IMG/VR virus record: IMGVR_UViG_3300048591_000147
Span: 248,001 to 312,000 of that record
Length of the DNA: 64,000 nt
Direction: 5' to 3' (one strand)
Shown here: positions 1 through 64,000 of the stretch, in pieces
How the letters are laid out: the number at the start of each line of letters is the position of its first letter
Numbering within the stretch: position 1 is the stretch's first letter
The notes under the pieces: generated by a model
What the model saw: the letters and a program-made list of their open reading frames with translations, nothing else
Told to the model about the DNA's origin: nothing
Database searches by the model: none
Translations under genes and position numbers: made by a program

Positions 1-1320
1 GTAGCATTTATAAAAAGTTATTACGAAAAATACAATTCTATAGTACCTATAGAAATATTACACGCTAAGTACGACGAAACCTTTCTCATCAAAGAGACTG
101 CTAGGGGCGAGTACAAGTTTGCATGTGATACGATAGAACTATTCTGTAAACAGCAAGCGTGCGTAAATGCGGTCATGGATTCAATGCCAGAAGTCGAAAA
201 GGGCAATGTCTCGGTGTTGTATGATAGAGTGATGAAAGCCGTTTCAATCGGTTTGTCTGTTGATCTTGGTTATGACGTTTTTAAAGACTCGGAAAAGATC
301 TTCGATAAACTTATGAATAGCGCGAAACCATATACAACTGGTATCAAAGCGCTGGACGATAGAATAGCCGGTGGAGGATACAGAAAACAACTAACGTTGT
401 TCTCAGCTAACTCTGGTGGTGGTAAATCAGTTGTCCTAACCAATCTAGGCGTCAATTACGCTCTACAAGGGCTCTCAGTGCTTTATCTATCGCTAGAGCT
501 ACCAGAAGATCAGATCTTCCTTAGAGCCGCTTCTATGCTGTCTGGCATAGCAATCAAGACATGGCGCGATAGCATACCACAGTACGTATCATCTTTATTA
601 CGTAATAGGAATGAAGGTGCTGGCGACTTTATGATAAAGCGCATAAAAGGTGATGCTTGTACCAACGACATCAGGTCTTATATCAAACAATATGAATTAG
701 AGTTTGGAAAAGTCCCTGACGTGTTGATCGTAGACTATGTGGATAAAATGTCTCCAAATGGAGGAAAGAAACAGATGTCGATTTCCGAACAAGACAAAGA
801 AAAAACTGAACAACTGGCTGAACTAATATTTGACCTAGACATGATAGGTTTCTCAGCTTCACAGCAGAATAGAGAAGCAATCGGTAATGGTGCACCAACG
901 CAAGGCGTAATTGCTGGTGGTCTTACGAAGGTGAATACGGTTGACAACTACATCTCAATCTTTATGCCTGAAGATATGAAGCTAAAAGGCGAAATGTTAT
1001 TTTTCTTCCTCAAGACAAGATACTCAGATGGTGTCGGTGAACAAGCTCTACTGAAATACAATTCGTCTACGTTGAAGATTACAGACCTTTCTGGGCCAAT
1101 GACATTGAAGTCAACCCTGAAGGATAGAAAGCGCCAAATAGAAGAGTTGATTTTTGATGGACTTGTCAATAATGGTAGTGTAGAATATGCAGAGAATAAT
1201 CCTATAGTGAAAGAGATTCTTTTCGCAGAATCACCAGAAGTGGTGATTGACGAGTCAATCCCGATATTTAAATCTATATTGGATGATGCATTCGGTATTG
1301 AAGATCAGGTTAGTATTTAA
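1..1320 (+). CDS. 41: Replicative DnaB-like helicase (T4 gp41-like), 5'-truncated by the window
   Basis: Frame is open from base 1. Walker A SANSGGGKS, LSLEL, Walker B LIVDYVD, ASQQNR and LKTRY motifs. Confidence 0.92.
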   Translation, partial: VAFIKSYYEKYNSIVPIEILHAKYDETFLIKETARGEYKFACDTIELFCKQQACVNAVMDSMPEVEKGNVSVLYDRVMKAVSIGLSVDLGYDVFKDSEKIFDKLMNSAKPYTTGIKALDDRIAGGGYRKQLTLFSANSGGGKSVVLTNLGVNYALQGLSVLYLSLELPEDQIFLRAASMLSGIAIKTWRDSIPQYVSSLLRNRNEGAGDFMIKRIKGDACTNDIRSYIKQYELEFGKVPDVLIVDYVDKMSPNGGKKQMSISEQDKEKTEQLAELIFDLDMIGFSASQQNREAIGNGAPTQGVIAGGLTKVNTVDNYISIFMPEDMKLKGEMLFFFLKTRYSDGVGEQALLKYNSSTLKITDLSGPMTLKSTLKDRKRQIEELIFDGLVNNGSVEYAENNPIVKEILFAESPEVVIDESIPIFKSILDDAFGIEDQVSI

Positions 1321-1328
1321 GGAGTAAT

Positions 1329-1586
1329 ATGATGTTAGATGTAGAAAAAACAAAGTTCTTGGTGTTAAATGGAAAAAATGTAGCCATTGAAGATTTTCCA
1401 AAAAAGATTCGACAAGAAATTGATCTCTTTGATGACATAAAGACAGATCTGCGAGATGCTGAAAAGCGGGTTAGAATTCTCGTATTAGCGTTAACTGCGC
1501 AAAATTCCAAGGTCGGTCAATTGATTGAACAGTATACGAAATCTTCGGAAGCACCTATATCACCAGCGGCAGAACGAGATGTTTAA
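1329..1586 (+). CDS. Hypothetical protein
   Basis: 85-aa ORF with a GGAG RBS, in operon context. Confidence 0.7.
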   Translation: MMLDVEKTKFLVLNGKNVAIEDFPKKIRQEIDLFDDIKTDLRDAEKRVRILVLALTAQNSKVGQLIEQYTKSSEAPISPAAERDV

Positions 1587-1818
1587 TAGGGACGTTTGCC
1601 TCTCATCGTATAGGTCGTACTGCCAGTTTTATATTAAGCAAAGGGGATACCTTGCTGATATGGCAAATGTGCCCGTCGATGACGTAGAATTAATAAATCA
1701 TTTACATCAAAGATTGCTTACATTTAAGGCATGGTTCGAAACTCATTATGATTATGCTAAGTTTCCTGACGAGTGGAATGACATAGCAGACATAAAATTT
1801 GGTCCAATAAATATCTAA
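1579..1818 (+). CDS. Hypothetical protein
   Basis: Start moved to the ATG at 1579, which overlaps the end of the upstream gene. Confidence 0.6.
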   Translation: MFNRDVCLSSYRSYCQFYIKQRGYLADMANVPVDDVELINHLHQRLLTFKAWFETHYDYAKFPDEWNDIADIKFGPINI

Positions 1819-1833
1819 ACAATTGGACAAATC

Positions 1834-2295
1834 ATGAATAAGAAAAACGTTACAATACAAACGGATCACCCTTTAGAATCATTTCTTGGAATAGAAGACA
1901 ATTCTACGCTAATGACTCATACTGAAAGGCAACAACAAGACCTTGTTGTTTCTGACTTGTATGACGACAAGGACTGCGATATAGAAGAACAAATATCAGA
2001 GATTCAGCGCGAAGCGTTGGATGCACATGATGCTTTACGTGAGAAGATGGACAGCGGCACAGATCCAAAATATCTGGCCCGGTTGGGCGAAGTTGATAAT
2101 CAATATCTTGGCACGGCATTAAGTGCCATAGCCATGAAAGCCAAAATAAAAGCCGAGAAAGACAAGCTGGCCAATAAAAAGAATAATCCTAGTGGTCCGA
2201 ATAAGATTGTAAATAATACGGTCATAATGGATAGAAACGAAATGCTTAAGAATATGATGAATGGAAACACAATAATAGACGGGGATCAATTATAA
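1834..2295 (+). CDS. Putative terminase small subunit (gp16-like)
   Basis: Helical 153-aa protein with C-terminal NNTVIMDRNEMLK resembling the gp16 tail. ATAAATA late promoter at 1807-1813; about 3.7 kb upstream of TerL. Confidence 0.5.
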   Translation: MNKKNVTIQTDHPLESFLGIEDNSTLMTHTERQQQDLVVSDLYDDKDCDIEEQISEIQREALDAHDALREKMDSGTDPKYLARLGEVDNQYLGTALSAIAMKAKIKAEKDKLANKKNNPSGPNKIVNNTVIMDRNEMLKNMMNGNTIIDGDQL

Positions 2296-3980
2296 TGGCT
2301 AAAAATAACGTACTTTCACAGAAAGAATTCATAAAACAATACATGACTGCGGCAAAGATTGGTTTTACCAAGGAACAATTAACAAATTACCTTGGTATCC
2401 AGATCGATAGCTTACGTCGAAGAAAACTATCCGTGAAAAAGGAAACTGGTGTTGAATTACCAGAATTAAAAAGTGGAAAAGACAATGTCATTCCACAGGA
2501 CAAATTGGAAAAATTCTTAGCAGTATTGGAAGTAGCCGAAGATAAGCCACCGATAACCGGGTATAAAAGATATGTCATAACATCTGCGCAAAACGCAACA
2601 CCAGTTCATCAGAAGTTTTTAAACACGCTATTAAGCTATTGTAGAGTTAATAACGCTAGACTATTAGTTATTCCTTACAGATATAAGAATCCAACGTCAG
2701 TATGGACGCAGAATAGCAAGGGTGATGAGTGGTGGGCGCCACAGATAAAAGAATTCATCTGTGATGACGACGTTAGACTTTGTGACTCACTAATAGTTGT
2801 GGGTAAAGTTAAAATGCAACCGACAGCCACAGAGCCATTATTAGGAATGGATAGTTATACACACTTGTGCTCTGCGATATTTGGGCATCCTAAAGTGCAA
2901 CTAAAGACTGTTCCGACACCTAATAAAAAACTACCAAAAATATTAACTACAACTGGTAGCGTAACCGACAAAAACTATACAGACTCTAAAGCAGGATGGA
3001 AGGGCAATTTTCATCACTCTTTTGCAGCGACCGTTATTGAATTGGAAGATGATGGCACGTTCCATCTAAGACAGATAAACGCGGATGATATTGATGGATC
3101 ATTTTATGACCTCAATAGATTTTACAACGGTGCTGCGGTATCAGAATCGACAATATCTGCGCTGGTCACTGGTGACGAGCATGCCATTTTCGCAGATGAT
3201 AAGGTAAAGCACGCGACATACTTAGATGATAACAGTATAGTAAAAATGCTCAAACCTAAGTCCATCGTAAGACATGACTCGACCGACTTCTATTCAAGAT
3301 CGCATCACCACAATTCAAATTTCTTGCTACAGTATGCAAAGCATTTATATGCTAAGGATGCCAATAACAAGAATACGGTTGCTAGAAATAATGTAGAAGC
3401 TGAATTACAGATAACGGCTGATTACATAGACGAAACCACTCCAGCATTTGCGCAAAACATAATTGTTAAGTCGAATCATGATGAGGCATTTGACAGATGG
3501 TTGAGCGAATGTAATCCAAAAGACGATCCTGAAAACGCCATGTTCTACTTTTACATGCGTTATAACCAATACAAATATGTAACGCCAACAGAGACTGGCT
3601 TTACTTCGATAGACCCATTTGAATTTTGGTGTTCGAATCCTGAGTCACAGACTGGATTAAAGTGCGTTGATCAAACTACGTTTCTAAATCGTGACCAAGA
3701 TTATATGATCGAAGGTATCGAAGTTGGTTTCCATGGTGATGTTGGTCCAAATGGTTCACGAGGAAATATAAAACAATTTAGTAAGATCGGTCCTAAAACC
3801 ATCATAGCGCACTCTCATAGTTGCGGTATCTACGAAGGATGTTTCCAAGTAGGTGTTAGCGCTAAATTGAACCTAGAATATAGAAAAGGTCCATCGTCAT
3901 GGTTGCACACTCATTGTATAATTTATCCAAATGGATCTAGAACTTTAATTAATATAATCAACGGGAAATGGAAGATATGA
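2295..3980 (+). CDS. Calcineurin-like metallophosphoesterase with N-terminal HTH-like region
   Basis: GDEH, HDSTD, SNHD, FHGD and AHSH metal-binding motifs in the C-terminal half. Confidence 0.7.
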   Translation: MAKNNVLSQKEFIKQYMTAAKIGFTKEQLTNYLGIQIDSLRRRKLSVKKETGVELPELKSGKDNVIPQDKLEKFLAVLEVAEDKPPITGYKRYVITSAQNATPVHQKFLNTLLSYCRVNNARLLVIPYRYKNPTSVWTQNSKGDEWWAPQIKEFICDDDVRLCDSLIVVGKVKMQPTATEPLLGMDSYTHLCSAIFGHPKVQLKTVPTPNKKLPKILTTTGSVTDKNYTDSKAGWKGNFHHSFAATVIELEDDGTFHLRQINADDIDGSFYDLNRFYNGAAVSESTISALVTGDEHAIFADDKVKHATYLDDNSIVKMLKPKSIVRHDSTDFYSRSHHHNSNFLLQYAKHLYAKDANNKNTVARNNVEAELQITADYIDETTPAFAQNIIVKSNHDEAFDRWLSECNPKDDPENAMFYFYMRYNQYKYVTPTETGFTSIDPFEFWCSNPESQTGLKCVDQTTFLNRDQDYMIEGIEVGFHGDVGPNGSRGNIKQFSKIGPKTIIAHSHSCGIYEGCFQVGVSAKLNLEYRKGPSSWLHTHCIIYPNGSRTLINIINGKWKI

Positions 3981-4639
3981 AAAATGTAAAAATGAAGGTG
4001 ACACACAATACACAAATAGAAACGGTTACATGCCATGAAATGGTGTGCGATCCTAAAGCGGTGTCGGCACAAGTAAGTTTGAGTGATATAAAAAATCTGT
4101 TTCTTGGTCAAACATATGAATTAGAATATGAGTATGACGACCTAGTAACTAAATGTTATAAAGCTAAAATCGTAAAATATCAGATCGATGATGAATTCCC
4201 AAGCAGATCATTCATCAAGTTCATATACGAATCCACCGTGGTGAGTAAGAGTAAGTTTAAGGTTTTGAAAGAAACCGTATCAACGCTATTAAATGGATCT
4301 GAGTCTAGATTAATATGTTTAAATCTTGATAGACATGCGGGCCATACGTCAACGTTATTGTGGCTCTTAAATAAAGATCCAGACGCAATTCTTTTGGTCC
4401 AAACCTTGGATCTTAAAGAACGTGCTAAACGTTTAGCACATGAACTTCAATTATATGACGTAAGGACAAGTAATATCGTAGTGGTGAATGACAAGACCGA
4501 TTTATCTTCATTATTTGAAGGTAGGAAATTTAGTAAGATACTCATAGACGATTTTTCACTGTTTACAAAAACTCGTATAGGACAAATTTTCTATAATACA
4601 AGATATGATGAATCGGTAAGATATGTCTGTTTAGGTTGA
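3968..4639 (+). CDS. Hypothetical protein with degenerate P-loop-like C-terminal domain
   Basis: DRHAGHT (Walker A-like) and ILIDD (Walker B-like). Confidence 0.45.
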   Translation: MEDMKNVKMKVTHNTQIETVTCHEMVCDPKAVSAQVSLSDIKNLFLGQTYELEYEYDDLVTKCYKAKIVKYQIDDEFPSRSFIKFIYESTVVSKSKFKVLKETVSTLLNGSESRLICLNLDRHAGHTSTLLWLLNKDPDAILLVQTLDLKERAKRLAHELQLYDVRTSNIVVVNDKTDLSSLFEGRKFSKILIDDFSLFTKTRIGQIFYNTRYDESVRYVCLG

Positions 4640-4686
4640 TGACACAGCATTTCTGCGGTCATATATAATCTCAAAAGGATTAAGAT

Positions 4687-5670
4687 ATGACCGCAGAAAT
4701 AGATATAGAAGATTATAAATCACAATACAATGAAAGAGAATGGGCGATAGCAAAACCATTGTTAAGTAACGCTTATAGAAGTGTTACTGGTACGTATACA
4801 ATATTAAACAACTACCCATCAGTTAAATTAGATACTGTATTAAGATTGACAAATGCCACGATTAAAAAACTATTATTCTTTACAAATATTGTCGGCATAC
4901 AATCAATGCAGGGTCCAGTTGGCCTTATATATCTTATGGATTATTATTCCAAACCCAATGCCATGCAATTGAAATCAAGCGCGGTCGAGGCTAAATCACG
5001 AAAAATGAGAGCGGGCTGGTATATCGAAGCAGTACAAGATGCTAAAGCTCTTCATGGACAATCAACCGAGGCGGTATTCGAAGACGCACTCGCACAAGAA
5101 ATTATCGTAGAGTATACCGATATGATCTTGGAATCACTAAGAAATGCAGCGTTTAGAACATTAGGCGCTGATATCGCACATATGTCAGTTGAAAATATAA
5201 CACGTAGAATTAAATTAGAGTCTTCGTATATTCAAAACAAAGCAAGCTTTAAGAAAGGTAACTATACAATTTTGTCCAGTAAAAATTTTAAGTTACTATT
5301 TCCAGACGTTGTATTAGCTAAATCTGATATGGGAATTTTGGATAGCGGCATGACCATCGATAATGATGATACGGATATAAAAGTTTATGTGTCGGATTTT
5401 ATGGAAGATGATGTGTTAGTTGGTTTGAATGATTCTAATGGTAATACTGATGTCGGTTTTGTTTTATGTCCATATGTATTATTGCTGTGTAATATTGTAT
5501 GTAAACCTGACACGATGGAGCCGTATATGTCTATTACTACTAGATATCGTATGGAATGTACAAAAGAACGCGCAGAAAGATATTACACGGTATTTCGATT
5601 GGGTGAAAGGGTAGTGGAGCCAATAGTTGAACGATTGTTTGAAAATGATGATATGTATAAATTGATGTAA
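4687..5670 (+). CDS. Major-capsid (gp23/gp24)-like paralog
   Basis: IVGIQSMQGPVGLIY, VEAKSRKMRAGWYIEAVQD, LAQEI and GFVLCPYV...TRY match gp23-family motifs. Confidence 0.8.
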   Translation: MTAEIDIEDYKSQYNEREWAIAKPLLSNAYRSVTGTYTILNNYPSVKLDTVLRLTNATIKKLLFFTNIVGIQSMQGPVGLIYLMDYYSKPNAMQLKSSAVEAKSRKMRAGWYIEAVQDAKALHGQSTEAVFEDALAQEIIVEYTDMILESLRNAAFRTLGADIAHMSVENITRRIKLESSYIQNKASFKKGNYTILSSKNFKLLFPDVVLAKSDMGILDSGMTIDNDDTDIKVYVSDFMEDDVLVGLNDSNGNTDVGFVLCPYVLLLCNIVCKPDTMEPYMSITTRYRMECTKERAERYYTVFRLGERVVEPIVERLFENDDMYKLM

Positions 5671-5715
5671 CAATGTAAGTGGAACACCATTAAAATCCCA
5701 TCATATATAATTTAT

Positions 5716-5976
5716 ATGATGGGATTTTTTATGAAAAAAATAAAACAAGTTGACGACAAATTACAAAAAGAGAAAGCAGAAAAAGAGCGAATTGAGAAGT
5801 TACAGCGAGAGCATGCCGAGAAATTACAAAAAGAATATGCAGCAAAAGTAGCAGCACAAAAGAAATGGCTAGACTCTTTAGAATATCCGCACGAGATACA
5901 TAATCCGGCGTCTTCGCAGGAAGATTTTTTTGTTAGTTACTGGAAAGAAAATAACAACAGGATTATTGAGAGATGA
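5716..5976 (+). CDS. Hypothetical coiled-coil protein
   Basis: 86-aa ORF overlapping the TerL start (ATGA). Confidence 0.55.
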   Translation: MMGFFMKKIKQVDDKLQKEKAEKERIEKLQREHAEKLQKEYAAKVAAQKKWLDSLEYPHEIHNPASSQEDFFVSYWKENNNRIIER

Positions 5977-7535
5977 GTAGGAGAGTTTATGGCATTAAAA
6001 AGGCCAATGAGCCAGTTGCGTATGATGTCGATAAGGCAAGAGAACTTGCCAAGTGTGCTAGAGATCCAATATATTTCATCAAGAATTATGTAAAAACACA
6101 ACACCCTATATTGGGGTTCTTACCATTTAAGCTTTATGATTATCAGGAAGAAATGATAAGAAGTTTTATGACCAATACCAAGCTGATCGTTCGTTCTGGG
6201 CGACAAACTGGTAAGACGGTTACGGTATGTTCATACTTATTATGGTTCGCAATGTTTAATGAGCACAAGACGGTGTTATGTGTCTCTAAGGACGCGGATG
6301 CCGCTAAAGTAATTGTCAATCTTATCCAAAAAATGTATCTGGAAGTGCCAGACTTTTTAAAGTGTGGTGTCGCAGATGATGACTGGAACAAACACACTGC
6401 CAAATTCGACAATGGCTCTATGATAGTTTCATTAGCTACATCAGAAACTGCTGGTCGTGGTCGCTCAATAAGTCTGTTATATGCTGACGAAATAGCATTC
6501 GTTAGACCGGCAATCCAAGAACTATTTTGGACATCAATTCAGCCGACACTATCCACGGGCGGATCATGTATTGTGACTTCTACCCCTAATGGTGATACAG
6601 ATTTATTTTCTAAATTGTGGAGGGGCGCAGAGCTTGGAGCAAATGATTTCAAATATATCTATGTGCCATGGAATTCACCACCCGGTCGTGATGATGAATT
6701 CAAGCGCAAAGAAATAGCAAATATTGGCGAGCGCAAATGGCGTCAGGAGTATGAGTGTGAATTCATTACATCTGAAGGTACATTGGTCGATGATTTGATT
6801 ATTAAGAATTTGAAGAAAATTGTAGAAGACAAAGTACCCGTAATGGAGATTGCTGGCGAAAAGCTATGGGTGAATATAAATCCAAGAAGATCATATATTA
6901 TCGCATGTGACCCCGGTACTGGCACAGGACTGGATAATTCTGCAATTCAAGTAGTCGAATTTCCAACGATGGTCCAAGTATTAGAAAGCGCTACCAATAC
7001 ATTAGATTCTGCGACAGTCTATTCTAAGATTAAGAATATCGCAAGGTACATTACATCGTTCGGTGCGGATGTATTCTTTTGCTTTGAGCAGAACGGTGTT
7101 GGTGAAGGTATTGCCGCGTTATATACGACAGATGAACAGCCAATTGAAGCCGTATTATTAACATCACAGACTGGTAAAGACGGTAAGAAGCGATTAGGAT
7201 ATGTGACTGACATAAGGAACAAAGTGAAATTCTGTTTAAGACTGAAGAAAGTTATTGAGTCAGAGATTCTCAAAATAAACTCAGTAGACTTTTTGGTCGA
7301 ACTTCAGCGCTTCGTTAGAGATGGGCATACATATTCAGCACAGCCGGGTGCCACGGACGATAGAATCATGGCAATGATATTGGTTCTGAGAGCGGTAGAG
7401 CAAATGGCAGAATATGATGAGAACGCATACACGATATGCTATTCATTCCATAACGAACAACAAGAAGACTGGAATGGCTTTCATAATAAACCGGAAGAAG
7501 AAGACGATTTATTACCATTACCAATGTTCGGGTAA
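5973..7535 (+). CDS. 17: Terminase large subunit (gp17-like)
   Basis: GRQTGKT Walker A, LYADEIAF Walker B, TSTPNG, IACDPGTG RNase H motif, DDRIMA. Confidence 0.95.
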   Translation: MSRRVYGIKKANEPVAYDVDKARELAKCARDPIYFIKNYVKTQHPILGFLPFKLYDYQEEMIRSFMTNTKLIVRSGRQTGKTVTVCSYLLWFAMFNEHKTVLCVSKDADAAKVIVNLIQKMYLEVPDFLKCGVADDDWNKHTAKFDNGSMIVSLATSETAGRGRSISLLYADEIAFVRPAIQELFWTSIQPTLSTGGSCIVTSTPNGDTDLFSKLWRGAELGANDFKYIYVPWNSPPGRDDEFKRKEIANIGERKWRQEYECEFITSEGTLVDDLIIKNLKKIVEDKVPVMEIAGEKLWVNINPRRSYIIACDPGTGTGLDNSAIQVVEFPTMVQVLESATNTLDSATVYSKIKNIARYITSFGADVFFCFEQNGVGEGIAALYTTDEQPIEAVLLTSQTGKDGKKRLGYVTDIRNKVKFCLRLKKVIESEILKINSVDFLVELQRFVRDGHTYSAQPGATDDRIMAMILVLRAVEQMAEYDENAYTICYSFHNEQQEDWNGFHNKPEEEDDLLPLPMFG

Positions 7536-7554
7536 GAATTGATAAATATATCTT

Positions 7555-8070
7555 ATGAATGAATTACAGATACAAGAATCCACAATACATCAGCTTAAGT
7601 CTACTGTTAATGTATTTTTCGATAACCAGCGAAATCAAAAGTCGCGACAGGTTACTGTTTCCGATATTAAATATATTGAAATAGTAAACAAGGCAGAACT
7701 GGAGGTTAAGGCGAAAACTAGAACAAATACAAACACATATGACACAACTATAATCTTTACTGGTGTAAAGTTCTTGGAGAAAGATGACAAGCGCTCTAAG
7801 ACGCAAGTGTTCGGTTCTAATGGTATGAATTACTATATGGTCCCAATAAAGAAGAACTTGTCTGAAGTGAGAGTATCTTGTTCTTGTTTGGATTTTTACT
7901 ACATGTTCTCTGTATGGAATCATAAACAGGGATCATTAGATGGTGATGCTCCGAAGCCTTACATTAAGACAACTAACAGACCAGTTCGTAACCCTCAGAA
8001 GGTTGATGGCATGTGCAAACATATAATAAGATTATCTGATGAATGCATTCGAGTTGGAATATTGCGTTGA
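7555..8070 (+). CDS. SWIM zinc-finger protein
   Basis: CSC...CKH pattern; GATAAATA late promoter at 7541-7548. Confidence 0.7.
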   Translation: MNELQIQESTIHQLKSTVNVFFDNQRNQKSRQVTVSDIKYIEIVNKAELEVKAKTRTNTNTYDTTIIFTGVKFLEKDDKRSKTQVFGSNGMNYYMVPIKKNLSEVRVSCSCLDFYYMFSVWNHKQGSLDGDAPKPYIKTTNRPVRNPQKVDGMCKHIIRLSDECIRVGILR

Positions 8071-8115
8071 GAAAATGATAAATAGATGTATGGATGTATT
8101 AAAATACATTCTATA

Positions 8116-8158
8116 TTGAAATTGACACAGTTAAAATTTCAAGTTAATATGAAACTGT
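8116..8158 (+). promoter_or_regulatory. Candidate H-type pseudoknot in the gene 32 leader, overlapping a sigma70-like promoter
   Basis: S1 TTGAAATT 8116-8123 / AATTTCAA 8135-8142; S2 ACAGTT 8127-8132 / AACTGT 8153-8158. Also TTGACA(8122)-17-TAATAT(8145). Confidence 0.5.
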
Positions 8159-8215
8159 AGTAGATTGAATAGATTGATTAATAAACGTTTTTATAGACTG
8201 ATAAAGGAGATTGAT

Positions 8216-9136
8216 ATGTCAAGAAAAACAATAGCTGAATTAAGAGCATACTTAAAGCAGGAAACAGAAAAAAAGACTGGCGACTTCACCCAAAATAGAG
8301 AAATATACCCATTTTGGAATATGCCTGTCGGCTCTGTCGCAAGAATACGAATTCTTCCAGACGCAAATGAAGATAATCCACGCACATTTTATGAATATAA
8401 GTATAATCATAATTTGATCATCAAAGGTAAGAAAAGAAACGTTCAGTGCCTCTCACAGTATGGTGAGAAGTGTCCTATTTGTGAATTGAGTAGAGCGTTT
8501 TACAAGGAACAGGGTAAAGAGTCAAAGGAAGGTAAGTTCTTTTACAGAAAGAAGAGTGCATTAGTTAGCATTCTAGTATTAGACGATCCACTTCCACCCG
8601 ATCCAGAAACTGGTGAAACATATAAAGGTAAGGTGACTAAGACTATTTTAGGAAACCAGCTTTTGACTAAAATGCTTTCGTCCATAACTGACGTACTAGA
8701 ACCGATGGAAAATGATCCTTGGGATTTTGATAAGGGTTATGACTTCTTCATCAAGAAAGGTCAAAGCGGTTCACACGCAACGTATGACGTCGAATCCAAG
8801 TTCGCTACTCGTAGCTCACCGATTCCGGCTGAATACAGAGAGTCGATCCAGTTAGTCGATCTTGCATCATGCTTAGCGCCAAATCCCGGTTTCGAAAAGA
8901 TTGAAGCGCTGTTGAATAACCATTTGCATGGTTCTGATATCGAAGACGAAGCAGGCATAGAAAAGGATAGCGAAGTGGAAACACCAGCACACGTTAATTC
9001 TGCGCCAGCCCAAGCAGCGGCACCAGCGGCAAAGGTTACCAAGCCAGTCGTAGATGCAGAAACACCAGCAGAACCAGCATTGTCTGAGCTAGAATTGATT
9101 GCAAACATCAAGAATAGATTTAAGAAAGCAGGTTGA
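8216..9136 (+). CDS. 32: Single-stranded DNA-binding protein (gp32-like)
   Basis: RIRILPD, CLSQYGEKCPICE, GYDFFIKK and an acidic/Ala-Pro tail. Start at 8216 follows an AAGGAG RBS. Confidence 0.9.
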   Translation: MSRKTIAELRAYLKQETEKKTGDFTQNREIYPFWNMPVGSVARIRILPDANEDNPRTFYEYKYNHNLIIKGKKRNVQCLSQYGEKCPICELSRAFYKEQGKESKEGKFFYRKKSALVSILVLDDPLPPDPETGETYKGKVTKTILGNQLLTKMLSSITDVLEPMENDPWDFDKGYDFFIKKGQSGSHATYDVESKFATRSSPIPAEYRESIQLVDLASCLAPNPGFEKIEALLNNHLHGSDIEDEAGIEKDSEVETPAHVNSAPAQAAAPAAKVTKPVVDAETPAEPALSELELIANIKNRFKKAG

Positions 9137-9151
9137 TTAAACAGTTGGACC

Positions 9152-9190
9152 AAAGGCGCAATAGTTAATGCTTAGCTATTGCGCCTTTTT
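9152..9190 (+). terminator. Rho-independent terminator
   Basis: AAAGGCGCAATAG/CTATTGCGCCTTT stem plus T tract. Confidence 0.85.
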
Positions 9191-9207
9191 CATTAAAGGA
9201 ATTTAAT

Positions 9208-10284
9208 ATGAGCGTATTTACAAAATACAAAAAAGATTTAGCAAAGGTGTCTGGCGTTTCTATGGGTGATGGTATTCCAAAATTCTGGATTAATACTGGA
9301 AGTTTCGTTTTAAACAAGATCATATCAGGAAAGTATGACAGAGGTATTCCTCAAGGAAGATTAACGCTATTAACAGGACCATCGGGGTCTGGAAAGTCCT
9401 TCGTTCTCGCGAACATAATAGCATCTGCACAAAAAAGTGATTGCTCCGTTCTAGTAGTAGATACAGAAAACGCATTAGACTTTGATTATCTGAGTGCAGT
9501 AGGCGTTGATGTTACTCAGGAAGACTTCTTAAGAATCACTGTGAATGAGGTTAATACATGCTTAACAGCTATTAACACCATTCTCTCAGTGTACAGAGAA
9601 GCTGAGAAAAATGGTGAGCCGATGAAGAAGCTTATTATCTTTATAGATTCATTGGACTTTCTATTTTTGACGCATGCATTAGAAGCATATGAAAAAACGG
9701 GTGAATTAAATAATGATCAGGGATTACATGCCAAGAAATTAAAGCAGTTGTTAACTACATTGATGCAGGATATTCAAGAAATGCCAGTAGCAATTGTTGC
9801 CACAAAACAGGTGTATGTCGATCAAGATCCTAAAGCATTCCCACCATTCAAATTAACGGAATCGCTGAAATTCCCATTCTCTCAGATAATTCTATTATCT
9901 AGATACTTTGAAAGAGATGCGAAAACTAGAAGCATTGACGGTATCAGAATGAAGGCGTTCGGATGGAAGGTTAGATTTACAAAACCATTCCAACAAGTCG
10001 AATTGACAGTGCCGTATGATACTGGGTTAGATCCATACGATGGTATCTTATCAGCGGCTGTATCATTGGGTATCATTACTAAGAATGGGTCGTGGTATCA
10101 GTATAAAGGAAAGAATTTCTACTCAAAGGATTTCAATACGATTCAGGAAGAAATCTTAGCAATATTGATCTCTAGAGAATCGGAGTCATTATGCGTTCAA
10201 TTAGAAGGCGTAGAAGATTTACCAGCTTCGACACCAGACGACATAAAGAGACAGAAATTAGAAGAAATCTCGCTAAGAGACTAA
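9208..10284 (+). CDS. uvsX: RecA-like recombinase UvsX
   Basis: INTGSFVLN, GPSGSGKS, VDTENA, IFIDSL motifs. Confidence 0.93.
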   Translation: MSVFTKYKKDLAKVSGVSMGDGIPKFWINTGSFVLNKIISGKYDRGIPQGRLTLLTGPSGSGKSFVLANIIASAQKSDCSVLVVDTENALDFDYLSAVGVDVTQEDFLRITVNEVNTCLTAINTILSVYREAEKNGEPMKKLIIFIDSLDFLFLTHALEAYEKTGELNNDQGLHAKKLKQLLTTLMQDIQEMPVAIVATKQVYVDQDPKAFPPFKLTESLKFPFSQIILLSRYFERDAKTRSIDGIRMKAFGWKVRFTKPFQQVELTVPYDTGLDPYDGILSAAVSLGIITKNGSWYQYKGKNFYSKDFNTIQEEILAILISRESESLCVQLEGVEDLPASTPDDIKRQKLEEISLRD

Positions 10285-10302
10285 TTTTTAATCTAAATAT
10301 GC

Positions 10303-10337
10303 AAGGTGAGATGGATTAAGTTCCATCTCACCTTTTT
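10303..10337 (+). terminator. Rho-independent terminator
   Basis: AAGGTGAGATGGA/TCCATCTCACCTT 13-bp stem plus T tract. Confidence 0.85.
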
Positions 10338-10352
10338 CTGGGGATACATTAT

Positions 10353-10979
10353 ATGAGTGTTATACTAACGTCGTCTTTACTGTATAAAAGAGATTTTGAT
10401 TATGATGAGTTTACGCAAAACGTAATTAAAATCATTGCCGACAATATGGAAGCTGCAACAAAGTTGTTCATAAAAAAGAATAGAAGCATAACAATAAAAC
10501 AGATTGATTTGAAACCAGAGGTTCTACCGGGATACGCATTCATGCAATTGGGTGTTAAACCTAATCTGGGTGATGTAGTACTGATTAACAACATTGAGAT
10601 GTTGGTAGATGAAAGTAATATAAACAATATCTCACAAAATGTGCATGCGGTTATTTCGTTAAAGGCTCTAGATAGTAACTCTTCGTTGATAATGTACAAG
10701 AATTTGTGTGACGTCAAAGTTATTTTAGAATCCTCTAAAGAGGATTCAGTGGCTAAGTTACTCCAGCTAGATTTAATAGAGATGAAGGAAACTCCAGAAC
10801 TCGTTAATAAGGTTCATGTAGAGATATTGGAGAATCCAGAATTTATAAATTTATTGGAAGTTTTGACTAATCCACCCGAACTGGATATAATGGGTTTTGA
10901 TAAATCAAAATTGACAAAGACGCAAATAGATTTGCTGAATATAAGAAAGATAATACAACAGGACACATTAATATCATGA
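10353..10979 (+). CDS. Hypothetical protein
   Basis: 208-aa ORF between uvsX and uvsY. Confidence 0.7.
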   Translation: MSVILTSSLLYKRDFDYDEFTQNVIKIIADNMEAATKLFIKKNRSITIKQIDLKPEVLPGYAFMQLGVKPNLGDVVLINNIEMLVDESNINNISQNVHAVISLKALDSNSSLIMYKNLCDVKVILESSKEDSVAKLLQLDLIEMKETPELVNKVHVEILENPEFINLLEVLTNPPELDIMGFDKSKLTKTQIDLLNIRKIIQQDTLIS

Positions 10980-11440
10980 GTATCTTAGACGTCTTAAATG
11001 ACGACCTATCCAATATAAATCAGGTTTTATCCGCATATGGTGATCTTTTCACGGAAGCAAAAGCGGACATATCAATCAATAATAAAACCTTGCAACAAGC
11101 TAACATGGAACAGCCATCAAACTATGCCAGATTCGATCAGATAAGGGTTGAGTTAGAGATCATAATGGAACTAGCTGATCTAAAGGTTAGCCAAGTAAGA
11201 GCGCAGGCAATGCGTCAGATTATAAAGGATGACTCAAAGCATTATGGTGAGCGTATGTTGGACAAGATGATTGATGAGAATCCATCTTACTTAAAGTATT
11301 ATAAAATTTACTTAAGGTGTAAAGAGATGTATACGAAATCAAAGTCCATCGTGGAATCAATGTCTCAGAGAGGATATTCTCTTAACAATATAACAAAGAT
11401 TAAGGTAGCAGCATTGGAAGATACTGTACTGTATGATTAA
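10976..11440 (+). CDS. uvsY: Recombination mediator UvsY-like
   Basis: Helical 154-aa protein ending in RGYSLNNITKIKVAALED; sits between uvsX and uvsW. Confidence 0.75.
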   Translation: MSILDVLNDDLSNINQVLSAYGDLFTEAKADISINNKTLQQANMEQPSNYARFDQIRVELEIIMELADLKVSQVRAQAMRQIIKDDSKHYGERMLDKMIDENPSYLKYYKIYLRCKEMYTKSKSIVESMSQRGYSLNNITKIKVAALEDTVLYD

Positions 11441-12941
11441 GACTGTTACCGTAACATATTTGGATGAAGTTAGATGTTTGTTCAGTGGTATAGCGCCAGA
11501 CCACATGAAAACGCTGTGGCAGGAATATGGTATATTCGCGCCTAAGTATTTCTTTAATCCAAATTACAAACTGAAACGATGGGATGGTAAGAAGCGATTC
11601 TTTAGTGAGACTGGGATAACATTTATAACGCTATTACCAGAAATAATAGAGTTCTTACAGCAGCAGGGATATACCAGCTTTGCTGTTAGAGATAAGCGCA
11701 AGAAATTTGAAATAGAACTAGAACATATCACCGCAGATTATTTTTCACATAAACAGATAACCTTAGCAGACCATCAAGTTGCAGCCATTAATGCGCTGTT
11801 TGATAACTATGGTGGAGTATTGAGAGCGGGTACGGGTGCTGGTAAAACCATAATAACCGCCGCACTGTGTGATAAATTTAATCAAAAAAATCTCAATGCC
11901 ATTGTTATCGTACCAAACTATGATCTGGTGCTACAGACAGTTGCCGCGTTTCAGCGATGTGGTGTAGATGTCGGTGAATTTTCTGGAAAGAAAAAAGACG
12001 TCGAGCATGCCAATGTCATAAGTACTTGGCAGGCATTGCAAAACAATTCCGATGTATTGAAGTTATTCAATGTTTTGATATTGGATGAATGTCAAGGTAT
12101 TGGCGGAAACGTATTACAGAAGCTTATCACAGAAGACGGCAAACACATGCCAATTCGCATTGGTATGACTGCAACGATTCCAGACGATGAATGTAATCGC
12201 TTAACCCTTAAATGTAACATAGGCGATATCGTATATGAAGTTACCGCTGGAGAGTTGATAGAAAAGGGTTGGTTGTCTGATGTCCATATTAATTGCATAA
12301 CTCTTAAAGAGGATCTTACATATGAATATAAAAAATTCAAAAGAGACAATCCAGAAGCTGACATCTCATATGCTGAATATTTTGATGGATACTTTCCAGA
12401 CTTCGCATCTGAAATGGGATACTGTGTCAAGAGTGAGAATAGAAACTTAAAAATATCTGAGTTGGTCACTAATTGTATTGATAATACGGGCAACGTGCTA
12501 ATAATACTTAACTCCGTCAAACACGGAAAACATTTAGAACATTTAATACCCGGATCAGTATTCGTATATGGAAGCACCAAAACGAAAGATCGCACAAGGA
12601 CGTATGCTTCCTATAAGGATAATGATAACATCATTATGATTAGTACATATAAGCTGGTGCAGGCTGGACTAGATGTTCCACGAATCTATAATTTATTCCT
12701 GATAGATGCTGGAAAGAGTTTCGTCCGCACCGTTCAATCTATTGGTAGAGGATTGAGAAAGGCTGAAGACAAAGTACACATCGAAGTGTTTGATATACAC
12801 TCCAATTTTAAATATTCCACAGAGCATTTGAAAGAGCGAATCAAACATTATAAAGCTGAGAAGTTTCCATATAGTAAAGTTTCCGTAAATTTACCGCCAG
12901 TAACAAGACCAATTATAGATTCCGCTATTGACTTTGATTAA
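11433..12941 (+). CDS. uvsW: SF2 DNA helicase UvsW
   Basis: WDGKKRFF, GTGAGKT, LILDECQ, GMTAT, QSIGRGLR. Confidence 0.93.
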   Translation: MIKTVTVTYLDEVRCLFSGIAPDHMKTLWQEYGIFAPKYFFNPNYKLKRWDGKKRFFSETGITFITLLPEIIEFLQQQGYTSFAVRDKRKKFEIELEHITADYFSHKQITLADHQVAAINALFDNYGGVLRAGTGAGKTIITAALCDKFNQKNLNAIVIVPNYDLVLQTVAAFQRCGVDVGEFSGKKKDVEHANVISTWQALQNNSDVLKLFNVLILDECQGIGGNVLQKLITEDGKHMPIRIGMTATIPDDECNRLTLKCNIGDIVYEVTAGELIEKGWLSDVHINCITLKEDLTYEYKKFKRDNPEADISYAEYFDGYFPDFASEMGYCVKSENRNLKISELVTNCIDNTGNVLIILNSVKHGKHLEHLIPGSVFVYGSTKTKDRTRTYASYKDNDNIIMISTYKLVQAGLDVPRIYNLFLIDAGKSFVRTVQSIGRGLRKAEDKVHIEVFDIHSNFKYSTEHLKERIKHYKAEKFPYSKVSVNLPPVTRPIIDSAIDFD

Positions 12942-12980
12942 TTTTTTTGATATATTGATATTAAATACGGATAACAGTAA

Positions 12981-13466
12981 ATGATAATTTCAGACGATAA
13001 TTCAAAACCAATTCTTATTGACGATTTGGAAAGTCCAATACGCAGTAATTATTTTTGGACACTAAATCTAACGGATTTGGACTTCAAATTAGCAAAGATA
13101 AAAATGCTTGAATGTATTAATACTCCAGCCTTAGTGCTAGATGTTTTGGGATATGTTATAAAAGTGCCAGCAAGCTGGCACTTTCTTATCTCTTCTGAAG
13201 ACACACACGCACTAGATACTGCTTTAGTCTCGGACTTAACTAAAGGTATGTTTACAGGTCTTGTAATCAATCACAAGACAATGAATGTTAACTATATACC
13301 TATAAGATGTATAGATTATTTACCATCGGTGAACATTTATACTGTCGCATTGCATAGAAATCAAATGATATGCCATGCTCTTGGGGCTAACTATTGGGTA
13401 TGTTTGTCTGGTATAGACGTATACAATAAGTATTTGAAAAAATTAACAGTATGGGATATATTATGA
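12981..13466 (+). CDS. Hypothetical beta-rich protein following uvsW
   Basis: 161-aa ORF; fold not assigned with confidence. Confidence 0.6.
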   Translation: MIISDDNSKPILIDDLESPIRSNYFWTLNLTDLDFKLAKIKMLECINTPALVLDVLGYVIKVPASWHFLISSEDTHALDTALVSDLTKGMFTGLVINHKTMNVNYIPIRCIDYLPSVNIYTVALHRNQMICHALGANYWVCLSGIDVYNKYLKKLTVWDIL

Positions 13467-13774
13467 CAGTTTCAGAATTTAAAATTTGGTTAGAAGGTGT
13501 AATGGCATTTCAGGAAGCAAATTGGAAGCCAACCGCGAAACAATGGGATCTTATTTTTCAAAAGATAAAAGATCTACAAGATGGCGGTAGACCACAACAA
13601 TTTGCCCAACAACATCCAGCACCGTATCCACAACGACCACTGTTACAAGAACATCCACAATACGAGCAGGAAGTTGTGAGAATACCCGCGCCACAGATCC
13701 AGCCTTTGGATTACGACCCATCGTTGGTCCCTAAGATGGGTGAAGGTAAATACGTTTCTGAATTTGACGTATAA
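13463..13774 (+). CDS. Hypothetical protein (P/Q-rich C-terminus)
   Basis: ATGA overlap with the upstream stop; begins MTVSEFKIWLEG. Confidence 0.65.
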   Translation: MTVSEFKIWLEGVMAFQEANWKPTAKQWDLIFQKIKDLQDGGRPQQFAQQHPAPYPQRPLLQEHPQYEQEVVRIPAPQIQPLDYDPSLVPKMGEGKYVSEFDV

Positions 13775-14335
13775 ATGTATTCTGAACTGGCTAATAGGAT
13801 CTTATGGTATGATGGTAAATCGTCAATGGATATTGACGATATAGTGCGTATGATATTGAATAATGAATCTATAGCCGATGTAAATTGTTTAGAATACGAC
13901 TACGAAGTTGAGATGTATAATAAATTGCCTAACTGTGATCTACAAGTCAAGTACGGTAATGAAGACATAAAGGCCGATTGGAACATACCAGACAAGTATA
14001 AAGAAATTAGTCTTCGTGAATATATCTTAGACAAGGCAGCGGCACACAACTTGAATAAAGATCTAGAATACATTAAGAAGAGTAACGAAAGGATAGATTA
14101 CGAATTACGCTTAATATCTGACATGAATTTGGTTGGACTATTTCAATGTATATTGTACTTAATCGATGTATTCATAGAACAAGGCATCGTGTGGGGAGTT
14201 GGGCGCGGTAGCTCATGCGCTAGTTATATATTGTATCTGATGGATCTCCATTGTGTAGATTCGATTCAATACGATATACCAGCGAACGAGTTCTATAAAG
14301 AAGTTATAAATAAGGTACACAATGAAGGCGAATAA
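13775..14335 (+). CDS. dnaE: DNA polymerase III alpha (DnaE)-like N-terminal palm fragment
   Basis: RIDYELRLI...GIVWGVGRGSSCASYILYLMDLHCVDSIQYDI matches the DnaE GRGS region. Confidence 0.85.
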   Translation: MYSELANRILWYDGKSSMDIDDIVRMILNNESIADVNCLEYDYEVEMYNKLPNCDLQVKYGNEDIKADWNIPDKYKEISLREYILDKAAAHNLNKDLEYIKKSNERIDYELRLISDMNLVGLFQCILYLIDVFIEQGIVWGVGRGSSCASYILYLMDLHCVDSIQYDIPANEFYKEVINKVHNEGE

Positions 14336-14340
14336 GAGAT

Positions 14341-14730
14341 ATGAGTAAGAAAATTGTAAAGTCATTACGTGGTGAAGATGTGGATTTTGATATGCTGCGT
14401 ATTAAGTCTGATTTAGGCGCGATACCTGAAACCGCAGACGTAAAGTTCAGAGAGAATATTATTCAATCTAGACGTAGAAGAAAGAATTCTTCTAAGCGAA
14501 AAGTCAAAGACATGCTGGCTCAGCAACAGATTAATCAAAAGGCTGTTATGATAGGGCTAGAAAAGCAGCGCAAACAGCGTGCAGACGAAGGCGTTAAACC
14601 TGTCGATGAGTTAGCGGTTCCAGTACTTGAGCTTGACACAAGTGTGGTAGATACCGAGAGTACAGAAACAAAAGAAAACTTCAATAGAAAAATAAGGAAA
14701 AATCAATCTAATGGACCTATCAGCGATTAA
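14341..14730 (+). CDS. Hypothetical protein
   Basis: 129-aa ORF with RBS, begins MSKKIVKSLRGEDVDFDML. Confidence 0.65.
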   Translation: MSKKIVKSLRGEDVDFDMLRIKSDLGAIPETADVKFRENIIQSRRRRKNSSKRKVKDMLAQQQINQKAVMIGLEKQRKQRADEGVKPVDELAVPVLELDTSVVDTESTETKENFNRKIRKNQSNGPISD

Positions 14731-15019
14731 GAATCATATATTATTTGAGTTTAGTGATCAAGTAATTAATAAAGCGTTTGCAAATGAAACAACTTGGGGC
14801 TTCACAGTTTTAGATAGAAATGAAGACGTTAAGTTGGCGAGATGGGCTAAGGTTTTGGCTTGTGGACCAGATGTCAATTCAGACATCAACGTAGGTGATT
14901 ATATTTACATAGAGCCATTAGCATGGACTACTAAAGTAGCAATCAACAAGAAGGATTACTGGATGACCAATGATACGAAGGTATTATTAGTATCCGATGA
15001 GTTACCCAAAGCACTTTAA
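14711..15019 (+). CDS. groES: GroES-like co-chaperonin
   Basis: About 100 aa with AKVLACGPDV...VGDYIY pattern. Confidence 0.7.
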   Translation: MDLSAIKNHILFEFSDQVINKAFANETTWGFTVLDRNEDVKLARWAKVLACGPDVNSDINVGDYIYIEPLAWTTKVAINKKDYWMTNDTKVLLVSDELPKAL

Positions 15020-15032
15020 CATTGTTTAACAT

Positions 15033-15074
15033 AATTAGCCCCCTAGATTGATAACTCTTTCTAGGGGGCTAATT
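15033..15074 (+). terminator. Long hairpin / terminator
   Basis: Perfect 15-bp inverted repeat AATTAGCCCCCTAGA/TCTAGGGGGCTAATT with a 12-nt loop. Confidence 0.75.
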
Positions 15075-15096
15075 TATTGTAAAGTCCGTTTATGTA

Positions 15097-15126
15097 TTGA
15101 CATATATGTCCCGGATATTGTAAAGT
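15097..15126 (+). promoter_or_regulatory. Sigma70-like promoter
   Basis: TTGACA-18-TAAAGT upstream of the clamp loader gene. Confidence 0.55.
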
Positions 15127-15154
15127 ACTCTCCACAATGTAGAGAGATAACTGA

Positions 15155-16105
15155 ATGAGTAAGAAAATATGGTCATTGTCATATAGACCACGCAAAATAG
15201 AAGATTATGTATTTTCATCACAACATACCAAAGATATAATCGAAGGCTTCATCAAAAACAAGAGCATCCCACACCTAATGTTTTATGGTAGTCCGGGGAC
15301 TGGTAAGACTACTTTGGCGTTCTTACTAAAAGAATATCTTGGGGTGGACGACTCAGACTTTCTTTTCCTGAATGCATCGAAAGATAATTCGGTCGATGTA
15401 ATAAGAACACGAGTAACAGACTTTATAACTACGTGCTGTATATCAGAGTCTGGATTCAAAATAGTGTTATTGGATGAAGGTGATGCACTGACTAAAGCCG
15501 CTCAAGACACATTGAGATCAATGATGGAGACTTATGAGGATAACGCTAGATTCATCCTCTGCTGTAATTATCCACACAAGATAACCGACCCACTAAAGTC
15601 AAGATTTCAGGGTATTGAATTCAACTCAATCGACAAAGAACAGATGTTCGTCAAGACGGTTGAAATCCTCCAACAGGCTGGTGTCACTATAGACGAATCT
15701 ACGTTAGACATTGTGGAAAAACAGCTAATAGCAGATTATCCAGATTTCCGAAAGTTGCTAAACAGCTTACAGAAGAACACCATTAACAATGTGTTGGTTG
15801 ACTGTGAACAGGCGGAAGACGCATCCATGATGGATAAGATAACGCTGTTTGACATCGTTACTGCGACAAGTGCCATAGACTGGTCAAACGTTAGAGATAA
15901 TGTCGTGACCAATATCAGTGACTCCGACTTCCTAGAATATTATCGATTCTTCTATGACCATCTACACGAGTCTGACAAGTTTAAGGACGTGAATAAATGG
16001 AAAGCCGGGATAGTCATCATAGCTGATCACCTATATAAGCACTCGCTTGTGGCTGATCAAGAAATAAATTTCACGGCAATGTTAGTACGAATTAACGGAG
16101 TATAA
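15155..16105 (+). CDS. 44: Clamp loader large subunit (gp44/RFC-like)
   Basis: YRPRKIEDY, GSPGTGKTT, LNAS, IVLLDEGD, SRF. Confidence 0.93.
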   Translation: MSKKIWSLSYRPRKIEDYVFSSQHTKDIIEGFIKNKSIPHLMFYGSPGTGKTTLAFLLKEYLGVDDSDFLFLNASKDNSVDVIRTRVTDFITTCCISESGFKIVLLDEGDALTKAAQDTLRSMMETYEDNARFILCCNYPHKITDPLKSRFQGIEFNSIDKEQMFVKTVEILQQAGVTIDESTLDIVEKQLIADYPDFRKLLNSLQKNTINNVLVDCEQAEDASMMDKITLFDIVTATSAIDWSNVRDNVVTNISDSDFLEYYRFFYDHLHESDKFKDVNKWKAGIVIIADHLYKHSLVADQEINFTAMLVRINGV

Positions 16106-16106
16106 G

Positions 16107-16430
16107 ATGTCAAATTTAGAAGATACATATAAAAAAGATATAGATCCAGCCAAGCTGAAAATCATACGCTCTCATATGGAGAAGGCAGATATACTGTCAT
16201 GGCGTCGTAAGAAAGAAAAAATGGAAAAGATGATTGAAGAGGAAATTCAACCAATAGAAGACGACATCTTAGCTTTGATACTTAAAAAGCAACCGTATAT
16301 GGATGAACTACTCGGCCTTCGTTCTACCATGGTAGAAACGTGTATCCATCCAGAAGATCTTTTAGTGGAATATGATGACGGTACACTGTTTTGCAACTTT
16401 TGTAATAAGAGACTGAAAATTCATGGCTAA
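16107..16430 (+). CDS. Hypothetical protein with C-terminal Cys/His motif
   Basis: CIHP...CNFC. Confidence 0.6.
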   Translation: MSNLEDTYKKDIDPAKLKIIRSHMEKADILSWRRKKEKMEKMIEEEIQPIEDDILALILKKQPYMDELLGLRSTMVETCIHPEDLLVEYDDGTLFCNFCNKRLKIHG

Positions 16431-16863
16431 AAAAATAGACATATTCGAAGTATTGAGAAAGATAGATGCTTGCGATATTGCTTATTTTCAGAATCTGGAT
16501 GAAGAGGAAATGAAATCTGTTCAACCATTAGTTATCATGCGATGGATGTCAGGGACGAAAGATTCAACACAGATTCAAAGGATCAATGCGCTTACTAACT
16601 CATTCGTGTTCTCTTTGCAGAAAGAGAAAATGCTGTTAATAAAGTTGTTGATGGCGTCTTCCACTTCTAAGAAAACGTACAAGTGGTATGGTAAGAAGTC
16701 TTCAGTCATTCTCCCTAAATCAAACGTGGAGATTGTCATGGACTATTACACATGTTCGAAGAAAGAGGCTGTAGAAGCTGTTAAACTGCTGAGTAAGGAT
16801 GATATACTAGCGCTAGCGATTGAGTTGGGTTACCAAAAAGAAGATATGACTGGTATAAAATGA
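16423..16863 (+). CDS. 62: Clamp loader small subunit (gp62-like)
   Basis: Helical protein with PLVIMRWMS and YYTCSKKEA...LLS pattern, near gp44. Confidence 0.6.
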   Translation: MAKKIDIFEVLRKIDACDIAYFQNLDEEEMKSVQPLVIMRWMSGTKDSTQIQRINALTNSFVFSLQKEKMLLIKLLMASSTSKKTYKWYGKKSSVILPKSNVEIVMDYYTCSKKEAVEAVKLLSKDDILALAIELGYQKEDMTGIK

Positions 16864-17531
16864 AGATAAAATGTGATTTTTGTGAGTACGTTTTTAAAAG
16901 CGAACAAGACGGTAAAGATCATTCTTGTAAATATTCCGAACGCTTCCAGAAAGTAAGGACGCTTACCGGGCTATTGGCCTTCGATTTGTATAAATCGTGG
17001 AGGCAAAAGAAGGGGTTCTTCACTGGTGACGAATCGACCTTTATCATGTCAAAATATTTTACGGTATTCTTTAATCTTGGTGAATTCATGAACAAGAAGT
17101 CCATACCACTGCGCCAGCATTACTTAGACTTCTGTATAAAAGCTACCTTACTGCCCAACAATTGGTATTCAGAAACAGTCTACATGGAATACCTAATGAC
17201 ATTCGACAATGAGGTAGACCCAGAATTACAGTACAAGATTAGTAAGAAGACGATAAACTCATTGGCTGATATGATTGATTGTCAGCCGAATCAGGTTTTA
17301 CACTACCTGAATTTTGATGAAATTGCTAAATTGGTGTATACGAAGAATCTGTCACCATGGTTTTTGCTCTTCAGTAAGGTATTCAATCATATCTATAAAA
17401 ATAAATTAACAAACGAAGAACGTATCCTGTGTGATAGATTGATAAATCGTGATGTATGGGTAGAGAAGTTAAGAGCCAACCGGGAAACTTCACAAACTAT
17501 AATCAATTTGATAAAAGAGGATTCGTTTTAA
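16860..17531 (+). CDS. Hypothetical protein with N-terminal zinc finger
   Basis: CDFC...HSC at the N-terminus. Confidence 0.65.
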   Translation: MKIKCDFCEYVFKSEQDGKDHSCKYSERFQKVRTLTGLLAFDLYKSWRQKKGFFTGDESTFIMSKYFTVFFNLGEFMNKKSIPLRQHYLDFCIKATLLPNNWYSETVYMEYLMTFDNEVDPELQYKISKKTINSLADMIDCQPNQVLHYLNFDEIAKLVYTKNLSPWFLLFSKVFNHIYKNKLTNEERILCDRLINRDVWVEKLRANRETSQTIINLIKEDSF

Positions 17532-17543
17532 TCGTAACTGGAC

Positions 17544-17567
17544 ATAAATACATCTGATAAATAAATA
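17544..17567 (+). promoter_or_regulatory. Stacked T4-like late promoters
   Basis: ATAAATA at 17544, 17557 and 17561 immediately upstream of a structural gene block. Confidence 0.65.
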
Positions 17568-17584
17568 AAATTCAGGGATTTTTA

Positions 17585-19411
17585 ATGGCCAGTTGCAATG
17601 ACAATACATATGTGGTTAGATTTACGGACCCAATCAGAGGCACTATATCAGTTGGTAAGAATGCACTAATCACTGATGAAGCTGACGTTGCGTTTCCGGG
17701 GAAATCTAGATTGGAGTATGGTGAAATTTTCAATGAGAATGTTTTACACATGCTCGAAAATTTCGCATGTTCAGAAGATGAAGCCAACCCCGGTAATCCA
17801 GATTTAGATGTAGCGTATGGTGCATTATTACAACTGCCAGTGTATGGCCAGTTCTGGTTAAATACAACACAAGGTAGATTATATTTTTGGGATGATACTA
17901 ATTGGGTGCCATTTGGATTGTCAGATGACATCTATGGTAACGCTGGTGTTATCTTTAATGGTGAATTCATCCCAGTTCCAGTAAGCCCGGTAACAGGATT
18001 GCCTTTTGACACAGCAGAATGTATGTTCGTTGTTTCACCGTTTTACACACCAGAAGAAACAGATTATATAGAATGCACTGTAAATCGTCTAACTGGACAA
18101 GTGTCATCGCATTATAGACTGGCAAGCGGTGGTGGATTAGTAGATGCTTGTGCAAACTATTTAGTGTTAGCTATCAGAGGTAACGTAAATCTAGGTACGG
18201 ATGCTTGTAGTGTATTAGCAGTTCCAACTGCCACACCGACACCGACACCGACCATAACACCATCTGTGACCACTACAGTAACTCCTACGATCACCCCTAC
18301 GTTGACACCAACAATCACAACAACTGTGACTCCTACAGTTACTCCGACTATTACAATATCTCCATCACCGGGGTCATCGCCAACACCAACACCAACTATT
18401 ACTCCAACTGTGACGCCAACTATATCTGTGACGCCTACTCTTGGATTAACTCCAACTGTGACGCCAACTATATCTGTGACGCCAACTATATCTGTGACGC
18501 CAACTATATCTGTGACGCCAACTATATCGGCGCCAGCAGCGTCACCACCAGCATTAGGACCATTTGGCGCCTCTGCCGGTGGCGGTCTAATATCACCAAG
18601 TTGTGGCGTATATTATCCTTCTACTAGCACACCAATCGGATCTGGTAGTTTGGTTTATAATAGTATTTCGCATATATTAACTGGTAGAGGTTCAGGTGCT
18701 ATAGCAGGTGGAGTAGGTTGCCCTACAACATCTACATATAGTGGTGGTATAACATTTACTGCGTCTGGCGGCACCCGTGTCGGTCCAACTGGGCCGTTCT
18801 ACTCTTGGACATTAACAGGGGTGGCTAGTGGCTCAGCGGCGATTAATGTTACAAAACTTGTTTACGGTGTAAACAATAATAAATGTGGTATCAATGTCAG
18901 TTCGTCTGGACCAGACGGATCATTCGGATCATGGCAAGGTACATTAACATTGGAAGCTAGATCAGCGTTGCATTTGCCGCCTACGCATACATTAGATATA
19001 GATATAGATATAGTTATTAATCACACTGGGGCTACGGCCCTGATAGTGTCTCCATCCATTACAAACACCGATTCTGCTTGTGGGCCAGCACCTGTTTCAG
19101 GTTGGAGACACAGTTTTAGTGGTTCCTTGGGCGGTACAATAACAGGCGGTATTTATCGTGAGATAATAGCTCAATCATTAACAACCTCTCCGGGCTACAC
19201 AATCAATTCTGGGTGGACTGCATCACTAATTGGTAATAATATTGTGAGCCCCGGTTTTACTGGTTATGGACCAACTAATAATTCAGGCGCGTGTGGTGAC
19301 ACCGGAACGATTACGATCTATGTAACGTTCTCGGTGACCGCTACTGATGGATTAGGCAACACAGCAACCAATACACGTCAAGTTCCTATAATATTGCAGA
19401 ACACCCCATAA
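17585..19411 (+). CDS. Tail/baseplate-associated protein with Pro/Thr-rich linker (paralog 1)
   Basis: YGEIFNENVLHMLENFA...GQFWLNT N-terminal domain, ~100-aa TP-rich tract, G/S/T-rich C-terminal domain. Confidence 0.65.
   Translation: MASCNDNTYVVRFTDPIRGTISVGKNALITDEADVAFPGKSRLEYGEIFNENVLHMLENFACSEDEANPGNPDLDVAYGALLQLPVYGQFWLNTTQGRLYFWDDTNWVPFGLSDDIYGNAGVIFNGEFIPVPVSPVTGLPFDTAECMFVVSPFYTPEETDYIECTVNRLTGQVSSHYRLASGGGLVDACANYLVLAIRGNVNLGTDACSVLAVPTATPTPTPTITPSVTTTVTPTITPTLTPTITTTVTPTVTPTITISPSPGSSPTPTPTITPTVTPTISVTPTLGLTPTVTPTISVTPTISVTPTISVTPTISAPAASPPALGPFGASAGGGLISPSCGVYYPSTSTPIGSGSLVYNSISHILTGRGSGAIAGGVGCPTTSTYSGGITFTASGGTRVGPTGPFYSWTLTGVASGSAAINVTKLVYGVNNNKCGINVSSSGPDGSFGSWQGTLTLEARSALHLPPTHTLDIDIDIVINHTGATALIVSPSITNTDSACGPAPVSGWRHSFSGSLGGTITGGIYREIIAQSLTTSPGYTINSGWTASLIGNNIVSPGFTGYGPTNNSGACGDTGTITIYVTFSVTATDGLGNTATNTRQVPIILQNTP
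18410..18529 (+). repeat. 18-bp coding tandem repeat (VTPTIS)
   Basis: GTGACGCCAACTATATCT at 18410, then four tandem copies at 18458-18529 (last ends in G). Confidence 0.95.
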
Positions 19412-19431
19412 TTGAGAATGAAGAGAATTAA

Positions 19432-20190
19432 ATGGCATATAATGTAAAATATACAAATAATAACAAACCAGATATAGTGGTGCAAAGCGAGTCTGAATTA
19501 TCAGAATCGCTAAGTGTTAATTTGTTCGGTAGAGCATTTCTAGAATATGGGGAACAATTAAACGAGAGTTTATTAAAACTGTTGGAGAATTGCGCATGCC
19601 CAGAGTTCACTGATAACCCCGGAAGACCCGATTTGGGCAAGGGTCCACGTTTAATAAATCCGGTTGAAGGGCAATTATGGTACAATACAACGCAACAATT
19701 ATTCTTTTATTGGAATGCTTTTGAATGGGTGCCGCTATCAATTCGCTCCGATGTTGCGGCGAATTGGGGTCAAATAGCTCATGGTGAAGTATTACCACGC
19801 CCTGTTAATCTTACTAATAATTATGAGTTTCCATATTCTCAATGTATCTGGATGGTTTCGCCACAAGAAATCCCAACCAGATTCAATTATTATGTGTGCA
19901 CCACAGATAGTGAAGCGGTAGTAACTATGTTATATCGCACAGTTGGTGATGCAGTTCCAACACCGGGAACTGCAAACTATCTAATTATCGGTATTAAGAA
20001 TAACGGTAATACTGGTATTATAGATTGTACGTATGATGTTATTACACCATTGACACCGACCCCAACAGTTACTCCAACCCCTACTTCAACACCAGCGCCA
20101 ACTCCGGGTGAAGGATTCTTCATAATGCTAGAGACTGATGTAGATATCTTATTATTAGAAACTGATGGCGGACTGTTGAAGGAAATATAA
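19432..20190 (+). CDS. Tail/baseplate-associated protein (paralog 2)
   Basis: YGEQLNESLLKLLENCA...GQLWYNT, short TP tract, LLLETDGGLLKE tail. Confidence 0.65.
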   Translation: MAYNVKYTNNNKPDIVVQSESELSESLSVNLFGRAFLEYGEQLNESLLKLLENCACPEFTDNPGRPDLGKGPRLINPVEGQLWYNTTQQLFFYWNAFEWVPLSIRSDVAANWGQIAHGEVLPRPVNLTNNYEFPYSQCIWMVSPQEIPTRFNYYVCTTDSEAVVTMLYRTVGDAVPTPGTANYLIIGIKNNGNTGIIDCTYDVITPLTPTPTVTPTPTSTPAPTPGEGFFIMLETDVDILLLETDGGLLKEI

Positions 20191-20198
20191 GGATAATT

Positions 20199-20369
20199 AT
20201 GTATATAATGGTTAGGGTGACAGACAATATGATCATAGGAAGTGCAAACAATCCTATAAATAAAAAGACTGCCATGGATAGGGGCTACTTGGTATATGAA
20301 CTTAGTAGTTCGGAATATTCCGAAGATTTAATTGGCCAAATATTAGAGAGCTTTGAAGAAAAACAATGA
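20199..20369 (+). CDS. Small hypothetical protein (56 aa, not in ORF track)
   Basis: MYIMVRVTDNMIIGS...FEEKQ; AAGGA RBS; ATGA overlap with the next gene. Confidence 0.6.
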   Translation: MYIMVRVTDNMIIGSANNPINKKTAMDRGYLVYELSSSEYSEDLIGQILESFEEKQ

Positions 20370-21148
20370 CAGACTATAATGTGAAATTCACCAATATTGA
20401 TGTACCATCTATATTGCTTGAACCTAAAGACATCAATAAAGATTATGGCGTAACGCTGTTTGGTAGAACTAGGTTACAATATGGTAGGGACATGAATGAA
20501 AATATCCTACACTTGCTTGAGCATTTTGCTTGTAGGGAGGACGCAGACAATCCCGGAAATCCAGATCTAGCATTAGCACTAGATGATGATACGACAGTGA
20601 ACGATTTTCTAGGCAACCCAGTAGAAGGCCAGATATGGTTGAATTCTACTACTGATTCACCATTTTTTTGGGATGGTAGTAGATGGGTTCCATTTGGCAT
20701 GGCCGACGATTACGCCGCTAATTCCGGTAGAATCGCACATGGTGAGCAGATACCGTTACCAGTGAGCGTAACCGGATACGGATTTTCACCACAAGAATGC
20801 GTCTGGATTGTTAGTCCTTCTAATCTGCCAGCAGTTGTAGACTATTTTATTTGTAGAACAGATTCTGAAGCAATAGTAAATATGCAATATAGTCTGACTA
20901 CTAGCGGAGCGCTTATTGATGGTTGCGCGAATTATTTAATTTTTGGATTAAAGCATAATACTAATAATGGCGAATTGCCACCTGATATAACTCCAACTCC
21001 AACACCTTCAGTCACTCCAAATCCTGTTGTTACGCCTTCGGTTACACCCGGCGCAGAATTTATTATATCTGAAGACGAAGATTATTACTTCATTGTGCAG
21101 GAATATACTGCATATGATAGTCAGAACGAATACATAGTACAAGAATAA
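20366..21148 (+). CDS. Tail/baseplate-associated protein (paralog 3)
   Basis: YGRDMNENILHLLEHFA...GQIWLNS, short TP tract. Confidence 0.65.
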   Translation: MTDYNVKFTNIDVPSILLEPKDINKDYGVTLFGRTRLQYGRDMNENILHLLEHFACREDADNPGNPDLALALDDDTTVNDFLGNPVEGQIWLNSTTDSPFFWDGSRWVPFGMADDYAANSGRIAHGEQIPLPVSVTGYGFSPQECVWIVSPSNLPAVVDYFICRTDSEAIVNMQYSLTTSGALIDGCANYLIFGLKHNTNNGELPPDITPTPTPSVTPNPVVTPSVTPGAEFIISEDEDYYFIVQEYTAYDSQNEYIVQE

Positions 21149-21170
21149 ATAGACATTAAAGGAATATAAA

Positions 21171-21713
21171 ATGCCAAATTTAAGAATCAGTGAATTTACC
21201 TTGAATACCACCTTAAACGGTAGTGAGATAGTTTTAGGGGTGCAATCTGGAAATACAGTCAAAATCAGTATGGATGCAATAAAAACATTCGTCCTTGATG
21301 TAGATGCTTCCAGTATTGGTGATGTTGTAATAGCCGATGTTTTGTTAACAGATGTTAACTCGACAGTTTTGAACATAGCTGTTAATAGTTCTACGATGTA
21401 TCAAATTGATGCGATGCTGTTTATAGAAAACCCAAATACTGACGGGTTAATATTTGATATAGGTGTATATGATTTAACGACAGATATATTTAATATTGGG
21501 TATGTGGGTGGTGCTAGTTTTGGTGTCATGGAGATAGCTGTTCAGGAGGTCATTTCGGATGCTACTGGAATCCCGTTCATCAGAATGAGTGGGATAATAT
21601 CAGTGACTGGAACTGGCGGTACGATGACAGTGACTGCGAGAGTAGATAATAACGTTATAGGCACTACAAGCATTCTCAAGGGTAGCTATATCGTCGCTAC
21701 AAAAATTCAATAA
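21171..21713 (+). CDS. Tail fibre/spike-associated protein
   Basis: N-terminal RISEF...LNGSEIVLGVQSGNTVKIS motif typical of phage fibre attachment regions. Confidence 0.5.
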   Translation: MPNLRISEFTLNTTLNGSEIVLGVQSGNTVKISMDAIKTFVLDVDASSIGDVVIADVLLTDVNSTVLNIAVNSSTMYQIDAMLFIENPNTDGLIFDIGVYDLTTDIFNIGYVGGASFGVMEIAVQEVISDATGIPFIRMSGIISVTGTGGTMTVTARVDNNVIGTTSILKGSYIVATKIQ

Positions 21714-21721
21714 TTTATAAC

Positions 21722-22381
21722 ATGCATATAACAAATCTAGTCGTCAAAACAACCCCATTTAATGAAAATAAAAAATGGGGTGACGCTTTATCTCTGAAAA
21801 TAAGATTATTACAAAATTCTGATTGGGTCTTATTACCAGACTCTTCTGTTTACAATCTGGAAGAATGGGTATTGTGGCGTCAGAAAGTAAAGCAAGTATC
21901 AAGAGAATCATCAGAGTCTCCAGAACAGGCTAAGCAATTACTTACCAAGTTAATGGAGTCTACACCACAGGTTATCAAGCTGGATACTGGTAGTATAGAA
22001 TCATTTAGATTTGAGCTGATAGCTAAAGTAAAATATTACTACAATCGTAAAATAGAGACGCAGTGTATCGATAGTGATCTAATTCCATTATTAGTGAATG
22101 AGCGGTATGAAGAGGCGATAGCATATAAAACAAAATCAAAAATACAGGATTTTGTTTTGATTCTTAATGAAGTGACATCAACTGGAAAAACCGTCAAAGA
22201 AGTGATATCATCCTTTAAAGACGATAAGTTACGCATGAAGTTAATAATAGCGACTAACTACAATGCAATGGTGCGGATGATCGCCTCTATTGAAGGGGCT
22301 AATTTCGAGGAACTTACGTCCATTTATGATAGAGTACGCACATGGATATTGATATCGACATTAAACCAGTTAGTAATCTAA
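21722..22381 (+). CDS. Tail fibre assembly chaperone-like protein
   Basis: SDWVLLPDS...WVLWRQKVK motif. Confidence 0.6.
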   Translation: MHITNLVVKTTPFNENKKWGDALSLKIRLLQNSDWVLLPDSSVYNLEEWVLWRQKVKQVSRESSESPEQAKQLLTKLMESTPQVIKLDTGSIESFRFELIAKVKYYYNRKIETQCIDSDLIPLLVNERYEEAIAYKTKSKIQDFVLILNEVTSTGKTVKEVISSFKDDKLRMKLIIATNYNAMVRMIASIEGANFEELTSIYDRVRTWILISTLNQLVI

Positions 22382-22911
22382 CTGACAGGCTATACGGCAC
22401 CAGAGCTTCAACAATAGAAAACAAAGAACTAAAGCCCCACTTAGTAGGATGGTATTTTCAAACCATTCCGGTAGATCATATCACCGGGCTGGCAGCAATA
22501 CCATACAATAAAGCCGAAGAATTAGACTTCAAAAAAATAGACATATTGAACTTGAACTTGTTGAAGTTGTTCGATTCTAGGGCAGAGTTGAAAGCCGTGC
22601 TGGACATAAAACCTAACTGGAAAATGTTAGAACATGAATCCGTAGTTACTAGATTATTTCATATCAAAAATCATTTTGACATCGTGATACGATGTAAGCC
22701 GAAGTCGGTAGAAGACATTGCAGATATATTAGCATTGATTCGTCCGGGCAAAAAAGAACTTTTAGATAAATATTTAAAAGACAAATCGGCTGTAAGACCG
22801 TTGTTGTATGATAAACACCTAGATAGCGATCTACGTAAATCGCATGCGGTGGCATATGCAATGAACATTGTAGTCCAGATGAATCTTATTCAACTAGGAA
22901 TAGATATATGA
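22342..22911 (+). CDS. dnaE: DNA polymerase III alpha (DnaE)-like catalytic fragment
   Basis: MDIDID, HLVGWY, KKIDILNL, KPKSVEDIADILALIRPG, LRKSHAVAY. Confidence 0.85.
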   Translation: MDIDIDIKPVSNLTDRLYGTRASTIENKELKPHLVGWYFQTIPVDHITGLAAIPYNKAEELDFKKIDILNLNLLKLFDSRAELKAVLDIKPNWKMLEHESVVTRLFHIKNHFDIVIRCKPKSVEDIADILALIRPGKKELLDKYLKDKSAVRPLLYDKHLDSDLRKSHAVAYAMNIVVQMNLIQLGIDI

Positions 22912-23222
22912 AATTTTTAAATTGGTTAATGGAGAAACAAGAGAATGATAAAGCATTGTCGTTGTATCAGTCCCTTGCACTCTTGATAATAAACTCTAGT
23001 CCTAGTACGGAGTTAGCCACAGAACTTATCAATAAAAACTTGAAACTCATTAATGCCGTGAACTTCCTGAAAGGGACTAGATTGATTTCATATAATCCTA
23101 GTGGATATAAGTGCACCCCGCATGGAATTCAGCAGTTAAAATATAATGGGTTTGTCAACGACAATGGATCATTAACCGATAAGGGTAAAAAATTAATCAA
23201 CACCAGAAGCGAATACTTATAA
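22908..23222 (+). CDS. Hypothetical protein
   Basis: 104-aa ORF, ATGA overlap. Confidence 0.6.
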   Translation: MKFLNWLMEKQENDKALSLYQSLALLIINSSPSTELATELINKNLKLINAVNFLKGTRLISYNPSGYKCTPHGIQQLKYNGFVNDNGSLTDKGKKLINTRSEYL

Positions 23223-23666
23223 TATTTGCTCGGAATTCTCTTTAATTCTACCAGAGTAGATAATTTCTATAGAGTCTGGAATATCTTTCTTTCTCTTTCT
23301 CTTTATCTTAATAGGGTTTCCCATATTGAACACAAATAATGGCCCTAATATTCTTGACACGTAGTCAACCGGGAAACATTTTATTATAGTGCTATACTCT
23401 GTTACATTGTTTCTTGATAAGAATACAGAGAATGGGATCAGGTGTGAGTAATCTTCATACCATCTCTTACCGTAAGACACTATCTCATTTTCATTCAGAC
23501 TAGCCGGTTGACATTCATCTAATACATACGCATGAATAATATCATTAATAATATTATCTACGATTGTTATCTGCGGCTTGTCCATATATTTAATCAATGA
23601 TATGAAACGGTATCCATTGTAATTTTCTGGATATTCTTCTGGAACTAATTTTGAATATTTTTTCAT
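23217..23666 (-). CDS. Hypothetical protein
   Basis: 149-aa ORF, ATGA overlap with its upstream minus-strand gene. Confidence 0.7.
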   Translation of the reverse strand: MKKYSKLVPEEYPENYNGYRFISLIKYMDKPQITIVDNIINDIIHAYVLDECQPASLNENEIVSYGKRWYEDYSHLIPFSVFLSRNNVTEYSTIIKCFPVDYVSRILGPLFVFNMGNPIKIKRKRKKDIPDSIEIIYSGRIKENSEQIL

Positions 23667-23944
23667 AGTAATATCAACACCTTAATCTCGTCTATGGTTG
23701 TTACAGTTATTTCTATTGTATTTAGATCTACTATTTTAATTTTATCCGGGATTATGGGCGAGTTGTTATCATCAAATACGAAACATAGCACTGCATTTGT
23801 GCTTGCATTGTGCTGTAATGTATACACGGTATTTCCAGACAATGTTATTACGCCAGACGAGTCATTGTTGTCATTATCGAAAATGACTTTCTCACCTGTG
23901 TTCAAGTCTAGGTATTGTTGGTAGTATCTTTTTGTCATTATCAT
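23663..23944 (-). CDS. Hypothetical protein
   Basis: 93-aa beta-rich ORF. Confidence 0.6.
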   Translation of the reverse strand: MIMTKRYYQQYLDLNTGEKVIFDNDNNDSSGVITLSGNTVYTLQHNASTNAVLCFVFDDNNSPIIPDKIKIVDLNTIEITVTTIDEIKVLILL

Positions 23945-23992
23945 ATTTATGAAATTGGTTTTAATAAATATACAAAACAGGCAATATACTAC

Positions 23993-24643
23993 ATGGGCAT
24001 CATAAAAGAATACAAACTATATAAAATGCAAGAACTCGAAAGTAATGAGTTGGAATCAGATGAAGCTGAAGGTGAAAATCCAGACTTGGATATACTAGGC
24101 GATGATGGTATGGAAGCATCAGTCGATGATGGGATGCCAGATTTTGATATGTCAGATCTAGATGATGACGAAGCCGCTTCTATGGGTGATGAAGAAATTG
24201 ATGGTCTGGATGATAACCTAGACGGCGAGTCCGACTTAGATATGACAGATTTAGAGGGTGAAGACTCTGACGAATTATCTGATGATGAAGACATGGATAT
24301 GGATGACCTAGATTTAGATGATGAAGACCTAGATTTCGATATGGAAGACGGTGAAACTGAGGGCGATGAGAACAGCGAGGATTCAGACTTTCAGGGTGAC
24401 ATAAGAAGCGTTACTGGAGCGTGCCTGATATACAAGCGCGTTGCTGAAGATTCCACGTATGAAGAGTTGTGGGTGTATAATGTGGGCAAGGACATCAACA
24501 CTGAAGTAAAAATCAGAAGAGCTATCCTAGATGGTACTGACATTAAACCACAATTGGGTAGATCAGAAGATGGCCAACAAACCGTCAAGGTATGGTCATT
24601 AGGCAATGTACAGTATTTGAATATATTTGGATTACCAAATTGA
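23993..24643 (+). CDS. Highly acidic protein with folded C-terminal domain
   Basis: Long D/E tract; ATAAATA late promoter at 23964-23970 favours a start at 23993. Confidence 0.75.
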   Translation: MGIIKEYKLYKMQELESNELESDEAEGENPDLDILGDDGMEASVDDGMPDFDMSDLDDDEAASMGDEEIDGLDDNLDGESDLDMTDLEGEDSDELSDDEDMDMDDLDLDDEDLDFDMEDGETEGDENSEDSDFQGDIRSVTGACLIYKRVAEDSTYEELWVYNVGKDINTEVKIRRAILDGTDIKPQLGRSEDGQQTVKVWSLGNVQYLNIFGLPN

Positions 24644-24681
24644 CAATATGATTTCCATAATGTAGGATATAATACACAACA

Positions 24682-24990
24682 ATGGAAATCATCATGCAGG
24701 AACTAAAATACAACCCAACAACAGAAGAAGTGGAAGCGGTTCCACAGAGAACCGCTATTACTGATTTTCTAACCGATCTACAGAATCTAAAATTAGTCCA
24801 AAAGGACGCTAGTGCTTCTTCTTTGAAGAAGGACTTAGCTAAGAAAAAGTACGCAAAACTCATAGCAAAATTATCTAGAGGGATCGTTCCAGATAGGTCT
24901 AAACAATATAGAATAGCCGACCAACCGATTAGCCCAGAGCTTCAAGCTGCACTAGATGAGGACATGAGAGAGGTAATGGGTAATGGCTGA
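24682..24990 (+). CDS. Hypothetical protein
   Basis: 102-aa ORF; TTGACA at 24640 upstream. Confidence 0.6.
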   Translation: MEIIMQELKYNPTTEEVEAVPQRTAITDFLTDLQNLKLVQKDASASSLKKDLAKKKYAKLIAKLSRGIVPDRSKQYRIADQPISPELQAALDEDMREVMGNG

Positions 24991-25576
24991 TATAATAACT
25001 ATTTCTGCGGCTCAGGGACAAGGTAAGAGCACCTTCATACGAGATATAATGGCAAATTCTAAACACGCCAATGACATTGATGTGTACAAAAGCAAAACGG
25101 CAAGAAGTGTACTGGCAGAAATGCAAGTACCTCTCGAAGAGATATTCAAAGACGCTGCGCTATTAAAAGACTTTCAAGGCAAAGTCCTAGAAAAACATTT
25201 CGACATATTCTCATTTCAGGTGGAATCATCTAAGAAATTTGTTCTGGTTGAAAGAGGATTTATTGATATCGCTGTATTTTCAATCATGAATTTGGGTAGA
25301 CTGAATGAGTACTCCGATTGGCTTGATGATTTTGTTGGGACGTGTATAAAGAATCAACAGTCATTTGTGAAACACGCACTCTATATACCAATGCGCATAA
25401 TAGATATCAAGAAAGATGCGGTTAGACCGTTTAACATGAACTACAACTTTGCCTACGACTCAGTACTAGCGAACTATATGGAATTTGCTGGAGTGTCAAT
25501 CGGATGCATTACGCAGAAAGACAGATTAGACCGGGTCACACAATTCGACACCTTAATGGATAAAATTCATGAATGA
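24983..25576 (+). CDS. P-loop nucleotide/nucleoside kinase (NadR/dNMP kinase-like)
   Basis: SAAQGQGKST and VERGFID motifs. Confidence 0.7.
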   Translation: MADIITISAAQGQGKSTFIRDIMANSKHANDIDVYKSKTARSVLAEMQVPLEEIFKDAALLKDFQGKVLEKHFDIFSFQVESSKKFVLVERGFIDIAVFSIMNLGRLNEYSDWLDDFVGTCIKNQQSFVKHALYIPMRIIDIKKDAVRPFNMNYNFAYDSVLANYMEFAGVSIGCITQKDRLDRVTQFDTLMDKIHE

Positions 25577-26147
25577 TATGTATGTAATTTCAATAGATAC
25601 GAACGGGCTTCCGGTCAATGGCGATTTTTCCAAAGTCGATATGGTAAGCTTTTCGATAGTGCAGGTTAATTTTCATGACATGTCTCAGGTAAGAGAGCCC
25701 TTATCGGTCTTGATTAAAGTAGACAATCTACATGGTACTGAAAAGTACCATGGATGGACGAAAGAAATTATAGACGAGATTGGAATAAGTTTGGACGATG
25801 CGATTGCAGAGTTTCTGTCATATTTACTTATTGGCCATGATAATAGTCTAACCTCAAAGCTCAATAATATACAACTTATCGGAGTGAACATATATAATTA
25901 TGTATTACCGATACTAAAGAAATACCTAGATGCATATGAAGTTAATCTACCGTTTTCTAAGAATCACATCGATCTATCAGGTGCCTGTAAAATATTATTG
26001 AATACCGATTACTTTGATGACACATTAGACGTGCTGGGCTTGCAGATGAATAGAGTTAGACATTCAGGTGTAAAGATGGACGGTATGATAGCAGTTGTAA
26101 ATACGTTACGAAACCTTGTCATGGACCCCTTACTACATGGAAAATAA
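25569..26147 (+). CDS. Divergent DEDDh 3'-5' exonuclease-like protein
   Basis: ISIDTNGL, IDLS and RHSGVKMD resemble ExoI/II/III motifs. Confidence 0.55.
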   Translation: MNDMYVISIDTNGLPVNGDFSKVDMVSFSIVQVNFHDMSQVREPLSVLIKVDNLHGTEKYHGWTKEIIDEIGISLDDAIAEFLSYLLIGHDNSLTSKLNNIQLIGVNIYNYVLPILKKYLDAYEVNLPFSKNHIDLSGACKILLNTDYFDDTLDVLGLQMNRVRHSGVKMDGMIAVVNTLRNLVMDPLLHGK

Positions 26148-26430
26148 ATTTATCGAATGGTTTAAAAAAGCAAAACCATGGTTTGATTCTTTGAAAGAAC
26201 AAATCGAAAGTAATCAAAAGCTTTTGAAAGAGATAAACAAAACGCTCAAAGAGCAAGAGAAGATTATAAACGATCTGATCAAAAAAGAAAAAAAAGCAGG
26301 TATCGACAGTTCTCAGAAATTCAAAAAAGTCAGACACGAATTAGATATGATAAAAAATGACGTGGGTAATATTTCCACGGCAATAAATAGCATTAATAAA
26401 AGTAGGATAGTAACAAATGGAAGAAAATAG
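26137..26430 (+). CDS. Hypothetical coiled-coil protein
   Basis: K/E-rich heptads; upstream of the spanins. Confidence 0.6.
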   Translation: MENKFIEWFKKAKPWFDSLKEQIESNQKLLKEINKTLKEQEKIINDLIKKEKKAGIDSSQKFKKVRHELDMIKNDVGNISTAINSINKSRIVTNGRK

Positions 26431-26860
26431 TCCACAGGGGTTTTTCATGCCGACCCCAGTATCTGGAATGTCATTGTTCTTTAAATTCTTATTCAATTTC
26501 AAGACCATCAGTTTTATAGTTGTGGCAGCATTAGCGCTGACAATATACATACAGCAGAATAAGATTGATTCTTATAAGTTCCAACTTGAGAGCCAAGTAG
26601 CAAAAGCTGCATTGATTGAAAACGATTTGACATATTGTCGAGCTAATTTCCAAGAACTCAAATTATCAGTAGAGAATGCGGCAGTAGAGAGTAAGAAGTT
26701 GAACGAAGAATTTTTTGACCTAAAGACAGAAATTGAAAGATTCAACAACATCAATAGAAACAATTCAAAGCAGATTGACGATATACGAAATAGTGCATTG
26801 GCCAATACCTGTGATGACGCTATTAAAGAATTGGTTGAAGCCATTGAAGGTGACAAATGA
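26417..26860 (+). CDS. Inner-membrane spanin (Rz-like)
   Basis: N-terminal TM helix, periplasmic coiled coil, CDD near the C-terminus; overlaps a lipoprotein gene. Confidence 0.75.
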   Translation: MEENSPQGFFMPTPVSGMSLFFKFLFNFKTISFIVVAALALTIYIQQNKIDSYKFQLESQVAKAALIENDLTYCRANFQELKLSVENAAVESKKLNEEFFDLKTEIERFNNINRNNSKQIDDIRNSALANTCDDAIKELVEAIEGDK

Positions 26861-27324
26861 AGAAACTAATCCTAGCGCTGGGAATATTAATGATTTCAGC
26901 GTGTGCTACGACAGAACCAAAAGAGACTATCATCTATGTCGATAAGCCAGTGCCATTTTATATAGTACCATATCCAAGTGATATTGCGAAACCTGATTTT
27001 GAAATAGACAAGATAGACAAAAATAATTACGCACCCGGTCAAATTGCTAAAGCATATAGAATAACAATTCAACAATATAAACAATATACTAATCTATTAG
27101 TCGAGGTTATTGATAAATATAGAGAATTGGCAGAAAAAAGTAAACAGAAGTTGACAGATTTAGAGACTTCAGTGGATGGCATGCAATCAGCAGGAAATCC
27201 AATGGTGCCTAAAGAGTCGTTTGTTGAGAGTAATCTACAACATATGTTAGAACTTTATTCTACCGAAGAAGAGTTTAAAGAGTTAGAAAAGAAATCACAA
27301 ACACAAAAGGTTGATATTGAATGA
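26857..27324 (+). CDS. Outer-membrane spanin lipoprotein (Rz1-like)
   Basis: Signal peptide with lipobox ISAC, followed by a Pro-rich segment. Confidence 0.75.
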   Translation: MKKLILALGILMISACATTEPKETIIYVDKPVPFYIVPYPSDIAKPDFEIDKIDKNNYAPGQIAKAYRITIQQYKQYTNLLVEVIDKYRELAEKSKQKLTDLETSVDGMQSAGNPMVPKESFVESNLQHMLELYSTEEEFKELEKKSQTQKVDIE

Positions 27325-27638
27325 GGCACTTGAGAGATATTTTAAACGAGGGTAGACCACCTAAAGCTAAGGGTATATTTGTGTCTGATGATACGAATGA
27401 ACCGTATCCAAAGGACACGATGGTCTACATCCAAAAAGATATCAACAAGCGAAGTAAAGATAAGGAAATGGATTGGAACAGTCCTATTGAATTGGTTGAC
27501 TCATCATTAGACGAACTAAATGTGCCGAAACCGTTAGCCTATATGAGAGAAAGGTGGAAGCAGTATCAGGAAATGATAGCGTATGCTGTTAGAAATTTGG
27601 CCGATTCTAGAGGTTTAAATGGCAAATGGAACCGTTAA
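27321..27638 (+). CDS. Hypothetical protein
   Basis: 105-aa ORF starting MRHLRDILNE. Confidence 0.65.
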   Translation: MRHLRDILNEGRPPKAKGIFVSDDTNEPYPKDTMVYIQKDINKRSKDKEMDWNSPIELVDSSLDELNVPKPLAYMRERWKQYQEMIAYAVRNLADSRGLNGKWNR

Positions 27639-27666
27639 ATCATAAATATATTAAAAGGGCGTCATA

Positions 27667-28575
27667 ATGAATAATTTACAAGAACTACAGAAGTTGGCGG
27701 GTATTGATATAACAGAATCATTACGTAGGACTTCGGAAAAAATCAAGGGGTTAGATGGCCCGTTTAATACCAATAAGCGTAGAGGGTTGTACTTCGATCC
27801 AAAAGAAAATCGTTTCTATGATAGAAATAGCGACCATTACGTTGACTTGGTTGATGGCGAGGACGATCCACGTAAGGCACAAGTTAAAACAATAACAGAT
27901 GCTAAGAATATTGACGAGGAAGTAGAAGTCAAAGAAGCTGTAGATGCGCCTAGATTCGACCACGCAGCATATAAGGCAAAGGTTCGTACTATGTCAGATG
28001 ATGCATTGCGATTCACTATGAAAGATGCACATGAAGCTATTAAGGCAAATCCAGATAGTGAGAAGGCCAAATCAGGGTATTATGCTGATGAGATTAATTA
28101 TTGTTCAGATGAACTACATAGACGTAAGACGACCAACGAATCAACAACACCAGAAAAGGTAGGCTTACTATTTGATCCCAATGACTTTGTCAAGCAGATG
28201 GAGAAGACCTTTAGGGATAGTGTGGAGTCAATATCTTATCATCACACAGATGCTGATGCTGACCGCGCAGATAAGTACAAGTTACCTAAAGATGTCAAAA
28301 AGGCATGTACTGAAAGAATAGCAGAGCTTAAAGCGGCTATTGACGTTGAAGATGATAAAGGTTATAATGATAAGAGCATTAAAGAGCAGGCAATTGAATG
28401 TATAGAACAGATTCTTCAGAATCTTTCTTCTAATGACGCAGAAGGCTTCAAACAGTCCGTCATATATTTGGACACCTTAATGTCTATATTGGTAGATTTG
28501 ATGCCTGCGCAGTTACTAAAATATTTGAGAGTAGGTAGAAATTATGGCAAAGATCCTTCCACCGAACCCGTGTGA
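27667..28575 (+). CDS. Hypothetical protein, possible head/internal protein
   Basis: CATAAATA late promoter at 27641; starts MNNLQELQKLAGIDITE. Confidence 0.65.
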   Translation: MNNLQELQKLAGIDITESLRRTSEKIKGLDGPFNTNKRRGLYFDPKENRFYDRNSDHYVDLVDGEDDPRKAQVKTITDAKNIDEEVEVKEAVDAPRFDHAAYKAKVRTMSDDALRFTMKDAHEAIKANPDSEKAKSGYYADEINYCSDELHRRKTTNESTTPEKVGLLFDPNDFVKQMEKTFRDSVESISYHHTDADADRADKYKLPKDVKKACTERIAELKAAIDVEDDKGYNDKSIKEQAIECIEQILQNLSSNDAEGFKQSVIYLDTLMSILVDLMPAQLLKYLRVGRNYGKDPSTEPV

Positions 28576-28581
28576 TCACAC

Positions 28582-28749
28582 ATGATAATATGCGTCTGTG
28601 AGGGTTTATCCTCAGACCAGATAGTAAAAATCATAAAAACCTCGTCTTCTATAGACGAGGTTTTTTGCTCTGGGGCTGGCACATGGTGTGGTTGCTGTAG
28701 AGGCACGATCCATGCTATGATTGAGGATCACAATAAAGATTTGAGTTAA
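28582..28749 (+). CDS. bfd: Bacterioferritin-associated ferredoxin (Bfd-like [2Fe-2S]), 55 aa, not in ORF track
   Basis: MIICVCEGLSSDQI...GAGTWCGCCR gives CxC-x29-CxxC. Confidence 0.85.
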   Translation: MIICVCEGLSSDQIVKIIKTSSSIDEVFCSGAGTWCGCCRGTIHAMIEDHNKDLS

Positions 28750-28752
28750 ATT

Positions 28753-29373
28753 ATGATAGAATACCCTTCGATTAGAAACACTGGAAAGTATAAAAGAATT
28801 CCAGTTATGTTGTTTGATAAAGTGGATGGGTCTAACATCCGCGCAAAGTGGACTCGTAAAGGTGGGTTCAAAACGTTTGGAACGCGAACACAGTTAGTCA
28901 ATGAAGACACTCCGTTTTGGGGTGACGTGATCACGCTCTTTAATGAAAGTTTAGCTGATAAATTGAACACCTATTTTAGTAAACTGAAGGCAGATAAACT
29001 GATAGTTTTTGGAGAGTTCTATGGCCATAACTCATTTGCTGGAAGACACGTCGATGAGGCGCATAGTATTGTACCATTTGACGTATATGACGAAAAAATA
29101 AAAGCGTTTATGCCTCCAGAGAAGTTCTACAACGAATTAGGCTCTATAGTTACCATTCCTAAAGTATGGGAGACTAATGTAGAGTTAAATGCTGAACTGA
29201 TTCAAAGTGTTAGATGCGGCTACTATGGGGTATTTGAGGGTGTCATCTGTAAGGGTTTACACCGTGATGGTTCCTTCTCTGGTGGTGTACCAATGTATAA
29301 AATTAAAACAACATCTTACCTTCAGAAATTAAAAGAAACATTCAAACATGACTGGGAGCGATACGCAGAATGA
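28753..29373 (+). CDS. RNA ligase-like nucleotidyltransferase
   Basis: KVDGSN motif I, FGEFYG, PFDV, EGVIC, YKIK. Confidence 0.8.
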   Translation: MIEYPSIRNTGKYKRIPVMLFDKVDGSNIRAKWTRKGGFKTFGTRTQLVNEDTPFWGDVITLFNESLADKLNTYFSKLKADKLIVFGEFYGHNSFAGRHVDEAHSIVPFDVYDEKIKAFMPPEKFYNELGSIVTIPKVWETNVELNAELIQSVRCGYYGVFEGVICKGLHRDGSFSGGVPMYKIKTTSYLQKLKETFKHDWERYAE

Positions 29374-29540
29374 AAACATACGCAGAGTATACATTTAGAA
29401 TATTACTGTTGGCAGTTTGGATTGCTGGAATTGTATTGGCCAAGGGTTTCTGGTCAACATTTTTTGCAATATTTTTTGCACCATATTCATGGTATCTTGT
29501 GATGGAGAGGGTGCTGACCATGAACGGGATCATTACTTGA
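29370..29540 (+). CDS. Small membrane protein (56 aa, not in ORF track)
   Basis: WIAGIVLAKGFWSTFFAIFFAPYSWYLV, two hydrophobic segments. Confidence 0.65.
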   Translation: MKTYAEYTFRILLLAVWIAGIVLAKGFWSTFFAIFFAPYSWYLVMERVLTMNGIIT

Positions 29541-29593
29541 CGATCACGCGAAATCGTGGGATCATATGTCATCAAATTAAAGGTTATACGAAC

Positions 29594-29848
29594 ATGACTG
29601 ACGCAGAACAGATGGAAAAGGTCTTAGTGGAGATGAGTAAGGGCTGGAAAAAATTTCTAGAGTCCTTCAATTCTTTTAAAAATCAAGAAATTTCAGAGGC
29701 TGCATTTCTGCTACAAGCATCATGCATAATTATGAACAATACCTATCTCTTCACTGATACGAGTGATGAGCCAACGGATATTATAGATCATCTTCCACCA
29801 GCACTTGAGATGGAAGTTAGTGATATGTTGGATGACGGAGCACTCTAA
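29594..29848 (+). CDS. Hypothetical protein
   Basis: Start moved to 29594 (AAGG RBS); the longer track ORF overlaps the membrane gene. Confidence 0.6.
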   Translation: MTDAEQMEKVLVEMSKGWKKFLESFNSFKNQEISEAAFLLQASCIIMNNTYLFTDTSDEPTDIIDHLPPALEMEVSDMLDDGAL

Positions 29849-30486
29849 TGGCTAATCTACCTGAAATCATTCGCAATGTTGATGGGTTATATGAAGGTGA
29901 TTTAAGACATTATTTTAAAGTGGTTCTAGAGTGTGCAAAAAACCTTAAGAATCCATACCATAATTTCCGTCACATGTTTCATGTAACGTGGTTGTGTTAT
30001 GATGCGTGTATCCATTATAACGAAGTCTTATCACCTAAACAAATGCGTAGATTGCTGATAGCCGCTATGTTCCATGACTTCGATCATGCTGGTAGAAGTG
30101 GAAATGACGATCTGAATATAGAAATCGCGATCAGAGGATTGAGAAAATACGCTCATCCTCAAGATGCCGATGATCTTGATGAGATTGAAAAATTGATTAG
30201 AACTACACAATTTCCGCATATCATCGCGGCGGATAAATTGAGTCTTTTGGGTGCTATCCTACGAGATGCCGACCTCAGTCAGGGCCTAAGTCCTGTGTGG
30301 GTGCAGGAAATCATCTTTGGGCTTTCGTCTGAAATGTGCGTTGATCCAATCGATGTATTCAAGATGCAGGCTGGATTCTTTTCGAATTTGAAGTTCCTGA
30401 CCGATTGGGCGCAACTCAAATTTCCAGAGTCCTTGGTGAAAGACAAGATTAAAGAAGCTCAGGATTATTTGGAGATTATCGGATGA
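29848..30486 (+). CDS. HD-fold phosphohydrolase resembling class I cyclic-nucleotide phosphodiesterase
   Basis: NPYHNFRH, FHDFDHAG, LIRTT, DADLS, QAGFF. Confidence 0.75.
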   Translation: MANLPEIIRNVDGLYEGDLRHYFKVVLECAKNLKNPYHNFRHMFHVTWLCYDACIHYNEVLSPKQMRRLLIAAMFHDFDHAGRSGNDDLNIEIAIRGLRKYAHPQDADDLDEIEKLIRTTQFPHIIAADKLSLLGAILRDADLSQGLSPVWVQEIIFGLSSEMCVDPIDVFKMQAGFFSNLKFLTDWAQLKFPESLVKDKIKEAQDYLEIIG

Positions 30487-30887
30487 ATGACGCATCAAAC
30501 ATGATTGGAAATTATGTAGCAGTTGTACACACTGCGAAACAATTGTTCAAATATAAGTTATATGAATGTGTGAGGATAGATCTGCTGGGGGATAAAAAGG
30601 AATCTTTGTACGTAATGCATGTGGCTCAACCAGAGTCAGATGCCTATGTATCAGTTCGCATATCGAGATATACAGGATATGTGAGTCCAGATACCAATAA
30701 GTTAGAAACAACACTGTATCCACATCTTGTGGCGCTCTTATCTCCATCTGAGATGTTAGGCGCGTATGATGAATACGGTTTCTCTAAAGAGGAAATACCA
30801 TTGATACTACAGCAGTTGACTGATACCGCATCCAGACAGATAGCCAAAACAGAGATTTTAGAAACTGAAGGCATTGTGTATATATGA
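30483..30887 (+). CDS. Hypothetical protein
   Basis: 134-aa ORF, ATGA overlaps on both sides. Confidence 0.6.
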   Translation: MNDASNMIGNYVAVVHTAKQLFKYKLYECVRIDLLGDKKESLYVMHVAQPESDAYVSVRISRYTGYVSPDTNKLETTLYPHLVALLSPSEMLGAYDEYGFSKEEIPLILQQLTDTASRQIAKTEILETEGIVYI

Positions 30888-31306
30888 AGCACACAACTTA
30901 TAACGTAATTTTGAAAGAAGCTGGCGTAAAGGATAGATTCGGAAGAATGTACCCACTTGACGAGTTGCAGAAGCTGTGCGATCATATAAACGAGAATACA
31001 CCGTTTGGCAAGATAGGCGCTGATGACGCAGGGGCGGCAGGAATAGAGTTAGAGAAAGTATCGCATTCGATAACAAACGCAATCATAAAAGATAACAAAT
31101 TGATGGTAACACTGAAAGTGCTACCCACACCACAGGGTGAGATTTTGTTAGATAAATTGAACAATTATGAAGAACGATCTGGTAATGGTGGACTTCTTGA
31201 TCGTGATCATGTTATGATGAATGGTGTTGGACATGTAGATGGTGATGGTACGGTAAAAAACTATTCATTACTTTCAATAAATGTAAAAGCTGATTTAGAA
31301 TCATAA
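30884..31306 (+). CDS. Degenerate prohead protease (gp21)-like protein
   Basis: AGVKDRFGRMYP...LEKVSHSIT...KVLPTPQGEIL; the catalytic His and Ser motifs are absent. Confidence 0.65.
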   Translation: MKHTTYNVILKEAGVKDRFGRMYPLDELQKLCDHINENTPFGKIGADDAGAAGIELEKVSHSITNAIIKDNKLMVTLKVLPTPQGEILLDKLNNYEERSGNGGLLDRDHVMMNGVGHVDGDGTVKNYSLLSINVKADLES

Positions 31307-31315
31307 ATAGATGTA

Positions 31316-31341
31316 CTGACCGATAGGAGTTATCGTCATGA
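31316..31341 (+). repeat. SD-in-loop hairpin leader, copy A
   Basis: CTGACCGATAGGAGTTATCGTCATGA. Confidence 0.8.
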
Positions 31342-32411
31342 GTAAAAATAATCAATACAATTACGCAGTATATATTGGAAGGTTTCAACCCTTTCACTTA
31401 GGTCACCTGAACACCATCAAGTCTGCACTGGAAATAAGTAAAAAGCTTATTGTAGTTCTCGGTTCAGCAAATTCCCCACGTACAATCAAATCACCATTCA
31501 CGGTCAACGAAAGAATCGAAATGATTCAGGCATGTCTGACTGGCGAAGAGTGTGATAAAATCACCTTCACTTCCGTAGAAGATCAGCTTTACAACAATGC
31601 TAATTGGGCTGCTTCGGTTTTAAAGACCGTTGGAGAGATCACAAATGGCGATACCTCAATCACATTACTTGGCGCGAAGAAAGATCAGAAGACAGAATCC
31701 TATATAAATTTCTTTAAGCAATGGGACTATACGGAAACAGCAATTCTGAATTCTGCTGGTGGGAAAAATATCGATGCAACAAAAGTTAGAGAATTGTATT
31801 TCTGCGGACACTTACAGTTTGTCAAATCTGCCGTGCCAGATGGAGTATATAATTTCTTAGAAAAGTTCCAAACTAAAGCAGAGTTCCACCCATTGTGCGC
31901 ACAGTACGATGATGCGGTAAACTACGATAAGAAGTTTGCGTCTTTTCCAAAAGAGTATTCATTGAATTTCGTCACCGTTGATGCGATTGTCGTTCAATCT
32001 GGGCATATTCTATTAATCAAGAGAAAGAAGAATCCGGGTAAAGACCTCTGGGCAGTGGTTGGCGGGCATGTTAATCCAGATGAAACACTGGAAGACGCTA
32101 TGATCAGAGAACTTAGAGAAGAGACTGGAATTAAAGTTCCAGAAAAAGTGTTAAGAGGATCGATTGTAGATCGTAAGATATTTGATCATCCTGATCGTTC
32201 ATTGCGTGGAAGGGTATTCATCAAAAACGGTAGAACTATTACTAGTTCTTATTGTATTAAATTAGATGATAACAATGACCTCCCCCGTGTTAGTGGATTG
32301 GACGATGCCGCTGATGCACATTGGTTCACTTTCTCTGAAGTAAGAAATATGAGAAATAAGTTGTTTGAGGATCACTACGATCAAATCTTGTACTTCCTCA
32401 ATCGGTTGTAA
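31338..32411 (+). CDS. nadM: Bifunctional NMN adenylyltransferase / ADP-ribose pyrophosphatase (NadM-Nudix)
   Basis: GRFQPFHLGH; Nudix box GGHVNPDETLEDAMIRELREETG; DDAADA. Confidence 0.95.
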   Translation: MSKNNQYNYAVYIGRFQPFHLGHLNTIKSALEISKKLIVVLGSANSPRTIKSPFTVNERIEMIQACLTGEECDKITFTSVEDQLYNNANWAASVLKTVGEITNGDTSITLLGAKKDQKTESYINFFKQWDYTETAILNSAGGKNIDATKVRELYFCGHLQFVKSAVPDGVYNFLEKFQTKAEFHPLCAQYDDAVNYDKKFASFPKEYSLNFVTVDAIVVQSGHILLIKRKKNPGKDLWAVVGGHVNPDETLEDAMIRELREETGIKVPEKVLRGSIVDRKIFDHPDRSLRGRVFIKNGRTITSSYCIKLDDNNDLPRVSGLDDAADAHWFTFSEVRNMRNKLFEDHYDQILYFLNRL

Positions 32412-32419
32412 AATAAAGT

Positions 32420-32445
32420 CTGACACATAGGAGTTATGGTCATGA
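32420..32445 (+). repeat. SD-in-loop hairpin leader, copy B
   Basis: CTGACACATAGGAGTTATGGTCATGA, identical to 34556-34581. Confidence 0.9.
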
Positions 32446-32789
32446 AAACATTGCAAGAAATTAAAGAAACTGTTAGTCAAATCCAATTTTCTAATTGGGA
32501 ATTCATCGTAAAAGAAAAGAACGATGTGCCGTATCTACAAATACAGTTCATGGGCGCCTGTAATAACACAGGGGACGTCGAGAGACAGTATTGTAGGAAG
32601 TGGCAACTGTCTTACTACATGGTAACCTCAGAGATCGTTAGAACAGCGTACAAGGCGGTTCTAGCCGCTGTCGAGCATGAGGCTAGTGAGAACTTTTATT
32701 ACAAGAGTGCTAGAATATTCGATCCGCATGTAGATGTTGAAGCGCTTGTGGAAGTTTCAAAGTCTGGTAGAATAGAAACTAGAAACTAA
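32442..32789 (+). CDS. Hypothetical phage protein
   Basis: RKWQLSYYM...SEIVRTAYKAV...EHE pattern; start set by SD spacing. Confidence 0.7.
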   Translation: MKTLQEIKETVSQIQFSNWEFIVKEKNDVPYLQIQFMGACNNTGDVERQYCRKWQLSYYMVTSEIVRTAYKAVLAAVEHEASENFYYKSARIFDPHVDVEALVEVSKSGRIETRN

Positions 32790-32829
32790 ACAATTAACAA
32801 CAATGCACAAACTATTGTCTAGAGAACAA

Positions 32830-33354
32830 TCATTTCACGATGAGCGGATGATCATCTTCTGTACATCCACCGTGTAATGTCTTTGCTTGATGACAATTGG
32901 CGCATAACAACTGTAGGTTGTCTGGGAAATTATTTTTAAACGCCCATGGATAAATGGAGCCTTTTCTATGATTATTATTAAATAATTCTTTTCGGTGCTG
33001 TGCACCATCGTTATCTACATGATCCAACTGCAAATATTTATGATTGTTTTGCCCGCAACAGGCACACTTATTACCATAACCATTTAGGCATGCTTGTCTC
33101 AAATTTTGATAATTTTGTTTTTGTTTTTTACCGTGTTTATACAAGCATGAGGCGCACATGGACTTTGTGTCTTCTTTAGGATTTATTAAACAATACCTAC
33201 AAATACCATTGGCGATAGCTTTATTTTTGGATTTTTCTTGATATGCTAAATGTGCTTTATGACAAGTACTACATCTGGTCTTTCCGATATCCCTTTCATT
33301 ACCACATCTAACACATTTCCCCAATTCTTTATATTTTTTATATAATTTATCCAT
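32830..33354 (-). mobile_element. Free-standing HNH homing endonuclease
   Basis: N-terminal CxxC repeats; CACCG...LQLDHVDN...LLCANCH. GGGAGA RBS and GATAAATA late promoter at 33373-33380. Confidence 0.85.
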
Positions 33355-33454
33355 AATATTTCTCCCATACATTATTTATCATGTGGTGAAAAATATTTGA
33401 AACAGTTGATATGATGTGATATGATGTATCATCATATTTAATTAGGTTCTTATT

Positions 33455-34087
33455 ATGAACAACGAATATAAAAAATATCCTCGAACTTTTCACCTACCTT
33501 GGAGTGAAGGTGCAACTAATGATGATAAAATATTAAAAAACGCTGCGCATTTCGAACAGAAGCGAATTATAGTATCTGTCAAGTATGACGGTGAAAATTT
33601 TTCTGGATATTATGATTACATGCATGCGCGTAGTATAGATTCTAAGCATCACCCTAGTAGGGATTGGATCAAAAAGTTTTGGTCAGAGAGGCAAAAAGAT
33701 CTTCCTATTGGATTTCGACTGTGCGGAGAGAATTTGTTTGCAAAGCATTCAATCGAATATAACGATTTGGAATCGTATTTTTATGGTTTCTCCATGTGGG
33801 ATGAGAGTAATACTTGTCTTTCTTGGGACGAGACTGTAGAATGGTTTCAGTTGCTCGGCGTCACCCCGGTGAAAGTTCTGTATGATGGTATCTATGATGA
33901 AAAACTTATCAAACAGTTGTTCGTGAATGACGGGACGATGGAAGGCTACGTGGTAAGACTGGCAGATGCTTTTCGCTATGAAGATTTTGCACAATCTGTA
34001 GCAAAATTCGTTCGTAAGGACCATGTAACTACGGGTACACACTGGATGCACGAAGAAATGGTGTCTAATAAACTAATGCGAGCATAA
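33455..34087 (+). CDS. RNA ligase family protein
   Basis: KYPRTFHLPWS, KYDGEN motif I, CGENL, EGYVVR, KFVR. Confidence 0.85.
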   Translation: MNNEYKKYPRTFHLPWSEGATNDDKILKNAAHFEQKRIIVSVKYDGENFSGYYDYMHARSIDSKHHPSRDWIKKFWSERQKDLPIGFRLCGENLFAKHSIEYNDLESYFYGFSMWDESNTCLSWDETVEWFQLLGVTPVKVLYDGIYDEKLIKQLFVNDGTMEGYVVRLADAFRYEDFAQSVAKFVRKDHVTTGTHWMHEEMVSNKLMRA

Positions 34088-34102
34088 TATTATGCTCGCA
34101 TT
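34075..34102 (+). terminator. 28-bp perfect palindrome / terminator
   Basis: AATGCGAGCATAATATTATGCTCGCATT followed by T residues. Confidence 0.75.
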
Positions 34103-34155
34103 TTTCCTAAAGATATTTAAAAGTAATATCACAACAATCCAAAAAGGTATCATTC

Positions 34156-34497
34156 ATGTCTAACAAAAAAACGAAACTAAAGCGCCCAGTATACGAATAC
34201 AAGATCGAGCATTGGTGTCGGAGAAACCAACATTCGGATGCCATTATGAATGAAAGATACCGCCTTTGTGTTAAAAGTAAGTTAGGCGCATTCAATGGTT
34301 ATTTTAACCGATGGGTATTTGTGGACTCTTGGGGAGCAACTTATGAAGGGGATTCTAAAAAAGAGGGGTTCATTTTTGGTTCCTTGGCTCTTGCTGAAGA
34401 TGCTTTAAGAAAGTTTGAAGACATTGAAAAGACCCGGTTCAATAGTTTAGATTACACTGTCGTATACATGGCAAACGCCGGTACGTTGCGCATCTAA
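34156..34497 (+). CDS. Hypothetical protein
   Basis: 113-aa ORF with AAGG RBS. Confidence 0.6.
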   Translation: MSNKKTKLKRPVYEYKIEHWCRRNQHSDAIMNERYRLCVKSKLGAFNGYFNRWVFVDSWGATYEGDSKKEGFIFGSLALAEDALRKFEDIEKTRFNSLDYTVVYMANAGTLRI

Positions 34498-34517
34498 AAA
34501 ACGCTTTGAAGATCATG

Positions 34518-34546
34518 TTGACAACCAACCACATAAATAGTATAGT
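34518..34546 (+). promoter_or_regulatory. Nested sigma70 and late promoter for nadV
   Basis: TTGACA-17-TATAGT, with CATAAATA (34532-34539) in the spacer. Confidence 0.8.
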
Positions 34547-34555
34547 ACAAACACA

Positions 34556-34581
34556 CTGACACATAGGAGTTATGGTCATGA
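34556..34581 (+). repeat. SD-in-loop hairpin leader, copy C
   Basis: CTGACACATAGGAGTTATGGTCATGA. Confidence 0.9.
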
Positions 34582-35984
34582 CAAATCTAAGAAACAATCT
34601 TATCCTCAATCTCGTGGATAGTTACAAAACCAGCCACTTTGGCTTTATGGAAACTGGCACCACAGAAATCTTCTCTTACATTGAGAGTCGCGCTGGTAGC
34701 GAGTACAAAGAAACATTATTCTTCGGTCTTCAGTATTTCTTAAAGGAATATATGCAGACTCCAATCACCATGGAAATGGTGGATCAGGCAGAAAAATTCC
34801 TAACAGCACATGGCGAACCGTTCAATAGAACGGGTTGGGAATATATCGTTAACAACCTTAAGGGTAAAATCCCACTTCAAGTCCGCGCAGTGCCAGAAGG
34901 CACCATTGTAACTGAAGGCAACGTATTAGTTACCTTTGTGAACACTGATCCCAATTGTGCGTGGGTTACCGGATATTTCGAAACAGCGTTTCTTCGCGCG
35001 GTGTGGTATCCGTCCACCGTTGCTACTCGTTCGTTTAATATTAAGCGAACCATTAGCAGTTATCTACAGCGCACCGGTTCTATTGAATCTCTACCATTCA
35101 AGATGATTGACTTTGGTGCACGAGGCGTTTCCAGCCTTGAATCAAGCATGCTAGGTGGTGCTGCGCATTTAGTTAATTTCTTAGGTACTGATAATATTTC
35201 GGGCATCATTTGTTCGATGGATTATTATTATTCCAAGGAAGTTACAGGATTTTCTATCCCTGCGAGTGAGCACAGTGTTACAACAGCATGGGGCAAGAAT
35301 CGGGAAGCAGATTTCTTTTCAAATGCCATTGACGTATATGGTGGTCCCGGAAAACTAATCTCATTGGTTGCAGACTCTTATAGTTTGGAAAACGCCATTA
35401 AAATTATTGGTACAACCTTAAAACAGAAGATTATTGATAATGGGTGCACTATCGTTGTTCGCCCTGATTCTGGTGATCCTGCCAGTATGGTGCTGGTTAC
35501 TGTTAGATTGTTGGACCAGTATTTTGGCTGTAATAAGAATGCTGCTGGATATAACGTGCTGCACAACTCGGTCAGAGTTATTCAAGGTGACGGAATCACC
35601 ATTGAATCCATTAAGGAAATTTTAGATCTTCTGGAAAAGAATGGATACAGTGCCGATAACGTTACTTTCGGATGTGGTGGCTATTTGCTCCAGCAATTGA
35701 ATCGTGATACACAACGATTTGCCATGAAAGCATCCTCAGTCGTAGTTGGTGGTGATCGCAGAAATATTTGTAAGACGCCTAAGACTGATATGTCCAAGCA
35801 GTCTAAATCTGGTCGCTTGGCATATGTCAAATTTATCGGTCAAGATATTAAGCGTACCATTACTGTCGAACAGTTTGATCCAACCATCCACGAAGATTTG
35901 ATGGAAACTGTTTACAGAGATGGTGAGATTTTGAAAGTGTATACGTTTGACGAAGTTAGGGCGAATGCAACCAAGAGTTTATAA
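34578..35984 (+). CDS. nadV: Nicotinamide phosphoribosyltransferase (Nampt/NadV)
   Basis: DSYKTSH, IDFGARG, PASEHS, SLVADSY, VVRPDSGD, IQGDG, GCGG. Confidence 0.95.
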   Translation: MTNLRNNLILNLVDSYKTSHFGFMETGTTEIFSYIESRAGSEYKETLFFGLQYFLKEYMQTPITMEMVDQAEKFLTAHGEPFNRTGWEYIVNNLKGKIPLQVRAVPEGTIVTEGNVLVTFVNTDPNCAWVTGYFETAFLRAVWYPSTVATRSFNIKRTISSYLQRTGSIESLPFKMIDFGARGVSSLESSMLGGAAHLVNFLGTDNISGIICSMDYYYSKEVTGFSIPASEHSVTTAWGKNREADFFSNAIDVYGGPGKLISLVADSYSLENAIKIIGTTLKQKIIDNGCTIVVRPDSGDPASMVLVTVRLLDQYFGCNKNAAGYNVLHNSVRVIQGDGITIESIKEILDLLEKNGYSADNVTFGCGGYLLQQLNRDTQRFAMKASSVVVGGDRRNICKTPKTDMSKQSKSGRLAYVKFIGQDIKRTITVEQFDPTIHEDLMETVYRDGEILKVYTFDEVRANATKSL

Positions 35985-36249
35985 TCTATCTGACGATAGT
36001 AGACCAGACGATTGTGTGTACATTGGAAGGGGTTCCCTATATGGGAACCCCTTTTTGCGTGGTGAGCACGGTACACGAAGCGAAGTTATTAAAAAATATA
36101 TTGAATACGTAGAGAGCGATCCAGTGTTAAAAGGTGAAGTCATTAAAAACCTAAAAGGAAAAAATCTAGTGTGTTTCTGCAAGCCCAAAGCATGTCACGG
36201 TGACTATCTGATACAAATTTGTAATATCATTGAAGAAATAGAATTCTAG
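35965..36249 (+). CDS. DUF4326 family protein
   Basis: YIGRGSLYGNPF...LKGKNLVCFCKPKACHGD. Confidence 0.85.
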   Translation: MQPRVYNLSDDSRPDDCVYIGRGSLYGNPFLRGEHGTRSEVIKKYIEYVESDPVLKGEVIKNLKGKNLVCFCKPKACHGDYLIQICNIIEEIEF

Positions 36250-36284
36250 GTTATATTGTTGAACTTATCATAAATATATGATAA

Positions 36285-36509
36285 ATGGGGATTAGTGTGG
36301 TTTATTCATTATTAAACACTTTAGATACAACTAAAATCAAAAGAAAAGAAAGCTTTGTCGAGTATGTTTTACATATTGATAAGGAAGATCATTCATTTCT
36401 AGTTCAAGAATCTTTTGCGGCGGATTTTGAGAAAGCATTCACAGAAAGTGACGTGCAGTCGTTTGAGAAGTTCATGGACCTTTTTGGTTCGACCATAATC
36501 CAGAAATAA
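36285..36509 (+). CDS. Hypothetical protein
   Basis: 74-aa ORF after a CATAAATA late promoter (36269). Confidence 0.55.
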   Translation: MGISVVYSLLNTLDTTKIKRKESFVEYVLHIDKEDHSFLVQESFAADFEKAFTESDVQSFEKFMDLFGSTIIQK

Positions 36510-36527
36510 TATAACTAGGAAAATAAA

Positions 36528-38222
36528 ATGACAATCGCAACCGATTTTGAAATACAAAATGATGGTGACATTAGATATATTGGCGCAGCCCACGGTGCAT
36601 CTGGTGCTGGCTATTATACTGTATTAGAACTACACAGGTGGTTACAGTCTTTAGCGGCAGATTCAAGCGCAAGCGGCGATGATTTCATGGATATTACCAG
36701 AAATACACCATCTGATAAATCATTCGATACTATCATAACGCTTATCAATGGATATAATATCGATGCTACCGCTGCTGAGCATCTATATGGCGGTTCCATT
36801 ATTCAATCTTCTGGTGGTGAGATCTATGACGGTGTGCAGGTTATCGCAAACATTGGATGTCACGTAGAAATTGTTCAAAACGGTGCAGTCATTGCAAGCG
36901 ATTTTTGGAATTCAATTCCATTTGGTGAAACTGAAAAAGGTTTGAATGCTGACGCTGCAAACGGTATATCTCACAGATTCATAGTTAGAGTTAGAACTGG
37001 TGCCGCTGATATTGATGCTAGAAAATTATTATTCCAGACTAGAGAATGGGGGAAGACCTTCTCAGAGTTTAAAATTAATGGTACAGGTCGTGGTGTCAAC
37101 GTTGTGCCATTGACGTACTCTGATGACTTAAACAACGCTACAGCGAGCCTTACAGTGGCTGGTTGGACTACAATCACTAATGTCACCGAAGGCTACAATG
37201 GTATCGATGTTAACAACGATTCCGTACTAGAATATTATTACAGCGAATGGGATAAAGATATCTATTCAATTAACCAATTCTATGAATACATGAAATATGT
37301 TTCCAGAAGAGGTACGGCAGAGACAATTTATGGTCTAAACGGTGAATTGTTTAGAGGCATAACACACGAAATAACAACAGATACACCTACCGGCACATTT
37401 GATCCGTTTGAGCCTGTTTCTTGGTCCGGTGGTACTGGTCAGATGTTGGCTATTAATTCACCAACAGCACCAACTAAAATGTGGATTCAACTGTTAACTG
37501 GCGTTGCTCCAACCAATAATCAAGTAATTACTGGTGGTACTAGTACCGCTACGTGTCAAGTGAATATCACTGTAGTGGAGCGCAGCTTAAGCTTTCCATT
37601 CTGCGGTGTATCAACTGGTTCAGCATTAATCGGCGCATTTGGATTTGGTGTGGAAGCTTCTGATCTAACAAACAATGACAAAGTATTCGATTTAACAAAC
37701 ACCTTGTATCAGGCACCAAACTATGTTACATTTACGGTTAATGGTCTTGTTATAGGTGAAGACACAGTCTTAGTAACTCCTAACGATACTGGCGCGATAG
37801 ATGTCAACCAGTTTACATTAGATGGTGCCCTAACAGGTGCCGCAGTTACAAGCGTTGTAGTTAATGAAGCTATACCCACTGACACGCCAGCAACTGGTAC
37901 GATACGAATCCAGAGAACTAGTGGTGGATATTCTAAACACGTATATAGCGCTTATAATGCTGGAACAAAAACTTTCACCATCGCTTCGTATGATTTTAGC
38001 GGAGTTGGTGCAGCAGATAATGCAAATACATATTTGTCATATATTGATAAAGTAGCTACTGCCACAAGCGAAAGTTTTACGGCTGTATATGCTGGTTCAG
38101 ATAGAAGTCTATATATACGAGTAAGAGATGGTGGAGTAACTCCTATTAAAACATTTGAATCAACTGGTACATTGGGTGCCGCTGGTGGCTCTGCTACAGC
38201 AGTTAGAACGTCGGATGCATAA
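36528..38222 (+). CDS. Virion structural protein (tail/appendage module)
   Basis: 564-aa G/T/A/S-rich all-beta composition, in a late-promoter operon. Confidence 0.6.
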   Translation: MTIATDFEIQNDGDIRYIGAAHGASGAGYYTVLELHRWLQSLAADSSASGDDFMDITRNTPSDKSFDTIITLINGYNIDATAAEHLYGGSIIQSSGGEIYDGVQVIANIGCHVEIVQNGAVIASDFWNSIPFGETEKGLNADAANGISHRFIVRVRTGAADIDARKLLFQTREWGKTFSEFKINGTGRGVNVVPLTYSDDLNNATASLTVAGWTTITNVTEGYNGIDVNNDSVLEYYYSEWDKDIYSINQFYEYMKYVSRRGTAETIYGLNGELFRGITHEITTDTPTGTFDPFEPVSWSGGTGQMLAINSPTAPTKMWIQLLTGVAPTNNQVITGGTSTATCQVNITVVERSLSFPFCGVSTGSALIGAFGFGVEASDLTNNDKVFDLTNTLYQAPNYVTFTVNGLVIGEDTVLVTPNDTGAIDVNQFTLDGALTGAAVTSVVVNEAIPTDTPATGTIRIQRTSGGYSKHVYSAYNAGTKTFTIASYDFSGVGAADNANTYLSYIDKVATATSESFTAVYAGSDRSLYIRVRDGGVTPIKTFESTGTLGAAGGSATAVRTSDA

Positions 38223-38224
38223 TT

Positions 38225-38386
38225 ATGAATCTACAAGAATTGATTGGCGAACTATTAACATTATCACAAGCATATCCACCAGAAACCATTGTTGCAATAC
38301 AAACTGTGGATTTTAAACATAACATATCCGCTGTAGAGGTAGAAAGCTTACCAACTGGGGTGGAAATTACACTGAGAGTACAGTAA
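38225..38386 (+). CDS. Small hypothetical protein (53 aa, not in ORF track)
   Basis: MNLQELIGELL...ITLRVQ fills the gap between two large genes. Confidence 0.5.
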   Translation: MNLQELIGELLTLSQAYPPETIVAIQTVDFKHNISAVEVESLPTGVEITLRVQ

Positions 38387-38389
38387 AAA

Positions 38390-41300
38390 ATGGCAACAAT
38401 TACATCAAATACATTTTTAGACGATGGTGTTGCCAGAACAGCAGGTGAAGCTATGGCTATCGGTAATGGTGCAATATTTACCATTAGAACTGATTCTCGC
38501 ATCCACGCTAATGCGCCAGCTTCATTTACTGGGAGTTTAGGTAGCCCTACATTTACCGGTATTGGTGGCGAATTTGTTATAGACGCCACTAATGTGAGAT
38601 GGCTTGCCTATAATTCAGGAACCGGAGTAGTGCCCCCTATTGGCACTTCGATTGTTGGAAATACCTCTGGTGCTACTGGATATTTGTTAGGGGTATGGGC
38701 ACCAGAATCTGGGACATATCCGACTACTACATGGCCCACCGTAGTACGTGCGGTAGGTGCCGCTATGCCAACTTCTGGATTTATTAAATTACGAGAAGTT
38801 AGCGGTGGACCGTATAACGCATCAGAAACTCTGACTGGTATCGGGGCATCTACAACTGCCGCAGATGTTACTGGTTGGATTGAAGTCGCATTCGACGCGG
38901 GTACTAACTTTGTGGTTGGTCGAGTTGGTAAATTTAAGACCCGTGGTGACTGGTTTTATCTTGAAAATACACAGGACGGACAAGACATACAGGTGCCTTC
39001 ATCTATTGCCGCCGGTGCCGCTCATTCATCGTATCCATTAGGAGCATGGGTGGAAACTAGTCCGGGTACGGATGAATATGAGTTTTGGCCCTGCTTACAT
39101 TCCGGGTTAATTAATATGAGTAATTTTGGTGATCTATGGGGTGAGTTCGAAGTGGACCGAAATCCTAGAGCTAAATTTTTAACTCCTAATGGCGCAGGCA
39201 CATTTGGATTCGGAGCATCCACTTATTCAGATGCTCCAACATATACGTCAGTGGCTGCTCAAGTTGGCACATACGCTGGTATTGCTATAGCTGGCACATA
39301 TACATGGGCGGCAGACGTTGTAACGGTAAACACTGCTGCAACAGCACACCTTTTGGAGGACGGGCAGACGATAGGATTAGATTTCACGTCTGGAAGTGGG
39401 GTGGACGCAGCAACATTTGTGGTAAATGTTATAGACGCATTTAATTTTTCGTGTGCGTATGTTGGCTCTGGTACTGGTGGTAACGTAACAGTGCGTCCGG
39501 GAGTAACAATAACATTTACTGCGCACGGATTAAACCAAGGTGAAGATGTTTATTGTGATTTTACTTCTGGTACAGGAGTAGATGGTACATATCAGGTATA
39601 TTCTGTAGGTTCTGCGAACGCTTATAGCGTGTCATACCCCCACACTGCCGCCCTGACAGGCGGTAATGTATCATGTATTCATTCCATTGATATAACATAT
39701 ACATCACATGGGTTAGCACAAGGTCGTCGTATTAGCATTCGATCTCCAATTACTGGCGCAATTACTGGCGGTCACTATGTTGTTAAATCCGCACCAACAG
39801 CTAACACATTGAGAATAAACCACCCAAGTTCCACCATAATATCTGGAACTTGTAGGGTCGGAAATACACTTACCTATCAACCACCGGCAGGATGTAAGGT
39901 GAGAGTACCTAACATATTTTTACAGGAGTGTGCCACTGCTACTCGTGCAGTAAATTCACAACCCAATGGTACTGTAACATCGCGCCCCGAATTCACCACC
40001 ACAACCGCTGGTGCTATTGACATTGAATATCTGTACTCTTTTTCATTACGTTCTGTTTTTGCCCAACCATATTCCGTGCGTATTCATCATTCTTGTTTAC
40101 AAGAATCATTAGATATATCAGAATGTGCTACGGCAATTGACATTAACGATGTTGGTATAGGTCATTGGTCATCACAAGACGTTAGATCATTACAACTTAC
40201 TTCAAATTTTGCTGGTGGCACTATTAGTAATGTAGTAGCACCACGAGTATCTTTAGGAACAACTGACCATGCAACAGAAATAATTTACTGTAAAGACTTA
40301 GTTATAGAGAACTTAAACACGGGTATCACAGGTTATATCCGTTCTACTGGAATACCTCTTAATATTCAGACTTGTTCTAATCTTACTATAGATGGTGTTA
40401 AAGTATTTAATGGTAATATATCTATTGCTACTAGCAATGGTGTCTATATTTCAAATATAGATTATAATGATAGATATGCTGGTTACACTTCTATCACCAC
40501 CCCACTAAATGCTGTTGTAATAGGTGCTGGATGTAATGATATTATTATTGACGGTATGACATTTGGTTTAGGTGGCACAGTTCCAAACTGTCAACCATAT
40601 ACTGGGTTAGTTTCAATTACGGGTGCGTCTAATGTAAAAATTAGAAATTTAGGAACATCTTCTAATTATCTATCGACTGGTGAATGGGCTCCAAATTTAG
40701 TTGCTACTGGTGTTGTACACACTTCAGGGGGTAACAATTCGAATATATCTATACAAAAAGTGTTTGTAAATAAAATGAGAACCGGGTTAGTTTCCACAAT
40801 TAACTCAGATAAAAATGTATTATATGAACAGATTTTATCTAGTGATCCATGCCTTCACAGCGCTAAGGCGGCGTATATTTCGCTCGTTGCTTCTCTGGAT
40901 ACTGATATTAAGGGTATGACAACTGGTGGGTATCCAGTTACAGCCCAAGTTTCCGTATACGGAACACATTGGTATGATATGTTCTTGGGAACTGCATATG
41001 GTGCTTTGATATTGGCTATGAATGAGCCAACGACAGATACATCACCATATTACACCAATAATGCTGGTATCGTGAAATTTAATTCATCCGGTGGCGTTGA
41101 AATGCGTGCTATAGGTGCAACCAGTACTTGGGAAACTCCATATTATATACAAGGGCACACGGGATTCCAAAACGTGTCACCAGTGATGTCAGGTGGTACT
41201 ATAGGTAACTATAGATTTAAATATCAGATAGATTTAAATGACGGTAATAGTTGGTCTACATTATCAGCCCAATTAACTGCCGCACAATTAGCAACCGCGT

Positions 41301-41749
41301 TAAACGGTGAGATTGTCGATCCTGTTGATGGCTTTAAACTTCGTATCCAAATTGAAACCACTACGGGTAATGCAACAGCAATAACATTCCTAAGAATTTA
41401 TACCACAACTAGTACAGCAGCACAAAATGCTATTAACTATCCCCTTGATATTGTTCCAATTACTGTTACTGTTAAAGATGTTAACACTGGTGATCCTATA
41501 GAAAATGCTAGAGTTTTCATAGAAGCTGCTGCCGGTGGTCCAGCTACATTAGGGACTGATATATTAACCGGCTTAACGAATGCTAGTGGAATACTAACTG
41601 GTACAACAGAATATGTAGATCAACCTATATCTGGTCGTGTTAGACGTGCAAGTGTTGCGTATGGTACTCTATATAAGAGTGCAACTATAAGTTCTACAAT
41701 CGAATCAGATGGATTGAATTTGACTGTTCTTATGATACCGGACGAATGA
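38390..41749 (+). CDS. Large tail fibre/spike-like protein with HGL repeats and probable beta-helix
   Basis: Three (A/S)H(G/L)L..G repeats, an I/N/S/T-rich beta-helix-like region, and a C-terminal ITVTVKD...IENARV beta-sandwich. Confidence 0.65.
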   Translation: MATITSNTFLDDGVARTAGEAMAIGNGAIFTIRTDSRIHANAPASFTGSLGSPTFTGIGGEFVIDATNVRWLAYNSGTGVVPPIGTSIVGNTSGATGYLLGVWAPESGTYPTTTWPTVVRAVGAAMPTSGFIKLREVSGGPYNASETLTGIGASTTAADVTGWIEVAFDAGTNFVVGRVGKFKTRGDWFYLENTQDGQDIQVPSSIAAGAAHSSYPLGAWVETSPGTDEYEFWPCLHSGLINMSNFGDLWGEFEVDRNPRAKFLTPNGAGTFGFGASTYSDAPTYTSVAAQVGTYAGIAIAGTYTWAADVVTVNTAATAHLLEDGQTIGLDFTSGSGVDAATFVVNVIDAFNFSCAYVGSGTGGNVTVRPGVTITFTAHGLNQGEDVYCDFTSGTGVDGTYQVYSVGSANAYSVSYPHTAALTGGNVSCIHSIDITYTSHGLAQGRRISIRSPITGAITGGHYVVKSAPTANTLRINHPSSTIISGTCRVGNTLTYQPPAGCKVRVPNIFLQECATATRAVNSQPNGTVTSRPEFTTTTAGAIDIEYLYSFSLRSVFAQPYSVRIHHSCLQESLDISECATAIDINDVGIGHWSSQDVRSLQLTSNFAGGTISNVVAPRVSLGTTDHATEIIYCKDLVIENLNTGITGYIRSTGIPLNIQTCSNLTIDGVKVFNGNISIATSNGVYISNIDYNDRYAGYTSITTPLNAVVIGAGCNDIIIDGMTFGLGGTVPNCQPYTGLVSITGASNVKIRNLGTSSNYLSTGEWAPNLVATGVVHTSGGNNSNISIQKVFVNKMRTGLVSTINSDKNVLYEQILSSDPCLHSAKAAYISLVASLDTDIKGMTTGGYPVTAQVSVYGTHWYDMFLGTAYGALILAMNEPTTDTSPYYTNNAGIVKFNSSGGVEMRAIGATSTWETPYYIQGHTGFQNVSPVMSGGTIGNYRFKYQIDLNDGNSWSTLSAQLTAAQLATALNGEIVDPVDGFKLRIQIETTTGNATAITFLRIYTTTSTAAQNAINYPLDIVPITVTVKDVNTGDPIENARVFIEAAAGGPATLGTDILTGLTNASGILTGTTEYVDQPISGRVRRASVAYGTLYKSATISSTIESDGLNLTVLMIPDE

Positions 41750-41753
41750 CCCT

Positions 41754-42530
41754 ATGGCGATTACAATTGATTGGAACACAAAAATAATTTCGGTTCCCCA
41801 ATCGGATTTGACATTGATTTCTCCAAATATTTATGAATTGGATGTCGATTGGTTTAGATTGCAACTTAAATCTATTGAGGATAGTGAAGAGGGTATAGTA
41901 TTCCCTAGCACTCACGAGCATGTACAGGAATCTGTATTATCGGGTGTTACATATGCTAGACAGGTTAAAATTATAAATGGGTATACAGTTACATTTGAGG
42001 ATGGGCCTTATACTATCCGTTGTGTTGGTGCAAACCATAATCTTGGTGATGTTAAAAACGTGAATCAAGTATCATTGATCATCGGTAACTCTGGTGGTCT
42101 TATCGTCACTTCATCGTCTGGTGGTTCTTCTGGACCAACGGCAGCACAGATAGCAACCGAAGTTTGGGAAAGATTATTAGCATCACACACAAACCCATTA
42201 ACTATGGGTGGTATGATCAATCTACTTAATACAAGAACACAAAATATCGTTAATTACTGTGTCGGTTTGGATCTTAAAGCTGATCTGAATTTAGGCAAGA
42301 CTGATGATGTATTAGTTGACACAGCATCTTTAATCAATAGTCTACAATCGGCCATAGATTTGGTTAATGAAATCTTGAAATATAGTTCTAATAGAACTAA
42401 GATAGATCGAAATGCGAAAACACTTACCATCTATGATGATAATGGCACAACACCATTAAGGGTTTTTGACTTGAAAGATTTCAATGGTGTTGCTTCCATA
42501 TCTGAGATCGCTGAAAGAGCGCCGCGATAA
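41754..42530 (+). CDS. Virion structural protein
   Basis: MAITIDW...YELDVDWFRL...IINGYTVTFEDG; C-terminal TLTIYDDNGTTPLRVFDL. Confidence 0.6.
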   Translation: MAITIDWNTKIISVPQSDLTLISPNIYELDVDWFRLQLKSIEDSEEGIVFPSTHEHVQESVLSGVTYARQVKIINGYTVTFEDGPYTIRCVGANHNLGDVKNVNQVSLIIGNSGGLIVTSSSGGSSGPTAAQIATEVWERLLASHTNPLTMGGMINLLNTRTQNIVNYCVGLDLKADLNLGKTDDVLVDTASLINSLQSAIDLVNEILKYSSNRTKIDRNAKTLTIYDDNGTTPLRVFDLKDFNGVASISEIAERAPR

Positions 42531-42877
42531 TGGATTCATTAGGTGGCATATTAACTGGTGGACTACTCGGTAATCCCATACTAGGATATTTTAACTTAAG
42601 CCTCTTCAATATTATTGAAATTCAAGTTGAGAGAGTCATAGGACATTCGGTTGGTTACACTGATTACGTAGAAGACGAACCGGGTAAATTAACATTTAAA
42701 ATAAATATGTTTAAGAATAGTTACATTAAAACATTCACTATTTCCAATAATAAAATAAATATAATGATGAGGCTGATTAAAACTTTTAAGAAGCTTAAGA
42801 AACGAATTCTGAACGTAACGATGAACAAACAAATCAAGATTGATAACATAAAGGTCAAAATCAATGCAAAAAATTAA
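42530..42877 (+). CDS. Hypothetical protein
   Basis: 115-aa ORF in the structural operon. Confidence 0.55.
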   Translation: MDSLGGILTGGLLGNPILGYFNLSLFNIIEIQVERVIGHSVGYTDYVEDEPGKLTFKINMFKNSYIKTFTISNNKINIMMRLIKTFKKLKKRILNVTMNKQIKIDNIKVKINAKN

Positions 42878-43292
42878 CATAGAACAAGAATCGTCTTTCG
42901 AGCTTGAAATGGAAATTCACGGTGACGTGCCATCCGGTACGAAAAGTAATTTATTCTTTACGATAATCTCAGAAAAAATGCGACTATCGTTTGAAGGTGA
43001 GAAGCTTGACAACGGTGTGTATAAGATAGATATTCCAGTGTTGAAGAATATATTGGAAGCTGGTAAATATGAATTTGAGGTTAATGTATTAATCGATGGT
43101 AAATATTTCTCACCAATAACAGAATCAATAGAATTGATTGAAGAGATCAAGCCTGTCGTAAAGATGAAAGAGGCAGAGAAGACCAACGGCGGCATTTCTG
43201 TAAAAATAAATGAGACAACTAAAGTTGCGCCTGCGGTGAAAGATGTACCTAAGAAGGTCGTACTAGAGAGAGTTGGAACGGTAGAAAGATAA
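42864..43292 (+). CDS. Hypothetical protein (Ig-like beta fold likely)
   Basis: 142-aa ORF, last gene before a terminator. Confidence 0.6.
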   Translation: MQKINIEQESSFELEMEIHGDVPSGTKSNLFFTIISEKMRLSFEGEKLDNGVYKIDIPVLKNILEAGKYEFEVNVLIDGKYFSPITESIELIEEIKPVVKMKEAEKTNGGISVKINETTKVAPAVKDVPKKVVLERVGTVER

Positions 43293-43305
43293 AGTTATCC
43301 AATGT

Positions 43306-43352
43306 TTGACTCGAAACCAGTGGCTATGTTATAGTAGCCACTGGTTTTTTTA
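43306..43352 (+). promoter_or_regulatory. Terminator hairpin containing a sigma70 promoter
   Basis: 13-bp stem AAACCAGTGGCTA/TAGCCACTGGTTT plus T tract; TTGACT(43306)-18-TATAGT(43330) with extended -10 TG. Confidence 0.7.
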
Positions 43353-43363
43353 TTGGAGATTTT

Positions 43364-43894
43364 ATGCATAATTTTAAACAAAAAGTTCCCGGTCATTTTG
43401 AGAATGATCAGTATGTTTTCTTTTGGGCTGGTCCGTTTTCAAATTGGCACCCTTGTAAATATCGTTTTAATGATCTAGAGTTCAATTGTTCAGAGCAACA
43501 GTTTATTGCTCATAAAGCAATTCTGTTTGATGATAAAGCAGCGTTTAATGCAGTCATGAATTCTGACGATCCAGCGGTACAAAAACGTGCTGGTAGATTG
43601 ATTGAAAATTTTGATCAGACAGTCTGGGATCAAAATAAAGTCGAATTAATGCAACTAGCGGTATACCTAAAATTCAGTCAGAATGAAGATCTTAAGAAAA
43701 TCCTTCTGGACACTGGAGACAAAATTTTGGTAGAAGCTAGCCCATACGATAAGATATGGGGCATAGGAATGGGCGCTGATCATAAGGACATTTTGGATGA
43801 ATCAAAGTGGAATGGCGAAAACCTATTGGGTAAGGTACTGATGGAGGTTCGTGATTTGATTAGGGAAGATATCGTTCAAGATTTGGAATCGTAA
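43364..43894 (+). CDS. NADAR (YbiA) family ADP-ribosylhydrolase
   Basis: FSNW, SEQQFIAHKA, KFSQN, LVEASPYDKIWGIG, GENLLGKVLMEVR. Confidence 0.92.
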   Translation: MHNFKQKVPGHFENDQYVFFWAGPFSNWHPCKYRFNDLEFNCSEQQFIAHKAILFDDKAAFNAVMNSDDPAVQKRAGRLIENFDQTVWDQNKVELMQLAVYLKFSQNEDLKKILLDTGDKILVEASPYDKIWGIGMGADHKDILDESKWNGENLLGKVLMEVRDLIREDIVQDLES

Positions 43895-44361
43895 TGTTCG
43901 AAGATGAATGGAACAAAAGATTCTTAAGAATGGCACTGTACGTGCAGACATGGTCTAAGGACGATTCCACCAAAGTTGCGGCAATCATAGTTGACTCTAA
44001 TAAGATTGTTAGAGCAACTGGTTACAATGGCATTCCAAGGTTGTTGGATGACAACAACCGACTCAGACATGAGCGACCAGAAAAGTACAAATGGTTCAGT
44101 CATGCCGAAGAGAATTTGTTCTGCAATTGTGCTAGACTAGGTGTCTCTACAAATGATTGTACTATTTTTATAACAGCATGCCCTTGCAACACATGTACCA
44201 GAATGATCATACAGTCTGGAATTACAAACGTAGTATTTTTAGAAAATAAAGAATTTGAAACACGATGGGCTGACGCTATCAAGACGACTAAAGAGATGTT
44301 AGAAGAAGCGTCTATTCCAATCACTAAATACGAATATGAGCAATTATATGAAAATCAATGA
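43894..44361 (+). CDS. dCMP deaminase
   Basis: SKDDSTKVAA, GYNG, HAEEN, PCNTC. Confidence 0.92.
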   Translation: MFEDEWNKRFLRMALYVQTWSKDDSTKVAAIIVDSNKIVRATGYNGIPRLLDDNNRLRHERPEKYKWFSHAEENLFCNCARLGVSTNDCTIFITACPCNTCTRMIIQSGITNVVFLENKEFETRWADAIKTTKEMLEEASIPITKYEYEQLYENQ

Positions 44362-44848
44362 ATTACAAAATAAACAGCAGCCGGTCATCTATGTGTTGGT
44401 TGGCGCTCCATGCAGCGGAAAGAGCACATGGACTAAGAAATTGCTTGCAACAGACTCGTCGTTTGTAGTAATATCAACTGATGATCTATTAGACGAATAC
44501 GCAGAAGCCGAAGGCTTGACTTATGGTGAAGCTTGGAATAAATACTTCGGTAGGGCTAATTCAGCAGCGAAGCAGAAGTTTGCATCTGCTGTCACTAATA
44601 AGTCAAACATGGTTTACGATCAGACGAACATGAGTGCTAAGAAACGTAGGGGCATCTTGTCAAACGTTCCTGATCACTTCAAGGTCGCAGTTGTATTCGA
44701 TGTTGATACAAAAGAATTGTTTCGTAGAAACAAGGAACGTGCGGAAAAAACGGGGAAGAACATTCCAGAACATATCATTAAAAAGATGCTAGGGGATTAT
44801 CATCCTGTAACTAAGGAAGAGGGCTTCAATAAAATCATAAGGGTGTAG
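44348..44848 (+). CDS. Polynucleotide kinase-like P-loop kinase (AAA_33)
   Basis: LVGAPCSGKSTW, STDD, YDQTN...R. Confidence 0.8.
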   Translation: MKINELQNKQQPVIYVLVGAPCSGKSTWTKKLLATDSSFVVISTDDLLDEYAEAEGLTYGEAWNKYFGRANSAAKQKFASAVTNKSNMVYDQTNMSAKKRRGILSNVPDHFKVAVVFDVDTKELFRRNKERAEKTGKNIPEHIIKKMLGDYHPVTKEEGFNKIIRV

Positions 44849-44853
44849 GTGTC

Positions 44854-45465
44854 ATGTTACAGAAAACAAATAAAGTAAAAACAGCATTACCAAAAATTCT
44901 TGCCTTGAACAAGAACGGCGAAGCATTGAAATGGATCGATTATCAGGACTGTTGCACACATTATGCAAAGGGTAATATTTTATGGTCACTAGGTGAACAT
45001 AAAGTAAACTTGCGTGGTGGTACTAACGCAAAGACTGGTTTACCAACTGTCATGGTCATGGATACCATTATTGCTATCGATAATGGCGTGTCACCATCGA
45101 AATATCGTAAGATGAATCCGGTGTTGACAAACAAGACTCTATTTGAACGTGACAGAAACCTTTGCGCGTACTGTGGTGCCGTATTCAAGAAAGCGGATTT
45201 GACTAGAGATCACGTAATACCATCTTCAAAGGGTGGTAAGGATACATGGGAAAACTGTGTAACAGCGTGCTATCACTGTAACCAATGGAAGGCTGACAGA
45301 ACACCAGAGGAAGCAGAGATGAAGTTGTTATATGTTGCATACGTGCCATCTTTCAATGAGCATTTGATTTTGCAGAATAGAAACTTATTGGCAGATCAGA
45401 TGGAGTTCTTGCTTTCTGGTGTATCGCCACATTCAAGACTACGCACAGAGAATCTATTAAATTAG
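44854..45465 (+). CDS. HNH endonuclease (McrA-like)
   Basis: LFERDRNLCAYCG...LTRDHVIPSSKGG...WENCVTACYHCN. Confidence 0.9.
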   Translation: MLQKTNKVKTALPKILALNKNGEALKWIDYQDCCTHYAKGNILWSLGEHKVNLRGGTNAKTGLPTVMVMDTIIAIDNGVSPSKYRKMNPVLTNKTLFERDRNLCAYCGAVFKKADLTRDHVIPSSKGGKDTWENCVTACYHCNQWKADRTPEEAEMKLLYVAYVPSFNEHLILQNRNLLADQMEFLLSGVSPHSRLRTENLLN

Positions 45466-45474
45466 ATTGATTAC

Positions 45475-45508
45475 AAAAATCCGCCAGAGTAACATCTGGC
45501 GGATTTTT
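45475..45508. terminator. Rho-independent terminator
   Basis: AAAAATCCGCCAGA/TCTGGCGGATTTTT 14-bp stem. Confidence 0.85.
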
Positions 45509-45557
45509 TCGTACAGATTCAAATAGCGTCACTATATACCTAAAAAGGAAATAATTT

Positions 45558-45725
45558 ATGTCAGACAAAATTGTTTATCGGCTAATTGCTGGTAATAGAA
45601 TCATTAAAGAATCACTTAACGAAGATGAAGTCTTTCAGGCGCAGCAGCGTTTATCAGAGGCAGAAAGGTTGACATCTCGCATCATACCAATAACCGAAAG
45701 CGGTTCGCAGTTTTTACTAGGATAA
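45558..45725 (+). CDS. Small hypothetical protein (55 aa, not in ORF track)
   Basis: AAGGA RBS; MSDKIVYRLIAG...GSQFLLG. Confidence 0.65.
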   Translation: MSDKIVYRLIAGNRIIKESLNEDEVFQAQQRLSEAERLTSRIIPITESGSQFLLG

Positions 45726-45730
45726 TAATA

Positions 45731-45913
45731 ATGAGCGATGATATTTTACAAAATTTGGCACAAAAGTTTATAGAATTAAAACAGATGTTGATGGATGAAT
45801 ATGATATTGATTTACGGGATTATGACCCACAAGACTACGAAGATAATGATGATCTTATAGATGTATTAGAATCTTTGTTCTTCACCAACCAGATTTTGGA
45901 ACGACACGAATGA
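45731..45913 (+). CDS. Small acidic hypothetical protein
   Basis: 60-aa ORF, ATGA overlap with the next gene. Confidence 0.55.
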   Translation: MSDDILQNLAQKFIELKQMLMDEYDIDLRDYDPQDYEDNDDLIDVLESLFFTNQILERHE

Positions 45914-46278
45914 GATACTCGGCATTAGTACTAACACAACAAAGTAGAAACCATCTGAAATCGATATTTCCTCCGAAGTATCCTGATTTTATTGGGCACC
46001 ACGTTACTTTAAAATTCGGTGTAGATCGAAAAGAATTACCAGCACCATTACCAGACAGAGTATCTGTTGTTGGTTATGTGGACGATGGTGAAGGTCTGGA
46101 AGCATTATTAGTCGCATTAAATGGTAATACGGATAGACCAGATGGTAGCAAATACCATATCACATGGTCGTTGGATAGATCGCTAGGCAAAAAGCCAGTG
46201 GATTCTAATGCCATTATAGGCAATGCTAAAAAGACGGTTGATGTAAAGGTTGATGTGACATCTGAGATACTAGGATAA
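45910..46278 (+). CDS. 2H phosphoesterase
   Basis: Two HxT motifs: HHVTL and YHITW. Confidence 0.8.
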   Translation: MRYSALVLTQQSRNHLKSIFPPKYPDFIGHHVTLKFGVDRKELPAPLPDRVSVVGYVDDGEGLEALLVALNGNTDRPDGSKYHITWSLDRSLGKKPVDSNAIIGNAKKTVDVKVDVTSEILG

Positions 46279-46281
46279 TGT

Positions 46282-46548
46282 ATGGACTGGATAATAAAAC
46301 CCACTCTAGCATTTGAGCAGATAGAGACAATTAGAGATGATGGATCGGTTTGTTGGCAGGGTGGAGAGCATATGTGGTGGCCCGCAGCAATCAGATTCGA
46401 CACGATTGACGAGTTGGTTGAATTTTTGGCAAAAGACCAAACAGAGTTTCTAGGCTTCCAATTCGAGAATGTCCACGTTTCCAAAATAGTACATAATGAA
46501 AAAATGTATGATGTTACGTTTACATTTGATCACGCTAGAATATTATAA
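46282..46548 (+). CDS. Hypothetical protein
   Basis: 88-aa ORF in operon context. Confidence 0.55.
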   Translation: MDWIIKPTLAFEQIETIRDDGSVCWQGGEHMWWPAAIRFDTIDELVEFLAKDQTEFLGFQFENVHVSKIVHNEKMYDVTFTFDHARIL

Positions 46549-46565
46549 CAATAGGATAAATAATT

Positions 46566-46832
46566 ATGATTGATTTAGGAAAGGCTATTAAAAACACAGA
46601 ACGTAAGTTTGGATCGGCTGATACATACTTCTTCTCACCAGTAAAGTTATCTACTGGTGAATTAGTCTATGGTCTGTTCACTGAACACGAAGTTACAACA
46701 GCAATTAAACGTGCTGAAGGTAATTTAGAAGATATCTCAGCGATTCTCATAGAAGACGAAATACAGGAAAGCCGATTCGGTAGATTTACCCGCTGGCTGT
46801 CTGGTTTCTTCGGATCAACTACCAGAGAGTAA
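46566..46832 (+). CDS. Hypothetical protein
   Basis: 88-aa ORF with AGGA RBS. Confidence 0.6.
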   Translation: MIDLGKAIKNTERKFGSADTYFFSPVKLSTGELVYGLFTEHEVTTAIKRAEGNLEDISAILIEDEIQESRFGRFTRWLSGFFGSTTRE

Positions 46833-47243
46833 TCTGGCGGTTCGTCTAGCTCTATTTGGTACTTGGGTAGCCCATTTACTATTTAACGCCTCTCTTGACG
46901 CTTCCTGAAATTTACCTTCATTAAGTAATTGGATGGTTTTAGAAAATTGTCTAAAACCATTTTCACCTAGATTGAAAACCATATCAAGAATGCCCAACTG
47001 CGTATTAGCAGGAAACTTATAAAAGTTTGGGAATAACTTCACACACGATCTCGTCGCAATGTCTAAGTCTGCTTCTAACATTGCATATGCTTGGTTTCTA
47101 GTGACTATTTGCAACCCCATTTCATGCGGCAACAGTTTATGCCCAATACCAATGGTTGCGAATTGCTCTGTATCTAGATATCGGCTTAATACTAAACCTT
47201 CTTCAGCGACAAAATGGTCAACAACATGTTTTGGATATTTCAT
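46815..47243 (-). CDS. T4-type lysozyme (GH24 endolysin)
   Basis: EEG...YLDT...TIGIGH (E-x8-D-x5-T), DMVFNLG, SKWATQVPNRA. Confidence 0.92.
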   Translation of the reverse strand: MKYPKHVVDHFVAEEGLVLSRYLDTEQFATIGIGHKLLPHEMGLQIVTRNQAYAMLEADLDIATRSCVKLFPNFYKFPANTQLGILDMVFNLGENGFRQFSKTIQLLNEGKFQEASREALNSKWATQVPNRARRTARLLSGS

Positions 47244-47611
47244 TATGAGAAGTCCGGGAATATGAAAATAGGTTTTCTAACAGCGGCTGGATCTTGCTCT
47301 TCACCATCTGGTGGTAATTCACCTTCACCATCGCCTTCGATATCATCAAAATTCAAATCTTCTTCGCCGTCTAATGCAGCGTCTGGATCAAGAGTATCAA
47401 GCCCTGCTTCGTCATCAAATTCTCCAGATTCAGCATCTATAGCCTCTTCATCAGAGAATTCATCAAAACCGTCCTCATCATCCATTCCGTCTAAGTCAGC
47501 AATAGAATTAATGTCAGCTTCTGGCTCGACGTCTTCATCATCATAATAATCATTTAAATCGTCATCAATGCCCGTGTCGATATTAAAATTGAACGAAAAT
47601 TCTTTATCCAT
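47243..47611 (-). CDS. Extremely acidic protein
   Basis: 49 of 122 residues D/E by my count; ATAAATA late promoter at 47629-47635 on the minus strand. Confidence 0.75.
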   Translation of the reverse strand: MDKEFSFNFNIDTGIDDDLNDYYDDEDVEPEADINSIADLDGMDDEDGFDEFSDEEAIDAESGEFDDEAGLDTLDPDAALDGEEDLNFDDIEGDGEGELPPDGEEQDPAAVRKPIFIFPDFS

Positions 47612-47669
47612 AATTTTTCCCTTTTGTATATTTATGTTGACTTACTAGTAAAATGTGGTATTATTGCAT

Positions 47670-48599
47670 TTAATATATAATCTTGTCCCATTTTCTATTT
47701 AATATCGGTAGACTATTTTGTATCGTAAAATCCAGTAATCCGCTCAAAATCATTTTAGAACCAATTCGCATTCTAGGAAATTTAATGTGAGATAACAATA
47801 CTGTATTTTTTTTAACTACATTGAAGTAATCGTGTAAAAAATTATTAATATAGTTTAAATTTTCTTCCCATGCGCTGTGAGTCGTTATTGCTATGGAATA
47901 TCCGCTTTTAGTTTTTTGTATACATCCGTCACCATCTATAAATCCTATTATTATAGATAATATTTGTTCTTTTGTAAATTTATATTCTAAAAATTTTGGT
48001 GGGTTATAAGTTTTGTTATAATTTATCATAAATTTATTCATTATTTGTGGTACTATGTTCTCATTTGCCAAACTCACTCTGCAATAAGGTGCGTTATTCT
48101 TATACCCTGTTTTCGTAACACCACTTGTTATTTTTTGAGTTTCTATGAAATTTGCAAATTTTTCTAAATGTGCGTTATCATTAGCACTAAGTGCTAATAT
48201 TAAATAATTTCCACTGAAACACCCGTCAGCCAGTATGAAACCCATCCAATAAAATGCTTCTAAATCATCGTTTAATAACTTTTCAATTTTATTATCATAT
48301 TCAGTTTTTCTTAATCCTAAGTTACCAGCCTTCCAATGAATGCTATCATTACTTCTACATAGTTTTTTGCATAAAAAATTAATATCTTGTGAATCATAAT
48401 TGAGTTTTAAATATTCAATCTCTTCATCTTCCCATTTTTTAGATTTAAATCCTCTTAACAGACCTAATGATACTGCTTTACCTTTAACTGTGTTATAATT
48501 TATTTGCAGCATAGATGCGAGTTCTTTAGTAGTGTATTTTGAAAAATTGTCTATTAAAAAATTAATACTAGATGTAGACCAGCAGTTGGGATTGCGCAT
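47670..48599 (-). mobile_element. Free-standing LAGLIDADG homing endonuclease
   Basis: WMGFILADGCF and IIGFIDGDGCI motifs; AT-rich; AGGAG RBS; TATAAATA at 48636-48643 on the minus strand. Confidence 0.9.
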
Positions 48600-48670
48600 G
48601 TATATTCTCCTATGATATGATATAGCATATAACAGTATTTATATACCGTGCAGACTTTATTAGGAAAATT

Positions 48671-49366
48671 ATGAGAATAGTAGCTACTAGTGACACCCAC
48701 TTTCCGGTGAAACCCGGAATGATCCCCTTCGGTGACGTTTTTTTGCATTGCGGTGATCTTATGCAGAATGGGTATCCGTCAGAATGGCCAGATTGTTTAG
48801 ACTGGTTAAATGAATTACCACATAAGGTAAAAATAATTACATTTGGAAATCATGATTTCCATCCATTCCTATATCCCGGACCATCGTTACAAGATTTAAG
48901 AAAGATTGGAGTAACCGTATTAGGATATCCGGGCAATTCACATTATTATGCAATGACATTACCCAATAACATGGTGGTTGCAGCTTGCCCCTATGTTAAT
49001 AATTTACCAAGATGGGCATTTAATGCCAGTCGAGAGCAAGTAGTATATCATTTAGAACAGCTAACACGACTACAGATTGTGGATATAATGATGACTCATA
49101 TGCCAATATACGGAGTATTGGATACAGTGAATAATCGTCATACTGGTTCATTGGAATATCAAAGCTTTCTCATACGCCAACAACCTCCTATAAAATATTG
49201 GTTTTGCGGACATATTCACGAAGGCTACGGACATTACATTGATGATGAGCCATATGAGAAAAAGTTTCATAATCCATTTGGTCGCACTGGTTGCAATATC
49301 TACAATGTCGCCATGTGTAATAGATTACAACAGCATGTTAATAAGCCAGTAGTTATAGACGTTTAA
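48671..49366 (+). CDS. Calcineurin-like metallophosphoesterase
   Basis: SDTH, CGDL, GNHD, MTH, GHIHE. Confidence 0.9.
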   Translation: MRIVATSDTHFPVKPGMIPFGDVFLHCGDLMQNGYPSEWPDCLDWLNELPHKVKIITFGNHDFHPFLYPGPSLQDLRKIGVTVLGYPGNSHYYAMTLPNNMVVAACPYVNNLPRWAFNASREQVVYHLEQLTRLQIVDIMMTHMPIYGVLDTVNNRHTGSLEYQSFLIRQQPPIKYWFCGHIHEGYGHYIDDEPYEKKFHNPFGRTGCNIYNVAMCNRLQQHVNKPVVIDV

Positions 49367-49378
49367 TAGGAATTAGTC

Positions 49379-49909
49379 ATGACATCATATTCAGCAATAG
49401 TAGCTTTAACTTTAGAAAATGGAATGGGCATGAATGGAAAGATCCCATGGAGGGTGCCAGAGGACTTTAAATACTTTAAGTCGTTCACCATGGGCAAGAC
49501 CTGTGTGATGGGTAGAAAGACATATGAGGATATTCTAACATATGCAAAGGACAAAGATAATCCATTACCCGGAAGACAATTAGTAGTACTATCAACTACT
49601 TATACTGAGATTGATGATCCGTCTTGGGGCGCAAGACCCATCGTGCCTAAAATCGTTAGAAGGATTAATGGCATGCATCAGTTGTCTGGAACGGCTGGCC
49701 CGATATGTTTTATTGGCGGCGCAGCGATATACAAAGAGGCTGCTGATAGATTCAGTAATATAATATTATCAGTTACTAGACTTCATTTTCCAACTGTAGT
49801 AGAGTGTGATACGTTCTTCGTCCCTGAAGAGTCTGGATTCAAGCGAATTCATAGATTTTTCTTAGGTGAGACACCACACGTTATTGAAACCTACATGAAT
49901 TGGAGGTAA
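49379..49909 (+). CDS. folA: Dihydrofolate reductase
   Basis: MGMNGKIPW...EDFKYFK, VMGRKTY, IGGAAIY, CDTFF. Confidence 0.92.
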   Translation: MTSYSAIVALTLENGMGMNGKIPWRVPEDFKYFKSFTMGKTCVMGRKTYEDILTYAKDKDNPLPGRQLVVLSTTYTEIDDPSWGARPIVPKIVRRINGMHQLSGTAGPICFIGGAAIYKEAADRFSNIILSVTRLHFPTVVECDTFFVPEESGFKRIHRFFLGETPHVIETYMNWR

Positions 49910-49911
49910 GT

Positions 49912-50118
49912 ATGAACGCAAAATATAGAGTCGCTTTTTACGAGCATGAAAGTGGTTGGGGTAGTAGATTGGATAGTGAAGAGTTCTTCGAAACATACGA
50001 AGAGGCTTCGAAAAGGGTTGAAGAATTCAACGCACATAATAATAAGAAACCAGTACCAGATTGGTATATGACAGCATCAGAACCACAATTAGTAGACTTA
50101 GATAGGATTAAGAAATGA
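49912..50118 (+). CDS. Hypothetical protein
   Basis: GGAGG RBS before ATG 49912; EHESGWGSR motif. Confidence 0.7.
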   Translation: MNAKYRVAFYEHESGWGSRLDSEEFFETYEEASKRVEEFNAHNNKKPVPDWYMTASEPQLVDLDRIKK

Positions 50119-50537
50119 CAGACAATAAAATTTATACAACAGAACTAAGACTTTATAGTTTTGTAAACTATTACTTATCAGATTTGCAAAGAGGTTTGCA
50201 GACCGCACACCTAGTTGCAGAGTTGTATAAGAAGTATACAGTCGGTAAACATAAAAAAGTGTTAGTTGAATGGGCTACAGATCACAAAACAATAATCATC
50301 TTGAATGGTGGGAATTGTAGTGGATTAGCGGACGTATCTTCTAATCTTAAGTATTACTCAGAACGATTGGAACTTCCAGTAGCGTCATTTTCAGAAGATA
50401 TGCAATCATTGGGTGGCGCGTTAACAGTCACTGGTATCATAGTAGATGTAAATGCATTAAGAACCTCACCGTTCGGATTTGCGAATACGGATATCCAAGA
50501 ATTATTGACGTACCTGTCACAATTTAGATTAGCGTAA
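50115..50537 (+). CDS. Peptidyl-tRNA hydrolase 2 (Pth2)-like protein
   Basis: QRGLQTAH, W...KTIIILNGG, ED...LGGALT match the Pth2 fold pattern. Confidence 0.55.
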   Translation: MTDNKIYTTELRLYSFVNYYLSDLQRGLQTAHLVAELYKKYTVGKHKKVLVEWATDHKTIIILNGGNCSGLADVSSNLKYYSERLELPVASFSEDMQSLGGALTVTGIIVDVNALRTSPFGFANTDIQELLTYLSQFRLA

Positions 50538-50546
50538 GGATAGTAA

Positions 50547-51602
50547 ATGAGACTGGAATTACAGGAACAACTAGATTTCTCAGATGTTTTGATTTTACCA
50601 AAACGATCCACACTAAAGTCTAGGAAAGATGTTGATATTACTAGAACGTTTGCATTTAGACATACTGGTAAAACGTGGACCGGGACACCAATTATTGCAT
50701 CAAATATGCTCACTGGCACGTTTGCTATGGCAAACGCGCTATCGAAATACAATATGATGACAGCGCTGCATAAACATTATTCTATCCACGAGTTGATAAA
50801 GTTTTTTAAACACACCGATCAGTCAGTCATTAACAATGTATGGTATTCCATGGGCATAACTGATACAGATTTTCAAAAATTTTCTGATGTATATCAGGTG
50901 TGCGACAATTCAATAGAAAAAATTCTTTGTGAAGTAGCTAATGGCTATACAGATCAGTATGTACAATCGATTAAAAAATTAAGAGATGCATACCCAGATT
51001 TAATCATAATGGCAGGTAATGTCGTTACTGGAGAAATGGCGGCAGAATTGATTCTGGCTGGGGCAGACTGCGTAAGAGCAGGAATTGGCTCGGGACAAAT
51101 GTGTAAAACTCGAACCGTAGCCGGTATAGGTAGGCCACAATTGTCAACAGTAATTGACACCGCTGATGCCGTCCATGGATTGAAAGGTTTGTTATGTAGT
51201 GACGGTGGGTGCACACAGTCAGCAGATGTTAATATAGCATTATGTGCGTCAGCGGATTTCGTTATGCTGGGATCGATGTTGTCAGGTACTGATGAGTGCG
51301 TTGGTGATATTGTAGAAATTGATGGAAAGCAATTCAAGAAGTTCTACGGAATGTCGTCCAATAGCGCCATGGAAGCGTTTTATGGTGGCAGGGCATCGTA
51401 TAGAGCGTCTGAGGGCAGAACGACTATGGTGCCTTACAGAGGTTCTGTAGAGGCTATTGCAGAAGAGTTGTGCGGAGCAATCAGAAGTATGTGCACATAT
51501 GTTGGCGCAGAGAAGTTGAAAGAAGCTACAAAACGCGCTACACTTATCAAAGTCAATAATAGACTTAACACAACTTATGAAAAATATACGATTGGAAACT
51601 GA
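50547..51602 (+). CDS. guaC: GMP reductase
   Basis: LDFSDVLILPKRS, CEVANGY, AGNVVT, GIGSGQMCKTR, SDGG, FYGMSS, SEG. Confidence 0.93.
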   Translation: MRLELQEQLDFSDVLILPKRSTLKSRKDVDITRTFAFRHTGKTWTGTPIIASNMLTGTFAMANALSKYNMMTALHKHYSIHELIKFFKHTDQSVINNVWYSMGITDTDFQKFSDVYQVCDNSIEKILCEVANGYTDQYVQSIKKLRDAYPDLIIMAGNVVTGEMAAELILAGADCVRAGIGSGQMCKTRTVAGIGRPQLSTVIDTADAVHGLKGLLCSDGGCTQSADVNIALCASADFVMLGSMLSGTDECVGDIVEIDGKQFKKFYGMSSNSAMEAFYGGRASYRASEGRTTMVPYRGSVEAIAEELCGAIRSMCTYVGAEKLKEATKRATLIKVNNRLNTTYEKYTIGN

Positions 51603-51888
51603 TGAAGAACTTGTAATCCCACGATTCGCATTCTTCCATGAAGAATCCCAGATGTGGTTTGGACTAGAGTTTAGAATTAATGATTATAATAGATGGTATA
51701 TCAGAACATCTAGTTTTTGGAATCTGTCAACCGAAATTCAGTTGGTGATTGAGCAGGCATTATACGAAGCAGAATCAAGTTATCAACACGTATTATACAA
51801 AGGTACAATACAAACTGTGGTTATATATTGTGGTAATAATATTAATAGTAGAATATTATTACAAATAAGAGCATTTAGGTTTCAATAA
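51577..51888 (+). CDS. Hypothetical protein
   Basis: 103-aa ORF. Confidence 0.5.
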   Translation: MKNIRLETDEELVIPRFAFFHEESQMWFGLEFRINDYNRWYIRTSSFWNLSTEIQLVIEQALYEAESSYQHVLYKGTIQTVVIYCGNNINSRILLQIRAFRFQ

Positions 51889-51899
51889 AAGGATTAAAT

Positions 51900-52604
51900 A
51901 TGAAGTACGATGATTTTGGCAACAGAATGAAAAAATATGAAGCGGTAAGCCAATCGGTCTTGACCACAAGAACGCCAGTTATTATGCGTCTTGATGGCTG
52001 CGCATTCCACACATTTACTAAAGGGTTGAACAGACCGTTTGATTCAGTTTTAAGTGATGCTATGGCAGCGACTACCGAACACTTGTGTAGTAAGATCCAA
52101 GGTGCTGTCTTTGGTTATATGCAATCAGATGAAATATCGATCTTGATTCAAGACTGGAAAAATCTGAATACTGATAATTGGTTTGGAAACAATGTCCAGA
52201 AGATGGTGAGTGTTTCCGCGAGCATTGCAACAGCATTCTTTAATAAGACTTATAAGCACCCCTCCAAGGATGCTTTGGCACTATTTGATTCAAGAGTGTT
52301 TAACATTCCCAAAGAGGAAGTCGCTAACTATTTCGTATGGCGCCAGAAAGATTGTACTAGAAATAGTATTAACTCTTTAGGGCAGGCGCACTTTTCAGCT
52401 AAACAGTTACACGGAAAGAATGTTTCACAGGTTCAAGATATGTTGATGGAAACACATAATGTCAACTGGAATGATATCCAAACGCGCTATAAGCGTGGGA
52501 CGTGTGTTGTCAATGGCGTGATTGACTTGGAATGCCCGATCTTTACGCAGGATAGGGGTTACATCGAAAAAACATATGAATTTTCTGAAAGTGTGGTTGT
52601 ATAA
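51900..52604 (+). CDS. thg1: tRNA-His guanylyltransferase (Thg1/TLP)
   Basis: RMKKYE, MRLDGCAFH, QSDEISI, FDSR, YFVWRQKDC.RNS. Confidence 0.93.
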   Translation: MKYDDFGNRMKKYEAVSQSVLTTRTPVIMRLDGCAFHTFTKGLNRPFDSVLSDAMAATTEHLCSKIQGAVFGYMQSDEISILIQDWKNLNTDNWFGNNVQKMVSVSASIATAFFNKTYKHPSKDALALFDSRVFNIPKEEVANYFVWRQKDCTRNSINSLGQAHFSAKQLHGKNVSQVQDMLMETHNVNWNDIQTRYKRGTCVVNGVIDLECPIFTQDRGYIEKTYEFSESVVV

Positions 52605-52621
52605 CGAGAGCAGACATCAAT

Positions 52622-52873
52622 ATGGATTACGAACGAATAAAAAAACACTTCCAGTATGTTGGATATTTACATGATTTAACTATGGTTTTAAACATGGCCA
52701 AGTTAATTTCGGAAGATCTTGAACATGTGGATTATTCACAAGATTATCGCGACAGGATACATTTCGTACATGATGATTTAGACGCAAGAATTTCGTTATA
52801 TGAAGCTGATGACGAAAATAAAGACCCTCTGCGCGAAAATTTTGTGATTCGTAATAGAGCTGGAATGACTTGA
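52622..52873 (+). CDS. Hypothetical protein
   Basis: 83-aa ORF. Confidence 0.5.
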   Translation: MDYERIKKHFQYVGYLHDLTMVLNMAKLISEDLEHVDYSQDYRDRIHFVHDDLDARISLYEADDENKDPLRENFVIRNRAGMT

Positions 52874-53010
52874 TAGTAACAAGACAATGCTGTTATGAGA
52901 GAGGTAAAGAAGAGTTTTTCGATTTTGCAGATATGCGTGAAGAGTTATTTAATATATGCAATATATTGATTGACAAGTTCCACAAACAAAAATAACAAAA
53001 GGAAGTAAAA

Positions 53011-53589
53011 ATGGATTTATATGAATTTCAAAATTTGGCTCTCCGTACAGAGAGTATCATTGGAGATGTAGTGGTAAATAAAGAAGAGCTTCTATGTTTA
53101 ATAGAAGCATATGCGATTTTAGGAGACATGCTTGACTGTTACAAAAAGAAGATTTTCTATAAGAAAGATAAGAAGTATGATGAGACATTTTTATCATCGC
53201 TACGTAAGATCCAAAATCTAACATTCAACATTAGTTATAGACATGATAATGATGTGGAATTGGTAGAACATTTGTCTGGTGAGTCTAGTAGAATCTTACA
53301 CGGCATGTTAGGTATATGTACCGAGAGTGCCGAACTCGCACAAATTCTTCATAAGTTTGTAGATGATGGTGGCTTAGATACAATCAATCTAATGGAAGAG
53401 ATGGCAGACGGTGCTGGAGGCACCAACTCATGGTATGGAGCAATTCTGTGTGACGTATTAAACATCGACCCTTATGATCCCATGGACAAAGTCATTAGAA
53501 AACTAAAGGCTAGATTTCCAGATAAGTATTGCGATGAAAAGGCAGATAATAGAGATATTGCTGCCGAAAGAGCAGAGTTAGAATCGTGA
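53011..53589 (+). CDS. mazG: MazG-like NTP pyrophosphohydrolase
   Basis: LHGMLGICTESAEL, EEMAD, KLKARFP. Confidence 0.8.
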   Translation: MDLYEFQNLALRTESIIGDVVVNKEELLCLIEAYAILGDMLDCYKKKIFYKKDKKYDETFLSSLRKIQNLTFNISYRHDNDVELVEHLSGESSRILHGMLGICTESAELAQILHKFVDDGGLDTINLMEEMADGAGGTNSWYGAILCDVLNIDPYDPMDKVIRKLKARFPDKYCDEKADNRDIAAERAELES

Positions 53590-54146
53590 GAAAGATAGCT
53601 TGTCTGGATTTGGACGACACAGTTGCGAATCTGCGCGACAGTTTAATGCATGCCCTCAATGGATATACTGGAAAGGATATCCATTGGAATGATTGGGATT
53701 GTTATGATCTGAATAAAATTTATGATCTTGACACCCCATCGGTCGTAGACTGTATCCAAAGCAATAAGCTATTACAAAATGTAGAACTCATGGACGGATC
53801 GCTGGATTTCCTGAACTTACTCAAAAGTAAAGGATATTTAATACATTTTGTAACTGCGCGAGCATGGCATGAAAAGGGCTATGAGTTGACCAAGGAATGG
53901 TTGCAGAGTAGAAATGTCCCATACGATGCATTGAATGTGACCAGCCATCAAGTGGCCAAAATAGATGCCGTCAGATGCTATTACAATAAGGTGGATTTGG
54001 CGATTGATGATTGCTATAGTCATATAGCTGATTACAAGAAAAGTGGCATAGTCACCCATGCGGTGCTATTCCACCATCCTTGGAATAGAAATCAACCATA
54101 TGACAAGATCATAAATCATATCTCAGAAGCTGAATTGTACATTTAA
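53586..54146 (+). CDS. 5'(3')-deoxyribonucleotidase (HAD)
   Basis: DLDDTVA, VTAR, AIDD, HPWN. Confidence 0.85.
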   Translation: MRKIACLDLDDTVANLRDSLMHALNGYTGKDIHWNDWDCYDLNKIYDLDTPSVVDCIQSNKLLQNVELMDGSLDFLNLLKSKGYLIHFVTARAWHEKGYELTKEWLQSRNVPYDALNVTSHQVAKIDAVRCYYNKVDLAIDDCYSHIADYKKSGIVTHAVLFHHPWNRNQPYDKIINHISEAELYI

Positions 54147-54162
54147 TAAAACACTAAATAGC

Positions 54163-54204
54163 TTGCATATGACAACCAGTGATGATAGTATCGTCACTGG
54201 TTGT
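54163..54204 (+). promoter_or_regulatory. Sigma70-like promoter with -10 box in a hairpin loop
   Basis: TTGCAT-17-TAGTAT with extended TG; 15-bp stem 54172-54204 (one G-T pair). Confidence 0.6.
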
Positions 54205-54224
54205 TATTAATTTGGAGAGATACC

Positions 54225-54509
54225 GTGAAGAAAGTTAGCAAGCAAAAAGCATTAGACCTAATCACTAAGGGTGCGCTCTTGGTTGATTTGCGTAGTCCCG
54301 TGGCGTTTCGTGATGGAACCATCAAAGGTGCCGTCAATCTACCATTTAAAAACTTCTTGAATAAACTGTTGGCTATTAAGGCTACGGAGAAGGTCATTAT
54401 CTTTTCTGACAAGTACACTGATACCGACATCAGAGATGTTCTGACTTATGCCGATCAGCTAAGAAAAATCGATAATATCTTTGTATCTACTTATAGCGAT
54501 CTTCTATGA
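54225..54509 (+). CDS. Rhodanese-like domain protein (no catalytic Cys)
   Basis: LLVDLRSP..F..GTIKGAVNLP; GTG start after GGAGA; IIFS in place of the active-site Cys. Confidence 0.8.
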   Translation: MKKVSKQKALDLITKGALLVDLRSPVAFRDGTIKGAVNLPFKNFLNKLLAIKATEKVIIFSDKYTDTDIRDVLTYADQLRKIDNIFVSTYSDLL

Positions 54510-54730
54510 ATGTATTGCTATATGGTAGTGAAGTGAGGCGTGCAAATCTATTATCACTAGATGATAGAATCGTTATAGTAGATGAGACTCGCATGCATGT
54601 GCTTTGTGATATATCCGAAAATTGTTATTACATGTTAAGAGATCGTGGTTATATTGTCGAAATCCACGAATTAAAGAATATCGATAATAACTTATATAAC
54701 ATCATCTCTAGGATGACTGGACTGTCATAA
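54506..54730 (+). CDS. Hypothetical protein
   Basis: 74-aa ORF, ATGA overlap. Confidence 0.5.
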   Translation: MNVLLYGSEVRRANLLSLDDRIVIVDETRMHVLCDISENCYYMLRDRGYIVEIHELKNIDNNLYNIISRMTGLS

Positions 54731-54731
54731 G

Positions 54732-54760
54732 AAAAAAGGGTCGCAATAGCGACCCTTTTT
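54732..54760. terminator. Bidirectional terminator
   Basis: AAAAAAGGGTCGC-AATA-GCGACCCTTTTT between convergent genes. Confidence 0.9.
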
Positions 54761-54769
54761 CGTTATACA

Positions 54770-55561
54770 TTATGCTGCTTTCAGCGAAACGACATTAGCG
54801 TCATCGTCTTCTACGGCACAAATCCACTTCTTAACAAATCCACTTCTAACAATATCATCTCTAGTGAATATAATTTCGTCGAACACATTGGATCGTCTTG
54901 CAACATTCAGGAACTTCGGCATTCCGGTAAGTTCATTCTTCTTGTTGAATAGATCATTCTGTGCAACGTCACCACAAGCGATAATTCTGGAGTTTTCACC
55001 TGTTCTGGTTACCACTGAATTTATTTCATGGAAATTCATATTTTGAATTTCATCAATGAAAATAATAGCGTTGTCCCAAGTTAATCCTCTCACGAATGAT
55101 GTTGGAATGAATTCAATACAGCCAAGTGACTTCATTGTATCGTATGCGTCATACTTACCCATTAGATGATTTACTATATCTTTATATGGTAGCTCATAAA
55201 CCGCCAACTTCTCTTCGATTGAGCCGGGAAGGTGCCCAATTTCACGATTTTGCACTGCGCTTCTTACGATGATTATTTTAAACACGCCATTTTGCTTATT
55301 AAGCATTTCGGCTAATGCTAGATACAATGCCACGAAGCTTTTCCCAGTTCCAGCAGAGCCGTGGGCAATGATGTTATTACCTTGGAAAAATGATTCGAAC
55401 ATGGTTTCTTGTATGTGATTTAACGGTTTGACTGTTTTCAAGTCGTGCGGGGAGAAATGCTTTTTTCTTGGTCCTTCCATAGTTGCTTTAGCATTCGTGC
55501 TAATCATAGTTGATAGTTCTTCAATTTGTTTATCTTTTTTTGTGCGACTTTTTTGCGCCAT
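54770..55561 (-). CDS. phoH: PhoH family ATPase
   Basis: GSAGTGKS, IVRS, SFVRGLTW, IDEIQN, CGDVAQND, IVRSGFVK. Confidence 0.95.
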   Translation of the reverse strand: MAQKSRTKKDKQIEELSTMISTNAKATMEGPRKKHFSPHDLKTVKPLNHIQETMFESFFQGNNIIAHGSAGTGKSFVALYLALAEMLNKQNGVFKIIIVRSAVQNREIGHLPGSIEEKLAVYELPYKDIVNHLMGKYDAYDTMKSLGCIEFIPTSFVRGLTWDNAIIFIDEIQNMNFHEINSVVTRTGENSRIIACGDVAQNDLFNKKNELTGMPKFLNVARRSNVFDEIIFTRDDIVRSGFVKKWICAVEDDDANVVSLKAA

Positions 55562-55652
55562 AGTTTTGAAGCTCCTGAGTTATATAAAGATTACTGATTT
55601 CGTCACACGATATAATTTCCTCCTATAAATATTACCATGCTTAATATTATTT

Positions 55653-55889
55653 ATGGAAATCAAAATGAAAACCTATGTGTATAAAGAAAAGGAATGGCTA
55701 CCAACGGGTAGACAAGCAATTAGAAGTAACAAAAGAGATAGAAACAAAGACGATTCATTAATGGAATTGAAGCCGGTGGAGATCGTTGACAAAGACGATA
55801 ATTCGTTTAACATATGGGTCAGATTCGAAGACCTGTATCATGTCAAAGACGTAGGCACTTTAGGGGATAACAATGAAGACCAGAACTAA
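55653..55889 (+). CDS. Hypothetical protein
   Basis: TATAAATA at 55624-55631 upstream. Confidence 0.6.
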   Translation: MEIKMKTYVYKEKEWLPTGRQAIRSNKRDRNKDDSLMELKPVEIVDKDDNSFNIWVRFEDLYHVKDVGTLGDNNEDQN

Positions 55890-56148
55890 AAATATTCTAA
55901 ATATTTTCAAGAGTCTATCGAAGAGACTAGGAGAAGATTTGGTTTATTCCATTGCATATGATAATGGAAAATTATTAATATGCATTTCAGTACATAAGTC
56001 AAAGCGACTTACATATGGCACTGATTCACAAACAAGAACGGTTGAAATAAATGGCACGGCATTAGACCGTCAAATAAATGACGTATTGGCAGAAGTTGTA
56101 GATTATTTTAAAACTCACCTAAAGGAAAGGGAAAATGAAATTGAATGA
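55873..56148 (+). CDS. Hypothetical protein
   Basis: 91-aa ORF in operon context. Confidence 0.55.
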   Translation: MKTRTKNILNIFKSLSKRLGEDLVYSIAYDNGKLLICISVHKSKRLTYGTDSQTRTVEINGTALDRQINDVLAEVVDYFKTHLKERENEIE

Positions 56149-56644
56149 GATCACACAACCGGCAAATCCTCCCAAGGGAACCTTTGTTGGTGTAAAATTA
56201 GACGCAGAATCTAAGCAAAAAATTCTGGATTTAATAGGTAAGTTAAAATTGGAGGAACCAATTCCTGAAGACAAGTTACACTCCACGCTAGTGTACTCCG
56301 ACAAGAAATCTTTGGATGGGTTTAAATCTAATACTAGTTTCGGTGAGAGTGGCTTTCCAAAGGTTAAGCCGGTCAACTTTAATGTCTTTCCAAATTCACA
56401 AAACCCCGGTACTGGATGTCTGGTCATGGAGTTGGATTCGGATTACTTACATACTAGACATGATGAAATTGTTTCGAAATATGATGTTCAAGAAAAATTT
56501 CCGACGTATCGCCCACATATAACACTTTCATACAATTATGCTGGTGAACCACCAGACAGTAAATATTTACAAGACCTTGGTGAATTGAATATTGAATCAG
56601 AGTATGATGAGCCCATAAACGATAACTTTGCTAAATCTTTATGA
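56135..56644 (+). CDS. acb1: Anti-CBASS nuclease Acb1-like 2H phosphodiesterase (T4 57B family)
   Basis: PIPEDKLHSTLVYS, LVMELDSDYL..RH, YRPHITLSYN and EYDEPI follow the T4 Acb1 pattern. Confidence 0.88.
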   Translation: MKLNEITQPANPPKGTFVGVKLDAESKQKILDLIGKLKLEEPIPEDKLHSTLVYSDKKSLDGFKSNTSFGESGFPKVKPVNFNVFPNSQNPGTGCLVMELDSDYLHTRHDEIVSKYDVQEKFPTYRPHITLSYNYAGEPPDSKYLQDLGELNIESEYDEPINDNFAKSL

Positions 56645-57381
56645 AATCAATTTTTATGTCGGACTTGCACCTTGGCAACCCTCATTGCCAAGCCGATAAG
56701 CTTTACAATTTTTTAAAGTCGTTAGAGATGGAAGATGGTAATTATTGTATAGAGAATCTGTTCTTGGTCGGTGACATCATCGATATGACCGGGTTCAACA
56801 ATAAGGTATTCTGGTCCCATCATAGAAAAGTAATAAAGAAATTTCTTAGAATGGCTGATCGTGGTGTGAAGCTCTATTATGTTATTGGTAATCACGACTA
56901 CCATTTAGAAAATGAAATACTGAATAGTTATGAGGACGTACAGTCATTCAATAATATTACATTTTGTAGAGAGTACGTCTACAATAATATTTTACTGATC
57001 CATGGTGATCAGTTTGACGGAGTAGTTAAGGCATACCCGATTCTTTATACTATTGGTGATTTTGGGTATCATTTATTGATACATATCAATCACTTACAGA
57101 ATAAAGTAAGGAGATTATTCGGTATGAAGGAATGGAGCTTCTCACTCTGGGTAAAGACTAAAGTTAAGAAGGCTATCCAGTTTATTAATCACTTTGAAGA
57201 AGCGGTGTGTAGGTACGCAAAAGAAAAAAACGTCACAACCGTTATAGCTGGTCACATTCATAAAGCCGAAGATACGATGTTTGATGGTATCAGGTATCTT
57301 AACACTGGCACCTATGTAGAATTCTGTTCTTATGTGGTAGAGTATAAGGATGGAACTTTGGAGCTAAAATTTTATGAGTAA
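56641..57381 (+). CDS. plcP: PlcP-type phospholipase C (LpxH-like metallophosphoesterase)
   Basis: SDLHLG, LVGDIID, GNHD, HGDQFD, WSFSLWVKTKVKKAIQFI, GHIH, YLNTG. Confidence 0.8.
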   Translation: MKSIFMSDLHLGNPHCQADKLYNFLKSLEMEDGNYCIENLFLVGDIIDMTGFNNKVFWSHHRKVIKKFLRMADRGVKLYYVIGNHDYHLENEILNSYEDVQSFNNITFCREYVYNNILLIHGDQFDGVVKAYPILYTIGDFGYHLLIHINHLQNKVRRLFGMKEWSFSLWVKTKVKKAIQFINHFEEAVCRYAKEKNVTTVIAGHIHKAEDTMFDGIRYLNTGTYVEFCSYVVEYKDGTLELKFYE

Positions 57382-58417
57382 CGAAAAAGTATTAATAATT
57401 TGTGAAGCTAGACCACCACAGGTCAATGGCGTTGTTACAACCTTTAGAAATGTTCAAAGAGAATTAGAAGAGATGGGGTATACAGTAGATATAATTGGTC
57501 CTGATTGGGAGCAATTTAAAACGATGTCCCTTCCCTTTTATAAAGAGATTCAGATTGTATTGAACCCTTGGAAGATAAGAAACCTTATTAACTCTGGATA
57601 TTATGATTTTATTCATATCGCTACTGAAGGGCCATTGGGATATTATGCGGCCAAATATTGTGAAAAGAAGAAGATAAAATTCACAACGTCATATCACACC
57701 AAGATGCCAGAGTATGTGAATGCTAAGTTTCCGTTGATCCCCACAAACTTAGTATACAGATATATGAGAAGACTGCACAAGCGCTCTAGTAACATTCTAG
57801 TTACTAGCGAATCTATGCGCAATGAATTAATTGCTAAGGGCTTCAATAATAGTTTTATAGTATGGGCCAGAGGCGTAGATGAAACTGTTTTTAATTCTTC
57901 CACCAAACAGAAATTGGCTAAACCATACTTATTATATGTGGGTAGAGTTTCTGTAGAAAAGAACATCGATGCGTTCATGAAGTTGGACTTTCCAGACCAT
58001 ATTAAAGTTATAGTTGGTGATGGTCCAGATTTGGCACGATTGAAGAGTGAGAATGAACACAGACAAGATATACTTTTTGTTGGCGTCAAGTTCGGTAAAG
58101 ACCTAGCAGCGTGGTATGCCGGTGCCGATTGTTTCGTTTTCCCTTCAAAAACAGATACTTACGGTATTGTCATGATCGAATCACTGTGTTGTGGCACCCC
58201 CGTAGCCGGATATGATGTTACTGGGCCAGTAGATATCATTACTCGTCCAGAATTTGGAGAAGCGTATCCACATTTACAGACAGCAGTAGAAATAGTATTA
58301 GATGAATTCAAACATGACCCTGATAGAAGACAGCAATGTGAGGATTTAAGTAGACAGATGTTTACGTGGTATAATTGCGCCAGCATCTTTGCAAAATCAT
58401 TGGTCGCTAAGTCATGA
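57374..58417 (+). CDS. agt: GT4 glycosyltransferase, Agt-like (diacylglycerol glycosyltransferase)
   Basis: PQVNGVV, HIATEGPLG, FTTSYHTKMPEYV, YVGRVSVEKN, VFPSKTDTYG.V.IES. Confidence 0.8.
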   Translation: MSNEKVLIICEARPPQVNGVVTTFRNVQRELEEMGYTVDIIGPDWEQFKTMSLPFYKEIQIVLNPWKIRNLINSGYYDFIHIATEGPLGYYAAKYCEKKKIKFTTSYHTKMPEYVNAKFPLIPTNLVYRYMRRLHKRSSNILVTSESMRNELIAKGFNNSFIVWARGVDETVFNSSTKQKLAKPYLLYVGRVSVEKNIDAFMKLDFPDHIKVIVGDGPDLARLKSENEHRQDILFVGVKFGKDLAAWYAGADCFVFPSKTDTYGIVMIESLCCGTPVAGYDVTGPVDIITRPEFGEAYPHLQTAVEIVLDEFKHDPDRRQQCEDLSRQMFTWYNCASIFAKSLVAKS

Positions 58418-59049
58418 TCATATTACCAGTAATACATTATTCTACATTATCAGTAGCATTAGAAAATGCTGAAATAGCTTTTCAGAATGGGTGCGATGGC
58501 GTTTTCGTCATCAATATGGACTATACACCAGAAACTGATCTGGAAATTCCAGCAGTGTGCGCCCATATCAAGAAGCTGTTTCCTAATAAGAAAGTTGGTG
58601 CTAATTTCCTATATGCTGATTTCATAACAATGTTTGTAAATGCTGTTGACAGCATAGATATGATTTGGACAGACGACTTAATTCCCGAAGAGCATGATGA
58701 GGTCATCCGGCTACAGGGATTTGTCAAAGACATAGATATCTTCGAATCATTCGCGTTCAAATATAAAAAAGCCGATCCAGATTTCGTTAACACCGGAAAC
58801 AATATCTTAGCTAAGGGTAGGATTCCAACTACATCAGGAAGTGGTACTGGTCATGCAGCACCATTAGAAAAACTCATTCAATTATCTGAGCTTCCCAGAC
58901 TAGCATTAGCCAGTGGACTGACACCGGATAATGTATCCATGTTTAAGCCATATATTACACATGCGCTAGTCGCTACTGGAATCTCTGATTCATTCTATAC
59001 ATTCGATCCAACCAAGGTTAAAGACTTCGTACAAGCCGTTAGAGGTTGA
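58414..59049 (+). CDS. BtpA/SgcQ-like TIM-barrel protein
   Basis: LPVIH, GCDGVFVIN, TTSGSGTG, ALASGLTPDNV, LVATGIS. Confidence 0.65.
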   Translation: MIILPVIHYSTLSVALENAEIAFQNGCDGVFVINMDYTPETDLEIPAVCAHIKKLFPNKKVGANFLYADFITMFVNAVDSIDMIWTDDLIPEEHDEVIRLQGFVKDIDIFESFAFKYKKADPDFVNTGNNILAKGRIPTTSGSGTGHAAPLEKLIQLSELPRLALASGLTPDNVSMFKPYITHALVATGISDSFYTFDPTKVKDFVQAVRG

Positions 59050-59097
59050 GTTTTAGACGGAAGTCTGATACGATTAACAAAAATCATAGGACGTACA

Positions 59098-60213
59098 ATG
59101 GACAGAGTTACAGAGTTAGTTGAGAAGTTAAAGCACTTTGACGAAGCGTATTTCAATGCTTCCATAACCGATGAAGTGCTTGATGACAATGAATACGATA
59201 ATCTTAGGAACAAGCTAAAACTATTGGACCCATCTAACCAGTATTTTACTGGTATTGGGTCTGATGTTCGCGGTGGTAAGGTTCCCCTACCATTCCCGAT
59301 GGGATCATTAAATCAAGTATATGATGATAATGACATCCTGAATTGGATAACGAAGTATGGCATTTCGAGTGCTGTCATATCTGATAAATTGGATGGATGT
59401 TCTTGTGAGCTAATCTATAGAGATGGCCAGTTTGCACAGGCGTTCTCTAGGGGTAATGGCGTCGAAGGCGCTGACATAACAAGAAACATTGCGCTAATCC
59501 CTAATGTGCCTAAAACTATATCTGCTGGTTATTTGTTCCCAGATGACATCGTAGTCAGAGCGGAAGTGATCATCAAGAATTTAGTATTTGATGTGAAATA
59601 TTCAAAAGAATTTAAGAATAGCCGCAATATGGTGGCTGGTATTCTTAATAGAAAACTTCCAACAGAAGACGTACTGGGTGACTTCGAAGTTATTGTTTAT
59701 GAAATAATGGACGGTGTAACCAATCTTACGAAGGCCAAAGAATTGGAGCTTCTTAAGCAATATGGTTTTACCGTTGTGGAATATCAGACTCATCCAATTG
59801 ACATTCTGAATGATAATGATCTGGGTAAAATGGTCTTTGATCGAAAGGCAAAGTCTGCATACCTGTTAGACGGGTTGGTAATAACTACAGACACGTATAA
59901 AAACATTTCTGCACAGTCTAACTCGTCATCGTTAAATCCAGAACATTCAGTAAAGTATAAGAATCTTTCTAGAGATGCATACCGTGAAGTGTCGGTAGTT
60001 GACGTCCTATGGGAATTGTCAATGAATGGACTATGGAAGCCTCGCGTACAGATTGTCCCAACGGAACTAGATGGTGTCACTATAACCTACGTCACTGGAC
60101 ATAACGGGCGTTTTATATACGATAACAAGATAATGCCGGGGACTGTAGTTAAAATCGTCAGAGCAGGATCAGTTATACCTCAAATCGTCGGGGTGATATC
60201 CGTTCCTACGTAA
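59098..60213 (+). CDS. ligA: NAD-dependent DNA ligase, N-terminal part (Ia + adenylation + OB)
   Basis: YFNA...YD, KLDG, SRGNG, DGLVI, VKYK, VRAGSVIPQIV followed by a stop. Confidence 0.93.
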   Translation: MDRVTELVEKLKHFDEAYFNASITDEVLDDNEYDNLRNKLKLLDPSNQYFTGIGSDVRGGKVPLPFPMGSLNQVYDDNDILNWITKYGISSAVISDKLDGCSCELIYRDGQFAQAFSRGNGVEGADITRNIALIPNVPKTISAGYLFPDDIVVRAEVIIKNLVFDVKYSKEFKNSRNMVAGILNRKLPTEDVLGDFEVIVYEIMDGVTNLTKAKELELLKQYGFTVVEYQTHPIDILNDNDLGKMVFDRKAKSAYLLDGLVITTDTYKNISAQSNSSSLNPEHSVKYKNLSRDAYREVSVVDVLWELSMNGLWKPRVQIVPTELDGVTITYVTGHNGRFIYDNKIMPGTVVKIVRAGSVIPQIVGVISVPT

Positions 60214-60963
60214 AAAATCATAAATTATACTTCTCAAGGAATCAAAAGAACGATGCTTGTGATTAATTCGTAATAATGGGATGTTGTTATTGTAAGCATA
60301 CATATATTTTTTGTAGTCATATTCGGCATTTTTTGTAAATTTTTCCAATGCTTCCTTGTCCGTAGTTATACCACATCTGAACATTCTCTTTGGATCAGTG
60401 TGTTGTACCCCATCATATTCTATCAATAAGTTAAAATCGTTTAGATAGAAATCGAAGCGTAGGTCACAATAATCACCAACTAAACCGTTGAATTTCTTAT
60501 CAAATGTATGTTTTATTCCATAGACATTTGTTAATATATCTGATATTTTTCTCTCAGCACTTGACATTTTTTTAGAACATAGAGGACAACCTTGACCAAA
60601 TAAATGTTTCCCCGGAGCTATCTTAAAATCAGCATGAATAGGACACATGACGATTATCTTGGTGGTGGAATTTGTATATTCTACTTTATCGTAATTATAT
60701 CTACCACCATGAATGAAATTGAATTGTGATTTCAATGTATTGATATCTTTTCTCTTTATGTTCCCTATTTTATCAGACTTACATTTAGCACAGCCGGATT
60801 TGTCTAAGTGTTGATTAGGAACTTGTTCAAAGTCTCCATGAATTGGACAAGTTATAGTAACTTTCGATTTTACTGTAGTATACGTGGTTTTATCATATGT
60901 ATATTTGTTATTATGTATCTTATTAGCTTTTTCAATAAATTGTTCTGTTGTGACTCTTTTCAT
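60169..60963 (-). mobile_element. Homing endonuclease (Vsr/EDxHD-like nuclease with Zn repeats) inserted antisense in ligA
   Basis: Two CPIH...GC..C repeats; RFDFYL...IEYDGVQH. Start at 60963 after an AGAGGT RBS; TATAAATA at 61018-61025 on the minus strand. Confidence 0.88.
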
Positions 60964-60978
60964 GTACGGAATTACCTC

Positions 60979-61006
60979 TTGATTCTTTTTGTTTCCGGTG
61001 TATAAT
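60979..61006 (+). promoter_or_regulatory. Sigma70-like promoter for the ligase C-terminal gene
   Basis: TTGATT-16-TATAAT; AAGGTG RBS at 61025-61030 before ATG 61042. Confidence 0.65.
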
Positions 61007-61041
61007 ACCATTCATTGTATTTATAAGGTGTGTAGATTTTT

Positions 61042-61854
61042 ATGGATAAATTTGAAAAATATTTTAACGATTCAATGAATAAACTAATGGGCGAGGGTAA
61101 TTGGTGTTGGAGTCCATCTGGTGTAGAAGTTATGATCCCAGATCATAATAACAATCCGAAGGTAAAATTTAAACAAGCCTTAGCGTTCTTTGATACCCTG
61201 AACGTTGATTTGTTGAAAGAGGCTTCCCTGAAGTCCGTGTTTGACAAGTACAATCTATACAATCTTTCATATGATAACATCATTGTATTCTTGGTTGAGC
61301 TTCTTGAACTGGAGTGGGTCAGGGTAATTGGTTCGAATGGTAAAAAGATTTTCAACAGCTTACATAATAAGCTACAGAAATTACCTCCTGAAGAGTTTTT
61401 AGGCGCCCTCAGATATTTTGGCGCAGGGTTCGGTGTTAGAAAATCCAAAATGCTGTTAAATCAATGTGATGGTATACATGCTGTCAAACATTTATCAGAG
61501 AACGATATTGTTAATATGGTTGGATTTGACACAACCACTGCAAAAATGATACTTTCAGGTATTGATGAAGCACTACTTTTATTAGAGCGCTTGAAGGATT
61601 ACATCACATTAGTTAAGAAGGTGGCAGTGTCCGCTGATCTTTCACACCTTAATGTGGTGCTGACGGGTTTCAGAGATTCTACATTACAGAATTTTATTGA
61701 AATGAATGGCGGTAAGGTTGGTTCGGGTGTAAGCAAAAAGACAACACACCTAATCTGCTCGTCAGTGGATTCCGGCTCTTCAAAATATAAGAAGGCACAG
61801 GAACTGGGTGTTACTGTAATAACACTTGAGGATTTTAAAAATCAATACCTATAA
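61042..61854 (+). CDS. ligA: NAD-dependent DNA ligase, C-terminal part (HhH + BRCT)
   Basis: FGAGFGVRK and VGFDTTTA HhH motifs; VVLTGFRD...GGKVGSGVSKKTTHLI...KYKKAQELGV BRCT. Confidence 0.9.
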   Translation: MDKFEKYFNDSMNKLMGEGNWCWSPSGVEVMIPDHNNNPKVKFKQALAFFDTLNVDLLKEASLKSVFDKYNLYNLSYDNIIVFLVELLELEWVRVIGSNGKKIFNSLHNKLQKLPPEEFLGALRYFGAGFGVRKSKMLLNQCDGIHAVKHLSENDIVNMVGFDTTTAKMILSGIDEALLLLERLKDYITLVKKVAVSADLSHLNVVLTGFRDSTLQNFIEMNGGKVGSGVSKKTTHLICSSVDSGSSKYKKAQELGVTVITLEDFKNQYL

Positions 61855-61875
61855 ACAACACATCGAAAAGGAATA

Positions 61876-62115
61876 ATGAAAATGTTATATAGAAAAAGAG
61901 ATAATACGGGCGCATTAAATTTGTCTACAGTTACGTCTATACGGAAATTCCAATTTCCCGAGGATACTCCAGCGCGTTATGCATTAATGTTTTATACCAA
62001 TTTTAGCTCATCGACGTATGATTTTAGCTTTAATTATACTTCAGAAGCAGATCGAGATGAAGAATATGAGGCAGTTATTAAACATATAAATTCAGATTTA
62101 CCATACTCAGCATAA
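61876..62115 (+). CDS. Hypothetical protein
   Basis: 79-aa ORF with AAGGA RBS. Confidence 0.6.
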   Translation: MKMLYRKRDNTGALNLSTVTSIRKFQFPEDTPARYALMFYTNFSSSTYDFSFNYTSEADRDEEYEAVIKHINSDLPYSA

Positions 62116-62125
62116 GGACAATAAT

Positions 62126-62389
62126 ATGAATTTTTCAGAAGCATTAGTAGAAATAAAAAACGGTAAGAAGGTTTCAAGAGAAGGGTGGAATGGTAAGGGG
62201 ATGTTTGTATTCTTAGTACCGGGTTCTACCTTTAAAGTTAGTAGAGCACCATTACTTGGAATTTACCCAGAGGGTACTGAAATAAAGTATCATGCCCATG
62301 TTGATATGAAAACTGCGGACAATCAGGTAGTTCCATGGTTAGTTTCTCAGACTGATTTATTGGCTGATGATTGGGGCGTTGTTGAATGA
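62126..62389 (+). CDS. DUF2829 / Tad2-like anti-Thoeris sponge family protein
   Basis: MNFSEAL...GKKVSREGWNGKGMF...PWLVSQTDLLADDW. Confidence 0.88.
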   Translation: MNFSEALVEIKNGKKVSREGWNGKGMFVFLVPGSTFKVSRAPLLGIYPEGTEIKYHAHVDMKTADNQVVPWLVSQTDLLADDWGVVE

Positions 62390-62610
62390 AAATATCTCCA
62401 GAGATGCTCGACCAATTCAAAGATGATAAAGCGGGATTGTTAAAGTTAATTAGAGAGATGGCACCTAAGAAAATTGCAGAAGAACTTTGTAGCGTCCAAC
62501 CGATGGATGGCATCGATTTGATGACTGTAGCGGACGCTTTAGAAAATTATAAATGGGCTACACCACATTGTAGGCTGGGTGTTCCATATAATGAAGAAAA
62601 TGATAAATAA
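62386..62610 (+). CDS. Small protein with gp23-like VQPM motif
   Basis: LIREMAPKKIAEELCSVQPM. Confidence 0.55.
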   Translation: MKISPEMLDQFKDDKAGLLKLIREMAPKKIAEELCSVQPMDGIDLMTVADALENYKWATPHCRLGVPYNEENDK

Positions 62611-62616
62611 GAATAT

Positions 62617-62680
62617 GGTTGTATGATGTGACTCGAAAAGCTTTGCGGAAGCGATCTTCGACTGGTCGCCTACTCCACCA
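62617..62680 (+). ncRNA. ssrA: Two-piece tmRNA, acceptor piece (5' boundary approximate)
   Basis: T-arm GCGATC-TTCGACT-GGTCGC, then CTACTCC-A-CCA; GATAAATA late promoter at 62602-62609. Confidence 0.92.
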
Positions 62681-62822
62681 AAATTACTAGTAGCCACTAA
62701 GGTAGGAAGGGTATCGTGAACCTTTATCCTAGTGACCTTGACAAGGCCAAGGTAGGGATTAGTTGCCTAACAGCTTAGAATGTGTCGGTTTGATTTCTAG
62801 GCGTGCTAATAGTAATTTTGAT

Positions 62823-62990
62823 GGGGTAGTAAGGATTCGACGGAAAGAATAGTACAGAAGCGGACAACCGGATAGATGACTGACCTAATCAGCATAAAAA
62901 CTATAAATGCAAGCAATGACGCATTTTATGATGTCGAGTACGCGCAAGCGGCATGAACTATCACGGGGCCTAATCCGCCTTGTTACCCAA
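62823..62990 (+). ncRNA. ssrA: Two-piece tmRNA, coding piece (3' boundary approximate); tag ASNDAFYDVEYAQAA
   Basis: GGGGTAG pairs with CTACTCC including G3-U70; conserved GGATTCGAC; resume GCA at 62909, stop at 62954-62956. Confidence 0.92.
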
Positions 62991-62999
62991 TAAGATTGC

Positions 63000-63026
63000 A
63001 AAACACCAGCGAAAGCTGGTGTTTTT
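63000..63026. terminator. Bidirectional terminator after tmRNA
   Basis: AAAACACCAGC-GAAA-GCTGGTGTTTTT. Confidence 0.9.
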
Positions 63027-63028
63027 GT

Positions 63029-63271
63029 TTATATGGAAAATGCTTCTACAGAATTTCGTCTAACAGAATCAATCATTTTCTTGTTTCTAAAATAGTAATG
63101 TAAATCGTCTTCAAGAATGACTTTTCTAAATATGAGCCGACGCTCTGCCTTTACCTCTTGTTCCGCCAATACCATTGGCGGAAAAACAAATTGGGTCCGC
63201 GTCGGTTTTAGCTGATAACGAATTAATTTAATATATATGTCTTTCTTTGGTTTTCTAGGTTTATTGTTCAT
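63029..63271 (-). CDS. Hypothetical basic protein
   Basis: 80-aa ORF with AAGGA RBS. Confidence 0.55.
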   Translation of the reverse strand: MNNKPRKPKKDIYIKLIRYQLKPTRTQFVFPPMVLAEQEVKAERRLIFRKVILEDDLHYYFRNKKMIDSVRRNSVEAFSI

Positions 63272-63358
63272 GTTATTTTCCTTTTAAATTATGATATACC
63301 AGTTATCGACAAAAATCAATTACTTGAGCATAAATAATGCCTGACAACGGAGATTATT

Positions 63359-64000
63359 ATGCAGCAAAATAGAAACAGAAACAACTCTGAATTACCGGGT
63401 AACGACTTTCTCGTATTACAGCCACAAGATGCAAGCGCTATTAGATGTTTCAAGCAAGTAATACCATTAACAATATACCACTATTACATTTCTGATCCTA
63501 TTGAAGATCATGCACCATTCTACGATCTATTGAATACATTGAAGACCGCAGAGGCACATGATAGAATCATCATTTACTTAAATTGTCCGGGCGGCGCATT
63601 ATACGTTGCTATCCAAATCGTTAATGCAATACAAACCTCTCAGGCTACTGTTATAACATGTTTAGATGGCCAAGTGTGTTCAGCCGCTACACTGATCTTT
63701 TTAGTGGGTCACGAATACATAGTAAATAAACATGGTAGTTTCATGATTCACAACTACTCCGAAGGTGTCGTTGGTAAGGGTAATGAAATAATTTCAAGAG
63801 TTAAACACGCGACTGACTGGTTTGAAAAATTAACTTATGACATATATGGTAATTTTTTAACTGCAAAGGAGATCGAAGATATATTACAGGGTAAGGATCT
63901 ATGGCTAGACAGTGATGCAGTTCTAGAAAGATTGCAAAAAAATGAACAGAAAGAAGATGCAGAGGAACAGGCAGAAGAGGAAGTCGAAGAAATTGTTCCA
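63359..64000 (+). CDS. clpP: ClpP-like serine protease, 3'-truncated (not in ORF track)
   Basis: IYLNCPGG, VCSAAT (Ser), FMIH (His), DLWL (Asp); GGAG RBS and CATAAATA late promoter at 63329. Confidence 0.88.
   Translation, partial: MQQNRNRNNSELPGNDFLVLQPQDASAIRCFKQVIPLTIYHYYISDPIEDHAPFYDLLNTLKTAEAHDRIIIYLNCPGGALYVAIQIVNAIQTSQATVITCLDGQVCSAATLIFLVGHEYIVNKHGSFMIHNYSEGVVGKGNEIISRVKHATDWFEKLTYDIYGNFLTAKEIEDILQGKDLWLDSDAVLERLQKNEQKEDAEEQAEEEVEEIVP

What the first reader, a model, noticed from the sequence alone, without database searches (positions are those of the whole stretch)
13775..22911. Miniature DnaE palm split into two genes 8 kb apart
Gene A (13775-14335) ends at the equivalent of E. 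coli DnaE LLFERFL. Gene B (22342-22911) starts at the next motif (PDFDVD = MDIDID), so the two are complementary. B keeps all three catalytic Asp (DxD and KIDIL). The usual long thumb region before HAGG is reduced to about 25 aa, and PHP, HhH, OB and clamp-binding domains are absent. The phage otherwise has a T4-type replisome. Inference: a heterodimeric Pol-beta-fold nucleotidyltransferase with a non-replicative role (primer extension, repair, nucleotide or signal synthesis). Small DnaE-like genes recur in jumbo phage annotations, so this is not unique, but I know of no demonstrated function.
Basis: partly seen in the sequence, partly recalled or inferred. Interest (0 to 1): 0.75.

Follow-up and report, generated by a model that had tools for sequence, protein, structure and literature searches.

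The report
Split minimal Pol III polymerase, jumbo phage
Two small genes 8 kb apart in this 315-kb phage genome encode the two halves of a stripped-down bacterial-type (DnaE) DNA polymerase core; the arrangement is real and conserved, but it was already described for this group of jumbo phages in 2021 and its function has not been tested at the bench.

Summary
Gene A (13775-14335, 186 aa) covers E. coli DnaE 276-398. Gene B (22342-22911, 189 aa) covers 401-783 and starts exactly at the DxD motif. The thumb and about half of the fingers are deleted. No PHP, HhH or OB domain is found anywhere in the complete 315-kb genome.

A and B are single-copy and co-occur in about 100 isolate phages and in 11 of 12 large metagenomic phage contigs. 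They lie 5 to 182 kb apart. The catalytic Asp residues, the GS loop, RPG and the steric-gate His are nearly invariant in 105 divergent homologues.

A heterodimer is supported in two ways. The complex model scores ipSAE 0.93 against 0.00 for the best control. Two rare natural A+B fusions exist, one of them translationally coupled to a primase-type Rep gene.

This is not new. Iyer et al. 2021 (PMC7824862) described this split minimal Pol III alpha in group 2.2 jumbo phages, and PHROGs holds both halves as families. I found no experimental study.

The evidence favours an active dNTP-using, templated accessory DNA polymerase linked to the T4-type replication genes. It does not favour a signalling or non-templated enzyme. 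The exact role remains inferred.

The parts
13775..14335 (+). Gene A: N-terminal subunit of the split minimal Pol III alpha (186 aa). It is the NTP-binding half of the palm.
   Evidence: ORF. PF07733 E 1.3e-12. phrog_11127 1.9e-38. hhalign to E. coli DnaE 323-395 with 95.5% probability. AF2 model pLDDT 91.
13775..13972 (+). A residues 1-66: a conserved extra N-terminal domain (L10, D13, G14 invariant) with no aligned counterpart in DnaE. It contacts B in the complex model.
   Evidence: Alignment A1. VIA-align covers only residues 67-181. The interface includes residues 1-16. It is absent from the short fusion P0370. The Atlas gave no lead.
13973..14317 (+). A residues 67-181: the first palm segment, equivalent to E. 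coli DnaE 276-398.
   Evidence: VIA-align Z 12.8 to 4jom and 5lew. Sixteen C-family polymerases rank first, then Z falls to 3.8.
14192..14212 (+). W140-S146 (WGVGRGS): the invariant GS loop of the Pol-beta-like nucleotidyltransferase fold. It aligns with E. coli GRGSG at 361-365.
   Evidence: Invariant in A1. The pattern G-x-GRG-[SA] is present in 120 of 120 homologues. Alignments. E. coli position.
22342..22911 (+). Gene B: C-terminal subunit (189 aa). It holds the Mg-binding palm strands and a reduced finger domain, equivalent to E. coli DnaE 401-783.
   Evidence: ORF. PF17657 1.1e-6. phrog_11778 1.9e-58. VIA-align Z 10.5 with 179 residues aligned. AF2 model pLDDT 93.
22345..22359 (+). D2-D6 (DIDID): the catalytic DxD, equivalent to E. 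coli D401/D403 (plus D405). It sits at the very N-terminus of the protein.
   Evidence: Invariant in A2. D2 and D4 are kept in 104 of 105 divergent representatives. The profile aligns to Taq D463. VIA-align maps residue 1 to 401.
22438..22449 (+). H33-G36 (HLVG): equivalent of E. coli HAGG 511-514. Only 27 aa separate it from D6, against 106 aa in E. coli, so the thumb is deleted.
   Evidence: H33 and G36 are invariant. Spacing computed.
22534..22542 (+). K65-I66-D67: the third catalytic Asp, equivalent to E. coli K553/D555.
   Evidence: hhalign and hmmsearch against Taq LKMD. K65 and D67 are kept in 105 of 105 representatives.
22741..22746 (+). R134-P135: the finger 'RPG' motif, equivalent to E. 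coli R639-P640.
   Evidence: Alignments. R is kept in 102 of 105 and P in 104 of 105. E. coli position.
22837..22845 (+). K166-S167-H168: equivalent of E. coli K758-S759-H760. H760 is the presumptive steric gate against ribonucleotides.
   Evidence: Alignment (B 157-175 to E. coli 749-767). H is kept in 101 of 105. Role of H760 from PMC8485763.

Best explanation
Genes A and B encode the two subunits of one enzyme, a minimal C-family (DnaE-type) DNA polymerase core. A supplies the first palm helices and the GS loop that holds the nucleotide triphosphate. B supplies the beta-strands with the three metal-binding Asp residues and a trimmed finger domain that reads the incoming dNTP. The two chains assemble without covalent joining into a composite active site, so neither should be active alone. 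The heterodimer most likely carries out short, distributive, template-directed DNA synthesis with dNTPs. It would act as an accessory to the phage's family B replicase, for example in primer extension, gap filling or recombination-associated synthesis. Shown here: homology, complementarity, conservation, co-occurrence, and the absence of other DnaE domains. Predicted: heterodimer formation. Inferred: dNTP use, template dependence and the replisome-linked role.
For: Complementarity:
- A 67-181 maps to DnaE 276-398 and B 1-189 to DnaE 401-783.

Composite active site:
- The predicted interface joins A's GS loop (138-149) to B's DxD strand (1-8) and the KxD region (61-71).
- ipSAE was 0.92-0.93 in three runs, and the best of three controls was 0.00. 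That mark was reached by 58 of 80 solved complexes and 2 of 110 mismatched pairs.

Natural fusions:
- P0312 (375 aa) carries phrog_11127 at 8-180 and phrog_11778 at 190-374. A full-length DnaE profile (phrog_405) aligns straight across its junction.
- P0370 is a shorter fusion.

Purifying selection on the active site in 105 representatives at 50% identity or less:
- D2 and D4: 104 of 105
- K65 and D67: 105 of 105
- R134: 102; P135: 104
- H168 (steric gate): 101
- Y172: 91, plus 8 with F
- The pattern G-x-GRG-[SA] is present in 120 of 120 A homologues.

Co-occurrence:
- A is in 99 and B in 96 phage records.
- Both occur in 11 of 12 contigs of 229 kb or more. The one exception is cut 477 bp beyond B.
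- Both are in Atu_ph07, 182 kb apart, and in a 141-kb phage.

Replication context:
- In the window, XacN1 and GAP32, gene A lies within a replication and recombination gene block shortly upstream of the clamp loader.
- B lies near primase and helicase genes in GAP32, Atu_ph07 and Slicko01.
- The fused P0370 overlaps by 4 nt a gene for a PF03090 primase-type Rep.

Fold: Foldseek and VIA-align return only C-family polymerases for both models.
Against: - No biochemical or genetic data exist for any member.
- The thumb, HhH and OB domains and the known clamp-binding regions of DnaE are missing, so how the enzyme would hold primer-template DNA is unexplained.
- The heterodimer carries a net negative charge: A has pI 4.5 and B pI 7.8.
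- The high complex score could partly reflect the model's memory of single-chain DnaE structures (caveat stated).
- The Rep-coupled fusion is a single case.
- Synteny with replication genes may only reflect a conserved core-genome order.
Confidence: 0.6

Rival explanations
1. A+B form a heterodimeric Pol-beta-fold nucleotidyltransferase that does not copy a template. Candidate activities are terminal transferase or tailing, synthesis of a nucleotide signal, or nucleotidylation of a protein or nucleic-acid end.
For: - All DNA-holding parts of DnaE (thumb, HhH, OB) are absent.
- The Pol-beta superfamily contains many non-templated enzymes (general knowledge).
- The heterodimer is small and acidic.
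Against: - The finger elements that in DnaE contact the incoming dNTP are retained and nearly invariant. These are RPG, K-S-H with the steric-gate His, and Y172 (PMC8485763).
- Structure searches return only C-family polymerases. No CD-NTase, MNT or poly(A)-polymerase-like enzyme reaches significance.
- Both genes are single-copy core genes placed among replication genes. They are not sporadic like defence or counter-defence genes.
Confidence: 0.17
2. The pair is a specialised polymerase for unusual substrates rather than a general accessory polymerase. Examples are copying or filling in hypermodified or damaged phage DNA, or extending RNA primers before hand-off to the family B enzyme.
For: - B is close to primase and helicase genes in three lineages.
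- The fused form is coupled to a primase-type Rep.
- No proofreading partner is found: there is no PHP and no DnaQ-type exonuclease in the genome.
- Nucleotide-metabolism genes lie nearby in relatives.
Against: - Nothing in the sequence separates this reading from the general accessory-polymerase reading.
- The primase linkage is absent from this window, where no primase or helicase gene was found downstream of B.
- No evidence on DNA modification was gathered.
Confidence: 0.15
3. The two proteins are catalytically idle. They would be structural or regulatory replisome parts, or decaying fragments of a captured dnaE gene.
For: Extreme reduction of the fold, and loss of most DnaE domains.
Against: - Every catalytic residue is nearly invariant across more than 100 clusters at 50% identity or less.
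- Lengths are uniform, and B starts at M-DIDID in 117 of the 120 closest homologues.
- There are 1208 A-family and 894 B-family clusters in metagenomes.
- Both fold confidently, with pLDDT 91-93.
Confidence: 0.03
4. The halves are joined after translation, by a split intein as in cyanobacterial DnaE, or at the DNA or RNA level, to give a single chain.
For: Cyanobacterial dnaE is a known split gene joined by protein trans-splicing (general knowledge; the 'split DnaE' hits all concern it).
Against: - A has only about 12 residues beyond the DnaE-homologous end, and most homologues have 0-3.
- B begins directly at the DxD motif. There is therefore no room for intein halves.
- The intervening 8 kb holds conserved replication genes, including the clamp loader.
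- The spacing ranges from 5 to 182 kb, and the gene order is reversed in GAP32.
Confidence: 0.01

Closest known systems
Split minimal DNA polymerase III alpha of group 2.2 jumbo phages (Iyer, Anantharaman, Krishnan, Burroughs, Aravind 2021, Viruses 13:63, PMC7824862; PHROGs phrog_11127 and phrog_11778)
   Same: - Two stand-alone proteins encoded by distant genes: an N-terminal NTP-binding half and a C-terminal Mg- and template-binding half.
- No other Pol III domains in the genome.
- Accompanied by a family B polymerase and an RFC-like clamp loader.
The window's genes are full-length members of both PHROG families.
   Different: Nothing essential. This copy comes from an uncultured 315-kb phage and is only 38% (A) and 52% (B) identical to the nearest isolate, XacN1 or Xoo-sp13. 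A here carries a 12-residue C-terminal tail that most homologues lack.
Bacterial replicative C-family polymerases (DnaE / Pol III alpha, PolC)
   Same: - Pol-beta-like palm with the GS loop and three catalytic Asp residues.
- Finger motifs RPG and K-S-H, including the steric-gate His.
- Collinear structural alignment to E. coli 276-398 and 401-783.
   Different: - Split into two chains.
- No PHP domain.
- Thumb deleted (27 aa against 106 aa).
- About 87 aa of fingers missing between RPG and the steric gate.
- Everything after residue ~783 is absent, including the beta-clamp-binding, HhH, OB and tau-binding parts.
- The total is about 375 aa against 1160 aa.
Cyanobacterial split dnaE joined by a split intein
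   Same: A DnaE encoded by two separate genes.
   Different: - The cyanobacterial halves carry intein fragments and are ligated into a full-length DnaE (own knowledge).
- Here there are no intein sequences, the split falls at a different place (between E. coli residues ~398 and 401), and the product is a minimal core.
Family X polymerases such as Pol beta (a functional analogy only)
   Same: - A small (~40 kDa), Pol-beta-fold, probably distributive polymerase.
- No proofreading domain.
- It sits alongside a large replicative polymerase.
   Different: - The palm and fingers are of the C-family type rather than the X family.
- No lyase or BRCT domains.
- Two subunits.
- Gap-filling activity is only conjectured here.
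Split family B polymerase (gp43A/gp43B) of some T4-like Aeromonas phages (own knowledge, not checked here)
   Same: A phage DNA polymerase whose catalytic core is encoded by two genes and reassembled without covalent joining.
   Different: A different polymerase family. In those phages the two genes are near each other. Here the family B polymerase is a single 880-aa ORF.

Membership tests
Split minimal Pol III alpha of group 2.2 jumbo phages (Iyer et al. 2021) | N-terminal subunit of ~170-190 aa carrying the NTP-binding GS loop of the Pol III palm | tested here: met
   phrog_11127 matched over its full length, 1.9e-38. WGxGRGS is invariant. Maps to DnaE 276-398.
Split minimal Pol III alpha of group 2.2 jumbo phages (Iyer et al. 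2021) | C-terminal subunit of ~190 aa with the Mg-binding Asp residues and the template- and dNTP-binding finger remnant | tested here: met
   phrog_11778 1.9e-58. DxD, KxD, RPG and KSH are conserved. Maps to DnaE 401-783.
Split minimal Pol III alpha of group 2.2 jumbo phages (Iyer et al. 2021) | The two halves are encoded by distantly located genes | tested here: met
   There are 8.0 kb and 14 ORFs between them. The spacing is 5-182 kb in relatives.
Split minimal Pol III alpha of group 2.2 jumbo phages (Iyer et al. 2021) | The genome has a family B polymerase and an RFC-type clamp loader, and no other Pol III domains | tested here: met
   PF00136 matches one 880-aa ORF. Clamp loader phrog_168 2.8e-72. 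PHP, HHH_6, OB and DnaQ give no match.
Canonical C-family replicative polymerase (DnaE/PolC) | Pol-beta-like palm with the GS loop and three catalytic acidic residues | tested here: met
Canonical C-family replicative polymerase (DnaE/PolC) | N-terminal PHP domain | tested here: not met
   PF02811 gives no match in the complete genome at E<=10, while it matched in all 14 control genomes.
Canonical C-family replicative polymerase (DnaE/PolC) | Thumb domain between the DxD strand and HAGG | tested here: not met
   27 aa here against 106 aa in E. coli.
Canonical C-family replicative polymerase (DnaE/PolC) | C-terminal clamp-binding/HhH and OB domains | tested here: not met
   B ends at the equivalent of E. 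coli residue ~783. PF14579 and PF01336 are absent from the genome.
Canonical C-family replicative polymerase (DnaE/PolC) | Template-directed DNA polymerase activity | not testable with these tools
   Needs primer-extension assays. Only the conservation of the catalytic and steric-gate residues is shown.
Intein-split DnaE (cyanobacterial type) | Intein N- and C-fragments at the split ends | tested here: not met
   A has at most 12 residues beyond the DnaE homology, and B starts at M-DIDID. There are no intein Pfam hits.
Non-templated Pol-beta-fold nucleotidyltransferases (CD-NTase, MNT, poly(A) polymerase-like) | Closest structural or sequence relatives fall in those families, and there is no polymerase finger domain | tested here: not met
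   Only C-family polymerases are significant, and MNT or ANT entries appear only at E>0.7. A finger-domain Pfam hit is present.

The most novel reading that the evidence does not exclude
The A+B heterodimer is a genuine second DNA polymerase of a family B replisome and has a dedicated step, such as extending primase products before hand-off or filling gaps. It would use partners other than those of bacterial Pol III, possibly including the conserved unknown neighbour phrog_11637. That would make it the smallest known working C-family polymerase and a model for the minimal or ancestral catalytic core of bacterial replicases.
Probability: 0.35. Interest if true: 0.7.

Novelty: already known. Interest (0 to 1): 0.4.

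Why it matters
If the pair is an active polymerase, it defines the smallest catalytic unit of the bacterial replicase family: about 375 residues in two chains, with no thumb, PHP or clamp-binding parts. It would also show that a large clade of jumbo phages runs a two-polymerase replisome mixing archaeo-eukaryotic-type (family B) and bacterial-type (family C) enzymes. That idea is already in the literature as a prediction.

This analysis adds several testable details:
- near-invariance of the steric-gate His
- rare natural fusions, one coupled to a primase-type Rep
- strict co-occurrence of A and B across distances from 5 to 182 kb
- a conserved neighbour of unknown function

The biology remains open because nobody has assayed the protein.

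Tried and rejected
- Missing DnaE domains elsewhere in the genome: PHP, HHH_6, OB, a second palm or finger copy and DnaQ exonuclease were all negative.
- Intein or other joining of the halves: rejected from the termini.
- Conserved operon partners:
  - The 219-aa ORF upstream of B is shared with XacN1 (E 6e-13) but not with GAP32.
  - The 104-aa ORF downstream of B is not shared.
  - The 107-aa ORF upstream of A is shared with XacN1 only.
  - This is lineage-level synteny, not a family-wide partnership.
- More fused relatives: searching with P0370 found only stand-alone B proteins.
- Expression data: the PA5oct omics paper says nothing on these genes.
- Sequencing runs: the only runs holding this region are wastewater cDNA libraries kept as contigs, with a share of 0.09-0.20. 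I did not run read laying, because contigs without direction from such libraries cannot separate transcripts from carried-over phage DNA.
- A's N-terminal domain (residues 1-66) and the neighbour phrog_11637: Pfam and the Atlas gave no usable lead.
- Sequence-only profile search of B against PDB was weak (E 0.2). The residue equivalences therefore rest on collinearity together with the structural alignment.

Full report
**1. The observation**

Both ORFs are present exactly as reported: A at 13775-14335 (+, 186 aa) and B at 22342-22911 (+, 189 aa).

Gene A:
- It matches Pfam PF07733, the Pol III alpha NTPase/palm domain (E 1.3e-12, A 98-174).
- It matches the small phage family phrog_11127 over its full length (1.9e-38).

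Gene B:
- It matches PF17657, the Pol III alpha finger domain (1.1e-6).
- It matches phrog_11778 (1.9e-58).

These matches are far beyond chance.

**2. Residue equivalences**

I fetched E. coli dnaE and located its motifs:

| Motif | E. coli position |
|---|---|
| GRGSG | 361-365 |
| LLFERFL | 386-392 |
| DFDVDF | 401-406 |
| HAGG | 511-514 |
| KFDFLGL | 553-559 |
| FRPGP | 638-642 |
| NKSHS | 757-761 |

- phmmer and hhalign put A 102-177 on DnaE 320-395, with 95.5% probability.
- The AlphaFold models are confident, with pLDDT 91 for A and 93 for B.
- VIA-align places A 67-181 on DnaE 276-398 (Z 12.8) and B 1-189 on DnaE 401-783 (Z 10.5, 179 residues aligned).
- Only C-family polymerases rank at the top, followed by a sharp drop in Z. 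Foldseek agrees.

- B D2/D4 correspond to D401/D403, and K65/D67 to K553/D555.
- R134-P135 aligns with the RPG motif.
- K166-S167-H168 aligns with K758-S759-H760.
- According to PMC8485763, D401, D403 and D555 are the catalytic residues, and H760 is the invariant presumptive steric gate against ribonucleotides.

**3. What is missing**

| Segment | E. coli | B |
|---|---|---|
| DxD strand to HAGG (thumb) | 106 aa | 27 aa |
| RPG to steric gate | 121 aa | 34 aa |

- B stops at the equivalent of residue ~783.
- The window lies in a complete 314,956-bp virus record with terminal repeats.
- In six-frame scans of that record, palm and finger each match once. PHP, HHH_6, the OB domain and DnaQ-type exonuclease do not match at all, although the same searches ring in the control genomes.
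- The missing domains are therefore not encoded elsewhere.
- The genome has one family B polymerase ORF of 880 aa. It also has a gp44/62-like clamp loader, a gp32-like SSB, UvsX, helicases and a DnaB-like helicase. It is a T4-type replisome.

**4. One enzyme from two genes**

*Conservation.*
- In the A family, WGxGRGS is invariant (120 of 120).
- In 105 B-family representatives of clusters at 50% identity or less:

| Residue | Conserved |
|---|---|
| D2, D4 | 104 of 105 |
| K65, D67 | 105 of 105 |
| R134 | 102 |
| P135 | 104 |
| H168 | 101 |
| Y172 | 91, plus 8 with F |

- B begins M-DIDID in 117 of the 120 closest homologues.

*Co-occurrence.*
- tblastn finds A in 99 and B in 96 phage records with the same host-genus breakdown. 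These include Rak2-like phages, XacN1, RsoM2USA and Xoo-sp13.
- In 12 IMG/VR contigs of 229 kb or more that were found through B, B is single-copy in all 12 and A is single-copy in 11.
- In the one exception, B lies 477 bp from the end of an incomplete linear contig, on the side where A would be expected.
- The A profile also finds A in Atu_ph07, 182 kb from B, and in a 141-kb Alishewanella phage, 11 kb from B.
- The two genes are always separate. The spacing runs from 5 to 182 kb, and the order is reversed in GAP32.

*Complex prediction.*
- A+B scores ipSAE 0.92-0.93 in three runs, and the best of three controls is 0.00. The tool's mark was reached by 58 of 80 solved complexes and 2 of 110 mismatched pairs.
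- The interface joins A's GS loop and C-terminal helices to B's DxD strand and KxD region.
- The tool warns that such a pass may come from memory of similar solved structures, here single-chain DnaE.

*Natural fusions.*
- Among 435 B-family representatives, two are longer than a stand-alone B.
- P0312 (375 aa) is a full A+B fusion with a junction like that of DnaE. A full-length DnaE-type profile aligns across that junction.
- P0370 (336 aa) is a shorter fusion that lacks A's N-terminal domain.
- These are Rosetta-stone evidence that A and B work as one unit.
- Fusions are rare. The nearest relatives of P0370 are stand-alone B proteins.

**5. What it probably does**

The retained residues are those that in DnaE hold the metals, the triphosphate and the sugar of an incoming dNTP, including the steric-gate His. 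They are under strong purifying selection. This argues for dNTP-dependent, DNA-polymerase-type chemistry and against synthesis of ribonucleotide signals.

Context agrees:
- In the window, gene A sits in the order SSB, UvsX, helicase, phrog_11279, a small ORF, A, a small ORF, a GroES-like gene, then clamp-loader large and small subunits.
- XacN1 has the same order, and in GAP32 A keeps its place upstream of the GroES-like gene and clamp loader but is preceded by topoisomerase genes, although their A proteins are only 35-38% identical to the window's.
- B lies 1.5-2.5 kb upstream of primase and gp41-like helicase genes in GAP32, Atu_ph07 and the Alishewanella phage. This is not so in the window.
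- The fused P0370 overlaps by 4 nt the end of a gene for a PF03090 'Replicase' (primase-type Rep) protein. That is a single case.
- A scan of one genome from each of 185,579 prokaryotic species found only two B loci, both on MAG contigs. The family is therefore essentially phage-only. It behaves as a core gene pair, not as a sporadic defence-related gene.

My best reading is an active two-subunit accessory DNA polymerase doing short, distributive synthesis beside the family B replicase. The specific step, whether primer extension, gap filling or recombination-linked synthesis, is inference.

Points against this reading:
- There is no thumb or other DNA-holding domain.
- The heterodimer is acidic (A pI 4.5, B pI 7.8).
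- There is no experiment on any member.

**6. Comparison with what is known**

The finding is not new. Iyer et al. 2021 (PMC7824862, sections 3.4.1 and 3.5, Fig. 3b) describe the following in group 2.2 jumbo phages:
- They state that these phages lack other Pol III domains and carry a family B polymerase.
- They suggest cooperation in strand synthesis or repair.

PHROGs and RefSeq already label both halves 'DNA polymerase'. Five literature searches found no later experimental work.

The window's genes meet every defining feature of that described family. They fail the membership test for canonical DnaE/PolC on PHP, thumb, the C-terminal domains and the single-chain criterion. They also fail the test for intein-split DnaE.

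**7. What this analysis adds**

- Tool-based residue mapping, with B residue 1 falling on D401.
- Quantified conservation, including the steric gate.
- Explicit co-occurrence and spacing data.
- A high-scoring complex prediction with controls.
- Two natural fusions, one coupled to a Rep gene.
- A conserved neighbour of unknown function, phrog_11637.
- A's unassigned N-terminal domain (residues 1-66).

**8. Verdict**

- Novelty: already known as a prediction, and functionally untested.
- Interest is moderate (0.4). It is a good candidate for biochemistry, but it would not surprise a specialist who knows the 2021 survey.

Noticed in passing
window 23217-23666 (- strand): A 149-aa ORF of unknown function (phrog_11637, E 2e-17) with a basic KIKRKRKK tail lies convergent to gene B. 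The same family sits directly downstream of B on the opposite strand in GAP32 (2.9e-56) and Atu_ph07 (3e-50), and in XacN1 one ORF further on (3.1e-41). This holds even though the A-B distance varies from 5 to 182 kb. It may be a partner of the mini polymerase, or only part of a conserved core block.
   Followed up: partly
window 13775-13972 (A residues 1-66): Gene A carries a conserved N-terminal domain (L10, D13, G14 invariant; beta-rich) that does not align to any part of DnaE in the structure searches. It touches B in the complex model and is missing from the short natural fusion P0370. Its role is unknown; it might replace the PHP or thumb contacts.
   Followed up: partly
L089:1516-4181 (JGI metagenome contig, 8 kb): A single-chain fused mini-DnaE (P0370, 336 aa) overlaps by 4 nt the stop of a 552-aa gene with PF03090 'Replicase' and an HTH. 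This looks like a compact primase-type Rep plus minimal polymerase module on a small element. It is a single occurrence.
   Followed up: partly
window 17585-19411, 19432-20190, 20366-21148 (+): Three paralogous ORFs (608, 252 and 260 aa) share a conserved N-terminal ~200-aa domain followed by long Pro/Thr-rich (PTPT) linkers. They lie between genes A and B and raise the local GC to 0.43. They look like fibre or decoration proteins.
   Followed up: no
window 14711-15019 (+): A GroES/Cpn10-like co-chaperonin ORF (phrog_3188 3.8e-4; PF00166 below its cut-off) lies between gene A and the clamp loader. An ORF in the same position in GAP32 is annotated 'head morphogenesis'.
   Followed up: no
G004:C1:66799-67335 and G005:C1:156778-157314 (IMG/VR contigs): In two related contigs the open frame that contains the A match is 356 aa long, about twice the usual length. 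This could mean an N- or C-terminal extension or fusion of A in that lineage.
   Followed up: no
PHROG hits of gene A: phrog_13169 (463 positions) and phrog_7513 (461 positions) match A near their C-terminal ends. This suggests that other phages encode longer N-terminal DnaE pieces, possibly PHP plus the first palm segment, that end near the same split point. The split site may be recurrent.
   Followed up: no

What the first reader, a model, noticed from the sequence alone, without database searches (positions are those of the whole stretch)
29848..30486. Stand-alone HD protein with the class I cNMP phosphodiesterase signature
Motifs align in order with class I PDEs: YHN..H, HDxDHxG..N, IL.T (here LIRTT), ADLS and the substrate-binding Gln (QAGFF vs QVGFI). 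Known phage anti-Pycsar and anti-CBASS nucleases use metallo-beta-lactamase or 2H folds. An HD/PDE-I type would be a distinct candidate for destroying cAMP/cGMP/cCMP/cUMP signals (inference).
Basis: partly seen in the sequence, partly recalled or inferred. Interest (0 to 1): 0.65.

Follow-up and report, generated by a model that had tools for sequence, protein, structure and literature searches.

The report
Compact PDE-like hydrolase of jumbo phage
A 212-residue protein of a 315-kb phage is a trimmed-down structural cousin of the enzymes that destroy cAMP/cGMP in animals. It belongs to a very large, mostly viral, never-tested family, so the idea that it erases bacterial alarm nucleotides is reasonable but unproven.

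Summary
The ORF (29848-30486, +, 212 aa) is real and lies in a complete 314,956-bp jumbo-phage genome. Its N-terminal third (NPYHNFRH...HDFDHAG) matches class I cyclic-nucleotide phosphodiesterases significantly: PF00233 scores 33 bits against a 24.8-bit cutoff, and all listed PDB sequence hits (best 60 of 102) are class I PDEs. A pLDDT-96 model superposes on PDE9A/7A/5A/4D catalytic domains over about 205 of 212 residues (Z 16-18), ahead of generic small HD hydrolases (Z 13-15.6).

The match is partial in four ways. Only profile positions 1-50 of 238 align. The C-terminal motifs (ADLS, QAGFF) are not significant by sequence. The strict PDE signature spacing fails. About 100 residues of the PDE domain are missing.

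The family is huge (6,305 cluster representatives), mostly viral, nearly always stand-alone, and rare in bacteria (1 of 201 genomes sampled from the carrier's phylum). The metal ligands, the YHN histidine, E162, an aromatic residue at 177 (98%) and Q174 (83%) are conserved.

Gene context varies and has no fixed partner: RNA ligases, Nampt/NMNAT-Nudix, NADAR and nucleotide-metabolism genes.

Verdict: a class I-PDE-like HD metallo-phosphodiesterase. cNMP hydrolysis is the best single guess (about 0.4). RNA 2',3'-cyclic-phosphate end healing and nucleotide or ADP-ribose metabolism remain live rivals. The anti-Pycsar/CBASS role is untested.

The parts
29848..30486 (+). Gene for the 212-aa compact class I-PDE-like HD phosphohydrolase (P0001)
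   Evidence: ORF and translation; PF00233 33 bits and HD 24 bits; PHROG 16069 'phosphohydrolase' 1e-25; AF2 pLDDT 96.3; PDE folds at Z 16-18
29956..29973 (+). Codons for Y37-H38-N39-F40-R41-H42. This is the class I PDE 'YHNxxH' motif: H38 is the putative general acid and H42 the first metal ligand.
   Evidence: Aligned to PDE9A FHNFRH and PDE5 YHNWRH by HMMER. In 151 representatives Y is 144/146, H38 145/146, H42 146/146
30073..30093 (+). Codons for H76-D77-F78-D79-H80-A81-G82, the HD metal-binding dyad plus the HDxxHxG extension
   Evidence: Aligned to PDE HDLDHPG. H76 and D77 are 151/151, H80 144/151, G82 129/151
30262..30279 (+). Codons for R139-D140-A141-D142-L143-S144. D142 is the putative last metal-binding Asp, corresponding to 'CDLS' of PDE5.
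   Evidence: Weak second HMMER stretch against PDE5; D142 is 147/149 and D140 139/149. Not significant by sequence alone
30367..30381 (+). Codons for Q174-A175-G176-F177-F178, the candidate base-recognising Gln and stacking aromatic residue on the helix 167-179
   Evidence: Q 121/146 (N 9, E 7); F 133/146 plus Y 8 and W 2. F177 is invariant and Q174 is replaced in 6 of 20 in the broad alignment. Equivalence to the PDE Q/F clamp is inferred from the full-length superposition and was not shown residue by residue
28753..29373 (+). RNA ligase paralogue A (PF09414), upstream in the same gene array
   Evidence: Pfam 2.3e-9; PHROG 548 RNA ligase. One or other RNA-ligase paralogue precedes the PDE gene in both arrangements of the clade
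29417..29848 (+). Small ORF of unknown function. Its start is uncertain; the relative L008 has 84 aa. Its stop overlaps the PDE start codon.
   Evidence: no Pfam or PHROG match
30483..30887 (+). 134-aa ORF of unknown function whose ATG overlaps the PDE stop (ATGA). It is conserved directly downstream in 4 of 5 clade members.
   Evidence: no Pfam or PHROG match
31338..32411 (+). NMN adenylyltransferase-Nudix fusion (NAD salvage)
   Evidence: CTP_transf_like plus NUDIX. The same pairing lies next to the PDE homologue in L013
33455..34087 (+). RNA ligase paralogue B (PF09414). In relatives L009/L010/L012 its orthologue abuts the PDE gene.
   Evidence: Pfam 2.5e-28; PHROG 24030
34572..35984 (+). 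Nicotinamide phosphoribosyltransferase (Nampt)
   Evidence: NAMPT_N plus NAPRTase. Also lies near the PDE homologues in L013, L016 and L113
44336..44848 (+). Stand-alone polynucleotide 5'-kinase-like P-loop kinase, with no phosphatase domain
   Evidence: AAA_33 2.2e-21. Best PDB hits are Pnkp1 1.7e-12, T4 Pnk 1e-5 and the CthPnkp kinase domain

Best explanation
The gene encodes a compact, stand-alone, divalent-metal-dependent phosphodiesterase of the HD superfamily. Its catalytic core is of the class I cyclic-nucleotide-PDE type.

Inferred mechanism: H42, H76, D77 and D142 hold a binuclear metal site. A metal-bound hydroxide attacks the phosphorus, and H38 of the YHN motif protonates the leaving ribose oxygen. 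The base of a mononucleotide-sized substrate stacks on F177 and is read by Q174.

The most likely substrate class is a cyclic mononucleotide (3',5'-cNMP giving 5'-NMP). The most likely use by the phage is to remove a host nucleotide signal during infection.

Shown here: the fold, the motif conservation and the distribution. Inferred: the chemistry, the substrate and the biological role.
For: - Sequence: PF00233 scores above its gathering threshold. All listed PDB sequence hits are class I PDEs, for the single sequence and for the family profile.
- Structure: the pLDDT-96 model matches 16 class I PDE catalytic domains first, Z 15.7-18.1 over 202-208 of 212 residues. Foldseek agrees. ESM-Atlas gives TM 0.82-0.83 over 209-212 residues to eukaryotic PDE4 and GAF-PDE clusters.
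- Conservation over 151 representatives clustered at 50% identity: Y37, H38, H42, H76, D77, H80, D87, D142 and E162 are 95% or more; position 177 is aromatic in 98%; Q174 is 83%.
- Atlas shape search: the nearest bacterial non-family clusters are HD domains fused to class III nucleotide cyclases (PF00211) and to the Pycsar effector TM domain PF18967.
- Distribution: phage-centred and sporadic in bacteria, 1 of 201 genomes sampled, as expected of an accessory or conflict gene.
- Context: neighbours in four independent phage lineages are counter-defence-type NAD genes, namely Nampt, NMNAT-Nudix and NADAR.
- One bacterial copy lies about 1.7 kb from a large protein containing a Guanylate_cyc domain.
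Against: - Only the first 50 of 238 PF00233 positions align. The C-terminal half has no sequence signal for PDEs.
- About 100 residues of the PDE catalytic domain, including parts that shape the substrate pocket, are absent, so the pocket cannot be assumed to be the same.
- The strict PDE signature spacing fails.
- Q174 is replaced in 17% of representatives and in 6 of 20 broad-family members.
- The cyclase and PycTM fusions could not be tied to this family by sequence.
- Five bacterial carriers have no class III cyclase, and only 1 of 5 has DAC or GGDEF.
- There is no PADLOC or NCBIfam assignment.
- The next-best folds are small HD hydrolases: YpgQ (by my recollection an NTP pyrophosphohydrolase) and two of unknown function, 2pq7 and YedJ, at Z 13-15.6.
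- In this clade the gene follows an RNA ligase.
Confidence: 0.4

Rival explanations
1. RNA end-healing enzyme. The HD protein opens RNA 2',3'-cyclic phosphate ends and/or removes 3'-phosphates left by host anticodon nucleases or other metal-independent RNases. The stand-alone polynucleotide kinase adds the 5'-phosphate, and the adjacent ATP-dependent RNA ligase reseals the RNA. This would be a split version of T4 Pnk/Rnl or of Runella HD-Pnk plus ligase.
For: - An RNA-ligase paralogue lies just upstream of the PDE gene in both rearranged versions of this clade. In L003/L009/L012 the genes abut: 5407-6000 and 6001-6639.
- RNA ligase is 2.6 kb upstream in L113, and a T4 Rnl1-type ligase is 3.3 kb upstream in an unrelated phage contig, L114.
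- The phage has a 170-aa Pnk-like kinase with no phosphatase domain: Pnkp1 1.7e-12, T4 Pnk 1e-5.
- The genome has no 2H, PNK3P or Tpt1.
- Precedent: Runella HD-Pnk has an HD 2',3'-phosphoesterase, and the ligase ORF overlaps the start of its ORF (PMC6097658).
Against: - Of 10 phage genomes carrying a homologue, only 3 have a PF09414 ligase above cutoff. The complete genomes of Lu11 and PaBG have none. Rnl1 and RtcB were not screened.
- The phage carries four metallophosphoesterases, two of them small ones in this window, that could do the healing as in CthPnkp/Pnkp1.
- None of about 65 bacterial loci has a recurrent ligase or kinase neighbour.
- The kinase's PHROG relatives have a different N-terminal domain, which P0001 does not match.
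- No HD-kinase fusion appears among the top 150 or the longer relatives.
- I could not compare with the Runella HD domain itself because the paper and sequence are not held.
Confidence: 0.2
2. Nucleotide-pool or salvage enzyme. It would be a small HD hydrolase acting on free nucleotides: 2',3'-cNMPs from RNA breakdown, (d)NTP pyrophosphohydrolysis as in YpgQ, or (d)NMP dephosphorylation. This would feed or reshape the pool for phage replication.
For: - The structural neighbours just below the PDEs are YpgQ (Z 14.4), 2pq7 (15.6) and YedJ (13.1).
- Neighbours in several lineages are nucleotide-metabolism genes: ThyX, dCMP deaminase, dCTP deaminase and Nudix in PaBG, dUTPase in Dickeya JA11, NT5C, and a HAD hydrolase and DNA polymerase in BcepSauron.
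- Bacterial carriers lack class III cyclases.
Against: - The YHN general-acid histidine and all sequence hits point to phosphodiester rather than pyrophosphate or monoester chemistry.
- PDEs outrank the small HD hydrolases in Z and in aligned length, about 205 against about 174 residues.
- No match to dNTPase or 5'-nucleotidase families beyond a PHROG hit at E 0.46.
- Rarity in bacteria, 1 of 201, is odd for a salvage enzyme.
Confidence: 0.2
3. Hydrolase for an NAD/ADP-ribose-derived molecule, such as a Thoeris-type cyclic ADPR isomer or ADP-ribose cyclic phosphate. It would work together with the phage NAD-salvage genes.
For: - Nampt and/or NMNAT-Nudix lie within 6 kb in the window's clade, in L013 (directly upstream), in L016 and in L113.
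- NADAR genes flank the homologue P0206, and one lies 3.8 kb downstream in L003.
- HD-like PDE domains that cut ADP-ribose phosphodiesters exist: SidE family, Z about 10.
Against: - 6 of 10 carrier phage genomes have no Nampt.
- No Tpt1 in this phage.
- SidE-type and Mesh1 folds rank far below class I PDEs.
- Clustering may simply reflect an accessory or counter-defence island.
Confidence: 0.1
4. Alarmone or cyclic-dinucleotide hydrolase, acting on (p)ppGpp, c-di-AMP, c-di-GMP or cGAMP.
For: - HD-fold enzymes do all of these. Small alarmone hydrolases and Mesh1 appear at Z 10-11 and HD-GYP at Z 8.6-9.
- RelA/SpoT synthetase is present in 4 of 5 bacterial carriers.
- A jumbo-phage survey predicts HD-GYP and HD-alarmone PDEs in such phages (PMC7824862).
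Against: - No sequence match to the Rel/SpoT hydrolase, HD-GYP or PgpH families.
- These folds rank well below the PDEs.
- The HDxxED and GYP motifs are absent from the sequence.
Confidence: 0.05

Closest known systems
Eukaryotic class I 3',5'-cyclic nucleotide phosphodiesterase catalytic domains (PF00233; e.g. PDE9A 2yy2, PDE7A 4pm0, PDE5A, PDE4D 1zkn, RhoPDE 5vyd, TbrPDEB1)
   Same: Shares the YHNxxH and HDxxHxG motifs, the four metal ligands, and the all-helical fold in the same helix order. About 205 of 212 residues superpose at 2.5-2.8 A (Z 16-18). A conserved Gln-x-x-aromatic pair sits on a late helix.
   Different: It has 212 aa and 11 helices, against about 320 aa for the PDE catalytic domains it superposes on. 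Only profile positions 1-50 of 238 align. The strict signature spacing is off by one residue. The C-terminal half is unrecognisable by sequence. It has no regulatory domains, and it is viral or prokaryotic rather than eukaryotic. No canonical full-length PF00233 domain was found in 401 sampled genomes of one bacterial phylum or in 14 control genomes.
PHROG 16069 'phosphohydrolase' of jumbo phages (PaBG gp057, Lu11 gp288, BcepSauron gp223, Dickeya JA11 gp287, the Erwinia Alexandravirus 322-aa protein, Lak megaphages)
   Same: Same family by sequence (1e-25; tblastn 25-35% identity) and by predicted fold (TM 0.74-0.85). Same invariant residues.
   Different: The window's protein belongs to a tighter subfamily that is 45-56% identical to copies in Patescibacteria MAGs. 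None of these proteins has been characterised; all annotations are generic.
Small stand-alone HD hydrolases YpgQ (5dqv), YedJ (3gw7) and 2pq7
   Same: Similar size (about 190-220 aa), HD metal site and helical core; Z 13.1-15.6.
   Different: Fewer residues align (172-174), there is no sequence match, and by my recollection they lack the YHN general-acid motif. YpgQ is, by my recollection, an NTP pyrophosphohydrolase rather than a cyclic-nucleotide PDE.
Runella slithyformis HD-Pnk (an HD 2',3'-phosphoesterase fused to a 5'-kinase, encoded next to a ligase)
   Same: An HD phosphoesterase encoded immediately after, and overlapping or abutting, a polynucleotide ligase ORF (PMC6097658). A Pnk-type kinase is present in the same phage.
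   Different: Here the HD protein and the kinase are separate genes 14 kb apart. No sequence comparison with the Runella HD domain was possible. No HD-kinase fusions were seen among relatives.
Phage signal-degrading nucleases Apyc1 (anti-Pycsar) and Acb1 (anti-CBASS) (PMC9117128; folds as stated in the finding)
   Same: These are the proposed functional analogues: small stand-alone phage enzymes that hydrolyse immune nucleotide signals.
   Different: Unrelated folds. Their activities are demonstrated, whereas nothing is demonstrated for this family. No HD-fold or class I-type counterpart was found in the literature searched.

Membership tests
Class I cNMP phosphodiesterase (Pfam PF00233 PDEase_I) | Whole-protein score above Pfam's gathering threshold | tested here: met
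   33.0 bits against 24.8, E 6.3e-8; 31.2 bits in the six-frame genome scan
Class I cNMP phosphodiesterase (Pfam PF00233 PDEase_I) | Match over the whole catalytic-domain profile (about 238 positions; domain of about 320 aa) | tested here: not met
   Only positions 1-50 align. The protein has 212 aa and 11 helices. The C-terminal profile finds no PDE. The same holds for all relatives.
Class I cNMP phosphodiesterase (Pfam PF00233 PDEase_I) | Signature HD[LIVMFY]xHx[AG]xx[NQ]x[LIVMFY] (pattern recalled from memory) | tested here: not met
   In HDFDHAGRSGND, N86 lies one residue too late. The strict pattern matches 1 of 151 family members; 23 of 151 match with one extra residue.
Class I cNMP phosphodiesterase (Pfam PF00233 PDEase_I) | YHNxxH with the general-acid His, plus the His/His-Asp/Asp metal ligands | tested here: met
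   Y37 H38 N39 H42, H76 D77 and D142 are conserved at 90% or more (N39) and 98% or more (the rest). The N-terminal ones align to PDE9A and PDE5. D142 aligns to PDE5 only weakly.
Class I cNMP phosphodiesterase (Pfam PF00233 PDEase_I) | Invariant substrate-binding Gln and stacking Phe ('glutamine switch / hydrophobic clamp') | tested here: inconclusive
   Q174 is 83%, with N/E 11%. Position 177 is aromatic in 98%. Q is replaced in 6 of 20 broad-family members. Spatial equivalence could not be verified because no residue-level superposition was available.
Class I cNMP phosphodiesterase (Pfam PF00233 PDEase_I) | Fold of the PDE catalytic domain | tested here: met
   The top 16 of 48,161 chains are class I PDEs, Z 15.7-18.1, 202-208 residues, rmsd 2.5-3.1 A. 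Foldseek TMq is 0.54-0.67. Atlas TM is 0.82-0.83. It is a trimmed version of the fold.
Class I cNMP phosphodiesterase (Pfam PF00233 PDEase_I) | Hydrolysis of 3',5'-cAMP/cGMP to 5'-NMP | not testable with these tools
   Needs an enzyme assay
HD superfamily metal-dependent phosphohydrolase (PF01966) | H...HD...D metal-binding pattern and a score above threshold | tested here: met
   24 bits against 22, residues 40-142. H42, H76, D77 and D142 are invariant or nearly so.
Phage anti-Pycsar / anti-CBASS signal nuclease (functional class) | Degrades the immune signal and rescues the phage from the defence system | not testable with these tools
   Only indirect hints: a phage-centred family, counter-defence neighbours, and a shape likeness to cyclase-HD and PycTM-HD proteins that was not confirmed by sequence.
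HD-type RNA end-healing 2',3'-phosphoesterase (HD-Pnk-like) | Genetic coupling to a polynucleotide ligase and a 5'-kinase | tested here: inconclusive
   The ligase is adjacent in this clade and the kinase is 14 kb away. But a ligase is present above cutoff in only 3 of 10 carrier phages, and there is no conserved neighbour in the bacterial loci.
HD-type RNA end-healing 2',3'-phosphoesterase (HD-Pnk-like) | Sequence relationship to the HD domain of Runella HD-Pnk | not tested

The most novel reading that the evidence does not exclude
This is the first example of a large, phage-borne family of minimal class I-type PDEs that erase cyclic mononucleotide immune or regulatory signals (for example Pycsar cCMP/cUMP, or host cAMP/cGMP). 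It would be a third, HD-fold solution alongside the two known anti-Pycsar and anti-CBASS nuclease folds. The same family would also represent the prokaryotic/viral minimal form of the catalytic domain that eukaryotes elaborated into PDE1-11.
Probability: 0.2. Interest if true: 0.8.

Novelty: new variant of a known kind. Interest (0 to 1): 0.55.

Why it matters
Class I PDEs are textbook eukaryotic enzymes and major drug targets. A 212-residue version that keeps the catalytic core would define the minimal PDE fold. It would also offer a prokaryotic/viral relative for tracing the origin of that fold.

For phage biology, the family is very large (6,305 cluster representatives at 50% identity), is typical of jumbo and megaphages, and has no characterised member. 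Assigning its substrate would annotate thousands of 'phosphohydrolase' genes at once.

If the substrate is a cNMP immune signal, this would be a new enzyme class of counter-defence. If it is RNA 2',3'>p ends, it would complete a split RNA-repair pathway. Either outcome can be tested directly with one purified protein.

Tried and rejected
1. Residue-level mapping of D142, Q174 and F177 onto PDEs failed by every route.
 - A C-terminal-half profile against PDB gave only chance hits.
 - PDB sequences cannot be retrieved by id.
 - No full-length PF00233 bridge protein exists among relatives or in 401 sampled genomes of one phylum.
2. Conserved operon partner in bacteria: none. The most frequent neighbour family occurs in 7 of about 65 loci.
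3. 'CPR housekeeping enzyme' is rejected. The gene occurs in 1 of 201 sampled genomes of that phylum.
4. 'Only possible 3'-healing enzyme of the phage' is rejected. There are four metallophosphoesterases.
5. A Tpt1-linked ADPR>p idea has no support: no Tpt1 in the genome.
6. Fusion architectures as a functional clue gave nothing.
 - The exhaustive profile search listed almost only stand-alone proteins in its top 150.
 - The longer proteins have no second Pfam domain.
 - A length-shifted word search found 12 longer relatives, none fused.
 - A search with L087 returned only itself.
7. The link to the cyclase-HD and PycTM-HD clusters was not confirmed by sequence. The Atlas feature search gives stand-alone HD and Npun_R2479 clusters instead. 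Scans of two phyla with the broad profile found only weak 'YHNVEH' proteins of about 290 aa, or nothing.
8. NCBIfam and PADLOC gave no assignment.
9. Cultured jumbo-phage contexts (Lu11, BcepSauron, Erwinia, PaBG, Dickeya, Aeromonas) consist mostly of hypothetical proteins.
10. Expression could not be shown. Four wastewater runs hold 34-43% of the sampled words, in one study. In the two that were laid, short contigs lie on the stretch. The libraries are labelled cDNA but are probably DNA, so this is no evidence of transcription.
11. `complex prediction` was not used, because no binding claim is made.
Full report
**What is there.** Window 29848-30486 (+) is an intact ORF of 212 codons. It has a GGAG about 8 nt upstream. 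Its ATG overlaps the stop of the preceding small ORF (TAATG), and its TGA overlaps the ATG of the next ORF (ATGA). The window is bases 248001-312000 of a complete 314,956-bp virus record with direct terminal repeats, so this is a jumbo phage. A T4-type large terminase and a UvsW-like helicase lie in the same window. No alternative genetic code was needed or used.

**Check of the observation.** The N-terminal motifs are real and significant.
- PF00233 (PDEase_I) scores 33 bits against a gathering score of 24.8. The generic HD family scores 24 against 22.
- phmmer against all PDB sequences gave 102 matches. The 60 listed are all class I PDEs (PDE9A, 10A, 5A, trypanosomal PDEB1), at E about 4e-5, aligning NPYHNFRH...HDFDHAG.
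- A 52-sequence family profile improves this to 9e-8. It adds a weak second stretch that places RDADLS on the PDE5 'ACDLS' metal-aspartate motif.

Three things limit the claim. The Pfam alignment covers only profile positions 1-50 of 238. A profile of residues 100-212 alone finds no PDE. The strict signature spacing, as I recall it, is missed by one residue and matches only 1 of 151 family members.

**Fold.** AlphaFold2 on the family alignment gives pLDDT 96.3 and pTM 0.92, with eleven helices. An exhaustive structural scan of 48,161 PDB representatives puts sixteen class I PDE catalytic domains first: Z 15.7-18.1, 202-208 of 212 residues aligned, rmsd 2.5-3.1 A. After them come a Thermotogales HD hydrolase of unknown function (2pq7, Z 15.6, 172 residues), yeast PDE2, YpgQ (14.4) and YedJ (13.1). 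Alarmone hydrolases, SAMHD1, SidE-PDE and HD-GYP are at Z 11.3 or below. Foldseek agrees. The ESM-Atlas shape search gives TM 0.82-0.83 over 209-212 residues to vertebrate PDE clusters. The protein is thus a trimmed class I-PDE-like core, about 100 residues shorter than the canonical domain.

**Family and conservation.**
- The word search found 377 relatives. The best 120 listed are 207-268 aa, and 99 of the 120 carry the PF00233 flag.
- The exhaustive profile search found 6,305 cluster representatives at E up to 1e-3, 2,055 at 1e-10 and 469 at 1e-30. The top 150 are almost all stand-alone proteins, and the aligned set of 151 has a median length of 218 aa.
- The few longer proteins carry no second Pfam domain.
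- Conservation across 151 representatives:

| Residue | Count |
|---|---|
| Y37 | 144/146 |
| H38 | 145/146 |
| H42 | 146/146 |
| H76, D77 | 151/151 |
| H80 | 144/151 |
| D87 | 149/151 |
| T120 | 146/151 |
| D142 | 147/149 |
| E162 | 145/148 |
| position 177 aromatic | 143/146 |
| Q174 | 121/146 |

- With jumbo-phage homologues at 23-35% identity included, Y37, H38, H42, H76, D77, H80, D142, E162 and F177 stay invariant, while Q174 is replaced in 6 of 20.
- The set H42/H76/D77/D142 (metal ligands), H38 (YHN general acid) and Q174-x-x-F177 is what a PDE-type active site needs. Assigning Q174 and F177 to the PDE clamp is still an inference.

**Distribution.**
- tblastn finds homologues in 85 phage records, by first word of the organism name: Erwinia 40, Prevotella (Lak megaphages) 15, Dickeya 8, Burkholderia 5, Aeromonas 5, Pseudomonas 4. 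Where named, they are 'phosphohydrolase'. PHROG 16069 matches at 1e-25.
- The nearest Atlas clusters are 60-100% viral, and BFVD gives the same picture.
- In one-genome-per-species bacteria there are 72 loci, mostly Patescibacteria MAGs at 45-56% identity. Yet only the reference genome itself, of 201 sampled from that phylum, carries the gene. It is a rare accessory gene, not a housekeeping one.
- In a quick ML tree the window's clade (5 viral rows, support 99) is nested in the Patescibacteria-type subfamily, sister to a Paceibacterota copy. More divergent phage copies branch outside (quick method, long branches flagged).
- No canonical full-length PF00233 domain was seen in 401 sampled genomes of one phylum or in the 14 controls.
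- NCBIfam and PADLOC have no model for it.

**Context.**
- In about 65 bacterial loci no neighbour family recurs in more than 7.
- Five bacterial carriers have no class III cyclase (0/5). DAC is 1/5, GGDEF 1/5, CYTH 3/5 and RelA/SpoT 4/5.
- One bacterial copy lies about 1.7 kb from a giant protein with a Guanylate_cyc domain.
- In this phage the gene sits in a tight same-strand array: BFD-like ferredoxin, RNA ligase A, small ORF, PDE, two unknown ORFs, NMNAT-Nudix, then (after an HNH gene on the other strand) RNA ligase B and Nampt.
- In 75-80%-identical relatives the block is rearranged, yet one or the other RNA-ligase paralogue still precedes the PDE gene, abutting it in L003/L009/L012. In L113 the ligase is 2.6 kb away, with IS-like genes between.
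- A T4 Rnl1-type ligase lies 3.3 kb upstream in an unrelated phage contig.
- NAD-related genes recur in independent lineages: NMNAT-Nudix and Nampt directly upstream in L013 (PDE 38% identical), a Nampt fragment in L016, and NADAR on both sides of P0206.
- Nucleotide-metabolism genes also recur: ThyX, dCMP and dCTP deaminases, dUTPase, NT5C.
- Coupling is not obligatory. Of 10 carrier phage genomes, 3 have a PF09414 ligase above cutoff and 4 have Nampt. Lu11 and PaBG have neither.

**RNA-repair rival.** The phage encodes a 170-aa kinase whose best solved relatives are Pnkp1 (1.7e-12), T4 Pnk (1e-5) and the CthPnkp kinase domain. It has no phosphatase domain. The genome has no 2H, PNK3P or Tpt1. 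Runella HD-Pnk is a precedent for an HD 2',3'-phosphoesterase encoded right after a ligase (PMC6097658). Against this, four metallophosphoesterases are present, two of them small ones in this window. No HD-kinase fusions occur in the family, and many carriers lack the ligase.

**Lead from shape.** After its own family, the nearest Atlas clusters are Bacteroidota proteins that combine a class III cyclase with an HD domain (TM 0.77) and proteins that combine the Pycsar effector TM domain PF18967 with an HD domain (TM 0.77). If those HD domains are true relatives, they tie this fold to cNMP signalling and to Pycsar. I could not confirm that by sequence and could not reach Bacteroidota genomes with the handles I had.

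**Literature.** A comparative survey of jumbo phages predicts HD-GYP and HD-alarmone PDEs, among six PDE families, but does not describe a class I-like one (PMC7824862). The searches found no HD-fold or class I-type anti-Pycsar or anti-CBASS enzyme. 'NAD-salvage islands' with Nampt and NMNAT-Nudix are described in freshwater Flavobacterium jumbophages (PMC13573597).

**Reads.** Four runs of one wastewater study hold 34-43% of the sampled words of 28700-32500. In the two runs laid, short contigs at 90-100% identity lie on the stretch. The libraries are labelled cDNA but are probably DNA, so no expression claim is made.

**Conclusion.** It is near certain (about 0.85) that this is a functional metal-dependent phosphodiesterase with a class I-PDE-type core. 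It belongs to a very large, phage-centred, uncharacterised family. Its substrate is open. My estimates:

| Substrate or role | Probability |
|---|---|
| 3',5'-cNMP | about 0.4, with a specific anti-Pycsar/immune-signal role about 0.2 |
| RNA 2',3'>p end healing | about 0.2 |
| Free-nucleotide metabolism, including 2',3'-cNMP | about 0.2 |
| ADP-ribose-derived molecules | about 0.1 |
| Alarmones or cyclic dinucleotides | about 0.05 |

It should not be filed as a bona fide PF00233 family member, because full-domain coverage and the signature spacing fail. It works like, and is the closest known relative of, class I PDEs. I rate it a new variant of a known kind, of moderate-to-good interest, and cheap to test.

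Noticed in passing
window 31338-32411 and 34572-35984: An NMNAT-Nudix fusion and a Nampt lie 2 kb apart, forming a two-enzyme NAD+ salvage pair of the kind reported to counter NAD-depleting defence. The same pair sits next to the PDE homologue in an unrelated phage contig (L013:3097-6596).
   Followed up: partly
window 28753-29373, 33455-34087, 44336-44848, 48671-49366, 56641-57381: A split RNA-repair toolkit: two PF09414 RNA ligases, a stand-alone Pnk-like 5'-kinase without a phosphatase domain, and two small lambda-phosphatase-type metallophosphoesterases. The genome has no 2H, PNK3P or Tpt1.
   Followed up: partly
window 32830-33372 (-); L003:2297-3142 (-): Opposite-strand HNH (window) and GIY-YIG/NUMOD3 (relative) endonuclease genes sit inside this block. 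Gene order differs between 75-80%-identical relatives (NMNAT-Nudix is downstream of the PDE gene here and upstream in L009/L012). This suggests shuffling of the accessory island driven by homing endonucleases.
   Followed up: no
window 28582-28749: A 55-aa BFD-like [2Fe-2S] ferredoxin ORF (PF04324, 30 bits) lies just upstream of RNA ligase A, behind the best sigma-70-like promoter match of the region (28340-28368, 11 of 12).
   Followed up: no
L018-L086 (bacterial loci) versus window 29848-30486: The jumbo-phage copy is 45-56% identical to copies in Patescibacteria MAGs and is nested among them in the tree, although only 1 of 201 sampled genomes of that phylum has the gene. This points to gene exchange between large phages and CPR bacteria, or is a hint about the phage's host.
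   Followed up: partly
L036, L045, L085 (also L046, L050): Nearly identical PDE copies (branch lengths 0.03-0.06) sit in MAGs labelled Alphaproteobacteria, Verrucomicrobiota and Acidobacteriota. This suggests mis-binned contigs or a mobile element or phage shared between bins.
   Followed up: no
L096, L098, L099, L101, L103, L104 (cyanobacterial genomes): Weak matches to the family profile occur in 26 of 301 sampled cyanobacterial genomes. The six proteins examined are about 290-310 aa and carry a 'YHNVEH' motif with sub-threshold or no PF00233 match. They may belong to the uncharacterised Npun_R2479 HD family. This is another prokaryotic lineage with the PDE half-signature.
   Followed up: partly
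ESM-Atlas clusters (rows 4-7): Bacteroidota proteins combine an HD domain of this shape with a class III nucleotide cyclase, with the Pycsar TM effector domain (PF18967), or (in Lentisphaerota) with a subtilase. These are possible cNMP-centred conflict systems that use an HD domain where Pycsar has a cNMP-binding domain.
   Followed up: partly
window 30483-30887: A 134-aa ORF with no known family is translationally coupled to the PDE gene (ATGA overlap) and is conserved directly downstream in 4 of 5 clade members. It could be a partner or regulator.
   Followed up: no
window 28700-32500 in runs X1-X4: The region, or close relatives at 90-100% identity, is present in wastewater metagenome libraries from a single study. 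That gives an environmental source for this phage lineage.
   Followed up: partly

What the first reader, a model, noticed from the sequence alone, without database searches (positions are those of the whole stretch)
56641..58417. Phage-encoded PlcP + Agt phosphate-starvation lipid-remodelling pair
The first gene has GNHD (not LpxH GNRD) and the PlcP-type YWSFS.W.K..VK.A..FI helix. The overlapping second gene has Agt-type PQVNGVV / HIATEGPLG / YHT.FPEY motifs. Known: in proteobacteria PlcP cleaves phospholipids to DAG plus phospho-headgroup, and Agt converts DAG to glucosyl/glucuronosyl-DAG under P limitation. phoH lies about 1.1 kb away. Inference: the phage mines host membrane phosphorus for DNA synthesis while keeping the bilayer intact. 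It may also alter receptors or membrane-acting defence effectors. I am not aware of a characterised phage version.
Basis: partly seen in the sequence, partly recalled or inferred. Interest (0 to 1): 0.85.

Follow-up and report, generated by a model that had tools for sequence, protein, structure and literature searches.

The report
Phage-borne PlcP–Agt lipid-remodelling gene pair
A 315-kb phage from freshwater or wastewater carries the two bacterial genes that swap membrane phospholipids for phosphorus-free glycolipids, so the phage probably strips phosphorus from its host's membrane during infection; I found no published description of a virus doing this.

Summary
Window 56641-57381 (246 aa) and 57374-58417 (347 aa) are intact + strand genes that overlap by 8 nt. 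They lie on a 314,956-bp IMG/VR phage contig that has a large terminase, a UvsX-like recombinase and a helicase.

Gene 1 is a PlcP-type metallophosphoesterase, not LpxH.
- It has GNHD and all the metal-ligand motifs.
- It is 39-42% identical to operon-defined PlcPs and 21% to E. coli LpxH.
- It scores 49/38 bits on NCBI's LpxH models (cut-offs 134/190). SAR11 PlcP scores 55/44 and E. coli LpxH 364/389.

Gene 2 belongs to the Agt/GTcp clade of GT4.
- It is 42-46% identical to SAR11, Roseibium and Mesorhizobium Agt.
- It keeps the diagnostic His-Asp dyad, GRVSVEKN and FPSKTDTYG, and 12 of 14 residues shown by mutagenesis to be essential in GTcp.

Distribution:
- In 58 of the 80 closest cellular homologues, this same GT4 lies directly downstream of plcP.
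- Six related large phage contigs (173-340 kb) keep both genes, in one of them unlinked.
- At least 26 further IMG/VR loci carry the pair.
- No GenBank phage isolate has both genes.

The enzymology and the purpose (phosphorus mining versus membrane or receptor remodelling) are inferred, not shown. The host is unknown. I found no paper on a phage-encoded PlcP.

The parts
56641..57381 (+). PlcP-type metallophosphoesterase (phospholipase C of the lipid-renovation pathway), 246 aa
   Evidence: Pfam Metallophos 4e-12. LpxH equivalog models give only 48.7/38.3 bits against cut-offs 134/190; SAR11 operon PlcPs score 55/44 and E. coli LpxH 364/389. 39-42% identity to operon-defined PlcPs and 21% to E. 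coli LpxH. D8, H10, D45, N84, H85, H121, H205 and H207 are conserved, with GNHD and the WSFS..K.K.K lid helix. In the tree it falls in a 43-row large-phage-contig/metagenome clade, support 99. The AF2 model (pLDDT 87) shows a metallophosphoesterase core plus a helical lid; the best PDB match is LpxH at TM 0.56 and 18-20% identity.
57374..58417 (+). Agt/GTcp-clade GT4 glycosyltransferase (diacylglycerol glucosyl/glucuronosyl transferase), 347 aa
   Evidence: Pfam Glyco_transf_4 and Glycos_transf_1. 42-46% identity to SAR11, Roseibium and Mesorhizobium Agt. Has the H108/D261 dyad, GRVSVEKN, FPSKTDTYG, R166 and W332; 12 of the 14 GTcp residues essential by mutagenesis are identical (PMC8231724). 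It lies inside the Agt clade, grouped with L168 and L003 at support 100. The AF2 model (pLDDT 96) has a GT-B fold.
57360..57381 (+). Junction of the two genes: GGAG Shine-Dalgarno-like site, then an ATG that overlaps the PlcP stop (8-nt overlap)
   Evidence: Sequence read directly. It suggests translational coupling.
56135..56644 (+). Context gene: Acb1 (anti-CBASS 2H phosphodiesterase). Its stop overlaps the PlcP start (ATGA). Same apparent transcription unit, not part of the lipid pathway.
   Evidence: PF23474 1.4e-26 and phrog_755 1.6e-30. Junction read. Acb1 is kept near the pair in L003, L169, L170 and L171.
58414..59049 (+). Context gene: BtpA-family-like TIM-barrel protein, 211 aa, ATGA-coupled to the Agt stop. 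Not conserved with the pair.
   Evidence: No Pfam, NCBIfam or PHROG hit. Atlas feature score 0.95 and TM 0.93 to clusters that partly carry PF03437 and are mostly Uroviricota. Absent in L003, L169, L170 and L171; only a remnant in L168.
54770..55561 (-). Context gene: phoH, divergently oriented, 1.08 kb upstream
   Evidence: PF02562 6.4e-42. Conserved in the same region of the related large phage contigs.

Best explanation
The two genes are a phage-borne copy of the bacterial PlcP-Agt membrane lipid-renovation pathway.

Shown here: gene 1 is a PlcP-family Mn-type metallophosphoesterase with an LpxH-like helical lipid lid. Gene 2 is an Agt/GTcp-clade GT4 with the His-Asp catalytic dyad. The two are translationally coupled, under purifying selection, and co-retained across a lineage of large phage contigs.

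Inferred from characterised relatives: during infection PlcP cleaves host glycerophospholipids (PG, PE, PC) into diacylglycerol plus a phospho-headgroup. Agt then uses host UDP-glucose or UDP-glucuronate to convert the diacylglycerol into MGlc-DAG or GlcA-DAG. The bilayer survives while its phosphorus moves into the soluble pool.

Because the genes are on the phage, this happens independently of the host Pho regulon, and even in hosts that lack the pathway.

Most likely purpose (inference): to supply phosphorus for nucleotide and DNA synthesis of a 315-kb genome. The pair sits among nucleotide-metabolism genes.

My confidence by layer: family membership about 0.9; the enzymatic outcome about 0.75; phosphorus supply as the selected benefit about 0.5.
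For: PlcP rather than LpxH:
- NCBIfam LpxH scores, with controls.
- Identities and motifs.
- 53-sequence family alignment in which the metal ligands are invariant.
- Tree.

Agt:
- The GTcp residues shown by mutagenesis to be essential are conserved, including Asp in place of the usual GT4 Glu (PMC8231724).
- Tree.

Operon context:
- 58 of the 80 closest cellular plcP loci have this GT4 directly downstream, including SAR11. This is the type-2 plcP-agt arrangement, whose SAR11 genes were validated experimentally (PMC4796936).
- PstS lies beside plcP in 12 cellular loci, in phage Mosig and in 2 IMG/VR loci.

Retention in phages:
- L003, L004, L168, L169 and L171 keep both genes close together; L170 keeps both about 7 kb apart.
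- pN/pS is 0.09 (PlcP) and 0.23 (Agt) with saturated synonymous sites.
- 26 of 80 IMG/VR plcP loci have agt adjacent, and several of these have phage-type neighbours.
- Neighbouring genes are DHFR, IMPDH/GMP reductase, an NT5C-like HAD protein, NAMPT and ligase.

GT4-PlcP fusion proteins exist.
Against: - No biochemical, expression or lipidomic data. The wastewater 'cDNA' runs that hold the sequence are probably DNA.
- The host is unknown.
- The phage and its closest relative occur in wastewater, activated sludge and freshwater. Phosphorus is not always scarce there.
- No dedicated phosphatase for the released phospho-headgroups was identified.
- phoH adjacency carries little weight.
- I could not fetch any experimentally characterised PlcP sequence (SMc00171, MED193_17359, PB7211_983, PA3219). 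The comparison rests on operon-defined orthologues, including SAR11 single-cell genomes.
- The GT4 parts of the fusion proteins are only 20-29% identical to this Agt.
- T162 of GTcp, a docked DAG contact, is Ala here.
Confidence: 0.62

Rival explanations
1. The same enzymes and the same chemistry, but the selected benefit is remodelling of the cell envelope rather than phosphorus supply. Replacing anionic phospholipids with glycolipids would change receptor presentation or membrane properties. That could exclude superinfecting phages, or blunt membrane-acting abortive-infection effectors such as CBASS phospholipase or pore effectors. On this reading the pair acts together with the co-transcribed anti-CBASS gene Acb1.
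For: Acb1 is ATGA-coupled directly upstream and stays near the pair in L003, L169, L170 and L171. In bacteria, PlcP-Agt glycolipids change sensitivity to a membrane-active antibiotic (PMC8528852), and membrane lipid composition changes phage attachment (PMC9938194). The phage occurs in habitats that are not clearly phosphorus-poor.
Against: In L004 the pair has no Acb1 nearby, and in L170 Agt is separated from Acb1 and PlcP. The other phage lineages carry the pair next to ribonucleotide reductase or other nucleotide genes. plcP in Mosig lies beside pstS. No known defence system is shown to be countered by glycolipid substitution.
Confidence: 0.2
2. The database annotation is right: gene 1 is LpxH (UDP-2,3-diacylglucosamine diphosphatase of lipid A synthesis) and gene 2 is an LPS or cell-wall glycosyltransferase. 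Together they would modify LPS.
For: JGI and NCBI name the homologues LpxH and 'glycosyltransferase involved in cell wall biosynthesis'. The closest solved structures to gene 1 are LpxH.
Against: Gene 1 scores 48.7/38.3 bits on the LpxH equivalog models against cut-offs of 134/190, whereas E. coli LpxH scores 364/389. It is 21% identical to E. coli LpxH and has GNHD, not GNRD. LpxH sits on a 4.35 changes-per-site branch in the tree. Gene 2 carries the Agt-specific Asp dyad and motifs. The best NCBIfam hits for gene 2 are lipid glycosyltransferases, not LPS enzymes.
Confidence: 0.03
3. PlcP acts mainly as a membrane-degrading or lysis-assisting phospholipase, or as a source of DAG or carbon. 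Agt would be a passenger from the captured operon.
For: Several phages carry plcP without agt: Mosig, L006 and 40 of 80 IMG/VR loci.
Against: Agt is under purifying selection and keeps its catalytic residues. It is retained across the lineage of large phage contigs, even where it is unlinked from plcP. The pair lies in an early/metabolic region, not a lysis cassette.
Confidence: 0.07
4. Artefact: the pair is host DNA mis-assembled or mis-binned into a viral contig.
For: IMG/VR contains some proviral or contaminating sequence. The closest named homologues are bacterial.
Against: The genes overlap phage genes on both sides. They lie on a 315-kb contig with TerL. GC content is flat at about 0.36-0.40 across the region. 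The closest relatives are on six other 173-340-kb contigs with phage-type neighbours, and no cellular homologue exceeds about 46% identity.
Confidence: 0.02

Closest known systems
Bacterial PlcP-Agt lipid-renovation operon (SAR11 HTCC7211 PB7211_983/PB7211_960 = GTcp; P. aeruginosa PA3219/PA3218; Methylosinus trichosporium OB3b; A. tumefaciens Agt atu2297)
   Same: The same two protein families in the same gene order (plcP then agt). The metal-ligand set, the Agt His-Asp dyad and the UDP-sugar motifs are all conserved. Identity to operon-defined orthologues is 39-46% (PMC4796936, PMC8231724, PMC8528852, PMC9239053).
   Different: It is encoded by a lytic-type large phage, not a cell. No Pho box or PhoB context can be assigned. 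The phage PlcPs lack the N- and C-terminal extensions of many cellular PlcPs and carry a 7-8-residue insert after the FLKS helix. The genes overlap and are coupled to an anti-CBASS gene. Activity is untested.
LpxH (UDP-2,3-diacylglucosamine diphosphatase)
   Same: A calcineurin-like metallophosphoesterase core with a helical lipid-binding lid inserted at the same place. LpxH is the closest solved structure (TM about 0.56).
   Different: 21% identity. GNHD instead of GNRD. A different lid sequence. It fails the NCBIfam equivalog cut-offs by a wide margin.
Pelagibacter phage Mosig EXVC030M gene Mosig_00120 (annotated 'putative UDP-2,3-diacylglucosamine hydrolase')
   Same: A PlcP-family gene in a cultured phage: 38% identity over the full length, and divergently adjacent to a phage pstS.
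   Different: No Agt within 6 kb either side of it, or anywhere in the record at E<=1e-5. It is a T4-like 141-kb pelagimyophage. It falls in a different PlcP clade. Its papers do not discuss the gene.
Phage phosphorus-stress auxiliary metabolic genes (pstS, phoA, phoH in cyanophages and pelagiphages; my own knowledge)
   Same: Host-derived genes carried by phages and thought to relieve phosphorus limitation of phage DNA synthesis.
   Different: Those genes act on uptake or scavenging of external phosphorus. This pair would mobilise an internal structural phosphorus pool and replace it.
Other DAG glycosyltransferases of GT4 (Acholeplasma Mgs-type MGlc-DAG synthase, IagA/BgsA, GlcN-PG synthase)
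   Same: They are the best-scoring named NCBIfam models: 65, 50 and 42 bits. All are GT-B lipid glycosyltransferases.
   Different: All scores are far below the cut-offs of 400-480 bits. SAR11 Agt gives the same weak profile. The window protein is therefore an Agt, not a member of those families.

Membership tests
PlcP (lipid-renovation phospholipase C, SMc00171 / MED193_17359 / PB7211_983 / PA3219 type) | Calcineurin-like metallophosphoesterase with the complete metal-ligand motif set (DxH, GD, GNH[D/E], H, GHxH) | tested here: met
   PF00149 4e-12. D8, H10, G44-D45, G83-N84-H85, H121, G204-H205 and H207 are invariant across 53 family members. The AF2 model has pLDDT 87.
PlcP (lipid-renovation phospholipase C, SMc00171 / MED193_17359 / PB7211_983 / PA3219 type) | Groups with operon-defined PlcPs and apart from LpxH | tested here: met
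   39-42% identity to SAR11, Mesorhizobium, Methylobacterium and Sphingomonas PlcPs, against 21% to E. coli LpxH. Same LpxH-model scores as SAR11 PlcP. Tree. Only one LpxH sequence was available as outgroup.
PlcP (lipid-renovation phospholipase C, SMc00171 / MED193_17359 / PB7211_983 / PA3219 type) | Family-specific lid helix (WS[LF]S..K.K.K) and the [YV].N.G.W.E C-terminal motif, both absent from LpxH | tested here: met
   S166, K172, K176, N221 and G223 are invariant; W165, Y219 and E227 are nearly invariant. The alignment with LpxH shows different sequence at these places.
PlcP (lipid-renovation phospholipase C, SMc00171 / MED193_17359 / PB7211_983 / PA3219 type) | Genomic linkage to a non-phosphorus-lipid synthesis gene (agt, btaAB or another DAG glycosyltransferase) | tested here: met
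   An Agt-clade GT4 overlaps its 3' end. The same arrangement occurs in 58 of 80 cellular loci.
PlcP (lipid-renovation phospholipase C, SMc00171 / MED193_17359 / PB7211_983 / PA3219 type) | Direct comparison with an experimentally characterised PlcP sequence | not tested
   None of the characterised sequences could be fetched with the tools. The key biochemical papers (PMC6052262, PMC2806695) are not held. SAR11 single-cell-genome orthologues served as proxies.
PlcP (lipid-renovation phospholipase C, SMc00171 / MED193_17359 / PB7211_983 / PA3219 type) | Mn2+-dependent phospholipase C activity that releases diacylglycerol from PG, PE or PC | not testable with these tools
   Needs an enzyme assay or lipidomics.
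PlcP (lipid-renovation phospholipase C, SMc00171 / MED193_17359 / PB7211_983 / PA3219 type) | Induction by phosphorus starvation through a Pho box | not testable with these tools
   This is a phage gene in an unknown host. The sigma-70-type promoter-like sites in the region are no more frequent than in shuffles. No expression data.
Agt / GTcp clade of GT4 (DAG glucosyl/glucuronosyl transferase) | GT-B fold, GT4 family | tested here: met
   PF13439 and PF00534. AF2 pLDDT 96; TM 0.7-0.8 to GT4 structures.
Agt / GTcp clade of GT4 (DAG glucosyl/glucuronosyl transferase) | Catalytic dyad His104-Asp256, with Asp replacing the usual GT4 Glu (the D256E mutant loses more than 90% of activity) | tested here: met
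   H108 and D261 in the window protein. The numbering was validated on 334-aa SAR11 Agts, of which P0241 matches all 14 published positions and P0255 13 of 14 (PMC8231724).
Agt / GTcp clade of GT4 (DAG glucosyl/glucuronosyl transferase) | UDP-sugar motifs GRVAxEKN and FPSxTDTFG, and the Gly-rich motif | tested here: met
   GRVSVEKN, FPSKTDTYG and PQVNGVV. SAR11 P0241 also has GRVS; Y for F is conservative.
Agt / GTcp clade of GT4 (DAG glucosyl/glucuronosyl transferase) | DAG-contact residues His104, Thr162, Arg163, Trp320 | tested here: inconclusive
   H108, R166 and W332 are kept. Thr162 is Ala165 here and S, G or T in other clade members. The paper calls only H104, R163 and W320 strictly conserved (PMC8231724).
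Agt / GTcp clade of GT4 (DAG glucosyl/glucuronosyl transferase) | High identity within the clade and under 25% to other GT4 enzymes | tested here: met
   42-46% to SAR11, Roseibium and Mesorhizobium Agt. 12-21% to solved GT4 structures. It lies inside the Agt clade, with the 26-30% GT4s as outgroup.
Agt / GTcp clade of GT4 (DAG glucosyl/glucuronosyl transferase) | Synthesis of MGlc-DAG and/or GlcA-DAG from DAG and a UDP-sugar | not testable with these tools
   Needs expression with lipidomics. Sugar specificity differs among characterised members (PMC8528852, PMC8231724), so it cannot be read from the sequence.
LpxH | Score above the NCBIfam equivalog cut-offs (NF003743 134 bits; TIGR01854 190 bits) | tested here: not met
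   48.7 and 38.3 bits. The E. coli LpxH control scores 364 and 389.
LpxH | GNRD motif in place of the canonical GNH[D/E] | tested here: not met
   GNHD in the window protein, GNRD in E. coli LpxH.

The most novel reading that the evidence does not exclude
The Acb1-PlcP-Agt string is a single counter-defence or host-takeover unit. On this reading the phage rewrites the host inner membrane from phospholipid to glycolipid. That would make the membrane a poor substrate or target for membrane-attacking abortive-infection effectors, or would shut the door on competing phages. Phosphorus release would be a by-product. This would be a new anti-defence principle: changing the effector's target rather than the signal or the sensor.
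Probability: 0.12. Interest if true: 0.88.

Novelty: new member of a known kind. Interest (0 to 1): 0.66.

Why it matters
Phage genes for phosphorus stress known so far act on uptake or scavenging (pstS, phoA) or have unknown function (phoH). A phage-borne PlcP-Agt pair would be the first viral route for mobilising an internal structural phosphorus pool, the membrane itself, while keeping the cell intact until lysis.

A rough budget from my own textbook figures: an E. coli-sized cell holds about 2x10^7 phospholipid molecules, and a 315-kb dsDNA genome needs about 6.3x10^5 phosphates. The membrane pool would therefore cover a few tens of such genomes.

The family is not rare in viruses.
- At least 571 IMG/VR stretches encode a PlcP relative (a lower bound).
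- At least three viral clades carry the pair.
- Databases call these genes 'LpxH' and 'cell-wall glycosyltransferase'. Virome surveys that report 'lpxH' auxiliary genes in surface oligotrophic water (PMC10653327) may be counting lipid remodelling as LPS synthesis.

If the activity is real, viral infection changes the lipid phosphorus quota and the glycolipid signature of bacterioplankton and of sludge communities. It also gives hosts that lack the pathway a transient remodelling ability. HTCC1062, the host of Mosig, lacks plcP according to PMC4796936.

Tried and rejected
- Megablast of the locus against 50,697 GenBank phage records: no match.
- tblastn of gene 1 against the same records: only 5 records at E<=1e-5 (Mosig, S-SRM01 twice, one faecal contig, one 595-kb uncultured phage). 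At E<=1 only SbcD/gp47-type nucleases are added. The cultured relatives by terminase (XacN1, Xoo-sp13, CM1/RAS14, PA5oct group) lack the gene.
- tblastn of gene 2: no phage record above 30% identity.
- Single-protein scans of viral and metagenome contigs each found just one locus: the window's own contig and L168.
- A paper on Xanthomonas phage X1 lists 'lpxH' and 'mgs' among predicted auxiliary genes. I could not link these to this family. No Xanthomonas phage appears among the matches to gene 1, even at E<=1, or to gene 2. X1 itself postdates the collection.
- I tried to anchor on the characterised GTcp accession through cluster look-up. The SAR11 clusters did not list it, so I validated the numbering by residue match instead.
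- The papers with PlcP biochemistry (PMC6052262, PMC2806695) are not held.
- Read laying on four wastewater 'cDNA' runs: fragmentary 2-8x contigs that are probably DNA, so no evidence of expression. One 1,839-nt 'skip' rests on a 24-nt side, and one depth spike rests on a roughly 30-nt match; I disregarded both.
- Promoter and terminator scans: no more sites than in shuffles.
- dN/dS proper could not be computed for three of four pairs because synonymous sites are saturated. I report pN/pS.
- GT4-PlcP fusion proteins looked like Rosetta-stone support. Their GT4 halves are only 20-29% identical to this Agt, and one has Glu where Agt has Asp, so the support is only generic.
- The HAD/NT5C-like gene at 53586-54146 could be the missing headgroup phosphatase. 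Its hits are weak and below cut-off, so I make no claim.
Full report
**What is there.** The window has two intact + strand ORFs at the stated coordinates: 56641-57381 (246 aa) and 57374-58417 (347 aa). They overlap by 8 nt, and a GGAG lies 10 nt upstream of the second ATG. The first gene's ATG overlaps the stop of the upstream gene (ATGA). The second gene's stop overlaps the ATG of the downstream gene (ATGA). Four genes are therefore strung together as one apparent translationally coupled unit. phoH lies 1,080 bp away on the other strand.

**It is a phage.**
- The window is part of IMG/VR UViG_3300048591_000147, 314,956 bp. Window coordinate plus 248,000 gives the contig coordinate.
- The window encodes a large terminase, a UvsX-like recombinase, a helicase, NAMPT and an NMNAT-NUDIX protein.
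- The terminase is closest to those of Xanthomonas phage XacN1 and Xoo-sp13 (43%), Stenotrophomonas phages CM1 and RAS14 (42%) and the PA5oct group (37%).
- GC content is about 0.36-0.40 across the region, with no step at the pair.
- Near-identical sequence occurs in wastewater runs.
- The closest relative, L168, occurs in freshwater, activated-sludge and wastewater runs.
- The host is unknown.

**Gene 1 is PlcP-type, not LpxH.**
- Pfam sees only the generic calcineurin-like phosphoesterase domain.
- On NCBI's two LpxH equivalog models the protein scores 48.7 and 38.3 bits, against cut-offs of 134 and 190.
- As controls, E. coli LpxH scores 364 and 389. Two SAR11 proteins that sit in plcP-agt operons score 55/44 and 51/42. 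Phage Mosig's homologue scores 60/50.
- A local alignment gives 39-42% identity to operon-defined PlcPs of SAR11, Mesorhizobium, Methylobacterium and Sphingomonas, and 21% to E. coli LpxH.
- All metal-ligand motifs are kept: D8-x-H10, GD45, GN84H85D, H121, GH205xH207. These are invariant in a 53-member family alignment.
- The protein has GNHD where LpxH has GNRD.
- It shares with PlcPs, and not with LpxH, the GDIID, HGDxFDG, WS(L/F)S..K.K.K and YLN.G.W.E motifs.
- The AF2 model (pLDDT 87) is a metallophosphoesterase core with a three-helix lid at residues 127-195. LpxH is the nearest solved structure, at TM about 0.56 and 18-20% identity. No PlcP structure exists in the PDB copy.
- In a 218-row tree, E. 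coli LpxH sits on a branch of 4.35 changes per site. The window protein falls in a 43-row clade (support 99) made only of proteins from large phage contigs and metagenomes.
- A profile search finds 1,934 50%-identity clusters at E<=1e-30, so the family is large.

**Gene 2 is Agt/GTcp-type.**
- It is a GT4 enzyme. Its best named NCBIfam hits are lipid glycosyltransferases: GlcN-PG synthase, Mgs-type MGlc-DAG synthase and IagA/BgsA. All are far below their cut-offs, and SAR11 and Mesorhizobium Agt give the same weak profile.
- The paper on the SAR11 enzyme GTcp defines the clade experimentally (PMC8231724). The defining features are: a catalytic dyad His104-Asp256, in which Asp replaces the usual GT4 Glu and cannot be swapped for Glu; the motifs GRVAxEKN and FPSxTDTFG; nine further residues whose Ala mutants are inactive; and the DAG contacts H104, T162, R163 and W320.
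- I checked the numbering on 334-aa SAR11 Agts. One matches all 14 positions.
- The window protein keeps 12 of the 14 exactly: G19, G86, G89, H108, R166, R191, K196, D261, T262, G264, E269 and W332. It has Y for F258 and A for T162, a position that also varies in other clade members.
- It is 42-46% identical to SAR11, Roseibium and Mesorhizobium Agt and 12-21% identical to solved GT4 structures.
- In a 205-row tree it lies inside the Agt clade, with L168 and L003 as nearest relatives (support 100). GT4s of 26-30% identity form the outgroup.
- The AF2 model has pLDDT 96 and a GT-B fold.

**The pairing is the bacterial operon.**
- Among the 80 closest cellular homologues of gene 1 found in 185,579 species genomes, 58 have a GT4 that is at least 35% identical to gene 2 within 600 bp downstream on the same strand.
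- These include nine Pelagibacteraceae genomes, plus Methylobacterium, Mesorhizobium, Roseibium, Sphingomonas and Caulobacterales.
- This is the type-2 plcP-agt arrangement of Sebastian et al. They showed by mutagenesis, complementation and heterologous expression that SAR11 PlcP and Agt carry out phospholipid-to-glycolipid remodelling (PMC4796936). The same pathway was validated in P. aeruginosa and Methylosinus.
- PstS lies within 5 kb of plcP in 12 of the cellular loci.

**Distribution in phages.**
- Six other contigs of 173-340 kb (L003, L004, L168, L169, L170, L171) carry both genes among phage-type neighbours such as DHFR, thymidylate synthase, ClpP, ligase, phoH and Acb1.
- L171 and L003 share the window's order Acb1-PlcP-Agt-ligase. 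L169 has ligase-x-PlcP-68 aa-Agt. L170 keeps both genes about 7 kb apart. L004 has the pair in a different neighbourhood.
- L006 (270 kb) has PlcP alone.
- Against L168, nonsynonymous differences are 0.076 per site (PlcP) and 0.158 per site (Agt), while synonymous sites are saturated at 0.85 and 0.68. That indicates strong purifying selection.
Of the best 80, 26 have Agt adjacent, 3 have it elsewhere in the locus and 11 are truncated.
- The viral sequences form their own clades rather than scattering among cellular ones. One clade contains phage Mosig and one is sister to SAR11.
- Ten flanking genes sampled from pair-bearing IMG/VR loci include ribonucleotide reductase directly upstream of plcP, homing endonucleases, RNA ligase and phage-only PHROG families.
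- Among 50,697 GenBank phage records, only Mosig, S-SRM01, one faecal contig and one 595-kb uncultured phage have a gene-1 relative. None has an Agt-clade GT4.
- Mosig's gene lies divergently beside pstS. Its host HTCC1062 lacks plcP according to PMC4796936.

**How it most likely works.** Shown: family membership, intact catalytic residues, coupling and selection. Inferred from characterised relatives: PlcP releases DAG and a phospho-headgroup from host PG, PE or PC. Agt converts the DAG into MGlc-DAG and/or GlcA-DAG using host UDP-sugars. The bilayer persists while its phosphorus becomes soluble. Encoding the pair on the phage frees it from PhoB control and supplies it to hosts that lack it. 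The neighbouring genes are mostly for nucleotide metabolism, and plcP is linked to pstS elsewhere. I therefore rank phosphorus supply for phage DNA synthesis first, at about 0.5 for the purpose. Envelope remodelling for exclusion or counter-defence comes second, because Acb1 is co-transcribed and the habitats are not clearly phosphorus-poor. The LpxH/LPS reading and an assembly artefact are contradicted by the tests above.

**Limits.**
- No expression evidence: the runs laid on the locus are probably DNA.
- The host is unknown.
- No characterised PlcP sequence could be fetched.
- There is only one LpxH outgroup.
- The trees were built with FastTree.
- The viral nature of the IMG/VR loci was checked for ten flanking genes only.

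**Novelty.** Searches for PlcP with phage, viral or auxiliary-gene terms, for pelagimyophage lipid genes, and for viral 'lpxH' found no description of a phage-encoded PlcP or PlcP-Agt pair. The pelagimyophage survey reads phage glycosyltransferases as O-antigen modifiers. A Mediterranean virome study lists 'lpxH' among surface-water LPS genes. The proteins are new members of known families. The new element is their deployment by phages, which appears widespread and mis-annotated.

Noticed in passing
window 59098-61854: The NAD-dependent DNA ligase is split. The adenylation and OB domains (59098-60213, +) and the BRCT part (61042-61854, +) are separated by a 280-aa minus-strand ORF (60169-61011) with a DUF723/zinc-ribbon hit, which looks like a homing-endonuclease insertion. 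In relatives L003, L169, L170 and L171 the ligase is one gene of 623-633 aa.
   Followed up: partly
window 58414-59049: A 211-aa BtpA-family-like TIM-barrel protein is ATGA-coupled to the Agt stop. It has no Pfam, NCBIfam or PHROG hit, but its atlas clusters are mostly from Uroviricota, and some members are fused to a phosphoribosyltransferase. It is absent from L003, L169, L170 and L171, and only a 25-residue remnant remains in L168.
   Followed up: partly
window 56135-56644: An Acb1 anti-CBASS 2H phosphodiesterase (PF23474 1.4e-26) lies directly upstream, with its stop overlapping the PlcP start. The phoH-Acb1-ligase neighbourhood is conserved across the lineage of large phage contigs.
   Followed up: partly
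window 31338-32411 and 34572-35984: An NAD salvage pair: an NMNAT-NUDIX fusion and nicotinamide phosphoribosyltransferase (PHROG 7e-75 and 1e-149).
   Followed up: no
window 48671-49366; 47670-48599 (-); 51900-52604; 50547-51602: A second, unrelated calcineurin-like phosphoesterase (231 aa); a LAGLIDADG homing endonuclease on the minus strand; a Thg1-like tRNA-His guanylyltransferase; and an IMPDH/GMP-reductase-family enzyme.
   Followed up: no
L170:7393-9023: In this 340-kb relative, Agt is unlinked from PlcP (about 7 kb away). It overlaps the end of a HAD-family hydrolase (PF00702/PF13419), a candidate phosphatase for the released phospho-headgroups.
   Followed up: no
P0378, P0395, P0409, P0416 (metagenome proteins, 564-663 aa): Natural fusion proteins with an N-terminal GT4 and a C-terminal PlcP domain. 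The GT4 halves are only 20-29% identical to the window Agt, so they belong to another lipid-GT subgroup.
   Followed up: partly
L001 (Pelagibacter phage Mosig, record 93031-94866): The only cultured phage with a clear PlcP homologue has it divergently beside a phage pstS. The gene is annotated as UDP-2,3-diacylglucosamine hydrolase. Its host HTCC1062 is reported to lack plcP.
   Followed up: partly
literature (PMC10653327) and database names: PlcP-family proteins are named LpxH throughout JGI and NCBI annotation. The 'lpxH' auxiliary genes reported from surface oligotrophic viromes may therefore be PlcP.
   Followed up: no
L168:7500-10000: The closest relative's locus is held by a wastewater metatranscriptome run (X10, 20% of sampled words). 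This is a lead for transcription that I could not follow because the read-laying run was already used.
   Followed up: no
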